The notes beneath the pieces were generated by a model. The model had not been told where the DNA came from. It saw only the letters and a program-made list of their open reading frames with translations, and ran no database searches. Position numbers and translations under genes: made by a program. Shown piece by piece: positions 1-64,000 of a stretch of 64,000 bases of DNA. Origin of the DNA: Candidatus Levybacteria bacterium RIFCSPHIGHO2_01_FULL_40_16 (lineage in GTDB: Bacteria; Patescibacteriota; Microgenomatia; Levybacterales; UBA12049); contig MFNS01000007.1 in NCBI GenBank assembly GCA_001783805.1, positions 1,594 to 65,593 on the forward strand, read 5' to 3'. Every line of letters begins with the position of its first letter. Within the stretch, counting starts at the first letter, position 1.

Positions 1-2185
1 TCATTTCGTTGTCAAAAACCGAAACCGAAATGCCCGATACCGTTGCCCCATAGAATCCGAGTTTTTTAATCGCGTCGATTAATTTTTCTACTTCATCAGG
101 GGTTTTCGCAGTAATCGCTTGCGTAATAATTGTCTTTATCCCGGATGCATTGATAGATTTATTGATAAATCCAAAAGATGCGGGAAGCGTTTCGTTAAAC
201 AAAATTCTACCCACAGTCGTTTCTTCATTTTTATCTTCGACTCTAACTAGGATTGGCTCGCGAAGGAGTATAGCTTTGACGCTGTATGCCAAAAGCGCAT
301 CCTGCATATCTTTAAATATCGGGAGTCCCGCTTCGCCGCGAGACGAGTCTTCACGTCTTGATGCTTCGTCAATCGAAGTTAAGTAATAGATTCCAACTGC
401 CATCTCTTTGTTAGGAAGCGTAATTGCTCCTCCGTCCGCGGGTTTGAGCAAATTATGTTTTGGCATCATGAGAGTAATTGCTTCTTCCTGAGCTTTTTTG
501 GACAAGGGAATATGCACGGCCATTTGATCTCCGTCAAAGTCGGCATTGTAACCCGCACAAACACAAGGATGAAGGGCAATCGCCGACCCTTCAATTAAAA
601 TCGGATAAAATGCCTGGATACCTAGCTTGTGCAGTGTCGGAGCCCGGTTGAGAAGAACCGGATGATTTTTGGTAATTTCCTCCAAGATATCAAATACCTC
701 CGGCGGACGCTTCTCAATAAATCTTTTGGCAGATTTGATGTTGGGAGCAAATCCCCTGATAATCACTTCCCTAAGCACAAAAGGTTTGAACATTTCCAAA
801 GCCATTTCTTTGGGAAGACCGCACTGAGACAAAGTCAGCTGAGGACCAACGACAATTACCGAACGTCCGGAATAGTCAACTCTTTTACCCAAAAGGTTTT
901 GCCTGAATCTTCCCTGTTTTCCGCGGAGCATGTCTGACAATGATCGCAAAGGGGAAGAGGTAATCTGAGAACTTCTTTGCGCAATATCGATTAACGAATC
1001 AACTGCTTCCTGAAGCATTCTTCTTTCATTTTTAAGAATTATCTGTGGAGCGCCCAAACTCATCAAATGCTTTAACCGGTTATTTCTGTTAATCACTCTT
1101 CTGTATAAATCATTTAGGTCGGAAGTCGCAAAACGTCCTCCGGAAAGTTGAACCATGGGTCTCAAATCCGGCGGAATAACCGGAAGCACTGAAAGCAACA
1201 TAAAGGTTGGCAGGATTTCCGCCTTGCGGATTGATTCAATTAATCTTAATCTTTTAATGAGTTTCAAATATTTTTGCCCCTTGGCTTTTTCGGTTTCTTT
1301 TCGCAAAGTGGCGATTAAATTTGTAATATCAATTTTTTCCAATAATTCCAGGAGTCCTTCCGCACCGGTTCTGATTGTGAAGAAAACCGGAATATCATAT
1401 TCCAAGATTTTGAAATATTCGTCTTCCGAAAGTACGCCGCCGATTCTTAACCCTCTTAAAAGTTTTAAGAGGGCGTCATAAATCTCATCCAATTTTTTGC
1501 TTTCCAGATCTAGTCTTTCGGTCAAGGCTGTGACTTTCTGTCTGGTTGTCAGTTCTATTTCTTGTTCGATAAGCTCTCTTTGTTCCGTTTCGGATTTGCT
1601 GGAAAGAGATTCTTTTTTCTTCTGAGTCATTTCCTCCTGCACTTTTTTCTCTTCAAGATTTAATTTCTGTTTTAATTCCTGCTTTTTCTTTTCGATGTAA
1701 TCTGAGAAGGAATTCAAAGCTTCTTTTTTCTTAGTTTCATCAATATTGATAACCAGGTATGAGGCATAATAAATGACAGATTCAAGGCTTTTTTGAGACA
1801 TATCCAAGAGAAGCGAAAGGGGTGAAGATGAGCCCTTGAAGAACCAAACGTGGGCAACCGGGGTCGCTAAGTTGATGTGCCCCATTCTTTCACGTCTGAC
1901 ACGGGATAGCGTAACTTCGACTCCGCACTTGTCGCAAATTATTCCTCTATATCTGATTCTTTTGTATTTTCCACAATAACATTCCCAGTCTTTGGTTGGC
2001 CCAAAAATCCGTTCATCAAAAAGTCCGTCTTTTTCCGGTCTTAAAGTCCGGTAGTTAATGGTTTCCGGCTTGGTTACTTCGCCGTAGCTCCAAGCCAAGA
2101 TATCTTTAGAGGAAGCTAAAGAAATCTTTAAAGCTTTAAAGTCCAAAATTGTAATATCTTTCATTTTTTTATCTATATTATTCAT
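1..2185 (-). CDS. rpoC: DNA-directed RNA polymerase subunit beta' (RpoC), C-terminally truncated by the window edge. The N-terminus starts at the ATG at 2183-2185, or 2162-2164 for the MKDITIL start.
   Basis: Reverse-strand translation from 2185 gives [45 protein letters not shown]...[24 protein letters not shown]...[12 protein letters not shown], the canonical beta' N-terminus with the [12 protein letters not shown] catalytic motif. It lies directly downstream of rpoB. It is absent from the ORF track only because it runs off the window. Confidence 0.95.
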
Positions 2186-2189
2186 ATTT

Positions 2190-5100
2190 TTAAGCTTCTA
2201 CTTTGTTATCCTGCGCAGGCGTTTCTACCGAAGCGGCAAGCTGTAATTCCAAGGCATCTTTCTTAACTTTTTCTTCTCCGCTAATTGGCGGATTCTTCTC
2301 GATAATGCTTCCCTCAATTGTCATGGGTACCAATGTTTCCGGAACAACTGTTGCACCGATTGGAGTAATATTCAATCCTAAAGATGCAAGCTCTTTTATC
2401 AAAACCTTGAATGATTCCGGCACCCGCGGGGTGGGAATATCCACTCCCTTGACAATTGCTTCGAAAGCTTTAGCGCGTCCCACGACATCGTCGGATTTGA
2501 TTGTCAACATCTCCTGAAGCGTGTATCGCGCCCGATGCGCATCCAAGGCCCAGACTTCCATTTCTCCCAGACGCTGTCCTCCCATTTGCGCTTTTCCGCC
2601 CAGTGGCTGTTGTGTAACCAAAGAATATGGCCCCGTAGAACGTGCGTGAGTTTTATCTTCAACCATGTGGATAAGTTTCATAATATATTCTACTCCGACC
2701 ACTACGGAATTTTCATAGGCCTCCCCCGTCCGGCCGTCATATAGAGTTGTTTTCCCGTCTTCAGGAAGCTTTGCCTGTTTTAAAGAAGCAATTATCCGGT
2801 CTTCCCCGACCTCTTCAAAAGCAGGGATTCCGACTTTGACACCTAATTTTGCACAAGCTAATCCCAGATGTGCTTCCAGCAATTGTCCCAAATTCATACG
2901 AGCCAAAACTGAAATCGGAGAAATAACAATATCAATTGGCGTACCATCCACGATATAAGGCATATCCGCTTGAGGCAAGATCTTGGAAATAACTCCTTTA
3001 TTCCCATGACGTCCTGCCAGCTTGTCTCCGACCACAACGTGCCTGAATTGGGCTACTTCAATAATAATCTTCCTCAAAGTTCCGGGTTCCAATTCATCTC
3101 CTTTTTTTCTATCCAAGACCTGCACGCTGATAACGGTTCCTCTTTCTCCATGAGGCATTCGCAAAGATGTATCTCTGACTTCTCTGGCTTGTTCTCCAAA
3201 GATCGCTCGCAAAAGTCTTTCTTCGGCTGTCAGCTCTGTTTCTCCTTTTGGAGCAATTTTACCAACCAAAATATCTCCGGGGATTACATCCGATCCCACA
3301 ACCACTATTCCTTCTTCATCAAGATTAGCCAAGTCTTCTTCGGAAACATTTGGAATATCGCGGGTTGTTTCTTCGGGGCCTAGTTTTGTTTCAACTACCG
3401 CCGCTTCGTGTTTTTCGATATGGATTGAGGAAAGGGCATCCTCTTTGACCAATCTATCCGATATCACAATCGCGTCTTCATATCCTAATCCATCCAAAGA
3501 TGCATAAGCAATCAAAAGATTCTGTCCTAGCGCCAATTCTCCATTGTCCGAAGACGGTCCGTCAATCAAGAGATCGCCTTTTTTGACTCTGTCCCCATCT
3601 TTAACTACCGCTCTTTGTGTATAGGCAGTTGCCTGAGAAGTTCGTTTGAAAGAATCGATCTGATAAGTTATCTCCTCAGATCTTGACTTTCCTTTGATGG
3701 TTACCTTATTTGCGTCCGCATAGATAATTGTTCCGTCAAACTGCGCGCGGACAACCCGTCCCATGACTGAAGCGACAACTTTCTCCATATCCGTACCGAC
3801 TATTGGACTTTCCGGCGCAACCAAAGGAACAGCCTGACACTGCATATGCGTACCCATCAAAGCTCTATTTGTTTCATCATGGGAGACAAAAGGAATAAGC
3901 GAGGCTGAAGTTCCGACAACTTGCCTTGGAACAACGTCAATAAAATCAACTTTTTCCTTTTCGACTTCCATAAATCCGCCTTGATATCTGACAGGAACAC
4001 GTTGGGCCTCGATGGTGTTTTTGGTTAGAGTACCCGCATGGGTAATATAAAATTTCCTCTCATCATCTGCAGCCAGATAAACGATTTCGTCCGTTGCGGT
4101 TACAGCTGTATCATTGCCTCTTTTTGCCTTATGAACTTTTCTGTAGGGGGTTTCCAGAAATCCATGCTCGTTAACCCTGGAATATAAAGCCAAATAAGTA
4201 ACTAAACCGATATTGGGCCCTTCGGGACTTCTAATCGGACAAATTCTTCCGTACTGAGAGCTATTGATGTCTCTAATCGAGAAGGCTGCTCTTTCTCTGG
4301 AAATTCCGCCTGTTCCCATGACTGTCAAACGGTTGAGATTATCTATTTCGGACAAGGGATTTGTTTGATCAAGAATGGTTGAGAGCTGAGATGTCCGGAA
4401 GAACTCATTGATTGAAGCCATAATTGGCCTGGCATTAATGAGTGCCCCGATTGACGGCGGAATATCCGGCTGGATAAGACTCATTCTTTCTTTGACACTG
4501 CGCTCCAACCTTAGAACTCCAACCCTAAAAGCTGTGGTTGCAACCAATTCCCCAACCCTTCTGACGCGTCTGTTAGCTAAACTGTCAATATCATCAACGC
4601 CCTCTTCTCCCTGAGCCAACCTAATGAGGAAACTTATTGTTCCTAGAATATCTTCCCGGGTTAAAATGCTCACGTTTGACTCTGCGAAGCCCGGCATTCC
4701 GTTAAGTTTTTTGTTTATCTTGTATCTTCCTACTTCACCCAAATCATAACGGCGGGAATTGAAAAATAATCCGTCAAAATTCTCTTTAACTTTTTCAAAA
4801 ACAACCGGTTCTCCTGGATGCATTTTCTTAAATATCTCAATAATTGCATCTTTGGAGTTGCCTGTTTCATCTTTCTGCAGCGTATTTTCTATGAAGGTTG
4901 TTCTCCCTTCTGTCTCCAATCCCTTGAAAGATTCCTTAATGTCTTCATTTGAGGAGAATCCGATTGCTCTTAAAAATGTTGTAGCCAAAAACTTTCTGCG
5001 CCTATCGATTTTAACCGTAACTGTTTCATGTCTGGTGGTTGAGAATTCGAGCCATGATCCATGAATTGGCCTTATTTCGGCCGTATACAATTTTTTACCA

Positions 5101-5567
5101 GTGACGTTGTCGTGAACTGCGGTAAAAAATACTCCCGGTGAACGGACTAGCTGATTAACAACTGTTCTCTCGACACCATTGATAATAAAGGTCCCCCTGT
5201 CGGTCATTTGCGGAATATCTCCCAAAAAGACTTCTTGTTCTATCGTGGCATTGGTTTTTTTATTGGTCAGGGTTGTTTCTACGTAGAGGGGCGCATCGTA
5301 CATGAGGCCTTTGGAAAGAGCAATTTCCGGTGTGTTTGAACTCTTGCCTATTCTGTATTTTTTGAATTCCAATCTCCAGTTTTTTTCCGTAAAATCATCA
5401 ATCGGAGAAATTTCTTTAATTATTTGCCCAATTCCAACTTCGAGAAACCATTTATAGGAACTTTTTTGTACATCCAGAAGGTCTAGTCGTGGCAAGAAAG
5501 AGTATTCTTTTCCCCAGTTTTGTCGGACAGTATTAGTTTTTTTATCAAGTTTAGTCATCACCAACAA
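2190..5567 (-). CDS. rpoB: DNA-directed RNA polymerase subunit beta (RpoB)
   Basis: 1125-aa ORF with conserved beta-subunit blocks ([32 protein letters not shown]-like, [16 protein letters not shown]-terminal [13 protein letters not shown]). Followed by rpoC. Confidence 0.97.
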
Positions 5568-5640
5568 AAAAAACGCACAAGGCGTACCACCTTTACTTCG
5601 TTTTCGTATAGAGTAATAAATTTATACCACATCCTCCCGC
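5568..5640 (-). promoter_or_regulatory. rpoBC promoter (TTGACA-17-TATAAA) with a ~70-nt leader
   Basis: Minus strand reads cTTGACAtgggcgggaggatgtggTATAAAtttatt... then ~70 nt to the rpoB ATG. This is one of the few long leaders in the window. Confidence 0.5.
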
Positions 5641-5716
5641 CCATGTCAAGCCCCCAAAAAAAGATTTTTCCTGAGGCTTAACCCCAGGGGTCGCCGCACG
5701 AAAATTTTTATGTTCA

Positions 5717-6136
5717 CTATTTTTCGCTGCGAGGACGGGGAGCTTGTCCTAATTTCTTTTTCATAAAGCGGGCTTCTGCTTCCTCGGTGTATCTGTAAGA
5801 CCTTGGCCTATATTCGGAAGTGTGAGTATTTATTTTGTCTTTAAGTAATGGAAACTTTTCTAAATCTTCTAATTTGCAGGCTGTTGTTCCTCCCGCAAAA
5901 ATAACAAATCCTCCTTCTGCCCAAAGTTGTATGGAAGGATTATGCTCTTGTGATGTTTCCTTTCTTCCCGTCAGCAACGCTGCAAAAGGTTTACCTCTGG
6001 AAGGAAAAACTACAATTGCCACATCTCTTTTTGTAAAGTTTCTAAGTGGCACAAATTCAGCTCCATTATTTTGAGGCACATAGCCTTTGAGTTTTTCCAT
6101 GTCGCGATTATAGCAACTTACATTAAATAAAACCAT
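5717..6136 (-). CDS. hypothetical protein (139 aa), sitting where rplJ/rplL would normally precede rpoB
   Basis: ORF only; no motif recognised. Its start is 35 bp from the alaS start, with overlapping -10 boxes. Confidence 0.4.
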   Translation of the reverse strand: MVLFNVSCYNRDMEKLKGYVPQNNGAEFVPLRNFTKRDVAIVVFPSRGKPFAALLTGRKETSQEHNPSIQLWAEGGFVIFAGGTTACKLEDLEKFPLLKDKINTHTSEYRPRSYRYTEEAEARFMKKKLGQAPRPRSEK

Positions 6137-6171
6137 AGATTAGAATGCGGAATTGAGATATAATAGTATAT

Positions 6172-8145
6172 ATGACAGCGAAGGAAATTATTGAAAAATA
6201 TATTGCGTTTTTTGAGAAACGCGGGCACAAAAGAATTGAGAATGCTCCTCTGGTCCCGCAGAATGACCCAACTACCCTTTTCACCTCATCCGGTATGCAG
6301 CCTTTGGTCCCCTATCTTTTGGGAAAAGCTCACCCAATGGGAAAAAAATTGGTAAATGTTCAGAATTGCTTCAGAGCTGTGGACATAGATGAGGTCGGAG
6401 ACAATCGCCACACAACATTCTTTAGAATGCTGGGAAATTGGAGTTTAGGTGATCCTGCCCGCAATGCTCCGCAAAGCGATGCAGGCGGGTACTTTAAGAA
6501 AGAACACCTCCCTTGGATTTGGGAATTTGTCACTAAAGATTTAAAAATACCAATCAGTAAACTTTATATAACAGTTTTTAAAGGATACAGGGATATTCCA
6601 AAAGATGCCGAATCAGAAAAAATCTGGACTGATATTCTTACAAAAGAAGGATTGGATCCCAAAGAAAGAATATTTTTTTACGACACGCAAAACTGGTGGT
6701 CCCGCACCGGAGAACCGGATAAAATGCCTGTGGGTGAACCGGGCGGACCGGACTCGGAAATCTTCTTCGATTTCGAAACACCCCATACTACAGAGTATGG
6801 AAGGAAATGTCATCCAAATTGTCAATGCGGTCGTTTTATGGAAATTGTTAACAGCGTGTTCATGGAATACCAAAAGCAAGAAGATGGCAGTTTTAAAAAA
6901 CTTCCTCAACAAAACGTTGACCATGGTGCTGGCGTGGAAAGACTTCTGTCTGCAGTTGAAAACCAACAGGATATTTTTCAAACTTCTCTTTTTAAACCAA
7001 TCGTTAACGCAATTGAACAGATATTAAAAAGTGATTATAAAATAAATAGTCGAGCAATCAGAATTATAACGGATCACTTAATAGCTTCTACTTTTATTGC
7101 AGCAAATGGAATTATTCCTTCAAACAAAGAACAAGGATATATCCTGCGGAGGCTTTTAAGAAGGGCAATTCGATATGGGAAACAATTAGGAGTTGACAAA
7201 ATATTTACTTCTGATATTGCTTCTGTAATTATCAAAAATTATTCAGATACAGATTCTGATCTTACCGAAAAAGAAAAACTCATCAAAGATTTATTCAACG
7301 AAGAAGAAAAAAAGTTTGCTCAAGTTATCCAAGAGGGACTTAGGAGATCGGAAAAGATATTTGAAATAAAAACCCCAATTAAAACAGGCTTATATTCAAA
7401 ACTAATGCAAATTTCCGACAAAAAAGAACTGTTTAGAAATATTTACCGTAATAAAATTCCAAAGAATATTTTAATACCCATAGGGGAAATTAAACTGGCA
7501 ACTATAAGCGGGGAAGAGGCGTTTAATTTATATCAGTCTTTCGGCTTCCCGATAGAAATGATCATTGAGCTTGTTCAGGAAAAAGGTTTATTAGTTGATA
7601 TAGAAGCATTTGAAAAAGAAATAGAAAAGCATCAGAAAATTTCTAAGGTTGGGGCGGAGAAAAAGTTTAAGGGTGGGTTGGCGGACACCTCGGAAAAGAC
7701 TATCATGGGGCATACGGCAACGCATTTACTACATAAAGCCTTAAGAGATCTCCTTGGCGAAAATGTTCATCAGACCGGCTCAAACATTACTTCCGAGCGA
7801 ATCCGCTTTGATTTTAATTATGATAAAAACCTTGCTCCTGAACAAATCAAGAAGATTGAGGAAGTAGTTAAGGAAAAAATCCGTGAGAATCTCCCTGTCC
7901 ATTTTGAAATGCTTTCCTTAGCAAAAGCGAAAGAAATTGGCGCAATCGGACTTTTCGATGAAAAATATGGACAAACTGTCAAGGTTTACTTTGTTGGACC
8001 AAAGACCAAAGACCAAAGACCATATTCTATCGAATTTTGCGGAGGCCCGCATGTCGCGTTTACTTCAGAGATAAAAAGTTTTAGAATAATTAAGCAGGAA
8101 AATATCGGCAAAGGAAACCGTAGAATTTACGCTAAAGTTGGTTAA
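6172..8145 (+). CDS. alaS: alanyl-tRNA synthetase, short form (catalytic + editing domains, no C-Ala domain), carrying a 36-nt in-frame element
   Basis: NDPTTLFTSSGMQP and GNWSLGD[PARNAPQSDAGG]YFKKE match the AlaS class II motifs, here interrupted. The editing-domain HTATHLLHKAL and CGGPHV zinc motifs are present. The protein is 657 aa versus ~870 typical. Confidence 0.9.
   Translation: MTAKEIIEKYIAFFEKRGHKRIENAPLVPQNDPTTLFTSSGMQPLVPYLLGKAHPMGKKLVNVQNCFRAVDIDEVGDNRHTTFFRMLGNWSLGDPARNAPQSDAGGYFKKEHLPWIWEFVTKDLKIPISKLYITVFKGYRDIPKDAESEKIWTDILTKEGLDPKERIFFYDTQNWWSRTGEPDKMPVGEPGGPDSEIFFDFETPHTTEYGRKCHPNCQCGRFMEIVNSVFMEYQKQEDGSFKKLPQQNVDHGAGVERLLSAVENQQDIFQTSLFKPIVNAIEQILKSDYKINSRAIRIITDHLIASTFIAANGIIPSNKEQGYILRRLLRRAIRYGKQLGVDKIFTSDIASVIIKNYSDTDSDLTEKEKLIKDLFNEEEKKFAQVIQEGLRRSEKIFEIKTPIKTGLYSKLMQISDKKELFRNIYRNKIPKNILIPIGEIKLATISGEEAFNLYQSFGFPIEMIIELVQEKGLLVDIEAFEKEIEKHQKISKVGAEKKFKGGLADTSEKTIMGHTATHLLHKALRDLLGENVHQTGSNITSERIRFDFNYDKNLAPEQIKKIEEVVKEKIRENLPVHFEMLSLAKAKEIGAIGLFDEKYGQTVKVYFVGPKTKDQRPYSIEFCGGPHVAFTSEIKSFRIIKQENIGKGNRRIYAKVG
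6454..6489 (+). repeat. 36-nt GC-rich hairpin element inserted in frame, copy 1, inside alaS
   Basis: cctgcccgcaatgctccgcaaagcgatgcaggcggg. It splits the conserved GNWSLGD|YFK motif and is 33/36 identical to the metG copy. It folds as a 13-bp imperfect hairpin. Confidence 0.8.
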
Positions 8146-8148
8146 GCT

Positions 8149-10452
8149 ATGAATCTGCCATTTTTTAGTAGATTTAACAAGAAAGTTCTACCTTTATATT
8201 ATTTAGTTCTGATCCTAAGAGACGAAAAGGCTCGGGCAGTAATCTTTGAAGAGCTCGAAGGCAGAGTAAAAATCATCGGGCAAAAAGAAGAACATTTTTC
8301 TGTTTCTATAGATGCCGTCTCTCAGGAAGAACTTTTGGAAAAATTAGATAAAGCAATTTCGGGAGCCGAATCAACGCTTCCTGAAAATATACAAACGCAA
8401 AAAACAATTTTTGGAGTTAAGGAATCCTGGACAGACAATGATCAGATAAAAAAGGAATATCTCGCAAAACTCAAAAAGGTAAGTTCGGAATTGGGATTAG
8501 TCCCGATTGGTTTTTTGGTAATAGCGCAGGCAATTTCACATTTATTGCAAAAGGAGGAAGGAGCGCCTGTTTCCGCAATCCTTACGGAAATTAACAAGAA
8601 AAGTGTAACAGTAACACTTTTGCGAGCGGGAAAAAGTATAGAAACAAGAAGCTCCGAGATTCACGATTCTATTCCCTTTACCGTTGACACCCTCTTAAAA
8701 CATTTTAATATTCCGGAAATTCTACCATCCAGAATTATAATCTTTAACGGAAAAGAAGATTTAAGTCAGGAATTTATTTCCCACGCCTGGAGCAAAAGTT
8801 TGCCTTTTCTTCATCTTCCCCAAATATACTCTCTGCCTACTGGATTCGATGCGAAAGCAGTCCTTTTTGGCGCAGCCACACAAATGGGATTTGAAGTTAT
8901 GGAGAAAGATATACCAGCAACCACTGAAACACAGAACGAAACAGAAACGCAGAATTTCAGTGCCTTAGAGAAACTCAGTGATTCAGCGGTTGCAAGAGAA
9001 AAAAATCTCATCGAAGAGCCAATACTTTACAAAAATTTAGGAGCTTCAGATTTTGGATTTGCTAAAGATGTAGATGTCGCGAAGATGGAGTTTCAAGAAG
9101 AACAACCTACCCGTAATGTCCACCAGGACGATGCAGGCGGGAAAGTAATTCCTCAGATTGACGAAGAAGAATATGCAATACCCAATCCGCCTAAAAAACC
9201 CGACAATATCTTAACCTTAGCAATAAATACCCTAGCTGCGATTTTAGGCTTAATATTTACAATTGCTGAGAAAATAAATATTAAAAAAATCTTATCTTTT
9301 GCTACTTCGGGAAAATTAATAACCGTGGTTCCGGCAATTTTAATTTTGATTGTTGCGCTGATCGTTAGCTACTTCCTATTTCTAAAAGCAACGCTTGAGA
9401 TAACTGTAGATCCAAAGATTCTTGAGCAGAATAAAAGCGTGCTATTCTCGACAACTAAGCCGACCGATCCTAGCCAAAATATTATCAAAGGAGAGTTTAT
9501 AACAACATCCGAAGATGGCTCTGTCTCAACTCCTGCTACCGGAAAAAAGGATGTTGGCACTCCCGCGAAAGGAACAGTCATAATTTACAATGATAGTGAT
9601 ACCGCCAGAACCTTAGCTGAAGGGACAATATTAAAAGCTCCCAATGGACTTGAATTTACGCTTGATTCGTCAACTACTATAAAAGCGGTTGCATCTCACT
9701 CGGCAAATGAAAATCCCCCTCCTGAAAAAACTACAGCGAACGTAACCGCTGATCAACTGGGCAAAGAATCCAATCTTCCTTCAGGTACAAAATTTTCTGT
9801 AGCATCTCTTAATACATCTGAAATAATAGCAATAAATGATAATCCTTTTTCCGGCGGAACAAAAAAAGAAGTGACCGTAGTTTCAAAAAGTGACTCAACT
9901 AAATTAGAGGGGGATCTTCTTAAGCAATTAGAAAATAACGCCAGAAAAGATCTTCAAGAACAAGTTGGGCAAGATAAAATTTTACTTTCTGCTTTTATTT
10001 CGGAGACTTTAAGCAGTAAATCCTTGAATGTAAAAATTGGAGACGAGGTAAATCAAGTAACCTTAACCGGAACAGTTGAGTATCAGGGGCTTTCGTACGA
10101 CAAAAACGACATGATAACATTTGGCAAATTTCTTCTTTCCAAAGATATCCCCCTTGATCAGGAAATTGATTTTAATAATATTAAAGCATCTGTTCTTGAT
10201 ATAAAAAATAAAAATGATGAAGAAACAGAAGCAAGTCTGAGTATCAAAGCGCTCTTGCTACCAAAAATTGATGAAAATAAATTAACAAAAGATTTAAAAG
10301 GAAAACCTTTTAAAACTGCCGAAGATGTACTTTATAAATTGCCTCAAGTTGCAAATGTAAAGATCAAGCTTTCTCCTAATCTCCCATTGCTGCCAAAGAA
10401 CTTACCGGCAAGAGAAAAAAATATAAAAGTTTTAATTAAAATAAATGGGTAA
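8149..10452 (+). CDS. large hypothetical membrane protein (767 aa) with a central TM segment. The N-terminal ~250 aa are loosely FtsA/PilM-like. It contains copy 2 of the in-frame 36-nt element.
   Basis: ORF with a hydrophobic stretch ILTLAINTLAAILGLIFTIAEK...VVPAILILIVALIVSYFLFL. The insert encodes PTRNVHQDDAGG. Confidence 0.5.
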   Translation: MNLPFFSRFNKKVLPLYYLVLILRDEKARAVIFEELEGRVKIIGQKEEHFSVSIDAVSQEELLEKLDKAISGAESTLPENIQTQKTIFGVKESWTDNDQIKKEYLAKLKKVSSELGLVPIGFLVIAQAISHLLQKEEGAPVSAILTEINKKSVTVTLLRAGKSIETRSSEIHDSIPFTVDTLLKHFNIPEILPSRIIIFNGKEDLSQEFISHAWSKSLPFLHLPQIYSLPTGFDAKAVLFGAATQMGFEVMEKDIPATTETQNETETQNFSALEKLSDSAVAREKNLIEEPILYKNLGASDFGFAKDVDVAKMEFQEEQPTRNVHQDDAGGKVIPQIDEEEYAIPNPPKKPDNILTLAINTLAAILGLIFTIAEKINIKKILSFATSGKLITVVPAILILIVALIVSYFLFLKATLEITVDPKILEQNKSVLFSTTKPTDPSQNIIKGEFITTSEDGSVSTPATGKKDVGTPAKGTVIIYNDSDTARTLAEGTILKAPNGLEFTLDSSTTIKAVASHSANENPPPEKTTANVTADQLGKESNLPSGTKFSVASLNTSEIIAINDNPFSGGTKKEVTVVSKSDSTKLEGDLLKQLENNARKDLQEQVGQDKILLSAFISETLSSKSLNVKIGDEVNQVTLTGTVEYQGLSYDKNDMITFGKFLLSKDIPLDQEIDFNNIKASVLDIKNKNDEETEASLSIKALLLPKIDENKLTKDLKGKPFKTAEDVLYKLPQVANVKIKLSPNLPLLPKNLPAREKNIKVLIKING
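9106..9141 (+). repeat. 36-nt in-frame hairpin element, copy 2 (diverged)
   Basis: cctacccgtaatgtccaccaggacgatgcaggcggg. It has the same ends (cct..c and cgatgcaggcggg) and the same length as the alaS and metG copies. Confidence 0.6.
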
Positions 10453-11155
10453 ATATTATTACAAAAAAAATGCACAAGATAACTTTAAGAAATATCTTCG
10501 TCTGACAAGCGGTCTTCTTTTATTGATCGGCATTTCAATTATTTTATATATTTTGTTTCCTATAATATCTTGGCGAATATATTTCAGCCCCGCATTTACT
10601 TCTCAAGATTTTACGCTATCCATTCCCCGTGCAAATATTGTTGATCTGGCAAGAAATTTAATAGATCCAACCGACTACACCAGGGCTGAAAACTGGTTTA
10701 AAAACTTCAAACCCGCCTCTAACCAAAAAAACCAAGTTGATGCTTCTTCTTATACCATTTCTATACCAACGATAAAGATAACCGAGGCTGTAGTTTCTAC
10801 AATTGACAACGATCTGGCAAAACACTTGGTCAATTATCAAGGCACAGGCATCCCCGGCAGGAATGGAAATGCGGTAATTTTTGGTCATTCAACTCTTCCG
10901 CAATTATTTAATCCCAAAGATTACAAAACAATTTTCGCCAATGTTTACAAACTTAAGAATGGAGACATGATTTATGCCACCGTCACTGGCGTCACTTATT
11001 CATATAAAATATTTAAGACAATAGTCGTTGATCCCGAGAACAGTTCCGCACTGGTTCAGGACTATGATAATTCTTATCTAACCTTAGTGACTTGCACTCC
11101 CCCCGGGACAACTTGGAAACGGTTGATTGTTAAAGCTGTACTTATAAAAATATGA
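10445..11155 (+). CDS. sortase family transpeptidase
   Basis: N-terminal TM segment, the catalytic His motif AVIFGHS, and the TLVTCTP (TLxTC) active-site cysteine motif. Confidence 0.8.
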   Translation: MGKYYYKKNAQDNFKKYLRLTSGLLLLIGISIILYILFPIISWRIYFSPAFTSQDFTLSIPRANIVDLARNLIDPTDYTRAENWFKNFKPASNQKNQVDASSYTISIPTIKITEAVVSTIDNDLAKHLVNYQGTGIPGRNGNAVIFGHSTLPQLFNPKDYKTIFANVYKLKNGDMIYATVTGVTYSYKIFKTIVVDPENSSALVQDYDNSYLTLVTCTPPGTTWKRLIVKAVLIKI

Positions 11156-11264
11156 AAAAAATCTGGCCGACTTTTTACCGACTCATTAATTCCTTTCTTT
11201 ATTTTATCCTTTCCGTATTTAAAGCTGCAGTTTCTATAGCCTTAAAACAAATAAAGGAATAATT

Positions 11265-12563
11265 ATGAATGACAAAAAAACCTTCAAGGAACAGATTGAT
11301 CAGCAAGACGCTCTTAGCGCTATCCGGAAAAAACTTGTCGGCAAGGCTCTTAACTATAAAGAAATTTATAGCATAATGGACCAGATCGCCAAAGAAAGAT
11401 TAGGTCAGGTCGTGACGACATATTTTGCGGCGTCCGGTTACGCGCAGGGATTCACAGATCAAGAACTTTATTTCCTCACCAAGGCAATGGTTGAAACAGG
11501 AGAAAAATTGCATTTTAAAGGAATCGTTGCCGATAAACATTCAATCGGAGGAGTTCCCGGAAATCGCACAACACTTATTATCGTCCCTATCATTGCCGCA
11601 GCCGGATTTTTAATTCCCAAAAGTTCTTCCCGGGCAATAACCACCAGCGGTACTGCAGATGATATGGAAATTCTGGCTCCGGTTATCCTGTCAAAAGAAA
11701 GAATCCTGAAAATAGTTAAGAAAATAAAAGCTTGTATTGTTTGGGGAGGAAATTTCAACATCGCTCCTGCAGATGATGTAATTATAAATGTCGAGAAAGA
11801 ATTAATGTTTGAAAGTTTTGATAAAATTATTATTTCTATAATGGCAAAAAAAGTCGCTTTTGGAGCAACACACGTCGTGATAGATTTGCCTTATGGACAC
11901 AGCCTTAAAGTTACGCACCTTAAAGATGCAAAAATTCTTAAGAGTAAATTTGAAAATATAGCAGAAAAGTTCAAGATCAAAATACGGGTGCTAATTCACA
12001 GAACAGATCAGCCTGTCGGACGGGGAATCGGTCCCACTCTTGAAACAAGAGACGCTTTAAGAGTTTTGGAACAGACATTCGACAAGCCCTACGACTTGGA
12101 AGTCAGAAGCATAACCTTAGCAGGAAGTCTTTTGGAGCTCTGTTTAAAAGATTCTCCAAGGCAATTACAGGAATACGTCAAGAATACTTATGGAAATTGC
12201 ACCGGTTGGGCAACAAAGATTTTGCAAGACGGTCTTGCTTTGAAAAAAATGAAAGAAATTATTTTCGAGCAAGGAGGCAATCCCGATACTGAAAGTTCAA
12301 AATTAATTCCGGGTAAATTTATTTACAAAGTGAAAGCAAAGACTGCTTGTGTAATTAAAAATATAGACAGCAAAAATCTAACGCTTTTAATAAAAGCTTT
12401 AGGTGCGCCTCTGCAGAAAAAATCCGGTATTTACCTGGATCACAAAGAAGGAGAAAGAGCAGAAAAAGGTGATGCCATTTGTACACTTTACAGCGAAAAC
12501 GTGTATAATCTTAAACAAGGAAAAAAGACGCTCAAACAATATCCGGTATTTGATTTTAAATGA
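11265..12563 (+). CDS. thymidine phosphorylase / AMP phosphorylase family protein
   Basis: DKHSIGGVPGN (DKHSTGGVGD phosphate-binding motif) and TTSGTADDMEILAP, as in the pyrimidine-nucleoside phosphorylase family. Confidence 0.75.
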   Translation: MNDKKTFKEQIDQQDALSAIRKKLVGKALNYKEIYSIMDQIAKERLGQVVTTYFAASGYAQGFTDQELYFLTKAMVETGEKLHFKGIVADKHSIGGVPGNRTTLIIVPIIAAAGFLIPKSSSRAITTSGTADDMEILAPVILSKERILKIVKKIKACIVWGGNFNIAPADDVIINVEKELMFESFDKIIISIMAKKVAFGATHVVIDLPYGHSLKVTHLKDAKILKSKFENIAEKFKIKIRVLIHRTDQPVGRGIGPTLETRDALRVLEQTFDKPYDLEVRSITLAGSLLELCLKDSPRQLQEYVKNTYGNCTGWATKILQDGLALKKMKEIIFEQGGNPDTESSKLIPGKFIYKVKAKTACVIKNIDSKNLTLLIKALGAPLQKKSGIYLDHKEGERAEKGDAICTLYSENVYNLKQGKKTLKQYPVFDFK

Positions 12564-13516
12564 AGAAATTAATTATTATTGTCTTAGTTCTCGCAACCGT
12601 TTCCCTCGGAGGCTTGTTGTGGTGGATAAACGGAACGTCTCCTGTAAATCCAGCTAACAAGGAGTCTGCTATATTTGTTATTCAAAAAGGATCCGGTTTG
12701 AAGGAAATAGCTCTGAGGCTTGAAGCCGCGGGGCTTATTAGAGATCGTATAATTTTCTTCCTTTACGCAAGATTTGGGAGATTCGAAGGGAAAATTCAAG
12801 CCGGAGATTTCCGCCTAAATCCGTCTATGAGCGTTGAAGAAATTGCCCAAAATTTAACGCATGGAACTTTAGATGTTTGGATAACAATTCCTGAAGGAGA
12901 AAGGGGAACAGAAATCGCAGATACTCTCAAAGAAAAAATACCTACATTTGATCCTTCTTGGACGATTATCCTGACCCAAAATGAAGGCTTTCTTTTTCCG
13001 GATACTTACCTTATTCCCAAAGACGCAAGTATAAATAGTATCATTATACAAATGAAAAATAATTTTGAACAAAAATACCAATCCCTAGATACTTCCAAAA
13101 CCAAACTCAGCAAGAGTGAGATAGTCACATTGGCATCCCTGGTGGAGAGAGAGGCAAAGTTTGCAGAAGATAGGCCGTTGGTCGCAAGCGTGCTCTTGAA
13201 CAGATTTCAAATTGGAATGAAGCTGGACATTGATGCCACAGTCCAATATGCTCTTGGGTACTCAACGGAGGAAAAAACCTGGTGGAGGAAAAATTTAACT
13301 TTTGAAGATTTGAAAATTACCTCTCCTTACAACACTTACAGAAATGCGGGTCTTCCTCCAACTCCAATTGCCAACCCGGGAATTGAGGCCTTGCGTGCGG
13401 TAGTCAATCCAGCGGATACTAATTTTCTGTATTATATTTCCGACAAAACCGGGCATTTGCATTTTGCCAAAACACTCAACGAACAAAGCGCAAATATCAA
13501 AAAATTCGGCCTCTAG
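12560..13516 (+). CDS. mltG: endolytic murein transglycosylase MltG (YceG family)
   Basis: N-terminal TM segment, YceG-like block, conserved GLPPTPIANPG and YYISDKTGHLHFA near the C-terminus. Confidence 0.8.
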   Translation: MKKLIIIVLVLATVSLGGLLWWINGTSPVNPANKESAIFVIQKGSGLKEIALRLEAAGLIRDRIIFFLYARFGRFEGKIQAGDFRLNPSMSVEEIAQNLTHGTLDVWITIPEGERGTEIADTLKEKIPTFDPSWTIILTQNEGFLFPDTYLIPKDASINSIIIQMKNNFEQKYQSLDTSKTKLSKSEIVTLASLVEREAKFAEDRPLVASVLLNRFQIGMKLDIDATVQYALGYSTEEKTWWRKNLTFEDLKITSPYNTYRNAGLPPTPIANPGIEALRAVVNPADTNFLYYISDKTGHLHFAKTLNEQSANIKKFGL

Positions 13517-13528
13517 GTTTCGTGGGGT

Positions 13529-14179
13529 TTAATTAACGTGGCGGGAAATTCCTCTGAAAAATCTCCTGACTTTAGGTTTTTCTTCAACCACTTCCTTTTG
13601 CTCCTCTGGCTTGCTCGCCGACTCGGCTTTCGTAGCCACTCCGGCGAAGGAGGGCTCTTCATCTGTCAGCTCATCAGGCAGAGCTACCGATTTATCTATT
13701 TTGTGAAGAATGCCTGAAACATTTTCTGCTCCTTCTTCCGAAATTGCTCTTAATATCTTTTTACCTTTTTTTGTCCTCAACAAAAATACCACGATGCCTC
13801 CGACAAGAGCGTCCAATAGAAAACCGCTGAAAAAATTATTGTCATGCCATGAGCTTGCTTGCCCTGAGGCAGTCGTTGGGTCATTATCTTTTTCGGTCTT
13901 CTCTATTTTTTTTCCCGAGTCTTTTTCTTTTGAAATAATTTTTTTAAAAAAATTTAATAAAGGCGCTGCTGTTTTAATGCCCGTTGCAATTCCGGACAAT
14001 GAAGATATAGGAGCAGAAACACTTTCCGCTATCACATTCGTATTGTCCAAAACTTTGTTTGCCTTGGAAATTGTCCTGCGGAAATCTCGGAGAATAAAAA
14101 ACACCTGAATTCCCAATGCCAAAAGCAGAATTGTTAGAATAATAATAACTGCAAATAAAGCAATTTGAGGAATATCCAT
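13529..14179 (-). CDS. hypothetical membrane protein (N-terminal TM, then a charged coiled region; DUF948-like)
   Basis: ORF; a hydrophobic N-terminus followed by a low-complexity K/E-rich region. Confidence 0.4.
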   Translation of the reverse strand: MDIPQIALFAVIIILTILLLALGIQVFFILRDFRRTISKANKVLDNTNVIAESVSAPISSLSGIATGIKTAAPLLNFFKKIISKEKDSGKKIEKTEKDNDPTTASGQASSWHDNNFFSGFLLDALVGGIVVFLLRTKKGKKILRAISEEGAENVSGILHKIDKSVALPDELTDEEPSFAGVATKAESASKPEEQKEVVEEKPKVRRFFRGISRHVN

Positions 14180-14236
14180 ATTAATTCACGATATCATTAA
14201 CCATTTTCCCTGTCAACCCCAATAAAATGATATTCT

Positions 14237-14872
14237 CTATATCTTAACCTCTATGTATCTTTCCAAAATTGTTGTCCGCTTAAAATTGTTCACTGATTTT
14301 ATGGTGATTTTTGCACGTCCAGGAAAGACATTGATAGTTTTTTTAAAATTTCCATCTTTATCCAGACTTGCCGGTTCGGAGTTTATGAAAACAGTTGCGT
14401 TAGGATCAGTTTTGCCAATTACCGTGACTACTTGTGACGAGACTATAGAATTCTCCGCAGGGGCTGAAACTCTAAGCGAGGGGTTAAAAATAGCAGACCG
14501 GTACTGAAAAATTATGTAAACCAAAAGTACAATGAATATCAGGAGAAGGACTTTCAGGGTTTGCGTAATTTTAAATTTCGATAGCGAGAAATCGCTATCC
14601 TTAGTTAATCCTTCTGGAAGTACTTTTACAAATTTGTCTTCTGCATATTCCCTTTTGAAAAGAGCCAGAATTTCATGCTCCGGTAAGCCCAGGAATCTGG
14701 CATAATTCCTGACAAACCCATGAGCGTAAGTGCCTTGGGGCAATTTTTTATAATCTCCCTTTTCTATTGCTTGCAGAAAAGAAGCTCTGATTTTTGTTGC
14801 TTTAGCAACTTCATCAAGAGTTAAGCCTCTTTTGATACGTTCTTCGTAAAGCTTCTCGCCTACATGAATCAT
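14237..14872 (-). CDS. rodZ: RodZ-like protein (HTH_XRE domain + TM + C-terminal domain)
   Basis: N-terminal helix-turn-helix RGLTLDEVAKATKIRASFLQAIEKGDY, then a single TM segment and a C-terminal beta domain. Confidence 0.6.
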   Translation of the reverse strand: MIHVGEKLYEERIKRGLTLDEVAKATKIRASFLQAIEKGDYKKLPQGTYAHGFVRNYARFLGLPEHEILALFKREYAEDKFVKVLPEGLTKDSDFSLSKFKITQTLKVLLLIFIVLLVYIIFQYRSAIFNPSLRVSAPAENSIVSSQVVTVIGKTDPNATVFINSEPASLDKDGNFKKTINVFPGRAKITIKSVNNFKRTTILERYIEVKI

Positions 14873-14909
14873 ATAAAATTAAAAATTAAAAATTGAAAAT
14901 TAATAATTG

Positions 14910-17078
14910 TTACTGTTGGTGCAGAGCATTGATGATTTCATCAGCATTTTTCATCAATACATCTCTCGGCTTTGACCCCTCTGCGTGGCTCACAACTCCT
15001 GCAGCTTCCAGCTGGTCCAAAATTCTGGCCGCTCTTGAATATCCGATCGAAAGCCGTCTTTGCAAAAGCGATGCCGAAGCCCGGTCATACTGGCAAACAC
15101 TTCTGATTGCCTCTTCAAAAAGCGCATCTTTCCCATCGCTCCCGATAGATGCACCCCCCTTCTTAAGAACAAGAGGGTTAGAAAAAACTTCTTCCGTATA
15201 TTCAACCGGCGGATTTTTAGCTTTAAGGAACTCGACTAGTTTTCTTACTTCCTTGTCCGAAACAAATGCTCCCTGAATACGGGTGGGTTTAGCTTGGTCA
15301 GGCGGAATGTACAACATGTCTCCCCGCCCAAGCAGTTTTTCCGCTCCGGGGGTATCGAGAATTACCCGGGAATCAATCATGGAAGAAACATTGAAAGCAA
15401 TCCGGCAGGGAATATTTGCTTTAATTAATCCGGTTATAACGTCAACCGATGGTCTTTGTGTGGATACTACCAGATGAATTCCGGTTGCTCTGGCCATTTG
15501 AGCAAGACGGGCAACTGCATCTTCAACATCCACAGGCGCAAAAGCCATCAGATCGGCCAGCTCATCGATTAGAATTATAATGTAGGGAAGAGCTTGAAAA
15601 CCGGCTAGTTCATTGCAGGCATCGATATTTCTGACTCCCCTTTCCGCGAAAGTCTTGTATCTTCTGTCCATTTCATCCATTGCCCACCTCAAAGATTTCA
15701 AAATTTTTTCAACTTCCACAATTACCGGAGTCATCAAATGCGGTATGCCGTTATAACCGGTCAATTCTACTCTTTTCGGATCAATGAGAATTAGCCTGAC
15801 CTCTGCCGGAGAAGCTCTAAAAAGAAGGGAAGAAATAAAAGAATTAATGAGGACCGATTTTCCCGAACCGGTTGTTCCGGCAATTAAAACATGCGGCATC
15901 TTCGCAATATTGGCAACCACCGGATTACCCGAAACGTCCAGTCCTAATGAAACAGTCAGTTTGGATTTGCTTTTGTTCATCACCGAAGATTCAAGCATGG
16001 TTTTCAAAGTTACAATTTCCAAACTTCGATTGGGAATTTCTATTCCGACCAGATTTCTGCCCGGAATCGGCGCTTCAATTCTGATTTGACCGGTTGGAGC
16101 CTCGGTTCTTAAAGCCAAGTCATTGGCCAAGGCGGTAATTTTGGATAATTTTGTGCCTAAGCCCACCTCCAAAGCATATTGGGTCACTGCCGGGCCTAGA
16201 TTTACCTCAACCACCTTTGCCGTAATTGAAAAACTCTGCAAAGTCTCTTCTATTTTTGCCGCAATATCTTTGATGTTTCCCCGGTCAGCCTTTTGTGAGG
16301 TTGTCTCGGATAATAGGGAGAAAGGGGGATATTCCCAAAGGCCGGCTTTGGTCAGAGGGTTGCTGACTAGCTGATCCCCGAGAAGTGAAAATTCTTTTTT
16401 AATTGAAGATGCATTAATAATTGGAGCAGCGGTTGATAAATTTGGCAGCATCTTTGATCCGCCTTTGATCCGCATCGGATTTTCTTTAAATCCCGATTGG
16501 CGCTTGTTCTTAAAAAACCCGATGAGCCCGCTTGGAAAAAGCCGATGCAGATTTCGGAAGATGCGTTGTATAAAGGCAAAAACCTGATCCACAGAGGTGT
16601 TGAAAAAGACAATCAAACCGACCAAAACCCCTACGAAATAAATTAGATTTGCGCCAATCTCCGTCAGGGGATTCGCAATCATCCGAAAAAGTTCTCTTCC
16701 GGCTATTCCGCTACCTGTCAAAGCGGAAAGAGATATGAAGAAAAGTAAATACCCCAAGGAAACATTGAGTCCGGATAAAAATAATCTTAATTTTAAGAAC
16801 AAAAATCCAAAAAATATTAAAACGAAAGGAAAAAGGATAGCTATGCTGCCGAAATACTGCTTCAAAAGCTCACTGATGAAAATAAAAGATGTGCTGTTTT
16901 TGGTGAAAAAAGACAGAAGAAGAATTATACCTAGAACTATGAACCCAAACGCAAAAAGAGAATAAACAGTGCCCTTTTTTAGCTTTAATCTTAACTTACT
17001 TTTATGATAATGCTTTCTCCTGGCCATATGAACTATTATATACCCCTTCGTTTTCAAAATAAAAGGGGTAATGCCCAA
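14910..17078 (-). CDS. ftsK: DNA translocase FtsK/SpoIIIE
   Basis: N-terminal polytopic membrane domain; motor domain with Walker A AGTTGSGKSV and the LILIDPKRVEL block; C-terminal gamma domain. Confidence 0.9.
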   Translation of the reverse strand: MGITPFILKTKGYIIVHMARRKHYHKSKLRLKLKKGTVYSLFAFGFIVLGIILLLSFFTKNSTSFIFISELLKQYFGSIAILFPFVLIFFGFLFLKLRLFLSGLNVSLGYLLFFISLSALTGSGIAGRELFRMIANPLTEIGANLIYFVGVLVGLIVFFNTSVDQVFAFIQRIFRNLHRLFPSGLIGFFKNKRQSGFKENPMRIKGGSKMLPNLSTAAPIINASSIKKEFSLLGDQLVSNPLTKAGLWEYPPFSLLSETTSQKADRGNIKDIAAKIEETLQSFSITAKVVEVNLGPAVTQYALEVGLGTKLSKITALANDLALRTEAPTGQIRIEAPIPGRNLVGIEIPNRSLEIVTLKTMLESSVMNKSKSKLTVSLGLDVSGNPVVANIAKMPHVLIAGTTGSGKSVLINSFISSLLFRASPAEVRLILIDPKRVELTGYNGIPHLMTPVIVEVEKILKSLRWAMDEMDRRYKTFAERGVRNIDACNELAGFQALPYIIILIDELADLMAFAPVDVEDAVARLAQMARATGIHLVVSTQRPSVDVITGLIKANIPCRIAFNVSSMIDSRVILDTPGAEKLLGRGDMLYIPPDQAKPTRIQGAFVSDKEVRKLVEFLKAKNPPVEYTEEVFSNPLVLKKGGASIGSDGKDALFEEAIRSVCQYDRASASLLQRRLSIGYSRAARILDQLEAAGVVSHAEGSKPRDVLMKNADEIINALHQQ

Positions 17079-17151
17079 CGAAGCCCCGCTCAGCGGGGCG
17101 GAGTGGCATATACCAAAAACCCAGACTACGAGTTAAACTTTAATCGTATCT

Positions 17152-17170
17152 GGGGGGGGCGCAGATCCCC
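17152..17170 (+). repeat. GC-rich boundary motif, copy A (ggggggggcgcagatcccc), directly upstream of TGaTATAAT
   Basis: A G-run/CGCAGATCC/C-run in otherwise AT-rich DNA. 16 nt downstream is TGATATAAT (17184-17192), then 6 nt, then the GTG start at 17199. Confidence 0.7.
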
Positions 17171-17198
17171 ACAAGTTTTCTTGTGATATAATTTATCT

Positions 17199-17627
17199 GT
17201 GGATAAATTCATTGGGATATTAATCGTATCAACCTCAACTATTCTCTATGCGTTTCTCTATCCATTATTGAAAAAAGCTAATCAGCAGTTACCGCCTTTT
17301 ACTACAATGGCCATCTCTATGTTTATACTTTTCCTTCTGGCAGCTTTCTCCAGTATCTTCTTGGAGAATGGATTACAAATTAAAACTAATATTATCAAGA
17401 ATAATCTTCAGATTTTACTTACAGTAGGGGCGATAAATTTTATTGCCTTTTGGCTAGCAATACTTGGTTTCAAGTATATGGCTGTTTGGCAACAGGATAT
17501 GTTTGCGCTGATTACTCCAGTAGTTGCGGGTATATTTGCCTATTTTCTTTTGGGAGAAAAAATGAATCCTAATTTATTTACTGGTTTGATTATCATGGGA
17601 GCAGGTCTCTACATCGCTCTAAGATAA
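17199..17627 (+). CDS. EamA/DMT-family half-transporter (4 TM), GTG start, leaderless
   Basis: 142-aa polytopic ORF with EamA-like hydrophobic repeats; TATAAT lies 6 nt upstream of the start. Confidence 0.55.
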   Translation: MDKFIGILIVSTSTILYAFLYPLLKKANQQLPPFTTMAISMFILFLLAAFSSIFLENGLQIKTNIIKNNLQILLTVGAINFIAFWLAILGFKYMAVWQQDMFALITPVVAGIFAYFLLGEKMNPNLFTGLIIMGAGLYIALR

Positions 17628-17653
17628 TAGCTCCTCAGGAAACGAGTAGACAT

Positions 17654-17671
17654 GGGGGGGCGCAAATCCCC
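17654..17671 (+). repeat. GC-rich boundary motif, copy B (gggggggcgcaaatcccc)
   Basis: Same motif as A; followed by TGATATAAT (17681-17689) and the ATG at 17696. Confidence 0.7.
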
Positions 17672-17695
17672 ACAGACTTTTGATATAATTACCTT

Positions 17696-18238
17696 ATGGC
17701 TAGTGAAATCCATCCAAATAAAGAGTTTAATAAGAACCCTATTGAAATTGCATCTTCTGACGGAGAAATTGTTCTTAGGCAATTTACGCTCCGGGATTCG
17801 GAAGAAATTTTTTCCTTAATCGATAGAAACCGAGAACATTTGTCTCAATTTGGAGATGATACAGCAGATAAATATCCAACCCTACAGTCAGTACGGAAAA
17901 GTATAGAACATCCTAAGAATCCGGAAAGATTACGATTTGCAATCCGGAACAAACAAGGTCAATTTGTAGGAAGCATAAATCTGACACCATATGAGACAGA
18001 TTCAACGCAAGGAGAAATTGGATATTATTTGGGCGCTGAATTTCAAGGAAAAAGATATATGGGAAAAGCAGTTGAGATAATAACAAATTATGGATTTGAT
18101 TTTCTAAATTATAAAACTATTTATGGGGACATTGTCGAAGGAAATACTGCTTCCGTAAACGTTCTTCTTAAAGCCGGCTATCAGGAGACCGGAAAGCACG
18201 GTGAGAAAATCCGCTACTCAAAACAAAGAGGAATGTGA
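17696..18238 (+). CDS. GNAT family N-acetyltransferase (RimJ/RimL-like)
   Basis: IGYYLGAEFQGKRYMGKAVEIITNYGF acetyl-CoA binding block. Confidence 0.75.
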   Translation: MASEIHPNKEFNKNPIEIASSDGEIVLRQFTLRDSEEIFSLIDRNREHLSQFGDDTADKYPTLQSVRKSIEHPKNPERLRFAIRNKQGQFVGSINLTPYETDSTQGEIGYYLGAEFQGKRYMGKAVEIITNYGFDFLNYKTIYGDIVEGNTASVNVLLKAGYQETGKHGEKIRYSKQRGM

Positions 18239-18244
18239 ATCGGA

Positions 18245-18470
18245 GTGAGCGTTGAAACAAGCGCGTTAAAAAATTATTGAATGAGTTGTCAGGGGAATTC
18301 CTCAGCGAGCGAAAGCGAGATTGAGGAAGGGGTGAAATTACCCGACTAACGAATGAAACAATTTTAGCGCGACTTTCACAGCTCAAGAGTTTTTGGTACC
18401 TTTGTCGGCACAAAAGTACATAAAAAAATAAAAATGAGATTCTGAAACTAGTTCAGAATGACAATTTGGA
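18245..18470 (+). ncRNA. structured intergenic repeat / candidate ncRNA, copy 1 (~225 nt)
   Basis: Shares >85% identity with 41862-42085 and a diverged copy at 33510-33695. Helices (cgcg+aaaatt / aatttt+cgcg closing stem; cctca/tgagg; gtac(c)tttg-tcgg-caaaagtac; attctgaa-actag-ttcagaat) show compensatory changes between copies. Confidence 0.55.
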
Positions 18471-18474
18471 AAAA

Positions 18475-18498
18475 GGGGGGTGGCGCCGCCGATCCCCC
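18475..18498 (+). repeat. GC-rich boundary motif, copy C (ggggggtggcgccgccgatccccc)
   Basis: Fused to the 3' end of ncRNA-like copy 1; followed by TATAAT (18542-18547) and the ATG at 18554. Confidence 0.7.
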
Positions 18499-18553
18499 AA
18501 CAAGGCAACCTGATATATTTTGATATACTCCTCCTTTTTGCTATAATTCCACA

Positions 18554-19597
18554 ATGATGAATCCCGAAAACAGAAGTCGCCTTAATCAAATTCCAGCAAG
18601 CGAATCGCTTAGGAGTTGCGAACGACTTAAACCCGGTTATAAATTACTTTTGGCAGGACCAGGATTTCTGGGAGGGTTTGCATTTAAGGAAGTGGGAAGA
18701 ATAAATGAAATTCTTAAGTCAGTAGGAGATTTCGATGAAGCACTAGCGAGAACTTTATTGTATGAATATTTTTCAATTCACAGTCTTTTTTCACGAATGG
18801 TAGGTAAAGAAAATATAGTAGTGATAAAGACTTCAACGATAGAAGTAAAATCTTCTACCAACAACATGATCGCTGCCTTAAAACGAGTGCAATTCCCCGA
18901 TAATTCTGAATTTAAACAAATAGACGCGGATTTCTTAAGTCAAGGCTATCTCAATTGGCCAAGAGACGCATATACACTATTGGACGATAAATTAATGGTG
19001 GATAGTACTGCTTTAAAAATTAATGGTGACAATATTATTAAATCTAGTTTGGGTGAAGGAGGACAAGTTCTTGTTAGGAAAAAAGCTATTCTCGTTACTC
19101 CAGGTATCTGGAAATATAATAAGACTGAAATTAATAGTTTGCAAGGGCAGGGTTACCGAGTTGGATATTTGCCATTTGTAGATGAAACAAAGCAGAAATA
19201 CGATTTTATGGAAACACATATTGACGGCCATTCGACGCTAATAGAGGACCGTGAGGGAAAATTAAATTTAATCGTTGCAGATTCTTACTCCAGGCAAGGA
19301 AATAATACGAGAAAATTTATTAGAAGAGCTGCAGAAACAATTGGGGCTGAAATGATTGAGGTTGATGATAGAAATCTACCGCCCTTAGCTTTTAATGTAC
19401 TTCAATTCGAAGATAATTCGATAGCCATGACAAACTCTAAAGCCAAAGATCTTGAGTTAACCATATATGACTTAGTTGGCAATGACAAAGTCTTCACTAC
19501 GGAGGTTCCATTAATTAATGTACCAAAACTTACTTTAGGAGGAATCCGTTGCCTAACTAATACAATTCCGAATTGGGTTTTGAATAAATATAATTAA
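18554..19597 (+). CDS. hypothetical protein with a guanidino-modifying-enzyme (agmatine/arginine deiminase / amidinotransferase) -like C-terminal Cys motif
   Basis: C-terminal GGIRCLTNTIP resembles the catalytic-cysteine motif GG(I/V)HC(I/L)T of the GME superfamily. The rest is unassigned. Confidence 0.45.
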   Translation: MMNPENRSRLNQIPASESLRSCERLKPGYKLLLAGPGFLGGFAFKEVGRINEILKSVGDFDEALARTLLYEYFSIHSLFSRMVGKENIVVIKTSTIEVKSSTNNMIAALKRVQFPDNSEFKQIDADFLSQGYLNWPRDAYTLLDDKLMVDSTALKINGDNIIKSSLGEGGQVLVRKKAILVTPGIWKYNKTEINSLQGQGYRVGYLPFVDETKQKYDFMETHIDGHSTLIEDREGKLNLIVADSYSRQGNNTRKFIRRAAETIGAEMIEVDDRNLPPLAFNVLQFEDNSIAMTNSKAKDLELTIYDLVGNDKVFTTEVPLINVPKLTLGGIRCLTNTIPNWVLNKYN

Positions 19598-19605
19598 TTT
19601 AGGCT

Positions 19606-19627
19606 GGATGGGGCGCCGCCGCAGACC
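19606..19627 (+). repeat. GC-rich boundary motif, copy D (ggatggggcgccgccgcagacc), between convergent gene ends
   Basis: Same G-run/CGCCGCC/GCAGA(T)CC composition. Confidence 0.6.
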
Positions 19628-19646
19628 AGAATTTTACAGGGCTTAA

Positions 19647-19928
19647 TCAATATCTTCTGTATTTATCGTGTTTTCCGATATCCAGGAATAAAGCTGTGCC
19701 CTTGTCTATCCAGGAAAAGAAAATTCGGTTGCCCCTATTAATTCTAATTGTCCAAATACTGTTGCCTTTAAGTTTTTCTAAATTTAAACTTGGATGATTG
19801 GGATTTTTAACAAATAGGGTTATCGCTTTAACTGTTTTAGTAAAAAGTTCAAAATTATTGTTTAAGAATTTCTTTCGGGAAGTTAAATACCTTGAAGAAT
19901 ATGTGATCTTTATGCATGCATTAAGCAT
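19647..19928 (-). CDS. type II toxin, RelE/ParE superfamily (YoeB-like)
   Basis: 93 aa; LKGNSIWTIRINRGNRIFFSWIDKGTALFLDIGKHDKY matches the RelE/YoeB C-terminal pattern. It overlaps the upstream Phd/YefM antitoxin by 8 bp. Confidence 0.75.
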   Translation of the reverse strand: MLNACIKITYSSRYLTSRKKFLNNNFELFTKTVKAITLFVKNPNHPSLNLEKLKGNSIWTIRINRGNRIFFSWIDKGTALFLDIGKHDKYRRY

Positions 19929-20190
19929 TTGCTTCTTTTCTCATTTCCTCCAAATCAGCTTCAAGTTCTTCCTTTGTAGAGATTGTTTTTGTCTTTCCGG
20001 CTTCATACTCTCTCAAAGCTTCATTAAGCACTGCATCTAATTGGATTTTTTCTAAAAGATCAAGACTAATAATAGCCCCTAGCGGTTTATTGTTAGACAT
20101 AACAATAATTGGCTCTTTGGATTTATTTGCATCTTCCAAAACCTTCTTGTACCCTCTTTGGATCTGTCTTGCTGATACCGTATTAAACAT
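19921..20190 (-). CDS. type II antitoxin, Phd/YefM family
   Basis: MFNTVSARQIQRGYKKVLEDANKSKEPIIVMSNNKPLGAIISLDLLEKI is the YefM N-terminal fold signature. The ORF-track start at 20253 is a TTG; the likely start is the ATG at 20188-20190, which is 6 nt after TATAAT. Confidence 0.75.
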   Translation of the reverse strand: MFNTVSARQIQRGYKKVLEDANKSKEPIIVMSNNKPLGAIISLDLLEKIQLDAVLNEALREYEAGKTKTISTKEELEADLEEMRKEANA

Positions 20191-20196
20191 GCAATC

Positions 20197-20237
20197 ATTA
20201 TACGCCTTTAAAATGTGTATGTCAATATGACATACAT
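20197..20237 (-). promoter_or_regulatory. yefM-yoeB promoter (TTGACA-17-TATAAT-6-ATG) with an overlapping 9-bp inverted-repeat operator
   Basis: Minus strand: tgTATGTCAtatTGACATACAcattttaaaggcgTATAATgattgcATG. The IR TGTATGTCA/TGACATACA overlaps the -35. Confidence 0.65.
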
Positions 20238-20244
20238 TAATTCT

Positions 20245-20285
20245 GCCCTTCAATCACGACCGGTAAAAAAGGGGGGGCGCAGATC
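20245..20285 (+). repeat. GC-rich boundary motif, copy E, extended form (cttcaatcacgaccggtaaaa + gggggggcgcagatc)
   Basis: The 5' extension is shared almost exactly with copy G at 20921-20964. It lies between divergent promoters. Confidence 0.7.
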
Positions 20286-20330
20286 AGATTTACTGACTTC
20301 GATAGAAACAATCTATATAATCCACCCATT

Positions 20331-20567
20331 ATGCCAACGAAAGAACGGCCGGCACAATGCCTACTCGGTAACGGAGAGTGCCCTAAATCGTGCGAAAATT
20401 ACGCAATGTCTAGATTGATAACTAATAAGTTGGGCGATAATTTTGACCCTTTCCTATCGAGGCTTCGGGTAATATTTGGGGATGGTTTTAGTAGAGATAT
20501 AAGGGTTGGCGACGTAGCAAATGCTTTAAAAAAGTGCATTAGCGAAAAGAAACCATCTCTATTATGA
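20331..20567 (+). CDS. small hypothetical protein (78 aa), Cys-rich N-terminus
   Basis: ORF preceded by TATATAAT (20315-20322) 9 nt upstream. Confidence 0.4.
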   Translation: MPTKERPAQCLLGNGECPKSCENYAMSRLITNKLGDNFDPFLSRLRVIFGDGFSRDIRVGDVANALKKCISEKKPSLL

Positions 20568-20596
20568 CCGGCAGAACGTGGGGCGCCGCCGATCCC
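20566..20596 (+). repeat. GC-rich boundary motif, copy F (gaccggcagaacgtggggcgccgccgatccc)
   Basis: Same family; followed by TAGTATAAT (20632-20640) and the ATG at 20643/20647. Confidence 0.7.
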
Positions 20597-20646
20597 TTAT
20601 CGGACCAAATAACGCATTCTAGCCGGATTTTTAGTATAATAAATGT

Positions 20647-20901
20647 ATGAAAGTCAAAAAATTTGGCTTTTTAAAACCTCGAATACCCAATCTCTTACTC
20701 ACTTTTATTATTCTGTTTTTACCTTTATTTAGAGAGCAATATAACGGAGGACAATATGTAGCCTGGTACAGGCTAATCGATTTATTGATTGGTTCTTTGA
20801 GGCAGCCCGGAACCCTAGGTTTGTTTTTTCTAACGTTAGTTTTTTCCTTAATAATCTATTTTTTCGTATCGTTAGTAATTTTTAAGATAATTCAGAGGTG
20901 A
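20647..20901 (+). CDS. small hypothetical membrane protein (84 aa, 2 TM)
   Basis: ORF with two hydrophobic helices; leaderless architecture. Confidence 0.4.
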   Translation: MKVKKFGFLKPRIPNLLLTFIILFLPLFREQYNGGQYVAWYRLIDLLIGSLRQPGTLGLFFLTLVFSLIIYFFVSLVIFKIIQR

Positions 20902-20915
20902 CTCAAAACGAAAGA

Positions 20916-22580
20916 CTAAACTTCAATCACGACCGGTAAAACCAGGGGGCGGCGGCGCAGATCCTTAAAGATTCTTCTTTCCGCGACTTCTCCAATTAAT
21001 TTTCTCATATAAATCCAATTTGTCACACGGGCTTTGCGCGGATTTAAAGCTTTATGCATGTCCTGCGACAATTTGGAGCTTAGATGCTTGATGTCGTATA
21101 AAAATCCTCTGACAATAATATCCGGGGCTCCCAAAAGCTGTCCTGTTGCCGAATCTATTTCTGCGAGAACTATAATTATTCCGGCTTCTGATAATTTTTG
21201 TCTGTCCCGGAGAACAAAACTCTCCAACTCTTCTCCGGATATTTCATCCACATAAACATTTTTGGTCGGAATTGTCCTGCCCAATTTTACCTGACCGTCG
21301 ACAAACAAAAGTTCCTGCCCGTCTTCCAACAGGAAAATATCATTTTTATGATACCCCAATTTTTCTGCCAATTTTCTGTAGGCAAACATGTGTCGGTATT
21401 GTCCGCCGATAGGAATTAATTTTTTCGGTCTGACTAATTTTATTAACTGTTCCAGCTCATCCAATGATCCGTGTCCGGAAACATGAAAATCTTTGGACAC
21501 CGGGGAGTAGACAACTCTCACTCCCCTGCGGGTTAACGTATCGACTAATTCGTAAACAGAAGTTTCATTGCCGGGAATCGGATCAGAGGAAAAAACAATC
21601 ACATCTTCTTCCCGTAATTTCACATCCCTGTGTTCGCCATTGGCAATTCTGGTTAACGCGGAATTCTCCTGCCCTTGGCTTCCCGCGACAATTAAAGTTA
21701 ATTTATTATCCGCATGATTTTTCAAATTATCTATCTCCACCTCAATATCTTTTTTCAAATTAAGATATCCCAAATCTCCGGCCACTTCCCTATTCCTAAT
21801 CAGAGACCTACCGACAAAACAAATTCTTCTTCCATTATCAACAGAGGCTTTAATAATTTGATTAAGTCTGGCAATATTGGATGAGTAAGTCGTCACAATA
21901 AATTTACCTTTGCACTCTCTCATTTCGCGGTTGAAATGCTCTAGTAATCCAATGTCTGATTGCGTCCTGCCTGCTCTTTCCGCACCCAGACAATCGGATA
22001 ATAAACACATTGTTCCCTGTGACGCTAATTGCGAAATTTTTGCATAATCGGATTTTTTTCCATCAGACGGAGTGTCATCGAATTTAAAATCACTACCATG
22101 GTAAAAATTCCCAACCGGTGTTTTAATAAAAATATGCGAGGTGTCAGAAACGGAATGGGTAACGGGGATAAAGGAAAATCTAAAACTGCCGATGCTTTTT
22201 TCCGGCTCATTGAATTTAACTGTCTGCACTCTTTTTTGCGCTTTAAAATCTTTTAATTTGGCATTGGCAAAGGCCGCAGTTAAAGGAGTGGCAAAAATTG
22301 GAAAATCAGGCAGTTGGGGCAATAAAAATGGCAAAGCCCCGATATGATCTTCATGTCCATGAGTTAAAAGCATGCCAACAATTCTTTTCTTGTTCTGCTT
22401 TGCAGAATTTAGCAAATAAGAAATATCCGGCAGCAATAAATCAACTCCCAGCATAGTTTCATCGGCAAAACCAAGTCCGCAATCAACGATCAGGATTTGA
22501 TCATTGTACTCATACAGATACATGTTTTTGGTGACATTCCCAATCCCGCCAAGAGGAATAAAAGATAATTGATTATTCAT
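20916..22580 (-). CDS. rnj: ribonuclease J (beta-CASP metallo-beta-lactamase)
   Basis: HGHEDHIGALP (HxHxDH) motif and beta-CASP blocks. The C-terminal tail is read through a repeat copy. Confidence 0.85.
   Translation of the reverse strand: MNNQLSFIPLGGIGNVTKNMYLYEYNDQILIVDCGLGFADETMLGVDLLLPDISYLLNSAKQNKKRIVGMLLTHGHEDHIGALPFLLPQLPDFPIFATPLTAAFANAKLKDFKAQKRVQTVKFNEPEKSIGSFRFSFIPVTHSVSDTSHIFIKTPVGNFYHGSDFKFDDTPSDGKKSDYAKISQLASQGTMCLLSDCLGAERAGRTQSDIGLLEHFNREMRECKGKFIVTTYSSNIARLNQIIKASVDNGRRICFVGRSLIRNREVAGDLGYLNLKKDIEVEIDNLKNHADNKLTLIVAGSQGQENSALTRIANGEHRDVKLREEDVIVFSSDPIPGNETSVYELVDTLTRRGVRVVYSPVSKDFHVSGHGSLDELEQLIKLVRPKKLIPIGGQYRHMFAYRKLAEKLGYHKNDIFLLEDGQELLFVDGQVKLGRTIPTKNVYVDEISGEELESFVLRDRQKLSEAGIIIVLAEIDSATGQLLGAPDIIVRGFLYDIKHLSSKLSQDMHKALNPRKARVTNWIYMRKLIGEVAERRIFKDLRRRPLVLPVVIEV
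20921..20964 (+). repeat. GC-rich boundary motif, copy G (cttcaatcacgaccggtaaaaccagggggcggcggcgcagatcc), embedded in the 3' end of rnj
   Basis: Near-identical to copy E. On the minus strand it encodes the last 15 aa (LRRRPLVLPVVIEV) of the RNase J ORF. Confidence 0.7.
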
Positions 22581-23625
22581 TTGTTAAAAACTGTTTAATG
22601 TTTTCCGCTGTAACTTTTACGGTTTGTGTTTTCTTCTCCACAATCATCCGGGCTGCTTTTCTACAAACTCCTTCAATTGAGCGCTGAAGACTTCTGATTC
22701 CCGAATCATATCCGAGCGGCCGGATGATGGTTGGCCAAACCATATCATCAATAGAAATCTGCTCGGAGACAAGACCTGTCTGTTTTAATATTTCCGGAAA
22801 TAAATATCTTTGTGCAATTACGGTTTTTTCTTCATCCGTATAGGAGGGCATCTGAATAATTTGCAAGCGGTCAAGTACCGCGGTCGCAATATTGGTTGTG
22901 TTGTTGGCTGTGGCGATAAATAAAACTTTGGACATATCGAAAGGATAATCAACGTAATGATCGACAAAAGCTTTATTTTGTTCCGGATCCAAAAGTTCAA
23001 CTAAAACACCCATAATATCTTTTCTTCCCGTTTCGGTCACTCTGTCCAGCTCATCCAGCAAAATTACGCAATTTCTACTCCGAGCATGGATTAGGCTTTT
23101 CATCACCAGTCCCGGTTCCGCGTCCAAACTTGAGCGCGATTTTCCGCGCAAATCACTGGCGTCTCCCATTCCACCAAGCGGTATTCTTTCAAATTTCCTT
23201 CCCAGACTTTGGGCAATTGAATAAGCCAGAGTGGTTTTCCCGGTTCCGACCAGCCCGACCAGACAAATTATCGGCGAACGGGCAATATTGTTTTGATTAT
23301 GAATATTTAAAATAAGTGAAGAGAGATATTCCAAAATTACATTTTTGACACTTGGTAATCCGTAATGATTTTTATCCATAATTTCTTTGGCCTGAACAAT
23401 ATCCAGAATGTCTTTTGTTTCTTTATTGAAGGGCAAAGCCAAAATGCAATTGACGTAATTGGAGAAATTCTCAAAATTGATAAAAGAATTTTCTCCTTTA
23501 AGACTCAAGCGCAAAACGCTAATTTCTTCTTCCAATTTTTCGGCAAGATCCGCGGGTAATTGAGCTGCTTTTATTTTTTCTTCAATTTCTATGATTTTAC
23601 TTTCCAAAGGAGCATTCGAATCCAT
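22573..23625 (-). CDS. Lon-like AAA+ ATPase module lacking the N-terminal LON domain and the S16 protease domain
   Basis: KNHYGLPSVKNVILEYLS + CLVGLVGTGKTTLAYSIAQSLGRKFERIPLGGMGDASDLRGKSRSS is the Lon AAA+ core (DHYGL..VKERILEYL; GPPGVGKTSL; RGHRRTY). The ORF ends at the AAA/protease boundary and overlaps rnj by 8 nt. Confidence 0.7.
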   Translation of the reverse strand: MDSNAPLESKIIEIEEKIKAAQLPADLAEKLEEEISVLRLSLKGENSFINFENFSNYVNCILALPFNKETKDILDIVQAKEIMDKNHYGLPSVKNVILEYLSSLILNIHNQNNIARSPIICLVGLVGTGKTTLAYSIAQSLGRKFERIPLGGMGDASDLRGKSRSSLDAEPGLVMKSLIHARSRNCVILLDELDRVTETGRKDIMGVLVELLDPEQNKAFVDHYVDYPFDMSKVLFIATANNTTNIATAVLDRLQIIQMPSYTDEEKTVIAQRYLFPEILKQTGLVSEQISIDDMVWPTIIRPLGYDSGIRSLQRSIEGVCRKAARMIVEKKTQTVKVTAENIKQFLTNE

Positions 23626-23658
23626 AGCTTATATAAATTGTACAATTAAAAACAAAAA

Positions 23659-23700
23659 ATTAATAGTGGGATTTGCGGAAGTGCTAACCCGCCGGCGTAG
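23659..23700 (+). repeat. direct repeat R, copy 1 (ttaatagtgggatttgcggaag + ~16 nt partial)
   Basis: A 22/22 nt match plus an 11/16 tail with 25195-25235. It lies 34 nt upstream of the Lon-like start. Confidence 0.7.
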
Positions 23701-23812
23701 CGTAGCCTCAAGCCCACACCCGATGTGGAAAAGTGAAAATGCACGTTTTTTGGAAAAAATTATGCCGAAGAACAAAATACAAAGAATCAAAAAAAAACTA
23801 AGCTTCAAAAAA

Positions 23813-24532
23813 TTAAGCTCTATTCACTCCCGAAGAACGACCACCCAAGTCCGGATAGGAATCGCGCCGAGGCAGAAACCAATCGACGTGCAGGTAGCCA
23901 TCCGGATCGATGTAGGCGTTAATCAAATCGCTGCCACTACGAGACCCAACACGAGCCCGAGTATTTCCTTCATCTAAGTATTGTCCTTTGAAAAGTTTAC
24001 TGTCCTGACTTGCGATAAGGTATTGATTCAAGCTGAGTAATTGCCTTTTTGCCTTACCAAGTTTATTCATGAGCTCATCCACTGTTGTTTTGGTGTGCGG
24101 CGCATTGACACTAACTTCATAGTCAAACCAGCCAAATGGGTTCCCGTCATTAGCTACGCCATTGCCTTCTTGAACGCTTCTGCTTTGCATTTTGGGAAAC
24201 ATTTTACCTAGAATATGACGACTTTCCTGTGTTGCCAGAGCTGTTGGAAGATAGCCCAGCCTTAATTCCTTCTTTTCCAGATCGGCTAATTCTTCTTTTG
24301 TGAAAGGACAAGGGGTAACCTCAAATTTAATACCTGCAAGTCTTCCTCTTTCCTGCCAAATAGTCTGAAAAGTTTTGGTCACCAATTCCGGAGTTAAGGT
24401 CCCTCTCTTATGTTCCTTATTATATTCTTGAATTACAGGAGTTATTAAATCTGCAAACTGCGACGCATTTAATACGTACACTATATCTCGATTATTAAGA
24501 TGTTCCTGTGTCATAGGTTTAGTTTGTATCAC
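23813..24532 (-). CDS. hypothetical protein, paralog A of an uncharacterised family (239 aa)
   Basis: Clear similarity to 28155..28934 over the C-terminal ~150 aa (GKMFPKMQ/GQMYPKMK; NQYLIASQDSKLFKGQYLDEGN/STYILVSQARKNLTGHYLDKGS; GG-R motif). Confidence 0.5.
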   Translation of the reverse strand: MIQTKPMTQEHLNNRDIVYVLNASQFADLITPVIQEYNKEHKRGTLTPELVTKTFQTIWQERGRLAGIKFEVTPCPFTKEELADLEKKELRLGYLPTALATQESRHILGKMFPKMQSRSVQEGNGVANDGNPFGWFDYEVSVNAPHTKTTVDELMNKLGKAKRQLLSLNQYLIASQDSKLFKGQYLDEGNTRARVGSRSGSDLINAYIDPDGYLHVDWFLPRRDSYPDLGGRSSGVNRA

Positions 24533-24578
24533 AACTATAAGCTAGATGTCAAATTTTGGAGATTTAGGCAGGAGATTT

Positions 24579-24908
24579 TTATATAAATAATGCGCGGATA
24601 TTTTTAAAAACCGTGCTTCTGGTTGCTGCGGTTAACTGGCCGACGGTCTTTTTTATAATAGTCGTGTCTGCCGTAAACAGCTTATCCGGCCGCACATAAC
24701 TAATAATTGGCAGACCGCCTGTCGCAAAATCAGACTGCTTAAGACAAATTGATATTTTGCTTGTATACGGTTTTGAAGTAATTTGACACAAAATAAGGTT
24801 ATTAAATTCAACGTTTGCCAAAACAAGGGCCGGGCGCACTTTCTGACCTTTTAAATTAGAAAACGGGAATGTAACGAGAACGACACTGCCTACTGCAAAC
24901 TTGCCCAT
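24579..24908 (-). CDS. mazF: type II toxin MazF/PemK family endoribonuclease
   Basis: GSVVLVTFPFSNLKGQKVRPALVLAN...ILCQITS matches the MazF/PemK signature. The likely start is MGKFAVGS at 24908. Confidence 0.75.
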   Translation of the reverse strand: MGKFAVGSVVLVTFPFSNLKGQKVRPALVLANVEFNNLILCQITSKPYTSKISICLKQSDFATGGLPIISYVRPDKLFTADTTIIKKTVGQLTAATRSTVFKNIRALFI

Positions 24909-25129
24909 GCCTTGTCCTCCTCCGGCCGATTCCAATCGCGATCGAGTATTTTTTCTGATAACAACAGCGTATCGGCCACAGATTTATCCCGCATGGGCGC
25001 TGCAACAATTCTTATTTCACCTCTTTTTACCCGCAATTCAACTCTATCGTTAAGACCGCTTTCGTTGATTAGCGGCTTAGGTATGCGTATCCCGCGGGAG
25101 TTTCCTATTGGAATTAGTGTTGTTATCAT
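24890..25129 (-). CDS. mazE: type II antitoxin MazE/AbrB (SpoVT-AbrB domain)
   Basis: MITTLIPIGNSRGIRIPKPLI is a swapped-hairpin AbrB-type N-terminus. TTGACA-17-TACAAT lies immediately upstream (25139-25167). Confidence 0.7.
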   Translation of the reverse strand: MITTLIPIGNSRGIRIPKPLINESGLNDRVELRVKRGEIRIVAAPMRDKSVADTLLLSEKILDRDWNRPEEDKAWASLQ

Positions 25130-25194
25130 AGTAATTACATTGTACATACCAATAATGGCCTTGTCAAGTCCGAATTTGAATTTTAATGCTGAAA

Positions 25195-25235
25195 TTTAAT
25201 AGTGGGATTTGCGGAAGCGCGAACCTGCAGGTGTT
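25195..25235 (+). repeat. direct repeat R, copy 2; overlaps the last 15 codons of pnp
   Basis: ttaatagtgggatttgcggaagcgcgaacctgcaggtgt. On the minus strand it encodes ...GSTPAGSRFRKSHY* of PNPase and lies ~28 nt upstream of the mazE -35. Confidence 0.7.
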
Positions 25236-27574
25236 GATCCTAAAGACCGCCCGCCCGGAGTTCTTCTGTCTCTCCAATTGCCGGTACCCCTACTTGCTCC
25301 TTGGGAAAATCTTTCCCTGCGGAATTGTCTTGCCAACGGATGTTCCGAAGGAACAGTTCCCATTACCGGCGGAGCCATCGGAGGCTGTGGTTCCCCCTGA
25401 TTAACTACCGGCGGAATTTCTCTTTTGGGCGGAACATTTCCGCCTTCCGCTCCAAATAACATGGATAAATTTGTTCTTCCCTGATCATCAATTTCCACCA
25501 CCTTAACTTTGACTTTTTGTCCGATAGAAACCACATCCAAAGGATTGCGGACAAATCCCTCTTTCATCTTGGACACATGCACCATGCCTTCTTTGCCGGG
25601 TAAAAATTCCACAAACGCTCCAAAAGGCAATACTCTCTTAACTTCGGCTTCCTCAAAAATTTCTCCAACTTTTACTTCACGGGTTATTCCTTTAACCCAT
25701 TCTACGGCTTTGGCAACTGCATCTTTATCTGTTCCGGAAATCGTGACAATTCCGCTGTCTTCAACATCTACAGTTGCGCCGGTTGTAGCAATAATATTTT
25801 TAATTACGCGTCCCCCGGGGCCAATCACTTCGCCGATTTTGTCCACCGGAATTTGCACTTGTTCGATTTTTGGCGCATATTCTGAAACTGCTTTTTTACC
25901 CGTTCCGACAACCGCAATCATTTTTTCCAGAATAAACAAGCGTGCAACTTTGGCTTTTTCAAAAACCTCTTTAATTTGCTCAATAGTTATTCCCAAAATT
26001 TTTACATCCAGCTGAATTGCCGTAATTCCTTCGTTAGTTCCCGCAATTTTGAAATCCATGTCTCCTGAAAAATCTTCCAATCCCAAAATGTCTGTCAAAA
26101 TTACATATTTATCCTCTTTGGAAACCATGCCCATGGCAATTCCCGCCACCGGTTTTTTGATCGGGACTCCCGCATCCAGCAAAGCTAAAGTTGATCCGCA
26201 AGCTGCAGCCATTGAGGTAGAGCCATTGGAAGATAATATTTCCGAAACTACTCTGATTGTGTAAGGAAATTCCGTTTGACTTGGAATAACCGCCATGATT
26301 GCCCGTTCGCCTAAAGCTCCGTGTCCGATTTCCCGGCGTGATGTAAATCCAAATCTTCCGGTTTCTCCGACAGAATACGGAGGCATATTGTAATGATGGA
26401 TATATCTTTTGCTTTCTTCGCCTTCCGCAGATTCGATCAGCTGTTCCATGCGGGGTGAACCTAAAGTGACAATTGTCAGAGCTTGTGTATCCCCCCTATT
26501 AAAGATCGCCGAGCCATGAGTTCTAGGAAGAACCGAAACTTGGCAGGAAATCGGCCTTATTTCATCAAATTTTCTTCCATCCGGCCTAATACCCTTTATC
26601 AAAGTATTCTCTCTGATTTTTTTGAACATTACGTGCTCAATTGCATCCGCGATCATTTTTTTATCGATAACAAACTCTTCATTTTTCGCTTTTAATTCTT
26701 CAATAATTTTGTCTATAAATTCTCCGGGTTCGCCGCTTAATTCTTTGGTTAATCTGCTTTTAATCATTCCCGAAATTTCATCCAGATAAGATTTTTCCAA
26801 AAGAGCAATCAGTTCCGCATGATGGGCGTTTGGTTTTATTTCTTCCTTTTTGGTTCCTGTTTTTTTTGCAAAATCTTCAATAAAGTCAATGATCTTAGCA
26901 TTTTCAATTTGCGCTTTCTTAATTCCCTCCAGAGCTATAGTTTCTGTAACCTGATTGCTTCCCGCTTCAAGCATCAAGGTTTTATTTTTCAAACCGGTAA
27001 CAATTAAATCCAGTTCCGAAAGTTCGGATTCGACAATTCCCGGGTTAACAATAAAATCAGATCCTGAGTTTGCCGAAGGACCGTTTTCTTTTTCCTTGAC
27101 ATATCCTATGCGCACAGCTCCAACCGGGCCTTTCCAAGGAATTGGAGAAATTGTTAAAGCCGCCGAGGTCGCGACAACCGATAAAACATCCGGAGAATTT
27201 TCCCCATCAACGGATAAAATTGTTGCAATGATTTGGACTTCTTTTTTGAATTCCTTGGGGAAAAGCGGTCTGACCGAACGGTCGATCAAGCGGGCAGAAA
27301 GAACTGCGTCATCGGTTGGCCGTCCTTCTCTTTTTACCCATCTACTTCCCTTAATTCTTCCTCCGGCATACAATCTTTCAACATACTCAACTGTTAAGGG
27401 AAAATAATCAATGTCCGCTCTTTCTTTTCCCATGACTACGGTTACCAAAACCATAGTATCACCAAGCCTGGCTAAGACGGAGGATGTTGCTTGTTGGGCT
27501 AGATTTCCAACCTCCAGAGTCAATGTTTTTCCGCCGACTTCCAAAGAGGCTGTGGTTTTTTTATTTGTAGTCAT
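25196..27574 (-). CDS. pnp: polynucleotide phosphorylase with a ~90-aa GC-rich R/G/P-rich C-terminal tail
   Basis: Two RNase PH domains, KH (IGPGGRVIKNI) and S1 domains, then a low-complexity tail. Confidence 0.9.
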   Translation of the reverse strand: MTTNKKTTASLEVGGKTLTLEVGNLAQQATSSVLARLGDTMVLVTVVMGKERADIDYFPLTVEYVERLYAGGRIKGSRWVKREGRPTDDAVLSARLIDRSVRPLFPKEFKKEVQIIATILSVDGENSPDVLSVVATSAALTISPIPWKGPVGAVRIGYVKEKENGPSANSGSDFIVNPGIVESELSELDLIVTGLKNKTLMLEAGSNQVTETIALEGIKKAQIENAKIIDFIEDFAKKTGTKKEEIKPNAHHAELIALLEKSYLDEISGMIKSRLTKELSGEPGEFIDKIIEELKAKNEEFVIDKKMIADAIEHVMFKKIRENTLIKGIRPDGRKFDEIRPISCQVSVLPRTHGSAIFNRGDTQALTIVTLGSPRMEQLIESAEGEESKRYIHHYNMPPYSVGETGRFGFTSRREIGHGALGERAIMAVIPSQTEFPYTIRVVSEILSSNGSTSMAAACGSTLALLDAGVPIKKPVAGIAMGMVSKEDKYVILTDILGLEDFSGDMDFKIAGTNEGITAIQLDVKILGITIEQIKEVFEKAKVARLFILEKMIAVVGTGKKAVSEYAPKIEQVQIPVDKIGEVIGPGGRVIKNIIATTGATVDVEDSGIVTISGTDKDAVAKAVEWVKGITREVKVGEIFEEAEVKRVLPFGAFVEFLPGKEGMVHVSKMKEGFVRNPLDVVSIGQKVKVKVVEIDDQGRTNLSMLFGAEGGNVPPKREIPPVVNQGEPQPPMAPPVMGTVPSEHPLARQFRRERFSQGASRGTGNWRDRRTPGGRSLGSTPAGSRFRKSHY

Positions 27575-27576
27575 TT

Positions 27577-27954
27577 TTATTTGGTCTTCGTTGCTTTCTT
27601 TACTTTTTTAACCTTGGTTACTTTTTCCGCCTTTGGCTCGCCGGAGCTTTCAGCGGAGGTGGCTTTCTTTACTTTTCCTTGAGGCTCTTTTTCAAAACCG
27701 ATTTTTTCTTCAATTGCGGATGATCTTTTCTTGTCAACTTTGGTCAAGAAATTAATCAATCTTCTTCTTTTGGCAATCATTGATAAAAGTCCGCGCCTGC
27801 TATGAACGTCGTGAATGTGTAATTTTAAATGCTCTGTTAGCCGGTCAATTCTGGTTGTCAAAAGCGCAATCTGTACTTCCGGACTTCCTGTATCGCCGGC
27901 AACTGTCTGGAACTCCTTGATAACTTTCTTCTTTAACGTTGTACTAAGTGGCAT
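27577..27954 (-). CDS. rpsO: 30S ribosomal protein S15 with a Lys-rich C-terminal extension
   Basis: LSTTLKKKVIKEFQTVAGDTGSPEVQIALLTTRIDRLTEHLKLHIHDVHSRRGLL; 3 bp upstream of pnp. Confidence 0.9.
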   Translation of the reverse strand: MPLSTTLKKKVIKEFQTVAGDTGSPEVQIALLTTRIDRLTEHLKLHIHDVHSRRGLLSMIAKRRRLINFLTKVDKKRSSAIEEKIGFEKEPQGKVKKATSAESSGEPKAEKVTKVKKVKKATKTK

Positions 27955-28033
27955 ATAAAATAAATTAAAATTTTCAATTAGAAATTTAAAATGAAATCTA
28001 AATGTTTAAAAAATCAAACTTAAAAATTCAATG

Positions 28034-28065
28034 TCCCGAGGAATCGGGATCCCGACGATTCGGGA
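28034..28065 (-). terminator. twin tandem GC hairpins (tcccga-NNNN-tcggga x2), followed by T-rich sequence on the minus strand, downstream of paralog B
   Basis: tcccgaggaatcgggatcccgacgattcggga. The minus-strand transcript would end in a U-rich tract. Confidence 0.45.
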
Positions 28066-28154
28066 AAAATTAAAAATTTCAAATTAAAAATTAGTTAAAT
28101 GCTATTATAGCAGTTTTCTCAAACATTCTCAAGAGAGGAATTTGAAGATGTAGA

Positions 28155-28934
28155 CTAAGCTTTCTTTACTTCTTCAAAACGACCACCCGTCTTCGGATTG
28201 TGATCCTGCGGATGCAGATTAAAATAAAGAGCCAAGAAACCATCCCAACCGAATGTGGCACAGACCACATCTTCCTCGTCGTAACGAGAATCAAGCCGAG
28301 ACCATCTGGATCCCTTATCTAAATAATGTCCAGTTAAATTTTTTCTGGCTTGGGAAACAAGAATATATGTGCTTAGCGTCTGACTTGAATATCCTAGTTT
28401 TTGGGCATGTTTTTCCAGATCTTCTTGAGTAGTATTAAGATTTGGAGTAATGATAGTCGCTTCTACTTTAATCCATCCGCCTTTTTTGCTTCCATCAGGA
28501 CTATCCTGTATAAGAGTTTCTTCTCTAACTCGTCTAATTATGCCTTCCCTAATCTGTGTAATGGGACCTGCTTTAGGATCACAAAATTTCATCTTTGGAT
28601 ACATTTGTCCCAATTTGTCGAATCCTTCTTGTCCAGTAAGCTCTTGCGGAACATAAACCATCATGGAGGGGACTTTTTTACCTTTAACGCCTGTCATTGG
28701 TTTTCTTATTTCTTTTTCTGTCCAATTGCAATCCGGCACAGAAATATCCAGTCCTATTCTTTTTCCATCTGCTTGCAATTTTGCTTTCCAAAATTTAGTA
28801 ATTGCTTCTGGAGAAAAAAAATTTGTTTTAAGCTCTACTATTGATTGTATTAAATGATCCGATCCTTTTAAAAATTCTGACATATTATTTATTAAACACT
28901 TGTGGAGCCTTTGTAGATTTTGGGAGCCAGCCAA
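28155..28934 (-). CDS. hypothetical protein, paralog B of the same uncharacterised family (259 aa)
   Basis: Paralogous to 23813..24532. It occupies the rbfA/truB position between infB/DHH and rpsO, and overlaps the upstream ORF by 43 nt. Confidence 0.5.
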   Translation of the reverse strand: MAGSQNLQRLHKCLINNMSEFLKGSDHLIQSIVELKTNFFSPEAITKFWKAKLQADGKRIGLDISVPDCNWTEKEIRKPMTGVKGKKVPSMMVYVPQELTGQEGFDKLGQMYPKMKFCDPKAGPITQIREGIIRRVREETLIQDSPDGSKKGGWIKVEATIITPNLNTTQEDLEKHAQKLGYSSQTLSTYILVSQARKNLTGHYLDKGSRWSRLDSRYDEEDVVCATFGWDGFLALYFNLHPQDHNPKTGGRFEEVKKA

Positions 28935-29839
28935 TCATCCGGAGGATTATTCTCATCTCCGCCGGCTGGCGGATTTACTTCCTCTTTGGCGAAGGCGGCC
29001 TGCTTTTCTCCAACTTTTGCCTGAAACTTTGGGGAAAAAAATGCATCCGTTTGGACTTCGGGTATTAAACCGTCTTTTGTTTTTCTAACCGCACCTTTTT
29101 TCAAAAGCATTGCTGCTGTTTCAAAAGCCAATGAGCTGGTGGTGGTACTCTGGAAATTATCTGTTGCGGCAATAATACCTGCCAATAAGTTGGAAGCAAT
29201 ATCAACATCCATCTTCAAATCCAATGAGGTCAGGAAGTTTGCCATGAGCTCACAAACCGATGATGCGCTTTTACCAAGAAGTGGTATGTCTCCGAATCCC
29301 TGATTTTCAGGCTTGTAATCGATATTGATTACTCTTGAGTCTTTAAGAGTTTCCATGTCAAAAGCTGTTCCCAAATCCGATATCCGCGGTGTTCCTACAA
29401 TAAAAACCAAGCCCGGAGCTTTTCCCTCTCTTTTGTATTCAATGTCTTTCTCATTAAAAGAAAGGCCATCTTCGCCTGCTTTTACCAAAATATTTAATTT
29501 TCCTTCTTCAAGGGTATAGGAAATTTTCTCAATTTCTCCTTCTTTATACGGAAAGGTCACTGTTAGGTCTCCATTTGCACCTCCATCAAAAGATTTTTTT
29601 ACTTTGTTTATTCCAACCAAAGAAGATACTTCTACAATCGGTTCAGTTGGACAAATAACGGAAATTTCCCTATTCTCTCCTGAAAGTGCAAGATATAAAG
29701 ATAAGGCAGCGGCCATCTCATCAATACCGGGATTTTTGCCAACAGCAATACCAATACTTTCGTTTTTGGCGAGGAGGTCTTTGATCTTTTGAAGTATTAC
29801 GTTATCCATAAATTCCGACTTAAGATTTAACCATGGCAT
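28892..29839 (-). CDS. DHH/DHHA1-like protein (NrnA-like position), catalytic motifs apparently degenerate
   Basis: Position after infB and the overall NrnA-like length. A DHH motif is not evident (GKNPGIDEMAAALSLYLAL replaces DxD). Confidence 0.35.
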   Translation of the reverse strand: MPWLNLKSEFMDNVILQKIKDLLAKNESIGIAVGKNPGIDEMAAALSLYLALSGENREISVICPTEPIVEVSSLVGINKVKKSFDGGANGDLTVTFPYKEGEIEKISYTLEEGKLNILVKAGEDGLSFNEKDIEYKREGKAPGLVFIVGTPRISDLGTAFDMETLKDSRVINIDYKPENQGFGDIPLLGKSASSVCELMANFLTSLDLKMDVDIASNLLAGIIAATDNFQSTTTSSLAFETAAMLLKKGAVRKTKDGLIPEVQTDAFFSPKFQAKVGEKQAAFAKEEVNPPAGGDENNPPDDWLAPKIYKGSTSV

Positions 29840-31425
29840 ATTAACATATCCCCCATAGTAAAGTCAAGAAAAGGAGAGAGGATAACGCCGCCTTCCTGTC
29901 CTTCTCCTATTTTCGAGACAACATTCTTACCTATCCTAACCGAATTGATTGTACTTTCTCCGATAATTTCTTCTTTTCTAATCAATCTAACCTTATCTCC
30001 GCGAGCAACGCGTCCTTCCAAAACCTTAATTCCTAAAACTTTGGTTGCATCATATGGAAAGGATGCCAGGATTTTTGCCCGTCCGTAAATTTCCTCAACC
30101 AGTGCCAATTGTTTTCCTGCCAGAACATCCTTTATCTCCGATATTAACTCGTAGATAATTTTATAGTTTTTGGCCAAAACTTTTTCTTGAGCCGCAAATT
30201 TAACAATTTCAGGCTTAATCCTGGCATTAAAACCCAAAACTATTGCATTAATTGATTTCGCCAGGAGAATATCCGTGGTCGTGATGTCGCCGGTTTTCTG
30301 AAGAGCAATATTTATTTCCGGGGGAAGCGATCTGACAATTGCTTCCAAAGATCCCTGATTATCCGCGCATAAAACAATCGAAAGTGTCGGCACTTTCTTC
30401 TCATTCAAGAAATCCTCCGGCATCGGCATCGCTTCCTGCCCGGAATGAAAAGGCAAAGGAGCAAGTGGCGGAGTTGGAAATGGAGGGGTGACGCCAGAGG
30501 AAGGGCTCCCGACAACGCGGACTGAGCCTGTCGAAGGAGCATTGGCGGGAGGGAAACTGGCGGCAGGACCCCGACCCGCGGAAACAGAACCCACGGATAA
30601 TACTAAACCTCCCACCGGCGGAACTTTTTCAAATCCCGAAACCTCCACCGCTTCCCCAGCACCTGCTTTATCCAAATGTATACCTTTGTCATTAATAATT
30701 GTTCTGACGCGGGCTTTTATCCCTTCGCATTCAATTTCATCCTTTATTGATAATGTTCCGGATTTAATAACTATCGTTGCTCTGGATCCGGATTTTTGAT
30801 CAAGACGGGACTCAATCACAATGCCTTTAAGCTTATTATCCAAACTTGGCTTCTGTTTCATAGCAAATACCAGACTGATTAACTCTAATAATTCTTTGAT
30901 ATTGGTATTGGTTTTCGCGGATACGGAAATATACGGCACATCTCCTCCGTAACCTTCCAATAAAACTTCTTCTTTCACCAATTGGCCTTTGACTTTTTCC
31001 TCCTGAATTCCGGATACATCCGCCTTGGTTAAGACGACAATAAAGGGAATTTGGGCTTTTTTGAGAATCTCAATGCTTTCTTTGGTCTGCGGCATGACTC
31101 CGTCAACCAGAGATACGACCAATAATCCCATATCTGCGGCTTGAGTTCCGCGTCCCCGCATGTGTGCGAAAGCTTCGTGTCCGGGAGTATCAATAAAAGT
31201 AATGTGTTTCTTAATTCCTTCGACGGTAATTTCCACGCTTGAGGCTCCGATTCCCTGAGTTATTCCGCCATGTTCGCGGGAGGCAACATTTGTTTTTCGG
31301 ATTACATCCAAAAGCGAGGTTTTCCCGTGGTCAACATGACCTAAGACCGCAATCACAGGAGGAATTAATGAAGCTACACTAGATAATTTTTCATTTCTTG
31401 AAATTTTATTTGATGTTTTTGCCAT
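29827..31425 (-). CDS. infB: translation initiation factor IF-2 (short form) with a ~60-aa P/S/G-rich GC-rich insertion before the C-terminal domains
   Basis: G-domain AVLGHVDHGKTSLLD, DTPGHEAF, TKAD. The insertion SVGSVSAGRGPAASFPPANAPSTGSVRVVGSPSSGVTPPFPTPPLAPLPF is encoded by 30420-30620. Confidence 0.9.
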   Translation of the reverse strand: MAKTSNKISRNEKLSSVASLIPPVIAVLGHVDHGKTSLLDVIRKTNVASREHGGITQGIGASSVEITVEGIKKHITFIDTPGHEAFAHMRGRGTQAADMGLLVVSLVDGVMPQTKESIEILKKAQIPFIVVLTKADVSGIQEEKVKGQLVKEEVLLEGYGGDVPYISVSAKTNTNIKELLELISLVFAMKQKPSLDNKLKGIVIESRLDQKSGSRATIVIKSGTLSIKDEIECEGIKARVRTIINDKGIHLDKAGAGEAVEVSGFEKVPPVGGLVLSVGSVSAGRGPAASFPPANAPSTGSVRVVGSPSSGVTPPFPTPPLAPLPFHSGQEAMPMPEDFLNEKKVPTLSIVLCADNQGSLEAIVRSLPPEINIALQKTGDITTTDILLAKSINAIVLGFNARIKPEIVKFAAQEKVLAKNYKIIYELISEIKDVLAGKQLALVEEIYGRAKILASFPYDATKVLGIKVLEGRVARGDKVRLIRKEEIIGESTINSVRIGKNVVSKIGEGQEGGVILSPFLDFTMGDMLICHG

Positions 31426-31493
31426 AATATATTACTAATTTTCAATTTTAAATTTGAAATTTTCATTGAAAATTAAAAATTAAAAATTTTAAA

Positions 31494-32747
31494 TTACTTA
31501 CTCTCATCTTTTTTTTCCTTTGGAATCTCTGGAACTTCTGTTTTTATTTCCTTCGGCTCGCTCGCCTCGCTGGAGCTTTGGCGAAGCGGGTCGGAGCTCT
31601 TTGCGGAGGCGGCTTCTTTTTCCTCTTTCTTTTCTTTTTTTTCTTCAATCTTTTTTTCTTCAACCGGTTTTACTTCCTCTTTCTTAATGGTTTTGCTTGC
31701 CCCTTCGGAGTCCCGATCTAATCGGGACGCAGTAGTGTCCTCTTCGATCTCAATTCTGTAATCGGTTAATTTTGAAGCAAGTCGGACATTTTGTCCATCC
31801 CGGCCGATTGCTAAAGAAAGCTCTTCAACCGGAACAAATACGTGAGCAACTCTTTCTTGCCCTTCCGTAGCTTTAGCGGAGGAGGGTTTGTCCAATTCCA
31901 CTCTGACATTTTTTGCAGGGGACAAAGCTTGGGCAATATAATCCTTGGCATTTTCCTGCCACTGAATAATGTCGATTTTTTCAACGCCGCCGAATTCCGC
32001 AATAATTGCTTGAACCCTGACTCCCCGCTGTCCAACGCAGCTTCCAACCGGATCTATTCCCTGTTGATTTGAGAAAACAGCAATTTTACTTCTGGCTCCT
32101 GCTTCTCTGGCAATATTTTTTATAACCACACTTCCCTTGGCAACTTCCGGAACTTCTCTTTTAAATAATCCTTCCAGAAGTCCGTTATTAGCTCTTGAAA
32201 CAATAATTTCGTCCCCTTTGAGCCCGGTTCTGATTTCCGAAATATAAACAGCTACTCTTTGATTCAAATGATATTTTTCATTGGGAATTTGCTCCGGAAT
32301 CGGCATCAAAGCTTCTGTTTTTCCGACATCCACAATGATATTTGGTCCGGCAAACCGCAGGATCATGCCATTGACAATGGTTCCAACTCTTAATTTATAA
32401 TCTGCAATGATTGCTTCTTTTTCCTTTTCTCTGATTTTTTGCAAAATCACTTGTCTCGCGGTTTGGGCTGCGATTCTTCCAAAACCGGGTGGTGTTACAT
32501 CTTTTTTGCCTTTTAATATTGTTGCTTCACCGGTATTTTTGTCCAAAGTTGCGGAATATTCTTCCAATTCAACATCCGGATGGTCTTTTTTGTAAGCAGC
32601 CAGAATCGCGTTTTTGACAGTGTCCAAAACCACTTCAACGTCAACGCCCCGCTCGTTGGCGACCTGATTTAAAGCTAATAAAAATTCACTTCTTTGAACT
32701 GCCGGCATAATATTGGCTAGTATACCAGATTCAGAATCAAGCTTCAA
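31494..32747 (-). CDS. nusA: transcription termination/antitermination factor NusA with a K/E-rich tail
   Basis: S1 and tandem KH domains (GPNIIVDVGKTEALMP, VGSCVGQRGVRVQAI). Confidence 0.85.
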   Translation of the reverse strand: MKLDSESGILANIMPAVQRSEFLLALNQVANERGVDVEVVLDTVKNAILAAYKKDHPDVELEEYSATLDKNTGEATILKGKKDVTPPGFGRIAAQTARQVILQKIREKEKEAIIADYKLRVGTIVNGMILRFAGPNIIVDVGKTEALMPIPEQIPNEKYHLNQRVAVYISEIRTGLKGDEIIVSRANNGLLEGLFKREVPEVAKGSVVIKNIAREAGARSKIAVFSNQQGIDPVGSCVGQRGVRVQAIIAEFGGVEKIDIIQWQENAKDYIAQALSPAKNVRVELDKPSSAKATEGQERVAHVFVPVEELSLAIGRDGQNVRLASKLTDYRIEIEEDTTASRLDRDSEGASKTIKKEEVKPVEEKKIEEKKEKKEEKEAASAKSSDPLRQSSSEASEPKEIKTEVPEIPKEKKDESK

Positions 32748-32762
32748 GGCAAGAAGAGAGCG

Positions 32763-33281
32763 CTAAGCGGTCACGGGCTGATAAAAATTTAATCCTTCTA
32801 ATAATGTCTCAATTATAATCTTTCTTTGATCTGAAGGGGCTTCATATATGAAATCGTCTTCTTTCTCATAGGAATATTTATATGCTCCTATTGAACCAAG
32901 ACCATCTCTTTTAAAGTTAATATCAGTGGTGCCGCCAATCGCGATATAAGCTTCTTCACTCATTCCTTCCTCCTCAGGCCGCCAGTAGCTAACGTGGACA
33001 TGTCCGCTTGATTTAGTTGGAAAAGAACATTCGTCTTCCAACCACCATTCTCTAGCTTTAAACTCTTCGCCATTAAGAATCTCTGTTTTTTCTGCTTTAA
33101 AATCAATCGTTGACATGGTTGCAAACGTATCGCTAATTGCTTCAAATAATTCTACATCTGTAGGTTCTTTTTTGGATAAGACTGTCAGTTTTTCTAATGT
33201 TTTTGCGCGGTCGGTAACTGGATTATAAAATTCAATAGGTTTTGGCGCCTCATTAGATAATCTTGGGGCTTCAGCGGTCAT
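32763..33281 (-). CDS. hypothetical protein (172 aa), in the rimP position but not recognisably RimP
   Basis: ORF only. Confidence 0.35.
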   Translation of the reverse strand: MTAEAPRLSNEAPKPIEFYNPVTDRAKTLEKLTVLSKKEPTDVELFEAISDTFATMSTIDFKAEKTEILNGEEFKAREWWLEDECSFPTKSSGHVHVSYWRPEEEGMSEEAYIAIGGTTDINFKRDGLGSIGAYKYSYEKEDDFIYEAPSDQRKIIIETLLEGLNFYQPVTA

Positions 33282-33509
33282 AAAGACAATTTAATAATAT
33301 AAATTCAGCAAATAAAAGTCAAGCTCGCGATTATTTTTAAGAATAAGGACTACACCTTTTTGTGTCAAGAGTATGCTGCTATGTAGCAGCGAACTTTCGC
33401 AAACTCTTGCGGACATTTTCAGACGCATTATAAATCCTTAGGTTCAGATATAAACCAGCACCAGGCGTTGACTGGCTTTGGACATAAGGATAACTCTAAA
33501 TAAATAATG

Positions 33510-33695
33510 CTTGCGAGCATTAAACAAAGCGCGTTAAACATTTTTGAGCAAGTTGTCAGGGGGATTCCTCACCCCGATCGAATCGGGATTGAGGAGGGGG
33601 TGCAAATCACCCGACAAAACGAGCCAAAAAATGTAGCGCGACTTTACCGCTCGCAGAGTTTTGGTACTTTTGCGGACAAAAGTAAGTAAAAAAAC
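33510..33695 (+). ncRNA. structured intergenic repeat / candidate ncRNA, copy 3 (diverged, lacks the 3'-most hairpin)
   Basis: Aligns with copies 1 and 2 with compensatory changes: aaaatt/aatttt -> acattt/aaatgt; cctca-...-tgagg retained; the inner loop is replaced by the self-complementary cccgaTCGAAtcggg; ctttg-tcgg-caaag -> cttttg-cgga-caaaag. Confidence 0.5.
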
Positions 33696-36151
33696 TAACT
33701 GTTAATTACTAATTGGAGATTATTAGTGGAATCGACGGAAATGTTAATTTTGTCGCCTCTTTCTATTTCTTCCTTGAGGATTTTTTGAGCCAGAACATCT
33801 TCAATATTATCCTGAATAAACCGCTTGAGAGGACGGGCTCCAAATTGCTCATCAAATCCTTCTTGTGCAATTTTTGCAATTATTTTTTCATCAAAATTAA
33901 CAGTGATGTCTTTTTCCAAAAGTTTTTTAGAAAGGTCGTTAAGCAATAATTTAATAATTTGCATAACCTCTTCTTTTCCCAAGGGCTTAAAAACAATAAT
34001 TCCGTCAAATCTGTTCAGAAGCTCCGGTCTGAATATTTCCTTTTTTTGCAAAAATTCCAACAGCTCTTTCTGAAAAGCTTTATCAATTACCGTTCCTTTA
34101 TTTACCTCCTCACGGATATATTCACTGGCTGCGTTGGAGGTTGCGATAACAATTGTATCTGTAAAAGAAACAATCTTGCCTGTATTGTCGGTCAGTCTTC
34201 CGTCATCCAAAACTTGCAAAAATAAATCAATTATTTTAGAATTGGATTTTTCAAATTCATCCAGTAAAACCAAAGAATAAGGATTTTCGCAAACCGCATC
34301 TGTTAACCCTTTTGAATCCACAACTCCCCCTAAGAAACGCTTCACAGAATCATCGGTTGAATATTCGCTCATATCAAATCTAATCATCTTATCTTCCCCG
34401 CCAAAATAAATGCCGGACAAGGCTTTTGCAGTCGCAGTTTTACCAACACCTGTTGGACCTAAAAATAAGAATGATGTTGGCTTTGTCTTACTACTAAGTC
34501 CTGTTCTTAATCTCCTCAAGGCTTCCGAAACTCCAAAAATAGCATCTTTTTGCCCGATTACATATTTGGAAAGTTCAGTTTCCAGATGAAGCAATAATTC
34601 TTTTTCTTTTTCTTTGGGAGCTCCGACTGCAATCTTGGTTCTGGATTCGACTTTGTTAATTACGTCCTGTTCTTCGATAATTTTTTTGCCCGACATAGCA
34701 ACTGCACTTGCAACATCTTCAAGAAGGGTTACACCTGCACCCGGCATTACGCAGTCCTGTAGATATTTATTGGCAAAATTGCTGGCCACTAGAACCGCTT
34801 TATATAAAATTGTAACCCTGTTGTTTTTTTCAATCTCCATACTTTTCTGTAAGAGCATTTGAAAAGCGACATCTTTATCGGGTTCTTCAAATTTCGCAGT
34901 TTCAAATACGCTTGCTAGGGTAAGTTTTGGTTCAATAAATTTCTTGTAAGATGAGGGGGTGACGTTTGCGATTATTCTAATTACGCCTTTTTGCAAATAC
35001 GGAATTAAAGCGCCCGACAGATTGGTGTTGAATGTTGAAGCGCCCAAAATATTCTCAAAATTCGGAATATAAATAATTATGTTTCCGCTATGAGAAATTT
35101 CCGTGATAATACTTTCCAAACGCTTTTCCAGTTCTCCCTGATTTACTGCTCCGGCCAAAAGAGCATCTACCAAAAGCTCGAAGAATCTTTGATGGCGCAA
35201 ATTTCCTTGCAAGTTCCCGACAAAACTATCATAAGCCAAGGCGTTGACAAAAGAGCCCCGTCCGCTTCCCGGATTTCCCACCAGAAGACAGCTTTTGTTT
35301 CTGCTCAAAGCCTCGACAACCTCCTTATACTCCTTGTCTCTTCCTAAAACCATTGGTTTTTTGTTAACCGCATAAGACGTAATATCTGTCATGTACTTAC
35401 TGGTTTCCAAAGTCCATCCGCTTACCCAACTCTCCCCAATTCCCTCGCCCCAAAAATCTACCCTGAAAGGTTGGGAAACTTGCGGGAAAACGGATTTTGC
35501 CCAAGCGGTAATGTTTTTTAAATCCTCCGTTTTGAGTTTTTTATTAAAAAATAATTTTGTTTTTTCTTCTGTGAGCAATAAATATGAAGCAAAAAAATCC
35601 AATGGATTATTATTATCCACATTTTTAAAAAGTTCTTCTTTGGAAAAATCAATTAATTGGACTTCGGATTTCGCAATTTCTGCTTTTTGCAAAACAAATG
35701 AAATGTCTTGTCTTGAAAGCAGTTCTTTGATAATTTGCTGTGTTGATTTTCCGGAAATATAATCTACCCAGCTTTTCTTAGGTTTAAAAATTGAAAATAT
35801 AGCTAGAATCCACAAAACCGAGAGAAAAAATAAAATCGGGTCTTTATACAATAAAACCGTTAAAACCGGCCAGGAAATAAAACTTATGATAAACAAAAAT
35901 TCTAGCAAAAGTAGTAGTAGCAATAGGATAACATCAGCAACAATAACCCACGTTTTTATAAACATCCCCATTCCAATAGAAAATCCTACCAATCCTTGCC
36001 GATACTCATTCTTCCAAGGCTTGAAATATGTTTTTATGAGAAGAGGCAGAGAAAATAGTTGTAAAAAAGCATTATTTAAGGAAACAAAAAAAATAATTAA
36101 TTTGTTAGGGAAATCTACAAACCAAAATCTTAAAAATCTCAAAGGCAGCAT
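33695..36151 (-). CDS. membrane-anchored ClpB/ClpC-like double-AAA+ ATPase (N-terminal ~130-aa polytopic TM region; first Walker A degenerate)
   Basis: Second NBD FLFLGPTGVGKTATAKAL, sensor/arginine-finger blocks and a C-terminal D2-small domain. The first NBD has GNPGSGRGS. The N-terminus has 3-4 hydrophobic helices. Confidence 0.7.
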   Translation of the reverse strand: MLPLRFLRFWFVDFPNKLIIFFVSLNNAFLQLFSLPLLIKTYFKPWKNEYRQGLVGFSIGMGMFIKTWVIVADVILLLLLLLLEFLFIISFISWPVLTVLLYKDPILFFLSVLWILAIFSIFKPKKSWVDYISGKSTQQIIKELLSRQDISFVLQKAEIAKSEVQLIDFSKEELFKNVDNNNPLDFFASYLLLTEEKTKLFFNKKLKTEDLKNITAWAKSVFPQVSQPFRVDFWGEGIGESWVSGWTLETSKYMTDITSYAVNKKPMVLGRDKEYKEVVEALSRNKSCLLVGNPGSGRGSFVNALAYDSFVGNLQGNLRHQRFFELLVDALLAGAVNQGELEKRLESIITEISHSGNIIIYIPNFENILGASTFNTNLSGALIPYLQKGVIRIIANVTPSSYKKFIEPKLTLASVFETAKFEEPDKDVAFQMLLQKSMEIEKNNRVTILYKAVLVASNFANKYLQDCVMPGAGVTLLEDVASAVAMSGKKIIEEQDVINKVESRTKIAVGAPKEKEKELLLHLETELSKYVIGQKDAIFGVSEALRRLRTGLSSKTKPTSFLFLGPTGVGKTATAKALSGIYFGGEDKMIRFDMSEYSTDDSVKRFLGGVVDSKGLTDAVCENPYSLVLLDEFEKSNSKIIDLFLQVLDDGRLTDNTGKIVSFTDTIVIATSNAASEYIREEVNKGTVIDKAFQKELLEFLQKKEIFRPELLNRFDGIIVFKPLGKEEVMQIIKLLLNDLSKKLLEKDITVNFDEKIIAKIAQEGFDEQFGARPLKRFIQDNIEDVLAQKILKEEIERGDKINISVDSTNNLQLVINS

Positions 36152-36204
36152 AGATTCAGTATATCACTTTTATTGTTCTTTGAGAGTGGAGAGGCCGACG
36201 AAGA

Positions 36205-36417
36205 TTATTTTTTTCGTTTCTTTTGAAAGAAAAGAATATAAAGAAGAGGTAAAACTCCAGCTGAATTAACAACTGCTAAAAAAATAAACCAATAAAGCTG
36301 ACTATTCCTTGCTGCTTTCCATAAAGCTACCGTCTTTACTATTATCTCAAAAATTGCAACAGTAAAAATTATTGGAAGCAACCAAGATAGATATTGCTGC
36401 TGATCAAATTCCATCAT
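36205..36417 (-). CDS. small membrane protein (70 aa)
   Basis: ORF with 2 TM helices. Confidence 0.35.
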   Translation of the reverse strand: MMEFDQQQYLSWLLPIIFTVAIFEIIVKTVALWKAARNSQLYWFIFLAVVNSAGVLPLLYILFFQKKRKK

Positions 36418-36466
36418 ATCTTATTTTTACTCCCAATAATTCCTCTTGTCAATATCGGAAGAAAGA

Positions 36467-37360
36467 TTAGAACCAGGAGGATTTCTTGTTGGAATCTTCG
36501 CCCATGAATTCTCTAAGAAGTTCTTTCTGTTTTCCGGTTAAGTGTCTTGGAACTATCACTTTTATTCTGACATAATGATCTCCGCGGCCACTCCCGTGCA
36601 GATGTGGAACGCCTTTTCCCCGCAATCTAATCGCAGTGCCCGGCTGGGTTCCCGAAGGAATTCTAAGTTTTAAATTTCCAGCAACTGTTTCAATATTTAC
36701 CTCTCCGCCCAAAGCCGCTAAGGCGAAGGAAATCTCCTTGACTCCGACAATATCATAGCCTTCTCTCTGAAATCTTTTGTCCGCAGTGACAGAAACAACC
36801 ACATCATAATCACCAAAGCGGATTCTGGAGCCTTCATCAACTCCTGCCGGAATTTTGATTGTTTGGGATTTTTCTCCGATATTGACTTTTTTTGTAGTCC
36901 CGTTGACTGCTTCCAGAAAATCAATGGTTAGGGAATAAGCTTGTCTTCTTTGTCTGCCGAAAGGCGATGCACCACCGAAAAATTGCTCAAAGATTTCAAA
37001 TGGATCATTAAAGCCTCCAAAATCAAAACCTGCTCCGCCGTCTCCGCCGGTTGAATAGGTGTAGGAAAAGGGTCCACTTTGAGCTCCGCCGAAAGGTCCG
37101 CCGGCTCCGCCAAATGGACCTTGACCGGCTCCTTGTTCAAAAGCCGCATGGCCGAATTGATCATAAGTCTGTTTTTTTTGCGGATCAGACAAAACTTCGT
37201 AAGCCTTGGTCACTTCTTTGAATTTGCCTTCTGTATCTTTACCCTTATTTCGATCCGGATGATACTGCAAGGCCAGCTTGCGGTAAGCTTTTTTAATTTC
37301 AGCTTCCGTTGCGTTTTTCGTAATCCCCAGCGTCTGATAATAATCTTTAGCGTCTGCCAT
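36467..37360 (-). CDS. dnaJ: DnaJ-family co-chaperone (J domain + G/F region + C-terminal domains, no Zn-finger; CbpA-like)
   Basis: YYQTLGITKNATEAEIKKAYRKLALQYHPDRN with an HPD motif. Confidence 0.85.
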   Translation of the reverse strand: MADAKDYYQTLGITKNATEAEIKKAYRKLALQYHPDRNKGKDTEGKFKEVTKAYEVLSDPQKKQTYDQFGHAAFEQGAGQGPFGGAGGPFGGAQSGPFSYTYSTGGDGGAGFDFGGFNDPFEIFEQFFGGASPFGRQRRQAYSLTIDFLEAVNGTTKKVNIGEKSQTIKIPAGVDEGSRIRFGDYDVVVSVTADKRFQREGYDIVGVKEISFALAALGGEVNIETVAGNLKLRIPSGTQPGTAIRLRGKGVPHLHGSGRGDHYVRIKVIVPRHLTGKQKELLREFMGEDSNKKSSWF

Positions 37361-37431
37361 ATTATTTTGTAATTATACAACAAACCCCGCCATGCGGGGT
37401 CATTAGAAATTAAAAATTAAAAATTAGAAAT

Positions 37432-39342
37432 TTAGTTGACTACTTCTCCCTCAACCGGCTTGTCCTCCGAAGCTTTAGCGGAGGAGGATTCTTCTTCCTT
37501 CTTAGCCTCGCCATCTCCGCCTGCTTGCTGACCAGGCTGCTGTCCTGGTTGCTGTTGGCTCATTGCCTGACCGACTTTTTGCAAACTGTCTGACAAATCT
37601 TTGGTTTTGGCTTCCAGATCTTCTTTCGAACCGGAATCCAAAATCTTTTTCAGCTCCGCTATTTTATCTTCAACCTCTTTTTTAAGATCTGCCTGCACTT
37701 TGTCTCCCGCATCCTTAAGGCTTTTTTCCGCTGTAAAGATTAGGGAATCTGCCATATTTCTGGCTTCAATTTTTTCTTTTTTCTCTGAATCCTCTTTGGC
37801 ATGCATTTCCGCCTCCTTGGTCATTCTTTCGACTTCATCCTTGGACAATCCGGTTGAACCGGTAATCTTGATGCTTTGTTCTTTTCCTGTAGCTTTATCT
37901 TTGGCTTTGACATTCAAAATTCCGCTCGCATCAATATCAAAAGTTACTTCAACTTGCGGAACACCACGGGGTGCCGGAGGAATTCCGTCCAGAATAAACC
38001 GCCCCAAGCTTTTATTATCCGCCGCCATTGGCCGTTCCCCTTGTAAAACATTTATTTCCACTTGAGTCTGATTATCCGCAGCCGTTGAGAAAACTTGCGA
38101 TTTGGAAGTTGGAATAGTGGTATTTTTGGAAATTAAAGGTGTAGAAACCGAACCCAAGGTTTCAATTCCCAAAGTCAAAGGCGTCACATCCAAAAGCAAA
38201 ACGTCCTTAACTTCTCCGCCCAAAACTCCTCCCTGCACAGCTGCTCCGACCGCCACGACTTCATCCGGATTAACCGATTTATTGGCTTCTTTGCCGAAGA
38301 ATTTGGTCACAGTTTCGATAACTTTGGGCATCCTGGTCATTCCTCCGACCAAAACTACTTCATCAATGTCCGTTACTTTTATTCCCGCATCCTTTAAGGC
38401 CAACTCTACCGGCTGAAGAGTTTTCTGCATCAAAGAATCAACAATCTGTTCCATTTTTGCCCGTGTCAAGGTCATGGTCAAATGCAAGGGACCATTTTTG
38501 CCCTGGGTAATAAACGGCTGATTAATTTCTGCCGAACTGGAGCTGGATAATTCGATTTTGGCTTTTTCTGCCGCTTCGCGGAGCCTTTGTAAAGCTTGCG
38601 AATCTTTTCTTAAATCCACATCGTTTTCTTTTTTGAATTCTGTAGCCAGATAATCAATGATTAATTGATCAAAATCGTCTCCGCCCAAATGCGTATCTCC
38701 ATTGGTGGATTTGACCTCGTAAACCCCTTCTCCCAATTCCAAAACTGAAATGTCGAAAGTCCCTCCGCCCAAATCATAAATGGCAATTGTGTGGGCATTT
38801 TTCTTATCCAGTCCGTAAGCCAAGGCCGCTGCAGTTGGTTCATTGATAATCCGCAAAACTTCCAGTCCGGCAATTTCTCCGGCTTGTTTGGTCGCTTGTC
38901 TTTGAGAATCATCAAAGTAGGCGGGAACCGTAATTACTGCCTGCGTAACTTTTCCGCCCAAATAATTTTCCGCATCGCCTTTGATTTTTTGTAAAATTTG
39001 CGCGGATATTTCCTGGGGAGTAAATGTGCGGCCTTCAACTTCCACAACTGCCATTCCGTCCCGGCCGGATTTAATTGTGTATGGCAACCATTTCATATCA
39101 AATTGTACCGATTTATCGGTAAATTTGCGGCCCATTAATCTTTTTATGGAAAAAATTGTCCGCTTGGGTTTGAGGACAATTTGATGTTTCGCAACATCTC
39201 CCACAACGTGGCTGATCGGATCAACCACCGACGGAATAACATTGCGTCCTTCCAACGAATGGATAACTTTGGGAGACCCTCCCTCCATTACCGCAACACA
39301 TGAATTTGTTGTACCTAAATCTATTCCAATTATTTTTCCCAT
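37432..39342 (-). CDS. dnaK: molecular chaperone DnaK (Hsp70)
   Basis: [39 protein letters not shown]. Confidence 0.97.
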
Positions 39343-39343
39343 A

Positions 39344-39847
39344 TTAATTTGTCTCCTTTTTCCCGACCGCTACTTGCGCCGGGCGTAAAACCTGATCTCC
39401 TATTTTGAATCCTGCTCTTAATTCCTCCATTACTTTGTTTTCATCTCCGGCTGCTGTCTTTATTCCCTCCATTAAATTCGGGTCGAATTCTTTTCCCTGT
39501 GTCTCAATTTTTTCGAGCCCTTCTGTTTTTAATATATCAAAGAATTTTTGAACACTCAACTTTAAACCTTCATCTTCGAGATGCTTACTTGATAAGAGCA
39601 GAAAATCTAAAGCTGGTAAAAGCCTCAAAATTAAATCTTTGTTAGCTTTTATCAACCATTCTTTTCGCTCCTGCGCAACTCTTTTTTCCAGATTTTGGTA
39701 ATCTGCAAAAATCCGTTTTACTTGATTTTCAAGATCTTCGATTTTTTGTTTTAAATGTGCAACTTCCGAATTTTCTGATTTCTGTGTTTCATTTTTTTTC
39801 TGCGCTTCAGTGTTTGCATGCTTTTTATTCTTATTGTCATTTTGCAT
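39344..39847 (-). CDS. grpE: nucleotide exchange factor GrpE
   Basis: Position between hrcA and dnaK, coiled N-terminus, C-terminal GrpE fold ([20 protein letters not shown]). Confidence 0.8.
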
Positions 39848-39876
39848 TTTTAATTTTTAACTTTTAATTTATTATC

Positions 39877-40605
39877 TTACCAGCCTTTGGCAATTTCTTC
39901 AATTAGGTCTCCGAAATATCTAACTGTCGGAACAATCTGGGTATAGTTAAGTCGGGAAGGTCCCAAAACTCCAACTTCACCGGTTAATTGTCCCGGAGTT
40001 TTGTAATGAGTAAAAACAAATCCGTAAGGCCCTTGCATATCCGGACCTAACTCATCACCCAAAAGTACTTGCACATCTTCAGAAACTATATCTGCAAAAT
40101 ACTTCCGGGGCGCTTCAAACTCATCCATAGTTGAGAGCAGATTTTTCATCACATCAATATCAAAAAATTCTGGCATTTCCAAAATATTGGCGTATCCCGC
40201 ACAATAAACATCTCCATCCGCAGTGGTCGCGATTGCCAAAGCTTTGGTCTTGTCCGCTAAGGATTTAGTAAGTTTGCGCAAAAATTTATCTTCTTTTTCC
40301 CGGTAATCCCAGAGACTTTCTTTAACTGAAGTTTCTTCAGTCACTGATAAATCTTTTTCTTTCATGAGCTGTTTGACGTAAAATTTCATTCCGACAGGAG
40401 TCGGCACACGACCGGCTGAAGTATGAGTTTTCTTCAAATAACCTAATTTAGTGAGCTTGACCATTTCATTTCTAATAGTTGCAGGGCTGGCGCTAAGGCT
40501 GTATTTTTTTTCCAGAGTTTCCGAACCAACGGCTTCGGCTGTTTCGATGTACTCTTCAATGAGGCTTTTTAAAATTTCAACCTGACGCTGAGTTAAATCA
40601 TGCAT
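39877..40605 (-). CDS. hrcA: heat-inducible transcription repressor HrcA; true start probably MHDLTQRQVEIL at 40605 rather than 40656
   Basis: HrcA N-terminal wHTH LTQRQVEILKSLIEEYI; operon position hrcA-grpE-dnaK. Confidence 0.8.
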   Translation of the reverse strand: MHDLTQRQVEILKSLIEEYIETAEAVGSETLEKKYSLSASPATIRNEMVKLTKLGYLKKTHTSAGRVPTPVGMKFYVKQLMKEKDLSVTEETSVKESLWDYREKEDKFLRKLTKSLADKTKALAIATTADGDVYCAGYANILEMPEFFDIDVMKNLLSTMDEFEAPRKYFADIVSEDVQVLLGDELGPDMQGPYGFVFTHYKTPGQLTGEVGVLGPSRLNYTQIVPTVRYFGDLIEEIAKGW

Positions 40606-40670
40606 AATAAAAATTGTGTTAGCAGATAATATACCACGACTGCTAATTAATGTCAAGCCCCACCCATACT
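40606..40670 (-). promoter_or_regulatory. hrcA promoter (TTGACA-17-TATATT) with an overlapping CIRCE-like inverted repeat TTAGCAG-N14-CTGCTAA
   Basis: Minus strand: cTTGACAttaaTTAGCAGtcgtggTATATTatCTGCTAAcacaatttttattATG. The CIRCE core AGCA..TGCT is retained but the spacer is 14 rather than 9. Confidence 0.55.
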
Positions 40671-40673
40671 ATA

Positions 40674-40693
40674 GGTGGGGCGCCGACCCCGTC
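40674..40693 (+). repeat. GC-rich motif, copy H (ggtggggcgccgaccccgtc), upstream of the hrcA -35
   Basis: Same G-run/CGCCG/C-run family as copies A-G; quasi-palindromic. Confidence 0.55.
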
Positions 40694-40724
40694 AAAGTGC
40701 TCATCGAGGCGTATTCGAATAGAA

Positions 40725-41438
40725 TTAAAAAGCTAATCTTGCAAGATCTTTTCCTATTTCGCCTTTATACACAACTACCTGATTTAGTTTTGCTGCTTCT
40801 TTAGGATTATGTAGAAGAGAATAACAATAACCGACTTCATTTAGTTGTCTCGTTTCTTTTGACTTGAAAGCTAGATAGTTATTGCGTGAAGTAGCTACTC
40901 CATCCATAAATAAGAACTTGCGCTTCAAGAAATAGTAAATGTCATCTTCAGAAAATCCTATAGATCTCCCACAAATTATGAGAAATAAGTGTTGGAATTC
41001 TGCGATTATATCGCTTGGATGGGAATGCGTTTCACTAATTGGCTCTATTCCTTTTATCCTACCCTTCGTTAGCTCCTTTGAGATTACCCATAGAGGCACT
41101 TCGCTGTTTTTGCCTTTAACAGGCGCTTTCTGCGCGTAAAGCGCTCTTTTGTCCTCCTTAAAACCCATCATTGACCATCTCTCCACTCCATCTCTTCTCG
41201 TCAGACTTCTCATCCTATTGAAAACATTATGCATAAAACTGTTTATCTGCATTTCTTGTGGATATTCATTTTTTGACAACAGATATTCTGGTCCACGGGC
41301 AAGCGCAAGCAGATACTCTTCGAGAAGTCTAAAGTCCCATTTCTGCGGCAGGCTATATTCTTTTTGTATGGGCGGCATATTGGTAATTTCGCTCGCCTGA
41401 ATTGTCTCTCGATTAGTCATGCGCGAATTATAAAACAA
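40725..41438 (-). CDS. hypothetical protein (237 aa)
   Basis: ORF; contains an ETHSHPSD stretch, but no family could be assigned by eye. Confidence 0.4.
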   Translation of the reverse strand: MFYNSRMTNRETIQASEITNMPPIQKEYSLPQKWDFRLLEEYLLALARGPEYLLSKNEYPQEMQINSFMHNVFNRMRSLTRRDGVERWSMMGFKEDKRALYAQKAPVKGKNSEVPLWVISKELTKGRIKGIEPISETHSHPSDIIAEFQHLFLIICGRSIGFSEDDIYYFLKRKFLFMDGVATSRNNYLAFKSKETRQLNEVGYCYSLLHNPKEAAKLNQVVVYKGEIGKDLARLAF

Positions 41439-41503
41439 TATGCATGTTTACACAACAATAAAACTGCTATGGTTAAGCCTTAAACTTGTGCTAAACTGGA
41501 AGT

Positions 41504-41845
41504 ATGAATCGCAGGAAACGGCCGGTCTGGTTATTAGTTATTAGTTTTTTGTTATTGGTAGGCCTCGCCTATTTAATTATTTTCCATTCTCCTTCAGCTC
41601 AATTTGCAATTTACTCCGCCGGCTGGCGGATTTCAATTTTACCCGTTTTCTTTTTATTGTTCTTTGCTTTTCTCCTATCATTCATCACTTATCTCCTCCG
41701 CAGTCTTCGCAGAGCAGCGTTGATTGGATTATTAATAGTAATTTATCTTGTTTTCCGCATGCTGCACCTAGATAGCCCCCACTTTCCGATTCTACTTCTC
41801 GCCCTTTTCATCACCCTCGAGCTTTTCTTCAAAAAGCACATCTAG
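41504..41845 (+). CDS. hypothetical membrane protein (113 aa, 3 TM)
   Basis: ORF with hydrophobic helices. Confidence 0.4.
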   Translation: MNRRKRPVWLLVISFLLLVGLAYLIIFHSPSAQFAIYSAGWRISILPVFFLLFFAFLLSFITYLLRSLRRAALIGLLIVIYLVFRMLHLDSPHFPILLLALFITLELFFKKHI

Positions 41846-41861
41846 CTATTGCCCAATTGTG

Positions 41862-42085
41862 AGCACTGAAACAAGCGCGTTAAAAAATTGCGGAGTGAGT
41901 TGTCAGGGGAATTCCTCAGCGAGCGCAAACGAGATTGAGGAAGGGGTGAAATTACCCGACTAACGAATGAGGCAATTTTAGCGCGACTTTCACGCGAACG
42001 AGTTTTTGGTACTTTTGTCGGCACAAAAGTACAAGAAAAAAATAAAAAATTAGATCCTGAAATAAATTCAGGATGACATGGGAAA
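41862..42085 (+). ncRNA. structured intergenic repeat / candidate ncRNA, copy 2
   Basis: Near-identical to 18245-18470, with a compensatory swap in the last hairpin (atcctgaa-ataaa-ttcaggat vs attctgaa-actag-ttcagaat). It ends 20 nt before TAGAAT-6-ATG of metG. Confidence 0.55.
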
Positions 42086-42107
42086 ATTTCTCTGCTAGAA
42101 TGACCTC

Positions 42108-43583
42108 ATGAGCAAGTTTTATATTACAACCGCTATTGATTACGTTAACGACACTATTCATCTGGGGCATGCTTTTCAAAAGATTGCCGCTGATGTTTTG
42201 GCGCGCTATCACAGGATTACGCTTGGAAAAGACAATGTTTTTTTCCTAACCGGAACCGACGAATATGGACAAAAGGCTGAAAAAGCGGCCAAATTGGAAA
42301 ATATTCCTCCAAAAGAATTTGTCAAAAAGATCTCCGATTCCGACCAAAAAGAACAAGACTCTCTGAATATTTCTTACAATCGATTTATTAGAACAACCGA
42401 TCTAGACCACGCAGAAGTTGTTAAAGAAATTTGGAATAGGGTGCAAAAAAACGGTGATGTCTATTCCGGAGAATATCAAGGCTCATATTGCGAAGGTTGC
42501 GAAGCTTATTATGTAAAAGAGGATTTGATCAAGGGAAAATGTCCCGTCCATCCAACGCTGGAAATAAAAATAGTTAAAGAGCAAAATTATTTTTTCAAAT
42601 GGTCCAAATATAAAGATTTTCTGATCGATCACATCAAGAAAAATCCTGATTTTATTTACCCCGCCCACCGCGCGAAGGAAATGCTCGAATTTGCCAAAAA
42701 TATCAAAGACATTCCTATTTCCCGGAGTAATTTTACCTGGGGAATTCCCGTTCCTGCCCGCAATGCTTCGCATAGCGATGCAGGCGAGCCCGAAGATTCG
42801 AAACAGATAATTTATGTTTGGTTTGACGCTTTGGTTAATTATTTAACTGGAGTTGGATTTTTGAAAGACAAGGAATTATTTGCTAAATTTTGGCCGGCTG
42901 ACGTGCATATTTTGGGCAAAGATAATTTACGCTGGCACGCTCTTCTCTGGCCGGCAATGCTCAAATCCGCAGGCATTGAATTACCAAAAGCCATTTTGGT
43001 AAATGGATTTTTGAATATCAACGGACAAAAAATCAGTAAATCTGTTGGGAATGTTATCCGTCCGACAGATTGGGTAAAAAAATACGGAGCGGATGCTGTC
43101 CGCTATTATCTTTTGAGATACACCAATCTCACCGATGATAGCGATATTTCCGAAGAAAAATTATTGCAAGCTTACAACGCCGATTTAGCAAATGGTCTAG
43201 GAAATCTCGTCGCCCGCGTTGCCAAACTCTGCGAAAATAATAATCTCAATTTGACTAAACTTAAACAAGATAGGCCTAATCAAATATTGGAGGAGATAAA
43301 ACCCTTGCTCGAAGGTTTTAAATTAAACGATGCCCTAAGCTATGTATGGGGATCTATAAAAGGTTTAGACCAATATATAAACAGAGAAAGACCTTGGCAA
43401 AAAGAATTAATAGAAGCGAATAAAATCCTTAGTAATATTGTGATTGGCTCTGAGGCGTTAACCTCATTAAATGAAATTGCGGAAGCGCTTAAAATATTTC
43501 TTCCCGAAACTGCGGAGAAAATTGAAGGACAATTCTGCGGACCAAAAATTATTTCCGGAAAACCCCTCTTCCCGAGAATCTAG
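42108..43583 (+). CDS. metG: methionyl-tRNA synthetase (short form) carrying the 36-nt in-frame element
   Basis: HLGH (HIGH) and KISKS (KMSKS) class I motifs; WGIPVP[ARNASHSDAGEPE]DSKQIIYVWFDAL, where the canonical sequence is WG.PVPGD..K.IYVW.DA. Confidence 0.9.
   Translation: MSKFYITTAIDYVNDTIHLGHAFQKIAADVLARYHRITLGKDNVFFLTGTDEYGQKAEKAAKLENIPPKEFVKKISDSDQKEQDSLNISYNRFIRTTDLDHAEVVKEIWNRVQKNGDVYSGEYQGSYCEGCEAYYVKEDLIKGKCPVHPTLEIKIVKEQNYFFKWSKYKDFLIDHIKKNPDFIYPAHRAKEMLEFAKNIKDIPISRSNFTWGIPVPARNASHSDAGEPEDSKQIIYVWFDALVNYLTGVGFLKDKELFAKFWPADVHILGKDNLRWHALLWPAMLKSAGIELPKAILVNGFLNINGQKISKSVGNVIRPTDWVKKYGADAVRYYLLRYTNLTDDSDISEEKLLQAYNADLANGLGNLVARVAKLCENNNLNLTKLKQDRPNQILEEIKPLLEGFKLNDALSYVWGSIKGLDQYINRERPWQKELIEANKILSNIVIGSEALTSLNEIAEALKIFLPETAEKIEGQFCGPKIISGKPLFPRI
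42753..42788 (+). repeat. 36-nt in-frame hairpin element, copy 3, inside metG
   Basis: cctgcccgcaatgcttcgcatagcgatgcaggcgag; 33/36 identical to the alaS copy. Confidence 0.8.
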
Positions 43584-43603
43584 ATTAAGATATAATAAAA
43601 CTT

Positions 43604-44761
43604 ATGATCGCTACCCAGTGGTTTAATAAATTTAAGAAATATGAGCTGAAAGTCCTCATCTCATCCTCAATTCTCTTGCTTATTTTTTCTTCTTTTTACT
43701 TTATAGAGTCAACAAGGTCTAGAGCTCAAGTCTTAGACCTAGCTAAAATTTTAAGCGATTTAAAAAATCAAGACCAGGTTAAAATTAACGAACAATTAAA
43801 AATTAATATTAAGAACATTCATGATGCCTACAATCAGATCATAAAACCATACGAAAGGATTCAGGATTTAAAAGCACAAAAACAAGATGTTAAAGATTTG
43901 GAAAAAACCTATGCGGGAATTCTGCAATATTTATCTGATCTGAATTATTCATCGGGCTCTGCCCTTCTGACGCAATTAAATAGCGATATTGACAAAAAAT
44001 ACAATGCGCTGGCTACAGCGCAAACGTTAACCCCCTCAACGCAAACAGCAAGTGTAAGCAATACTCCTCCGGGAAGCGGATATAGCTTTCAAGCAGTAAA
44101 AACCGAAAATGGAACTTTTAATGTGGCAATTATTGCTGCAGATTTGAATTCTACCAGAGTGATTGTTGATACGGCATCCGATTCCGATTGCGCTAATAAT
44201 TGTCCCGTAATGAGCTTGGGCGATTATGTTGCCAGATCCGGAGCATATGCCGGAATAAACGGACCGTTCTTCTGCCCTGCCGAATATCCCAGCTGTGCCG
44301 GAAAAACCAACTCTTTTGACACTCTCTTAATGAATAAAAACAAACATTATTTTAATTCCGACAACAATAAGTATAGTACCGTGCCTTTAGTTTATTTTTC
44401 GGGAAATTCCATGGGAGTTCGGGGACAGTCTTTGGAATGGGGACGGGACGCGAGCGTAGACGCGGTTGTAGCAAATTTTCCGCTTTATATTTCCGGAGGA
44501 AATAATGTATTTGGCGGAAGTTCCGATCCGAAAATCACCAGCCGCGGTGCCAGAACTTTTGTCGCAAATAAAGGAAATTTTGCTTATATCGGAATCGTTT
44601 ATAATGCAACTTCGGCAGAAGCTGCAGATGTTCTTAAAACATTGGGAATGGAGAATGCATTAGGATTGGATCAGGGAGGATCAACTGCGCTTTGGTTTGG
44701 TGGCTATAAAGCCGGTCCGGGCAGAGGTCTCCCTTCAGCCCTCCTCTTCGTCAGGAAATAG
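43604..44761 (+). CDS. phosphodiester glycosidase family protein (DUF2233/NAGPA-like), N-terminal TM
   Basis: C-terminal LGLDQGGSTALW resembles the NLDGGGSS motif of the family. Confidence 0.5.
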   Translation: MIATQWFNKFKKYELKVLISSSILLLIFSSFYFIESTRSRAQVLDLAKILSDLKNQDQVKINEQLKINIKNIHDAYNQIIKPYERIQDLKAQKQDVKDLEKTYAGILQYLSDLNYSSGSALLTQLNSDIDKKYNALATAQTLTPSTQTASVSNTPPGSGYSFQAVKTENGTFNVAIIAADLNSTRVIVDTASDSDCANNCPVMSLGDYVARSGAYAGINGPFFCPAEYPSCAGKTNSFDTLLMNKNKHYFNSDNNKYSTVPLVYFSGNSMGVRGQSLEWGRDASVDAVVANFPLYISGGNNVFGGSSDPKITSRGARTFVANKGNFAYIGIVYNATSAEAADVLKTLGMENALGLDQGGSTALWFGGYKAGPGRGLPSALLFVRK

Positions 44762-44785
44762 TTTGCTTACTGCTATAATAAATGC

Positions 44786-45580
44786 ATGGTTGATGTGCAT
44801 TGCCATTTGAATTTCCACTCCTTTGAAAAAGATTATGATCAAGTCATTAAAAACGCTTTTGCGGCTGGGGTGACGAAAATTATCAATGTGGGAACCAAAA
44901 TTGACTCCAGCGAAAAAGCCATAGATTTAGCGCAGAAATATAAAAATTTATACGCGATTGTCGGCGTTCATCCTCACCACGCAGATAAATTGGAATCTGA
45001 TTGGCTGATAAAACTTGAACAGTTGGCAAAAAAGCCAAAGGTTGTAGGAATCGGAGAAATCGGCATGGATTTTTTTAGCTATAAATCTAATGCGATTGTT
45101 AATCCCATTCTTCAAAGAAGAATTTTTATTCAACAAATTGAGTTAGCTCATAAGCTTAAATTGCCTTTGCAAATTCATAACCGCCAGGCAGGTAAAGATA
45201 TTCTAGGCATTCTTGTTAAGCATAAATCTTATCTCCTAAATCCCCCCGGCATGTTTCACTGCATTGCAGGATCCATAGACATATTGAAATCTGCTCTGCA
45301 GATGGGTTTTTATGTTGGTTTTGACGGAAATATAACTTATGATGGTTTGGCTCCGGGAGAAGACACGACTCTAAAGGACTTAGTTAAATATGCTCCGCTT
45401 GATAGGATTGTGGTTGAGACAGACAGCCCCTATTTAACGCCGGTTCCCAGGCGGGGTAGCAGAAACATGCCTGAATATGTTATAATTACAGCCAAGTTTA
45501 TAGCGGATTTAAAAGGTCTATCTTTTGAGGAAATTGAGGCTAAAACAACCGAAAACGCGATAAAACTCTTTATCCTATGA
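44786..45580 (+). CDS. tatD: TatD family metal-dependent hydrolase
   Basis: MVDVHCHLNF (HxH) N-terminus, GEIGMDF, TIM-barrel TatD blocks. Confidence 0.8.
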   Translation: MVDVHCHLNFHSFEKDYDQVIKNAFAAGVTKIINVGTKIDSSEKAIDLAQKYKNLYAIVGVHPHHADKLESDWLIKLEQLAKKPKVVGIGEIGMDFFSYKSNAIVNPILQRRIFIQQIELAHKLKLPLQIHNRQAGKDILGILVKHKSYLLNPPGMFHCIAGSIDILKSALQMGFYVGFDGNITYDGLAPGEDTTLKDLVKYAPLDRIVVETDSPYLTPVPRRGSRNMPEYVIITAKFIADLKGLSFEEIEAKTTENAIKLFIL

Positions 45581-47070
45581 CGAGCTTTTTCCAAAAAGTT
45601 TTTGCACGTTACCCGATAAAAACCAGAAGAGGTTTGGAGCTCCTTCCCGGATTTGTTTCCTGGACATTAATTCTCTTTCCTATTTGGGGCTCAATTTTGA
45701 TGCCCTATATCGTTGCGTATTTTATTTTATTTTTTGATGTTTATTGGTTTTTTAAATCATTTTCCTTAGCAATAAATGCGTACGCAGCTTCAAAAAAAAT
45801 CAAGAACGCAGAGCAAACAAATTGGCTTGCCAAACTCAAGAAATTATCTGACTATAAAAGGGTTAGACACGTTGTAATTATCCCTAATTATAAAGAAAAT
45901 CTTAACAAATTAAGGCAGACTGTCCGGTCTATAGCCTCGCAAACACTACCTACAAAACAAATCTACGTTGTCTTGGGAATGGAAGAAAGAGAAGAAGACG
46001 GAACGAGAAAAGCGCAGGCCATCATTAAAGAATTTAAAAATACCTTTGGTGATGTTTTTGCAACTTATCATCCGGATATGGCGGCGGAGGTCAAGGGAAA
46101 ATCCTCCAATGAATCATACGCCTCCAAAAAAGCATACTGTAAACTCATAAAAACAAGAATTATTAATATCAATTTCGCAACTGTATCATCTGTAGATGCG
46201 GATTCCGTTTTTGATAAACAATATTTTTCTTACCTTTCTTATGCATTTCTAACAGACAACAAAAGATACAACAAGTTCTGGCAATCGGCTAATGTAAATC
46301 ACAATAATTTCTGGACTGTTCCTGCACCAATCCGGATTATTGCTTTTTTTGGCAGTCTTTGGAGAACGGCACTTCTCGTTCAGAAAGACCGTTTGATTTC
46401 CAACTCAACCTATTCTCTATCCTTTTCTCTTCTCAAAAAAATCGGATTCTGGGATACGGACGTTATCCCCGAAGATTATCGGGTATTCTTTAAAGCTTTT
46501 TACAAACTTCAGGGTAAGGTTTGGATAGAACCGATCTTCTTAAAAACTTCTATGGATGCTCCTCTATCTTCAAATTATCTAAAAAGCCTAAAGAATAAAT
46601 ACCAGCAAGAAAGACGCTGGAGCTGGGGAACATCAGATGATCATTTGTATATAAAATGGTGGCTGACTGTCCCCAATGTTCCCTTCATGAGAAAAACAAT
46701 CATGCTCTACAATGTTCTTTTGGATCACTTCCTGTGGCCGGTCAATTGGTTCATCATCACTATTGCGGCAAACATCATTCCTTTCACAAATCCTGTTTTT
46801 CAAAGAACGACTCTTGGCTACAGTCTCCCCGGCTTGGCCGGATTCATTCTGACATCATGTCTAATTGCTTTACTGGCAATGGTAATCATTGATTTTAGAA
46901 ATCGGCCAAAAAATCCTTCCGTCTCTAAATTTAAAGAATTTCTATTTCCCTTTCAGCTTATTTTACTGCCAATCGTCGGATTCTTCCTCTCAACCCTTCC
47001 TGCTCTTATCTCTCATACTCAATTAATCAGAGGGAAAAGATTAGAATATAAAGTGACGGAAAAAATATAG
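45577..47070 (+). CDS. membrane-embedded family 2 glycosyltransferase (processive, Q(Q/R)xRW type)
   Basis: DxD-like DADS, QQERRWSWG motif, TM helices flanking the GT-A domain. Confidence 0.65.
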   Translation: MTSFFQKVFARYPIKTRRGLELLPGFVSWTLILFPIWGSILMPYIVAYFILFFDVYWFFKSFSLAINAYAASKKIKNAEQTNWLAKLKKLSDYKRVRHVVIIPNYKENLNKLRQTVRSIASQTLPTKQIYVVLGMEEREEDGTRKAQAIIKEFKNTFGDVFATYHPDMAAEVKGKSSNESYASKKAYCKLIKTRIININFATVSSVDADSVFDKQYFSYLSYAFLTDNKRYNKFWQSANVNHNNFWTVPAPIRIIAFFGSLWRTALLVQKDRLISNSTYSLSFSLLKKIGFWDTDVIPEDYRVFFKAFYKLQGKVWIEPIFLKTSMDAPLSSNYLKSLKNKYQQERRWSWGTSDDHLYIKWWLTVPNVPFMRKTIMLYNVLLDHFLWPVNWFIITIAANIIPFTNPVFQRTTLGYSLPGLAGFILTSCLIALLAMVIIDFRNRPKNPSVSKFKEFLFPFQLILLPIVGFFLSTLPALISHTQLIRGKRLEYKVTEKI

Positions 47071-47085
47071 TTCATAGCGCGTGAT

Positions 47086-48552
47086 ATGAAAATCCTAAAA
47101 GGGCTTGAGGGCAGTAGACAATTTTGGTTTGTAATATTCACCTCATTTTTATTTTTTATACTAAGATTTCCTTCCCTTTTTGAACCGCTCTGGTATGGGG
47201 ATGAAGGAATATATCAAGTAGTCGGAACCTCTTTAAATCATGGAAAATTACTCTATGCTCAAATTTTTGATAACAAACCCCCGCTTTTATATTGGCTATA
47301 TGCAATTCTCCAATCGGATCAATTCACAATAAGACTTGCCTCTCTTATCTTTGGGGTGCTGGCGGTAATAATGTTTTTCTTTTTATCTAAAAAGCTTTTT
47401 GAGAATGCCAAGAAAAATAATAATATCGCTTTTTTAACAACATTTATATTTGCTATTCTATTTGGCTTGCCAATATTGGAGGGAAATATTGCAAATGCGG
47501 AAAACTTCATGCTCCTTCCAATTATTGCCGCTGCGCTTCTGATCTCAAATCTCAAAAATCAAATTTCAGATCTTAAATTATTTATAACGGGTTTACTTTT
47601 GGGAATTGCGTTCCTCTTTAAAATTGTTGCAGTTTTTGATTTCGCCGCTTTTCTGGCTTTCTACTTTATCCTAAACTTTAATTCTTTTAATTCTTTAAAA
47701 AAGGCAGTCAAATTATCTCCCATTATTACCGGATTTTCTCTGCCTATATTTTTAGTTGCTTTATTCTTTGTTGCAAACGGTACTTTAATAGATTTTATAA
47801 GAGCAACTTTCCTCGCTAATGTTTCCTATGTAAGTTACGGGAATAAAATCGGTAGTCTGCCCATTCTTCTTTTCATAAAATTGGTTCTTCTGGGAGGTTT
47901 TCTTCTTTTTGCTTTAGCGAAAAGAAAAAAGTTCAACCATACGACTCTTTTTATATCAATCTGGTTTGCGTTCTCATTATTTAATGCCTTCTTTTCCCAG
48001 CGCCCATACACTCATTATCTTTTGGTTTTAATTCCAAGCCTATCCCTGATGATAGGCTTGATTTTGCTTAATAAGAAACATCAAAAAACTATAACTGCCA
48101 TATTCTTAATAACATTATTTATTATTGTAAAGGGGTTTGGTATCCCGGGACCCAATCGAAACACCAATTACTATCAAAATTTTATCTCATATGTGATAGG
48201 TGGGAAAACAACTGCTCAATACCAGGCATTTTTTGACCGGAGTACTTCTTTTGATTACGAAATAGCGCGTTTTATTAAACCTAAACTAGACATACATGAT
48301 ACTATTTTTATTTGGGGAAATAACGCCCAGCTATATCAGCTGGTCGGCGTAGTTGCCCCGACAAAATACGTTGTTGCTTATCATATCTCAAATTATAAAG
48401 ATGGTGCAACAACTACTCAAACGGGAATAGAAAAAACGAAACCAAAATTTATTGTAATAATGGCAAACAGCGGATCAATTCCCTTTCCCCTTATAAATTA
48501 TTCTAAAAAAATTGATATCAATAACGCTACTATTTATGAAAGAATTTTTTAA
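47086..48552 (+). CDS. GT-C fold glycosyltransferase (GT39/GT83, ArnT/PMT-like)
   Basis: Polytopic, with an N-terminal loop YGDEGIY...DNKPPLLYW typical of the lipid-linked-sugar transferase DE/DD motif. Confidence 0.65.
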   Translation: MKILKGLEGSRQFWFVIFTSFLFFILRFPSLFEPLWYGDEGIYQVVGTSLNHGKLLYAQIFDNKPPLLYWLYAILQSDQFTIRLASLIFGVLAVIMFFFLSKKLFENAKKNNNIAFLTTFIFAILFGLPILEGNIANAENFMLLPIIAAALLISNLKNQISDLKLFITGLLLGIAFLFKIVAVFDFAAFLAFYFILNFNSFNSLKKAVKLSPIITGFSLPIFLVALFFVANGTLIDFIRATFLANVSYVSYGNKIGSLPILLFIKLVLLGGFLLFALAKRKKFNHTTLFISIWFAFSLFNAFFSQRPYTHYLLVLIPSLSLMIGLILLNKKHQKTITAIFLITLFIIVKGFGIPGPNRNTNYYQNFISYVIGGKTTAQYQAFFDRSTSFDYEIARFIKPKLDIHDTIFIWGNNAQLYQLVGVVAPTKYVVAYHISNYKDGATTTQTGIEKTKPKFIVIMANSGSIPFPLINYSKKIDINNATIYERIF

Positions 48553-48889
48553 AGATATCCTCCAGGACAAAACTATAACTTCAGCATTTTTTATAAATAT
48601 TTTTTTGATAATTTCAGCTATTGCCTACATTTTATTTTCTTATGGAAAACTTCCTCCGTTCATTCCGGTTTTTAACCAATTACCCTGGGGAGAACAAAGG
48701 CTGGGGAGCCAATTCACGATATTTATTCCGATACTATCTGCTTTATTAATTTTTGTAATAAATATATTCATAAGCAATTTTATCTATAAAAAAATCCCCC
48801 TGATTGCCCGCATGTTTGCCGCCATTAGTTTACTTACGGGAGTTCTCACTTTTCTTTTTATCGTAAAAACTATTACATTAATAATTTAA
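48512..48889 (+). CDS. small membrane protein (125 aa)
   Basis: ORF with 3 TM helices; overlaps the GT-C gene by 41 nt. Confidence 0.35.
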   Translation: MISITLLFMKEFFKDILQDKTITSAFFINIFLIISAIAYILFSYGKLPPFIPVFNQLPWGEQRLGSQFTIFIPILSALLIFVINIFISNFIYKKIPLIARMFAAISLLTGVLTFLFIVKTITLII

Positions 48890-48891
48890 AA

Positions 48892-49941
48892 ATGATAATC
48901 TTTCTTCCTCTAATAACTGCATTTCTCATAACAGTTATAATAACTCCAATATCAATAATTCTCATAAAAAAAATGGGGCTTCTGGATAATCCTAAAACGC
49001 ACAAGCACCCTGGCATAATTCATAAAAAAATAATTCCCCGCGGAGGAGGAATTCCTCTTTTTATCGGTATTCTCTTAGCCGGAATATTTTTTCTGCCTCT
49101 GACCAAAACTGTAATTGCACTTTTTACGGCAGGAGGTATTGCGCTTTTAATTGGAATCCTTGATGACAAATATGATATTTCTCCTTATGTACGTTTTGTT
49201 GGAAATATAGCTGCGGCATTAATTGTCGTAAAATCCGGCATTACTATCCCCTTCGTAACAAATCCTTTCGGAGGGATACTTTATTTAAATTCAATAATCT
49301 TGCCTTTTTCGATTGCTCTTTCGGATATCGTTGCAATGCTTTGGATTATTTGGGTCATGAACATGTTAAATTGGAGCAAAGGAGTTGACGGCCAGATGCC
49401 GGGAATTGTCGCGATATCCGCAATAACAATTGGACTTCTTAGTCTCCGATTTGCAGGATCGGATTCATTCAGTCAGATAAGCGTAGATTTATCATTTATG
49501 ATAGCGGGTGCATCTCTGGGATTTTTAATGTTTAATTTTCATCCCGCAAAAATATTTCCGGGGTATGGGGCAACTGCAGTTTATTTATTGTTAAGTGCCG
49601 CATCTATTCTTTCCGGAGCAAAATTGGCAACAGCAATTTTGGTAATGGGAATTCCGATGATAGACGGACTTTTTACTGTCTTACGCCGGCTCTTGTCGGG
49701 AAAATCCCCATTTTGGCATGATAAAAAACATCTCCACCATCTTCTTTTAAGTTTTGGAGCCAGTCAAAGACAAATCGCATTGTTTTATTGGATAATCTCT
49801 GCTATATTAGGGGCACTTGCTTTAGTTTTGTCAAGCCGTGCAAAACTTTTTGCAATTATAATGCTTTTAATTGTTGTTGGAGGAACATTACTCTTCTTGC
49901 ATCGCATATTAAGCAAGACTTATGATAAAGACCGCCTATAA
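48892..49941 (+). CDS. polyprenyl-phosphate N-acetylhexosamine-1-phosphate transferase (MraY/WecA family, GT4)
   Basis: LLDNPKTHKHPGIIHKKIIPRGGGIPL, LGILDDKYDISP, VMNMLNWSKGVDGQ (NxxNxxDGxDGL-like). Confidence 0.75.
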   Translation: MIIFLPLITAFLITVIITPISIILIKKMGLLDNPKTHKHPGIIHKKIIPRGGGIPLFIGILLAGIFFLPLTKTVIALFTAGGIALLIGILDDKYDISPYVRFVGNIAAALIVVKSGITIPFVTNPFGGILYLNSIILPFSIALSDIVAMLWIIWVMNMLNWSKGVDGQMPGIVAISAITIGLLSLRFAGSDSFSQISVDLSFMIAGASLGFLMFNFHPAKIFPGYGATAVYLLLSAASILSGAKLATAILVMGIPMIDGLFTVLRRLLSGKSPFWHDKKHLHHLLLSFGASQRQIALFYWIISAILGALALVLSSRAKLFAIIMLLIVVGGTLLFLHRILSKTYDKDRL

Positions 49942-50866
49942 TACTTTGCGATTGCTACGGCCAAGGCAGTGGATAAAAAACACGGCTATCTTTGCCGCAA
50001 TAACATTTTCCGGCAGTCTATTTGAATGGCAAATCCTTAACAAAGTAATTCTTGCATTTATAGTATTCTGCAGTCTTTCTTCCGCAAGCTACATCATCAA
50101 TGATATTTTCGACATACAAAAAGATAGGCTCCATCCGTTTAAAAGATTTAGACCCCTGGCCAACAAAACTTTGTCGGTAAATTACGCTTTGGGAGTTGCA
50201 TTTGCCCTCATAATCTTTTCTCTTTTTCTGGGATCTTTAGTTAGTCCGGCATTTCTCGTATTGGGCGTAATCTATCTAGCCATTCAGTTTTTCTATTCCA
50301 CAATCTTAAAACCAATTGCGATTATTGATATTTTAGCCATTGCTTTGGGATATATTCTTAGAGTTTATGCGGGAGAATTGGCCGGAGGTATTCATATTTC
50401 CGTCTGGCTTTTATTAACAACCATTTCTTTATCGCTTTTTCTGGCAGTTGGAAAAAGAAGATCGGAATTAACCCTTGTCTCTCAAAATAAATCTGTAAAT
50501 ATTTCCGACGTCAGAAAAACTTTATCTCATTATTCCGAAAGACTGCTAGATGTTTATGCTTCGATTTTCGCAACTTCTACCTTTGTATCCTATACTCTTT
50601 TTACTTTTTTGGAAAACCCGCGCGGATTTAATCTTGGACTAAGCCTTCTTCTGCCGGATTTTTTGCCTGCCTTTTTTCAAAGGAAATGGTTAATGATAAC
50701 TATCATTCCTGTCGTTTATGGCCTCATGCGTTACCTGCAGGATATTTATGAGAAGCATGAAGGAGAAAGCCCCGAAAGAGTATTGACCTCTGACAAGCCT
50801 TTGCTGGCAGCAGTAATTTCCTGGATTTTTCTATTAATTCTTATTATCTATGCGATCGGTCCCTAA
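49922..50866 (+). CDS. UbiA-family decaprenyl-phosphate phosphoribosyltransferase (DPPR synthase-like)
   Basis: N-terminus LRLLRPRQWIKN is characteristic of DPPR synthase; UbiA Asp-rich motif NDIFDIQKD. Confidence 0.65.
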   Translation: MIKTAYNTLRLLRPRQWIKNTAIFAAITFSGSLFEWQILNKVILAFIVFCSLSSASYIINDIFDIQKDRLHPFKRFRPLANKTLSVNYALGVAFALIIFSLFLGSLVSPAFLVLGVIYLAIQFFYSTILKPIAIIDILAIALGYILRVYAGELAGGIHISVWLLLTTISLSLFLAVGKRRSELTLVSQNKSVNISDVRKTLSHYSERLLDVYASIFATSTFVSYTLFTFLENPRGFNLGLSLLLPDFLPAFFQRKWLMITIIPVVYGLMRYLQDIYEKHEGESPERVLTSDKPLLAAVISWIFLLILIIYAIGP

Positions 50867-50868
50867 CG

Positions 50869-51558
50869 TTAAGCTTCGCCTTTATTCCCATGATAAAAAT
50901 CATACGCGATTCCCGCAAGGCAACTCCAAGAAAAATACCAGAGTAATTCTGTAACTGGAATGTTGCCAATAATCTTTATTCCAAAAGCTGTATTAGCTAG
51001 CAACCAATATTTATCCCAATAACCTGGGGATATAAAGTTAAAAAGCAAGATATAAATTGGAATAATTACTGAAAGAGATAATATACCAGACATTATAGAT
51101 TGCATCACCAAATCTTTTCTTATAAAAACCATCATAAAGGAGAGTATAAGAAATACAAAAGAACTAACAAAAATTGAATTAATCTTCAATAAATTATTAA
51201 ATAATAACAGCGAAAGAATGCCAATGACAAAGAAAACAAAAAAAATAATTCTGTGTCCTTTTTCATGTTTACTACCTTCCTTTTTAAAAAGAACTTTATA
51301 GATGGTCGCTGCTATTCCAGTAAATGCAAAACCAAATAAAAAATCTTCCAGGAAGATTTTTGCATCACCAAATAAAAGTGGAGGGCGCCAATAATCTTTA
51401 AAGTACCAAAATTCAGCAATTAGGCCAGCTAACCCGCCTACAACACTTGCTTTAATTAATATTCTTCTTACTTCCTTTTTTAAAAACAAAAAAAATACTG
51501 ACCAAATTAACAATAGGAGAATTGATAGCAGTAAATAAATATATTTATCCACAACCAT
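50869..51558 (-). CDS. polytopic membrane protein (229 aa)
   Basis: ORF, ~7 TM helices. Confidence 0.35.
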   Translation of the reverse strand: MVVDKYIYLLLSILLLLIWSVFFLFLKKEVRRILIKASVVGGLAGLIAEFWYFKDYWRPPLLFGDAKIFLEDFLFGFAFTGIAATIYKVLFKKEGSKHEKGHRIIFFVFFVIGILSLLLFNNLLKINSIFVSSFVFLILSFMMVFIRKDLVMQSIMSGILSLSVIIPIYILLFNFISPGYWDKYWLLANTAFGIKIIGNIPVTELLWYFSWSCLAGIAYDFYHGNKGEA

Positions 51559-52391
51559 TATTGTTTGATTGCATATTGAGCGCTAATCCAGCCTGTTTTT
51601 TCATCGGTAAGCTTTATTTCGAACCACCCCACTTTTTCGGAAATTAATTCATAACTTTCTCCGGGTTTTATTTGACCTATCTCGGCAGAGTTAATTGAAC
51701 TATTTTCTCTGACCCTTAGAAACCCTGTCGGTGTGTCCAAAATTAAAACTTTAGAAACCGTAACAGATGAAGATAATGTTGCTGTTGGAGAAGCAACAAG
51801 CGGATTAGATAAATCAGCATTAACTCCCAAAAAAATCAGGGAGCTAAGTCGAAATCCTAAAGCAGTTTTAATTCTTATTGACTTATCTTTATATCCGTCC
51901 CTGGTGAGCCTTAAATCGTGATCGGATTCGCTGACTTGTTTCAAAAGTAAAGGTGTTACCCCAACCGGATTACTGTCCAAAAAAACATTGGCTTTGTCAG
52001 GTAAAGAAATTATCATTACCTCAACGTCTTTTTTATTTTCCAAAGGCGATAAACTTATAATACTCCCATCGCTCTCGCCATTATCAGCGAATGCTCTATC
52101 AACAGCCGTCAAAGTCGACTTATTGATAGTAATCTTTATCTCATATGGTCTGAAGCTCCCGTCAGGAACTAATTTGATAGTATAATCTCCAACAGCTAAC
52201 ATCTGTGCTAAATCACAAGCACAAAATGGGGTAGTTCCTACTAATTTATTTTCCAAATAAACTCTGCTTTTGGGACTGGATGTCACTTGGAGCGCGCCTT
52301 TTCCGGACTGTCTGTCAAGAAAAAATAAAATACCAAAGAAAATTACAACCGCAATTAAAAGGGGCGCCAAAAACGACAAAATTTTCTTCAT
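51558..52391 (-). CDS. PEGA-domain protein with a C-terminal SH3b-like domain, signal/TM N-terminus
   Basis: Two PEGA-like repeats (SSPKSRVYLENKLVGTTP; DKANVFLDSNPVGVTP) and GWFEIKL...GWISAQY. Confidence 0.55.
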   Translation of the reverse strand: MKKILSFLAPLLIAVVIFFGILFFLDRQSGKGALQVTSSPKSRVYLENKLVGTTPFCACDLAQMLAVGDYTIKLVPDGSFRPYEIKITINKSTLTAVDRAFADNGESDGSIISLSPLENKKDVEVMIISLPDKANVFLDSNPVGVTPLLLKQVSESDHDLRLTRDGYKDKSIRIKTALGFRLSSLIFLGVNADLSNPLVASPTATLSSSVTVSKVLILDTPTGFLRVRENSSINSAEIGQIKPGESYELISEKVGWFEIKLTDEKTGWISAQYAIKQ

Positions 52392-52498
52392 AAAACTTTT
52401 GTAAAAACAATTATAGCAGAAGGGATGCTAAAATCTGAATTGGTTTTAATGTTTTAAAACATTAAAGTATATTTAGTTAGTGATATAATTTATTAATA

Positions 52499-52831
52499 AT
52501 GATCACTTATGGTGATTTTGAAAAAGTAGACATCCGAGTTGGAAAGATTATCAGAGTTGAGGATTTTCCGGAGGCTCGAAAACCTGCATATAAATTGACT
52601 ATCGATTTTGGCCCGGAAATTGGCATTAAAAAATCCAGCGTTCAAATTGTTGATTTATATAAAAAAGAGGATTTAAAAGGATTATTAATTCTTGGAGTTG
52701 TAAATTTTCCTCCAAAACAAATCGGTCCTTTTATATCTGAGGTTTTAACAGTAGGAGTTGCAAACGAGGAAGGACAAGTCGTCTTAGTCCGCCCCGACAA
52801 AACCGCCGTCCTCGGCTCCAAATTATTCTAA
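52499..52831 (+). CDS. tRNA-binding protein (CsaA/Trbp111, EMAP-like OB fold)
   Basis: FEKVDIRVGKIIRVEDFPEARKPAYKLTIDFG matches the Myf-domain signature. Confidence 0.75.
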   Translation: MITYGDFEKVDIRVGKIIRVEDFPEARKPAYKLTIDFGPEIGIKKSSVQIVDLYKKEDLKGLLILGVVNFPPKQIGPFISEVLTVGVANEEGQVVLVRPDKTAVLGSKLF

Positions 52832-53269
52832 TATATTTTTGAGTTTTTCTAAAATCTCTAAAGTAAAAGGTTCATTTAATTTTCCTTTACTTACCCATTC
52901 AAAGTACTCTAGCTCTGTAGATTTACCATTTAATACTTTTAAGGTATATCTAACATGATAATTATTATCCTTAGAAATCATCTCAAACATTTTATTTTTA
53001 TCGAATGAGGTTATTAAATATTCTGACCAGACACCGTTGCGATTTACATTTCTATATATGGTCCCTAATTTAGGTAGCTTTTCGTTCGCTTCTTCTTTAA
53101 TTATGGAATCTATCCAAAGAGGAGTATTTTTGGGATTTAATACAAATAAAAAAACTTTATTAACTGGCCTGTTAATTTGAATCACGAGTTTATTTTGTTT
53201 CATTGACAAGATTATATCAGAAGATATAAAAAATCCCCTCTCGGGGAATTGTAAATTGTTAAATGTCAA
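52823..53269 (-). CDS. SRPBCC (START/Bet v1-like) family protein; start probably the internal MKQNK
   Basis: Length and beta-alpha-beta pattern only; weak. Confidence 0.35.
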   Translation of the reverse strand: MTFNNLQFPERGFFISSDIILSMKQNKLVIQINRPVNKVFLFVLNPKNTPLWIDSIIKEEANEKLPKLGTIYRNVNRNGVWSEYLITSFDKNKMFEMISKDNNYHVRYTLKVLNGKSTELEYFEWVSKGKLNEPFTLEILEKLKNILE

Positions 53270-53281
53270 TTGTTAATTGTT

Positions 53282-54931
53282 TTAGTAGTCCATGCCGCCC
53301 ATGCCGCCCGGAGGCATTCCACCCGGCATTGCGTCTTTCTTCTCCGGCAAATCCGTAACTAAAGCTTCTGTAGTTAAAATCATCATCCCTACACTGGCTG
53401 CATTTTGAACTGCCGTTCTAACGACTTTCATGGGATCGATTATACCTTGCTCTATCATATTCACGGCTTCTTGATTTATCCCCATAACGTTTATTCCCAT
53501 ACCATGCGCATTTGAGCTTCGTATTTTCTCTATCATTGCTTCTCCATTGTATCCGGAATTTTCCATCAACGTCTTGAAAGGTTTCTCCAGGGCTGCTTTT
53601 ATAATCATTAATCCGGTTAATTCATCATCTCCAGCCTTAGCGTTTTCTAAATGTTTATTATTTATTTCTTGTGCTACTTCTAACAAGGTAATTTCGCCTC
53701 CTGGCACTATTCCTTCTTCTAAGGCCGCTTTTGTAGCTGCGACCGCATCAATAACTCTTTCTTTTTTATCCTTAAGTTCAACCTCTGTTGCAGCCCCAAC
53801 ATTTATAACAGCAACGCCGCCGGAAAGTTTTGCTAAGCGCTCCTGTAGCTTTTCCTTATCAAAATCCGAAGTTGAAGCTTCAATTGTTTTTCTTATTTGA
53901 ACAATTCTTGAAGCTATTTTTGTCTTAACTCCCTTTCCTCCAATTATTCTTGAGTTCTCCTTATCCGCCCATACTTTATCCGCGCGTCCGCAATCTTCAA
54001 TGGTAACAGAGTCAAATTTTCGTCCGGTATCCTCCGAAATTACAGTTCCGCCTGTTAAAATTGCAATATCTTCTAACATTTCTTTTCTTCGGTCTCCAAA
54101 TCCGGGTGCTTTAACTGCTAACGTATTAAACGTTCCTCTTAATTTGTTTACTACCAAAGTCGCTAAGGCTTCTCCATCTATTTCATCTGCGATAATGACT
54201 AAATTTTTGGAGACTTTGACTAAATTTTCCAGGAAAGGTAGAAGTTCGTTAAGAGCGGAGATTTTTTTATCGGTAATTAAGATATAAGGATCTTCAATTT
54301 CCGCTTCCATTTTGTCCGAATTGGTAACGAAATATGCCGACGCATAGCCCTTGTCAAATTCCATTCCTTCTTTGTAGTCTATTTCCGTTGAAAGACCTTT
54401 GCCTTCTTCAACTGTAACAACTCCATCTTTTCCAACTTTTTCTAATGCTTCTGCTATCTTCTTGCCAATCTCTGAATCACCTGCCGCAATCGTAGCAACC
54501 TTAGTAATGTCTCCCTTTTTGACTTCCTTTTTAACTTCTTGTAAATAATCAACAACAATTTTGACTCCACGCTCAATTCCTTTTTTTATAATCATTGGAT
54601 TTGCTCCTGCCGTTATCTGTTTTATTCCCTCTTCAACTATTGCTTGAGCTAAAATTGTTGCTGTAGTGGTACCGTCTCCCGCCACGTCAGCGGTTTTGGA
54701 TGCAGCTTCTTTCACCATTTGTGCTCCCATGTTTTCAAACTCATCTTTAAGCTCTATTTCCTTAGCAACTGTTACCCCATCGTGGACAACAGATGGGGCT
54801 CCCCATTTTCTATCAAGAGCTACATTTCTCCCTTTAGGACCAAGCGTTGTTGCAACTGCTCTTGTCAATTGATCTACTCCTGATTTTAATTTTATTCTTG
54901 CTTCCTCGCTGTAAATTATTTTTTTTGCCAT
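53282..54931 (-). CDS. groL: chaperonin GroEL with a GGM-type C-terminus
   Basis: [31 protein letters not shown], the [12 protein letters not shown] motif and the C-terminal [14 protein letters not shown]. Confidence 0.97.
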
Positions 54932-54935
54932 AGAT

Positions 54936-55232
54936 TTATAAAATTATTGCCAAGATATCGTCCTGGCTAACCATTGTCCATTCTTCCGGACCAACCTTGA
55001 CTTCGGATCCTCCCCATTTTTTGTACATGACTTTTTGTCCGACTCTCACCACAACCGGCTGTTTTTCTCCCTTGACGACTTTTCCATCTCCGACTGCCAT
55101 AACTAGCCCGATTTGGGGTTTTTCTTTTGCACTATCCGGCAGAATGATTCCGCTGGCGGTTTTAGCTTCCGCTTCCAGAGGTTTGATAAGCACATTGTCA
55201 AACAGTGGTTTTATATTTAATCTCTTTGCCAT
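54936..55232 (-). CDS. groS: co-chaperonin GroES
   Basis: [12 protein letters not shown]...[14 protein letters not shown]; 4 nt upstream of groEL. Confidence 0.95.
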
Positions 55233-55384
55233 AAGTAACTGACAGAATATACAACAAAATTAAAAAACTGTCAAGAGTTAGTCCGCGGAGTTGACATGTT
55301 CTCCTTTTCTCTATACGATAAATCCAGCACCCTTTATTAAAATTTAAATCATAAAGCTATGTAAGCTTTTAGAGGTGCTGGATA
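55233..55384 (-). promoter_or_regulatory. groESL promoter (TTGACA-17-TATATT) plus an upstream 10-bp inverted repeat ATCCAGCACC-N43-GGTGCTGGAT (CIRCE-core-like AGCAC/GTGCT arms)
   Basis: Minus strand: cTTGACAgttttttaattttgttgTATATTctgtcagttacttATG. The IR arms are at 55322-55331 and 55375-55384. Confidence 0.45.
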
Positions 55385-55400
55385 AATTCTAGGGATAAGT

Positions 55401-56516
55401 ATGTCCATCTTTTCATCATACAAAAAAATATTCTTATTAGGTTTTATCATCGTAATCCTTATTGCAATTCCATTCTCCGTATATCTTGCCCAAAAACGCC
55501 AGCAAACAACTACCAAAGCAGCTGCTTCTACTGTTCTTTCCTTTGAACCGGCTTTGGCAACAACAAAAGTAGGTGACATTTTGGTCTTAAATATCATGCT
55601 GGATCCGGGCGTTGGCACATCTGCAAATCAAGTTTCTTTCGTAAAATTATCGATTAACTTTGACCCAGCAAAATTTACAACGTTACCCACAGATAGTCTT
55701 AAGCCAAGTCCGGAATCTTCAAATACATTAACTACTATACTTGACGGTCCCACATATGATAATGCAGCCGGAAAAGCTACTCTGTCCTTATCTATCGGAG
55801 CAGATCCGACCAAAGCCGTGACAACAAAAACTAAAATCGCAATACTTCAACTTAAAGCGACTAACTCAACCACCCCCACTACTCCAAACATAACTTTTGA
55901 TTCCGCTCCCAACACGCAAGTCCTGTCAATTGCCTCTTCAGACCAGACAAGCGAAAACGTACTATCAACAACCATTCCTGCAAAAGTAACTGTTACTTCC
56001 ACAGCAGTAACTATCACGCCAACCTCTATCCCCGTTACTTCTGCTCCCGGCTCCCCAGGATTACCGCCGCCGTCATCTTCGTCGCTGACTCCTGTTTGCT
56101 CAATTCTGGGAGTTAACGGCTTAACCAACGGAACTGCTCCATATCCTCTCACTTTCACGGCAACGGGAAGCGACTCGGACGGCACTATTACCAAAATTTC
56201 TTTCAATTTTGGGGACTCAATTGAAGATTTAACCACGGGAGGCGGAATAGGAACGAGCTCTGTAAGCGGACAGCTGCTTCACACCTATAAAACTCCCGGA
56301 ATTTATACTGCCTACGCAATTTTAACCGATAATACCAACAATTTAAGCGTTCAGCAACCCAGCTGCACTAAAACGATTACAATTACAGGACTGCAGACTA
56401 GCCCAACTATAATTACTCAGCCGCTTCCTCCACCCGGAAACGGAAAGATTATCTTTGGTCTTGGAGCGATAGGAATTATCTTTACAATTATCGGTAGTGC
56501 CCTGCTACGTCTCTAA
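55401..56516 (+). CDS. cell-surface protein: signal/TM, cohesin-like region, PKD domain, C-terminal hydrophobic anchor preceded by LPPPGNG
   Basis: PKD signature LLHTYKTPGIYTAYAILTDNTNN; T/S/P-rich linkers; C-terminal QPLPPPGNGKIIFGLGAIGIIFTIIGSALLRL. Confidence 0.55.
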   Translation: MSIFSSYKKIFLLGFIIVILIAIPFSVYLAQKRQQTTTKAAASTVLSFEPALATTKVGDILVLNIMLDPGVGTSANQVSFVKLSINFDPAKFTTLPTDSLKPSPESSNTLTTILDGPTYDNAAGKATLSLSIGADPTKAVTTKTKIAILQLKATNSTTPTTPNITFDSAPNTQVLSIASSDQTSENVLSTTIPAKVTVTSTAVTITPTSIPVTSAPGSPGLPPPSSSSLTPVCSILGVNGLTNGTAPYPLTFTATGSDSDGTITKISFNFGDSIEDLTTGGGIGTSSVSGQLLHTYKTPGIYTAYAILTDNTNNLSVQQPSCTKTITITGLQTSPTIITQPLPPPGNGKIIFGLGAIGIIFTIIGSALLRL

Positions 56517-58261
56517 TTGCCCTCTTCAATCATAGATAGAAGCGCTTCTTGAGGAATTGATATTTTTGCCTGGGAAATCATGCGGGATTTTCCTTTTTTC
56601 TGTGCTTCCAGTAGCTTATCTTTCCTTCTCCTGTCTCCTCCTGACATCTTGGCTAAAACATCTTTTCTAAAAGGCGGAATTTCTTCACGGGCTACAATCT
56701 CCCCATCTACAACTCCTTGAATAATTTGTCTGAATTGCTGTCTTGACAAAGAGTCTTTAAGTCTGGCGGCTTTTTTTTTCGCTTCACTTATTGCCTCATC
56801 TTTGTAAGCCAATTCCGATAAAACGTCAATTCCGATATCATTCACTTTTATTTCTACCTTTGCCAAATCCGCTTCTTTATAAGATGTAACTTCGTAATCC
56901 AGGCTCGCAAACCCTTCCGATGCCGATTTCAAATCCGAGGAAATTCCTCTAATAAACATGCTGTAGGGCATATCGTAGGATAGGACCGCATAACTTTCAT
57001 GGTAACTTAGATCCAATAAGCTTCCTTTCCGACTCTGGCAGATATTCATAATCGGTCCTACATAATTTTTCGGACTATAAACTATCAGTGTCATGTAGGG
57101 CTCAAATATTGTCCCATCTTCTTTTTTATCATATAGAACCTGGGGCATTGTCAGCAAAATTTCCAAATTAAATTCTTGTTTTATTCTTTCTTTAACAATC
57201 TGCGCGTGCAAAAGTCCCAAGAAACCTATTCTAAATCCGCTTCCCAAATACGATGAGTATTCTTCCGTGTAAGTTAGGGCCGTATCATTTAAAGTTAGTT
57301 TCGCCAGAGATTCTTTTAGATAAATATAATCTGATGTAGCTTTTGGATAAACCCCGAAAAATACCATTGGTTTTGGAATCTTATATCCAGGCAATGCTTG
57401 AAAATTGTTACTTGTTAATTGTAAATTGTTAATGGTTATCGTATCTCCAACACGCACTTTTCGGATATCCTTAATTCCCGTAATAATATAACCAATTTCT
57501 CCTGTTGCAAGGCTACTCGCAGAGACTAGGTGTGGAGAAAAATATCCGAGGTCCGTAATTTCTGACTCAAGATTATTCTGATAAAATTTAATTTTTTCTC
57601 CTTTTGAAACTTGTCCATCAACAATCCTGACGTAGGCAACTACTCCGCGGAATTCGTCGTATACAGCATCAAAAATTAACCCTCGCAATGTTTTTTCTTT
57701 TCCCCCTTTTGGCGCAGGGAGTTTTTTAACAACAGCTTCTAAAAGTTTGTCCACGTTTCTGCCTGTTTTTGCAGAAATACAAATTATTTCCTCTTGCTTA
57801 AAGCCAAAAGTCTCAATTAGCTCTTTACTGGTTATTTCTGCTTGTGCGCTGGGCAAATCAACCTTATTAACTACGGGAATTAATACTAAATTTTGTTTTT
57901 TCGCTTCCCTAAAATGCGCCACGGTCTGAGCCTGAATTCCTTGAGTCGCATCTACTAACAATATTGCTCCCTCGCAGGCAGCCAGAGTCCGGGAAACCTC
58001 ATACGAGAAATCAACATGGCCGGGAGTGTCAATTAAATTCAGAATGTAGAATTCAGAATTAAGAATGTATTTCATGCGGACAGGAGCAAGCTTAATGGTT
58101 ATTCCTCGTCTGCGGCTGATTGGATTTTGGTCCAGAAATTGCTCCTGCATTTTATCTTTTTGGATAGTATTGGTTATTTCCAAAAGCCTGTCTGCAAGAG
58201 TAGATTTTCCATGATCAACATGAGCGATAATTGCAAAATTCCGAATATTACCCTGAATCAT
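56513..58261 (-). CDS. lepA: elongation factor 4 (LepA)
   Basis: IRNFAIIAHVDHGKSTLADRLLE, DTPGHVDF, the LepA-specific C-terminal domain. Confidence 0.92.
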   Translation of the reverse strand: MIQGNIRNFAIIAHVDHGKSTLADRLLEITNTIQKDKMQEQFLDQNPISRRRGITIKLAPVRMKYILNSEFYILNLIDTPGHVDFSYEVSRTLAACEGAILLVDATQGIQAQTVAHFREAKKQNLVLIPVVNKVDLPSAQAEITSKELIETFGFKQEEIICISAKTGRNVDKLLEAVVKKLPAPKGGKEKTLRGLIFDAVYDEFRGVVAYVRIVDGQVSKGEKIKFYQNNLESEITDLGYFSPHLVSASSLATGEIGYIITGIKDIRKVRVGDTITINNLQLTSNNFQALPGYKIPKPMVFFGVYPKATSDYIYLKESLAKLTLNDTALTYTEEYSSYLGSGFRIGFLGLLHAQIVKERIKQEFNLEILLTMPQVLYDKKEDGTIFEPYMTLIVYSPKNYVGPIMNICQSRKGSLLDLSYHESYAVLSYDMPYSMFIRGISSDLKSASEGFASLDYEVTSYKEADLAKVEIKVNDIGIDVLSELAYKDEAISEAKKKAARLKDSLSRQQFRQIIQGVVDGEIVAREEIPPFRKDVLAKMSGGDRRRKDKLLEAQKKGKSRMISQAKISIPQEALLSMIEEGN

Positions 58262-58329
58262 ATAGATGATATTATATCGGAAATCGCAGCCTAATGCGGA
58301 AAACTTTCAAAATCAAATAAGAACAGGGA

Positions 58330-59622
58330 CTAATTAGGTCTTGTAGGATTTGAGTTTTCAGCTATTATAGCTCTTGCGCAAACCTGAACCAACAAAGCTT
58401 CATTCCACAAGATATGATTATTGTTTGGGGTAAGCCCTCCTCCGCGTTGGTCTAAAAGTTCTGGAAGATAACCATGCTGGTTCTGAAGATCAATTACTTT
58501 TTTGAGACAGACTAATCCTTTCGCTTGAAATTTTTTGCCTGTGTCACGATCTCCATTATTGGATAAATTAATTGCCTTCTCCAATAGTATCTTTGCTTCA
58601 AAAAGAGCTCCCATTGTCCAGATAGCTTCTTTTCCTTCAACGCCATAATAAGTGTCTCCTATGAAACGCTTTTTCCCTGGCCATTGACCATTACCCAATT
58701 GACTATTTGATTTTATAAAATATGGCGAAAGAGAAAATCCATCTAATGCTCCTAATCCAAGAGCTACAAGCGTAGCTAAATCAGTTTCACTATGGTGTCC
58801 GAAGGGAATCGTGTGCTCTTTGGGATAATTGTCCTCAGCAAATTTCCTGGCATTGAACACTGCTCTTTTAATTGATTTCTTAGAAACTGCCGAAACAAAT
58901 GAGCTAATTTGCTCTAATCCTTTAGCAACAATTGCAACCGACGAAAGAGGGGCGGGACTATAAACAGGACATCCTTCCCACATGGAAGATTGCTCAAGCT
59001 CTGTTACTTTAATTCTTGATAGATATCCAACGATTGATTCTACTGCATCCTGCCGGCTCGTATCCAAAGAGATAAGATTCTGTTTCAAGCCTGAACCTAA
59101 GCTTATTAATAATTCTCCCCAGCAATCAGGCTGATTCTGTCTATCCCAAAAAGCTTGTCTTCCATCTGTTTCAAAATGTATTGGCGGAGCCTCCCTAGTT
59201 AGCACTCTATAGCCTAACAAGTGCCCTTCCTTATCTTTCGCTTCTTCAGATTCTTGCTCAAACGCGCTTTTCCAAGGCTCACGATTAGCCAGATCAAGCA
59301 TTTCCTTCATAAAACTCGCGGCTGACTCAATAGCCTTTCCCCCTATTTTCGATTCGGGAGGAAAAATTTTGAGGAAATACGGATCCCAAAAAGCGCCCGC
59401 AGTTATTGAGCCGTCTCTAACCCAATGACGGTGGTATGGATGGACATTGCGCTCTTTCGTTGAGGCGGGAAATAAACCCGTTACAGGGTTTTGCGCCTGC
59501 AATATGGTGGGAACGCTACTTTCGATAAGTTTTCTATAATTTTCTTGAGAAGATAACAACTCCTTACCATTCGCTGGAGATAAAGCCTGCCCTATGGGTT
59601 CTTTTTCTGTTAAAGAAACCAT
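58330..59622 (-). CDS. glucoamylase-like (GH15-related, (alpha/alpha)6-barrel) protein
   Basis: YHRHWVRDGSITA (GH15 W-x-R-D motif), LWNEALL, overall length; tentative. Confidence 0.35.
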   Translation of the reverse strand: MVSLTEKEPIGQALSPANGKELLSSQENYRKLIESSVPTILQAQNPVTGLFPASTKERNVHPYHRHWVRDGSITAGAFWDPYFLKIFPPESKIGGKAIESAASFMKEMLDLANREPWKSAFEQESEEAKDKEGHLLGYRVLTREAPPIHFETDGRQAFWDRQNQPDCWGELLISLGSGLKQNLISLDTSRQDAVESIVGYLSRIKVTELEQSSMWEGCPVYSPAPLSSVAIVAKGLEQISSFVSAVSKKSIKRAVFNARKFAEDNYPKEHTIPFGHHSETDLATLVALGLGALDGFSLSPYFIKSNSQLGNGQWPGKKRFIGDTYYGVEGKEAIWTMGALFEAKILLEKAINLSNNGDRDTGKKFQAKGLVCLKKVIDLQNQHGYLPELLDQRGGGLTPNNNHILWNEALLVQVCARAIIAENSNPTRPN

Positions 59623-59700
59623 AAATAAAGCCTGAAAGCTTAAAAAGCTTAACCTTATTCAGACTATCCTTTATTTATTGCCTTGTCAATGTTTGGAGGA

Positions 59701-61368
59701 CTAAGGACTAAGATGGGTTCCGTCAATTGCCTCTTCGCTTTTGCTCAAGATTTCCCTCCAATTCCCAATTTTCTTAAAAATTAGTAAAAATGTACTTGCT
59801 TCTTTGACGTTAAAAAACCAAGTTAAGAAAAGATAAAAAGAAAGACCAATGAAACTTGAAATGCCTGTAAGAAATATCAGATTTATAGTCCGAGTGGTGT
59901 CAAAAACTAATTGATCCAACAGTTTTATCGGAATATACAGGGAAATGCCTGTAAAAAATGTTGCAATCATAATCTTAAGGGGTGGCAAGAACAACAAAGC
60001 TTTCGGAAACCCACCTACTTTTCTATCAAGAAGAATAATCAGTATAATTAATTGTAGAACATTAGCCAAGGTAAATGCTAGCGCAATGCTTTCAATCCCC
60101 ATGCTTTGGACGATTACAAAATAATATCCGAGTATAATAAGGAGTACCGTTGAAAATGCGCTAACAATTAGAGGAATAAAAGAGTTGTGTAATGCATAAA
60201 ATGCGCGGTAAAAAAGAACAATCAGGGCTTGGGCAAAAATAGAAAGAGATAAAAATGCCAAGATGTGACCGGTCAAAACTGTTGCCGTCCAGTCGAATTT
60301 ATCCGCCCCGAAAGCCAGTCTCACAATGGGAATACGTAGAACCAGCATAATAACTGAGGCCGGAAGAATAAGATAGAGCATTTGATTGAAGCTTGTAATA
60401 AAGGTTATTTTAAAATCGGCCAAATTGTTTTTTTCGCGGGATAAAACCGGAAATGCCGCTTGAGCAATACTAAGTCCAATCAGTGAAACTGGCGCGAACA
60501 TCAGAGTTTTTGCCGAATCAAAGAGTAAATTAGTACGTCCGGGCTGAGCCATAAAGGCAATAATTGCCGCAAGAATAATTGTGCCCACTTGTTGAACTCC
60601 GACCTGAATAGTACGAGGCCACATCAGCATAAATACTTTGTTTAGTCCCTGCGCTTTAAGAAAATCGTAGGACGGAACAAAAGAAAATCCAATTTTTTTA
60701 GTAAGCGGGGCTTGAAGCGCCACAAAAATAATCGCACCCAGAATGACACCATAGGGAACAGCATAAATTCCAAAACGTTGATGAAACAGCAAGATACCAA
60801 TTATTATTCCGACATTGTAAAATGCGGCTGCTATTCCAGGAATGAAAAAATGATTATATGATTGCAAGAGCGCGCTAAAAAACGTACCGATTATATAAAT
60901 TATCTGACCTATAATAATAATCCGCATTAAATTAGCCATAAGCTCCATGTCGGGACGAGAAAAATTTTGTCCACCGTTGAAAATAGTCAGTATTTGTGGG
61001 GCAAAAATTACCAGCACAAGCGAGAAAGCTACAAATACGGTAAGCCCCGTTACCAGAAGCGTTGAAGCCATTTTGTGAGCTTGGCCTTCTTGATTTTTTA
61101 CTAAATATTCAGAAAAAACCGGTATAAAAGCTGAGGCCAGTGCCGCTGCAATAGCTAATTGGAAAATGGTATCGGGAAGTATTGAAGCATAATTATAAAT
61201 ACCCAAAGTATTAGATGGCCCAAAAATAGAGAATAACAATCTTGTACGCAGTAAGCCTAAAATCTGAGATAGAATAACGGTTGCCATGATTATAAAAGCG
61301 GCGGAAAGAATATTGGTTTGCCGGCGAAGAAGCAGAGTGAAACTTTTTTTCAAAAAATTCTGGACCAT
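59701..61368 (-). CDS. murJ: lipid II flippase MurJ (MviN)
   Basis: 14-TM MOP-superfamily topology; N-terminal LGLLRTRLLFSIFG and FIPVFSE blocks. Confidence 0.85.
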   Translation of the reverse strand: MVQNFLKKSFTLLLRRQTNILSAAFIIMATVILSQILGLLRTRLLFSIFGPSNTLGIYNYASILPDTIFQLAIAAALASAFIPVFSEYLVKNQEGQAHKMASTLLVTGLTVFVAFSLVLVIFAPQILTIFNGGQNFSRPDMELMANLMRIIIIGQIIYIIGTFFSALLQSYNHFFIPGIAAAFYNVGIIIGILLFHQRFGIYAVPYGVILGAIIFVALQAPLTKKIGFSFVPSYDFLKAQGLNKVFMLMWPRTIQVGVQQVGTIILAAIIAFMAQPGRTNLLFDSAKTLMFAPVSLIGLSIAQAAFPVLSREKNNLADFKITFITSFNQMLYLILPASVIMLVLRIPIVRLAFGADKFDWTATVLTGHILAFLSLSIFAQALIVLFYRAFYALHNSFIPLIVSAFSTVLLIILGYYFVIVQSMGIESIALAFTLANVLQLIILIILLDRKVGGFPKALLFLPPLKIMIATFFTGISLYIPIKLLDQLVFDTTRTINLIFLTGISSFIGLSFYLFLTWFFNVKEASTFLLIFKKIGNWREILSKSEEAIDGTHLSP

Positions 61369-61405
61369 TGTTTACTTTTACAGTATAGCATGCTAAAATG
61401 GCGCA

Positions 61406-61648
61406 ATGCCAGTAATAAGAAGTGCCAAAAAAAAATTAAAAGCCGATAGAAAAAGGGAATCCGTTAATAAAAAAGCACAAGTTTTTATTAATTTTGTTAT
61501 TAAAAAAGCTCAAAGAAAACCATCTCCGGAAAGCATCCGAAAAGCTTTTAAGGCCATTGATAAAGGAGTAAAGAAAGACATCTTTCACAAGAATAAAGCA
61601 GCCAGACTCAAATCCAGATTGTTAAAGCTTATTGCCAAAAAGTCATAA
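61406..61648 (+). CDS. rpsT: 30S ribosomal protein S20
   Basis: MPVIRSAKKKLKADRKRESVNK...; 80 aa, basic and helical. Confidence 0.85.
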   Translation: MPVIRSAKKKLKADRKRESVNKKAQVFINFVIKKAQRKPSPESIRKAFKAIDKGVKKDIFHKNKAARLKSRLLKLIAKKS

Positions 61649-61765
61649 TCCTTAATGAAAGCGAAAGTTTTAAAATCAGCCGGAACAAAAAAGACTAAAA
61701 AGAACAAAAGATAAGCTCCATAAGGCTTTGACAAAAAGCCTAAATTCCCCTAGACTAAATTTATC

Positions 61766-62305
61766 ATGTCAGACAATCTGCCTTCTATAAATTTAATAAA
61801 AAATAAGCAAATTCCCCTATTTGATAAATTCATGGATTGGATTTTAACAATCGGCCGCTTAATCGTAATAATAACTGAATTTGTAGCAATATTAGCTTTC
61901 GTTTATCGATTTTCTCTTGATGAGAAGCTTGTTGAACTGCATTCCGCAATCAAGCAGGAACAAAATATCATCTCTATTTTTAAAAATGACGAGAGTAAGT
62001 ATAGAAATTTGCAAGACCGTCTTAACTTAGCTGCAACTTTTTCGGAAAAGGCTACCAAGATCAACCAAACGATTACAAATATCACAGATATTGCAAATTT
62101 AATACCAAGTCAAACAAGAATTAATAATTTTATTCTGAATAAAGATCGGATAAATATAGACTTTAACGTAACCTCCGTATCATCCTTGGCAAGCTTTATA
62201 AACCCTCTTAAAAGCTATCCGGGAATCAAATCTATGAGTATCGATAATATAGAAAGCAAACCATCCGTTGGTCTTTCCGCTAATATTACCGCCATACTTA
62301 AATAA
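61766..62305 (+). CDS. type IV pilus assembly protein PilN-like
   Basis: N-terminal TM followed by a coiled region; order PilN-PilO-small protein-FN3. Confidence 0.5.
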   Translation: MSDNLPSINLIKNKQIPLFDKFMDWILTIGRLIVIITEFVAILAFVYRFSLDEKLVELHSAIKQEQNIISIFKNDESKYRNLQDRLNLAATFSEKATKINQTITNITDIANLIPSQTRINNFILNKDRINIDFNVTSVSSLASFINPLKSYPGIKSMSIDNIESKPSVGLSANITAILK

Positions 62306-62308
62306 AAT

Positions 62309-62923
62309 ATGCAAAATAATTCTCAAGATTTAATAAAAAAAGGATATTCCCCGACCATTCCATATCTAACTCCGGAAAGGAATCAAAAATTTTTTGGTAT
62401 AGTATTAACCCTTTGTGCTTTATCCTTTTTTGGATTTTTTGCGATAAGACCTACGGTCTCAACGATCCTAAAATTACAAAAAGAGCTTTCTGACAATCAG
62501 TTTGTTTTAGATCAACTTAAAACTAAAATAAAAAATTTAACCGAATTAAGAAAACAATATTTTAGCTTACAAAGCGATCTGCCAACGATAACTAGTGCAA
62601 TCACCATACAACCGGACGTCCAACTTCTTTTTGCACAGATACAGTCTATTGCGCAAGCGTCAAGCATTACTATAAAAAAACTTCAGAATTTTGAAGTAGA
62701 GATTTCAAGCGGGAGCAAAGGTACCAGGAAAGATTATTATGCCTATTCTTTTTCAATTGCCGGGACTGGGTCTTTTGAGAATATATCTAAGTTCATATCA
62801 ACGCTTACGAATATGGAAAGAATTGTTAATATTGACGTTTTTTCCATCAATATGACTGATCAAGACAGCGGATCTTTAGGATTCGATATTCAGGGGTCTG
62901 CATTTTTCAAAGATAATTTATGA
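62309..62923 (+). CDS. type IV pilus assembly protein PilO-like
   Basis: TM + coiled-coil + C-terminal ferredoxin-like region; adjacent to PilN-like. Confidence 0.5.
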   Translation: MQNNSQDLIKKGYSPTIPYLTPERNQKFFGIVLTLCALSFFGFFAIRPTVSTILKLQKELSDNQFVLDQLKTKIKNLTELRKQYFSLQSDLPTITSAITIQPDVQLLFAQIQSIAQASSITIKKLQNFEVEISSGSKGTRKDYYAYSFSIAGTGSFENISKFISTLTNMERIVNIDVFSINMTDQDSGSLGFDIQGSAFFKDNL

Positions 62924-62932
62924 GTTTTTGAT

Positions 62933-63223
62933 ATGAAACAAAAGGATATTTTAATAATTCTAATTCTTCTTTTCATCTTTGTTCTAGCCTGGATCGGAGG
63001 AAACATTTATCATAGCGGAGTAAGCTCTACAATATCCGAAACAACAGCTAAAGATATCGCGCCTATTACTCCGACTTTTGACACGAAGACTATTGATAAA
63101 TTAAAATCCAGAAAAAAAATAGTTCCATCTTTTGAGCTTGAGAGCGTAACTCCTACTCCCATTGTTCTGCCTACTCTACCTCTCTCCCCAAACGCTTCTC
63201 AGGAAGGAAAGCTGTTGTTGTGA
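62933..63223 (+). CDS. small secreted/TM protein (PilP-like position), P/T-rich
   Basis: ORF, N-terminal TM. Confidence 0.3.
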   Translation: MKQKDILIILILLFIFVLAWIGGNIYHSGVSSTISETTAKDIAPITPTFDTKTIDKLKSRKKIVPSFELESVTPTPIVLPTLPLSPNASQEGKLLL

Positions 63224-63254
63224 TCCATTCGATAGACTCAGGATCATATTGAGG

Positions 63255-64000
63255 AAATCAAAATATGAGAAGCAAATTGCTCAACAGAAGAATTCCGACA
63301 ATTCTAGGTATTATTTTTATTTTATTAGGCATACTCTTAACAACTCCTATCATTAAGAATCAAACCATGTTTAAAAGTAGCGCTATAAATTCACAAGAAC
63401 CCCAAAATGTAAGAATGACGAATATTTCGGATCAATCCTTTACCGTAACTTATCAAACCAAACTGCCTTCTACCGGTTCTATTAGTTACGGGAGCGATAA
63501 AAAATTAGGAGAATCCGGATTGGAAGACGCAGATAAACAAACAGGATCTTTTTCTCCCAAAAAAATTCACAGCATATCTGTAAATAAACTAACGCCTACT
63601 ACAAAATATTATTTAACAATTATTTCAGGATCTAATACGTTTCTAAATAACGGAGCCCCGTTTGAGGTAACAACCGGAAGTACTATTGCTTCTCCATCTG
63701 CCAATCAGAATGAGATAAAAGGAAAAATTGTTTTACCGGATGGCAGTATTCCTCCTGAGGCGCTCGCATACTTAAGTACGGAAAATTCACAACTTTTATC
63801 TACTATAACTGCCAAGGATGGAAAATTCAGTTTTTCATTAAAAGGGTTGAGAACTAACGATCTTTCTAGTTACCTCAAGGCAACTGATAGCGCTGTTTTC
63901 AAAATCTCCACTACGGATGGCTCTTTAAATTCAACCGTATTAGTATCTTTAAATCAGGCAAATTCTATTCCGGTTATAACACAATCTAATAATTACGATT
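63255..64000 (+). CDS. fibronectin type III domain protein (pilus-associated), 3'-truncated by the window
   Basis: ATG at 63255; N-terminal TM; NVRMTNISDQSFTVTYQT...YGSDKKLG... is an FN3 signature. Confidence 0.5.

Follow-up and report, generated by a model that had tools for sequence, protein, structure and literature searches.

[quoted passage not shown] Here, we analyzed a 64-kb stretch of Levybacteria DNA (the window), in which direct repeats bracket a 1.5-kb islet between pnp and a Lon-like gene (lon). The islet resembles an ILTD in that a small insert is missing in relatives, its direct repeats of tens of bases align to a single-copy target, integrase and transposase are lacking, the repeats vary in length and overlap the neighbouring gene at its 3′ end, and the cargo includes a selfish "addiction" module. 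However, the cargo here is mazEF and a gene related to variable proteins of diversity-generating retroelements (DGRs), whereas the known cases carry RM systems; therefore, DNA breakage by the cargo cannot be the cause here. Moreover, the event took place in an ultra-small CPR bacterium, different cargo has repeatedly hit one and the same gene end, and the exact repeat measures 22 nt (21–22 nt in relatives), which is under the 30-bp cut-off of Furuta et al.

The locus also recalls integrative elements and islands that target gene 3′ ends, since the repeats are the target 3′ end, the gene stays intact, a displaced copy lies at the far end, and the two copies (attL/attR) can stem from different alleles. 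In contrast to such elements, there is no cis integrase in the window or in related cargo, no attP element was found, the boundaries are not fixed, and the inserts are cassettes of 0.6–5 kb. A DNA transposon with target-site duplication fits poorly as well, as terminal inverted repeats and transposase are both absent. Homology-facilitated illegitimate recombination is described for the natural transformation of Acinetobacter, Streptococcus pneumoniae and others (PMC3240628). A one-sided homologous anchor in a conserved gene and an illegitimate far join operate without a dedicated recombinase, as we propose here, but the classical outcome is insertion with deletion of recipient DNA, whereas the join here would lie upstream of the end of the anchor and yield a duplication. 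Finally, hotspots of defence and accessory genes flanked by core genes hold many alternative cargos in one interval, as this locus does (toxin-antitoxin, DGRs, unknown genes). Unlike those intervals, the empty interval here is ~35 nt and overlaps the last codons of pnp and the lon promoter, so an occupied site retains two copies of the gene end.

Results

The exact 22-mer TTAATAGTGGGATTTGCGGAAG has only two copies in the window, at 23660–23681 and 25196–25217 on the plus strand, one base off the positions given in the earlier note, which had rightly reported a direct repeat. No match with up to three mismatches was expected by chance (100 shuffles). Without gaps, the repeat spans 43 nt (23656–23698 versus 25192–25234) with 37 identical positions (86%), and local alignment of the pnp end against the 6 kb downstream scored 56 compared with a shuffle maximum of 28. 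Gapped alignment gave no significant support for a repeat longer than 43 nt (270 of 1000 shuffles reached the real score); judging from the cassette boundary at 23716, copy 1 probably extends over ~56 nt, to 23715. As the earlier note stated, the repeats bracket the gene that it called paralog A (parA, 23813–24532) and mazEF, and all genes lie on the minus strand. The islet structure was base-identical across independent assemblies from several samples; therefore, neither the repeat nor the islet is an assembly artefact. GC content and skew of the islet were not anomalous. An Rfam scan of 22000–29000 returned no relevant family, and no tRNA or tmRNA gene was detected anywhere in the 64-kb window, which ruled out a tRNA-type att site.

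Copy 2 lies at the 3′ end of pnp (25196–27574, minus strand), which encodes a 792-aa PNPase with two RNase_PH domains, KH and S1 domains and an Arg-rich C-terminal tail. As had been noted, it encodes the C-terminus: the codons TPAGSRFRKSHY and the stop, followed by 4 nt. Copy 1 sits beside the lon promoter in the ancestral position of the pnp end, and in the pnp frame it reads ...TPAG*HFRKSHY*, with in-frame stops. Copy 1 is thus a stranded, non-coding pseudo-end of pnp, and copy 2 the end in use. The insertion had been proposed to have rewritten the PNPase C-terminus. This proved wrong, as the terminal RFRK[SPT]HY is kept in nearly all of the 120 Levybacteria PNPases listed, including those of every empty-site genome. 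The duplication left the C-terminus RFRKSHY intact via copy 2.

The Lon-like AAA+ ATPase (22573–23625, minus strand; 350 aa, without a protease domain) is encoded directly downstream of pnp in empty-site genomes. In the window, the native intergenic region with the predicted lon promoter (23626–23659, minus strand) comprises a T-rich spacer of 17 nt (23643–23659), a TACAAT −10 box (23637–23642) within the palindrome AATTGTACAATT (23636–23647), and a short leader before the ATG at 23625. The block TTTTAATTGTACAATTTA and the spacer length were invariant in ~25 lineages, and no indel was seen between the pnp terminus and TACAAT in the relatives compared. An empty site with a single repeat copy, the check that the earlier note had proposed, was found in many relatives, at more than 25 Levybacteria loci: pnp TAA, 17 nt, TACAAT and the lon ATG follow each other in L009, L011, L012, L039, L053 and ~20 metagenome loci. 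The context of copy 1 (17 nt, then TACAAT) is identical to that of the true pnp stop in these relatives, both repeat copies align to one single-copy sequence of the empty genomes, namely the pnp terminus, and the insert is missing from relatives that retain both flanks. Overall, a 1.5-kb accessory segment has entered precisely at the short boundary between pnp and lon, with target duplication. Of the earlier suggestion of an att site or target duplication, the target duplication around an insert therefore stands on these single-copy empty sites. A classical att site is unsupported, because neither the cargo nor the surrounding 10 kb contains an integrase, the repeat boundaries vary from 21 to 62 nt and the 21-mer has no match in viral contigs. 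A stretch of 26 nt 3′ of copy 2 was considered as a decayed copy of the lon promoter and dropped (~44% identity in a hand alignment of AT-rich sequence). The closest PNPase to that of the window genome is 85% identical and no same-species empty-site genome is at hand for its lineage; therefore, we infer which strain was the donor and which the recipient.

The segment consists of two cassettes, each with its own putative promoter. One encodes a putative mazE antitoxin of the AbrB/SpoVT type (24890–25147, minus strand; likely start ATG 25129, 79 aa), whose PF04014 match of 24.6 bits falls 0.1 below the cut-off of 24.7, and a MazF/PemK-family toxin (24579–24935, minus strand; PF02452, E=4e-11). 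The two genes overlap, with the antitoxin first and one predicted promoter, as in type II toxin-antitoxin systems of the MazEF/PemIK kind. The promoter (TTGACA-17-TACAAT, 25139–25167, minus strand) matches the consensus at 11 of 12 positions and forms the left end of the cassette. An identical mazE promoter and identical cassette ends were found in L010, L065, L084 and L095, in the last case at another locus without the 22-mer or the 21-mer. Its distance from the pnp stop is 2 nt in L010, ~27 nt in the window, ~32 nt in L084 and ~39 nt in L065. The mazE promoter belongs to the mazEF cassette.

The parA cassette (23716–24557, minus strand) has its own promoter with TTGACA at 24547–24552, an ORF of 239 aa (233 aa from ATG) and a conserved 3′ flank of ~100 nt ending in ...ACATCGGGTGT at 23716; its ends reappear at a different locus in L091/L092. 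The parA homologues P0137 and P0131 have variable-repeat/template-repeat (VR/TR) pairs of 118–127 nt with a reverse transcriptase (RT) downstream, and their VR/TR mismatches fall at TR adenines (17/17 and 19/20, respectively). A VR with a TR and a nearby RT thus accompanies both homologues, whereas neither TR nor RT for parA was found within the 64-kb window. By homology only, parA appears to be an orphan homologue of DGR variable proteins. Its closest non-self homologue is 69% identical and sits at another locus. NCBIfam, PADLOC and PHROGs scans returned nothing for parA and parB, and BLASTP detected no kinship of parA with the cargo proteins L065_262, L066_204, L069_260, L080_244 and L038_333. 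Integrase, transposase and other mobile-element genes were found neither in the cargo nor within 10 kb by Pfam, NCBIfam, PADLOC and PHROGs (the 10-kb neighbourhood was judged for integrase and transposase by the Pfam marks on genes).

The 21-bp pnp terminus TTCCGCAAAYCCCACTATTAA was invariant at 17 of 18 positions across nine lineages, which were chosen independently of the pattern, and was unique in this among the gene's 2524 windows. No other run of six codons in pnp has every third position invariant (base rate 11%), and this synonymous-site invariance starts exactly at −21. The last 21 nt of pnp are therefore under constraint at the nucleotide level and probably form part of the lon upstream region. 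Two observations count against a lon promoter element: TATTAA, at its 3′ end, matches a −35 box poorly, and in L014, L064 and L076 a MITE-like insert lies between the 21-mer and the −10 box. Searches for the 21-mer found no match among 2.9 million viral contigs and 37 matches in metagenomes, every one at a pnp end or a lon-side relic; they revealed no free attP-bearing element.

Among relatives, the pnp–lon slot holds at least nine cargo types, and none contains an integrase. A pnp-end relic accompanies four of the cargo types, with lengths of 21, 22, 43 and 62 nt: 21 nt in L080/L078, 22 nt in L059/L073 and 62 nt, of a different sequence, in L038. The left boundaries lie at −22 (exact core in the window), −22 (L059/L073) and −21 (L080), while the right boundaries vary. 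Compared with the ILTD repeat length (>30 bp, variable), the window repeat measures 43 nt at 86% identity with an exact core of 22 nt, and duplications in relatives measure 21, 22 and 62 nt at pnp and 41–57 nt at rnj and UbiA. In L010, a possible decayed copy of the pnp end next to the right junction was not significant.

The window contains a second case. The functional 3′ end of rnj (20921–20962, minus strand) is duplicated 673 nt downstream as a relic (20248–20289, minus strand; 81% identity), which is followed by a Phd/YefM promoter. This relic (42–45 nt) carries synonymous variants specific to the window genome, and the repeats flank a 0.63-kb insert with two small ORFs on the opposite strand. 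No terminal inverted repeats were found at the pnp islet or the rnj islet. Further gene-end duplications were found at rnj in L010 (54–57 nt) and at UbiA in L093 (41 nt); thus, the pnp, rnj and UbiA ends share the same duplication signature despite their unrelated sequences. No duplication was seen behind the DHH stop, where parB was inserted; therefore, not all insertions here leave a relic.

Discussion

We propose, with a probability of about 0.6, that the islet arose by an ILTD event in which a related Levybacteria strain supplied the segment through a homologous join in pnp and an illegitimate join on the right. The assignment to ILTD follows from the lack of a recombinase and from the recurrence of the signature with other cargo and at other gene ends, and homology-anchored import is the most likely mechanism that we infer. 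DNA from the donor strain would have joined on the left by homologous recombination within pnp and on the right by an illegitimate join some tens of bases 5′ of the recipient pnp stop. As a result, pnp would be served by the donor end, and the recipient's own end would be stranded as a relic. With intergenic spacers of ~35 nt, such an outcome would spare both the upstream gene and the downstream promoter. Short relics would be retained, as homologous recombination could not delete repeats of this size efficiently. No relic at the pnp–lon site falls below 21 nt, likely because the last 21 nt of pnp carry a nucleotide-level element, a putative part of the lon upstream region.

Several observations speak for this import. 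The L010 rnj relic has an intact frame, with six of its eight differences at third codon positions and TAA changed to TGA, and the TPAG codons of the window pnp relic differ from copy 2 at third positions only. Read at the level of codons, these two relics point to two alleles rather than in-situ copying. L065 and L083 belong to the same species (96–97% nucleotide identity) and differ by a 3381-nt insert in place of 44 nt; homology resumes 10 nt inside lon, and the start of lon was replaced without a relic. Additionally, the PNPase P0002 is identical to that of the window from residue 684 to the end and ~80% identical upstream, although a chimeric assembly is possible. The import model leaves unexplained why every cargo left junction reads TAA|A.

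That A is among the observations that would suit a site-specific recombinase encoded elsewhere and acting in trans, for which the 21–22-bp pnp terminus would serve as the attachment core and core-cargo-core would result. Such a recombinase would also account for a left boundary almost common to three cargo types, for a 21-mer whose synonymous invariance begins exactly at −21, and for cassettes with discrete ends that are seen at other loci. Moreover, two independent relic ends 1 nt apart (−21 and −22) also fit a defined recombination core. We nonetheless consider this unlikely. Integrase is absent from all of the at least nine cargo types and within 10 kb of the window islet, the 21-mer has no viral-contig match, and all 37 metagenome matches fall at pnp ends or lon-side relics. 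The repeat differs in length between cargos and, in L038, in sequence, and the signature is also seen at the rnj and UbiA ends, which are unrelated in sequence. No arrays of cargo with cores in between were found, and the L065/L083 polymorphism within one species replaced the start of lon without leaving a relic. It is similarly doubtful that the 21-bp terminus is a dedicated landing site at which trans-acting machinery repeatedly captures promoter-bearing cassettes in an integron-like manner. Under this reading, toxin-antitoxin modules, DGR modules and genes of unknown function would be captured without a cis-encoded integrase, and the platform would occupy the final seven codons of an essential gene, the same bases doubling as lon upstream sequence.

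A transposition-like event with very long and variable staggered cuts of the IS1634/IS1549 type, with the transposase acting in trans or lost, would yield host-derived direct repeats of variable length, and it is in keeping with the synonymous variants that the window rnj relic shares with its own genome. However, both islets lack terminal inverted repeats, the cargo lacks a transposase, and in the L010 rnj and window pnp relics most departures from the working copies are synonymous, which makes this explanation quite improbable. We find it very hard to believe that the islet is ancestral and that the empty sites of relatives are deletions between direct repeats. Such repeats would allow precise deletion, and related mazEF cassettes occupy the same slot in L010, L084 and L065, but pnp and lon adjoin without an insert in the majority of close lineages as well as in distant ones (64–70% PNPase identity), and sampling suggests that occupied sites are scattered tips inside empty-site clades. 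The many unrelated cargos in the slot and the location of the nearest non-self parA homologue, 69% identical, at another locus also argue against an ancestral islet, and a duplication event would still be required to make the repeats. The least credible explanation is an operator common to the mazE and lon promoters, as the earlier note had suggested in placing both copies ~30 nt upstream of a TACAAT box. Each copy does lie upstream of such a box, and the 21-mer is constrained at the nucleotide level, but the actual distances are unequal (17 nt for copy 1 and 51 nt for copy 2). The mazE promoter is the cassette's own, occurs without the repeat in L095 and elsewhere lies 2 to ~39 nt from the pnp stop, and copy 2 is merely the pnp end, present in every genome with or without cargo. 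This suggestion is thus extremely unlikely.

CPR bacteria have tiny, tightly packed genomes with few recognisable mobile elements, and accessory gene gain is poorly understood in them for this reason. If homology-anchored import is correct, the pnp–lon locus would represent a recombinase-free route by which small, self-promoted cassettes are placed between core genes that run in the same direction. Insertion would cost a short duplicated gene end, while the upstream C-terminus and the downstream promoter would both be preserved. A literature search returned no previous description of a pnp–lon hotspot in CPR. The signature is seen repeatedly, both at this junction with different cargo and at further gene ends within ~1 Mb of related sequence; therefore, gene-end relics could mark recent gene gain genome-wide in such genomes. 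Our reading would also extend ILTD past RM systems, and ILTD with non-RM cargo argues that the mechanism is host-driven rather than cargo-driven. A dif/Xer-like site and a sigma-32-like promoter were also considered, but the likeness is weak. Additionally, the comparison singles out 21 nt of pnp as constrained at the nucleotide level.

An insertion scar between pnp and lon

Within the 64-kb window, the 22-mer TTAATAGTGGGATTTGCGGAAG has just two exact copies, at 23660-23681 and 25196-25217, and shuffled sequences gave an expectation of zero matches, even with up to 3 mismatches. The ungapped repeat reaches 43 nt (23656-23698 against 25192-25234, identity 37/43), and when the final 120 nt of pnp were aligned locally with the next 6 kb, the score was 56, compared with a shuffle maximum of 28. 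All genes of the region lie on the minus strand: rnj (20916-22580), the Lon-like AAA+ gene (lon, 22573-23625), parA (23813-24532), mazF (24579-24935), mazE (24890-25147), pnp (25196-27574) and rpsO (27577-27954). On the coding strand, copy 2 of the repeat closes the pnp ORF with …TPAGSRFRKSHY*. Copy 1, beside lon, reads …TPAG*HFRKSHY* in the pnp frame, a pseudo-terminus with in-frame stops, and is followed by TTTTTTGTTTTTAATTG-TACAAT-…ATG of lon. The PNPase homologues place the organism in Candidatus Levybacteria (CPR/Microgenomates).

In five relatives with PNPases 83-85% identical to that of the window (L009, L011, L012, L039 and L053), after the true pnp stop come the same spacer of 17 nt, the same TACAAT box and the lon start, with a pnp-lon gap of 34-35 nt overall. 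Additionally, a metagenome scan with the 21-nt pnp end found 37 loci, about 21 of which have this empty arrangement. Therefore, the adjacency of pnp and lon is ancestral, and the 1.5-kb segment (mazEF and parA) was inserted. The islet stretch was found on contigs from several independent samples, and the four contigs compared across it are identical except for one SNP, in L004; thus, an assembly artefact does not explain the structure. We consider the islet a well-supported insertion scar, and the proposal of the earlier note that direct repeats bracket an inserted module is borne out by these single-copy sites. Its claim that the insertion rewrote the PNPase C-terminus was wrong, as of the 120 PNPase homologues listed, nearly all, and among them those of every empty-site genome, end in RFRK[SPT]HY. 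The duplication kept the C-terminus: copy 1 is the stranded pnp end at its original position and copy 2 the end now used by pnp.

Constraint on the duplicated gene end

Nine lineages, found independently of the motif, were used to count conservation along pnp. Of 2524 windows of 18 nt in the gene, that of the last 18 coding nucleotides shows the highest conservation, a level reached by no other (17/18 positions invariant), and it is the only six-codon run in which no third position varies (base rate, 11%). Across these lineages, synonymous sites are invariant within the 21 nt TTCCGCAAAYCCCACTATTAA (25196-25216; relic, 23660-23680). The constraint begins exactly at -21, as the preceding CGY codon is variable, and the shortest relics coincide with this point. 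Among the inspected loci with an empty site or a relic, the 17 nt that lead to TACAAT are free of indels. At the rnj terminus, unlike the pnp end, synonymous sites vary freely. The simplest reading is that the lon upstream region overlaps the pnp end. However, the putative -35 box is poor, and in L014, L064 and L076 a MITE-like insert parts the two blocks. This element of about 150 nt (L014, ~12345-12495; same site in L064 and L076) sits within the lon promoter, between the T-rich spacer and the -10 box, and has terminal inverted repeats (…CCACTTCGCATT … AATGCGAAGGGG…). The 21-nt end may also have an att-like role. The lon -10 box itself is held in a perfect 12-bp palindrome, AATTGTACAATT (23636-23647); this possible operator is unchanged across about 25 lineages.

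Recurrent cargo at pnp-lon and relics at other gene ends

The pnp-lon junction is a slot used repeatedly, with different cargo in related genomes. L010 and L084 carry mazEF alone (the L084 contig stops within mazF); L062/L065/L082, mazEF with a complete diversity-generating retroelement (DGR); L055/L059/L073/L075, a DUF6922 protein and an AbiEii-type nucleotidyltransferase; L072, a DUF5678 pair; and L046, on sequence inspection, a RelBE-like pair. Unknown proteins of 244, 204, 260 and 333 aa are encoded in L080/L078, L066, L069 and L038, respectively, and L022 has a parA-like gene with a 214-aa ORF that by look is a candidate IS200/RAYT-type transposase. A pnp-end relic adjoins the native lon promoter in the window (43 nt), in L059 and L073 (22 nt) and in L080/L078 (21 nt); that of L038 is 62 nt, of different terminal sequence. 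In L010, L065, L066 and L069, where no pnp-end relic is seen, the native lon promoter block was replaced too. L065 and L083 belong to the same species (96-97% nucleotide identity); the 3381-nt insert of L065 replaces 44 nt, and homology restarts 10 nt inside lon. This 3.4-kb islet (L065, 1341-4721; also L062 and L082) is a same-species presence/absence polymorphism of the slot relative to L083/L039, and holds mazEF and a DGR composed of a 262-aa target, a 113-nt template repeat (TR) with adenine-specific mismatches, bAvd and a reverse transcriptase (RT). At all cargo left junctions (the window, L010, L038, L059, L065, L066, L069, L072, L080 and L084), the first base after the pnp TAA stop is A, compared with T at standard empty sites.

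The ends of rnj and UbiA bear the same signature as pnp. In the window, the rnj gene closes with 42-45 nt (20921-20962) that are repeated 673 nt downstream at 20248-20289; between the copies lies a 0.63-kb insert that has two small ORFs on the opposite strand (20331-20567 and 20647-20901). This relic has synonymous variants specific to the window genome, and after it come a perfect TTGACA-17-TATAAT promoter and the gene of a Phd/YefM antitoxin. Comparison of 1.02 Mb of fetched loci against itself yielded two further gene-end relic cases. In L010, an rnj relic of 54-57 nt (15911-15968 against 21352-21409) flanks 5.4 kb of cargo with a DUF2079-like gene and ORFs of 584 and 615 aa. Its frame is open (IFKDLRRHPLVLPVVIEV*), 6/8 differences fall at third codon positions and the stop is changed from TAA to TGA; therefore, the two copies derive from two functional alleles. 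In L093/L094, the UbiA 3′ end is duplicated over 41 nt (8097-8136 and 8850-8889) around an AbrB/PIN toxin-antitoxin pair, and the inner copy has a frameshift.

The mazEF and parA cassettes

MazF belongs to the PemK/MazF toxins (PF02452, E=4e-11), its partner MazE is an antitoxin of AbrB type, and the mazEF promoter, TTGACA-17-TACAAT, is near consensus. The parA product had no match in Pfam, NCBIfam, PADLOC or PHROGs scans. Among its homologues, P0137 (Curtissbacteria) and P0131 are genuine variable proteins of DGRs, with a 3′ variable repeat paired with a downstream TR of 118-127 nt, then an RT; mismatches between the repeats fall at TR adenines in 17/17 and 19/20 cases, respectively. The 64-kb window has no TR or RT for parA, which is thus an orphan of this family. 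Both cassettes have discrete ends and recur at unrelated loci. The mazEF cassette, also in L095, spans its own -35 box to AAATCTCCRAAAA; the parA cassette, also in L091/L092, spans AAAATTTGACAT to …ACATCGGGTGT, ending about 100 nt past the stop. With the parA cassette ending at 23716, the pnp relic would start at 23715 (about 56 nt), of which 43 nt have statistical support. A paralogue, parB (28155-28934), is 28% identical to parA; apart from these two, their family consists of DGR variable proteins, and the window likewise has no TR or RT for parB. It lies directly 3′ of the stop of a DHH-family gene and before the rpsO promoter, without target duplication, at the same position as in L039/L085 and L064.

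Mechanism of insertion

The event was an insertion without mobility genes that duplicated tens of bases of its target in direct orientation, and it recurs with repeats of variable length. This matches insertion with long target duplication (ILTD), a class known from complexes of restriction-modification (RM) genes, chiefly of naturally competent species, in which the repeats overlap the 3′ ends of genes (Furuta et al. 2010, PMC2853133). We regard the islet as a case of ILTD with three modest new points, namely its non-RM cargo, its CPR host and the repeated targeting of one dual-constrained gene end.

A recombinase acting in trans on the 21-mer as core would account for the shared -21/-22 boundary and the A after the stop at cargo junctions. 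However, this is unlikely: no integrase lies in the islet or up to 10 kb from it, no free element or cargo arrays were found, repeat lengths vary, and the targets at rnj, UbiA and L038 are unrelated in sequence. Transposition with long staggered cuts is somewhat less probable again, since the islet has no terminal inverted repeats and, over the same 10-kb surroundings, no transposase. That the islet is ancestral and was deleted in relatives is at odds with the distribution of empty sites and highly improbable. We give even less credence to the repeat as an operator shared by the mazE and lon promoters, an earlier suggestion that failed because the position of the mazE promoter varies and it also occurs independently of the repeat.

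For insertion with target duplication, three observations suggest that homologous recombination in flanking genes moves islets: the L065/L083 polymorphism, the TPAG codons, which differ between relic and working copy at third positions only, and P0002. This PNPase is about 80% identical to that of the window over residues 1-683 and 100% over 684-792, and in P0121, from the same cluster, the tail differs; P0002 is a mosaic formed by recombination or else an assembly chimera. Import of the islet would be anchored by homology, with the left crossover inside pnp and an illegitimate right join shortly before the pnp stop of the recipient. With spacers of about 35 nt, such an outcome would harm neither neighbour gene. 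Short relics would persist, being poor substrates for deletion.

Neighbouring features

Beyond the S1 domain, the PNPase of Levybacteria continues into a long C-terminal extension rich in Arg, Gly and Pro (25196-25460, residues ~705-792), in which conserved islands (HPLxRQFRRER, NWRDRR and terminal RFRKxHY) are separated by hypervariable stretches. The Lon-like protein (350 aa) comprises the AAA+ and lid module only, matching Lon residues ~254-574 without the protease domain, and its gene overlaps rnj by 8 nt. An A/T-rich motif, …AATTAAAAATTAAAAATT…, is repeated intergenically at 14869-14915, 27961-27993, 28060-28092, 31463-31495 and 37400-37432, directly before or after several core genes (rpsO, infB, dnaK/dnaJ).
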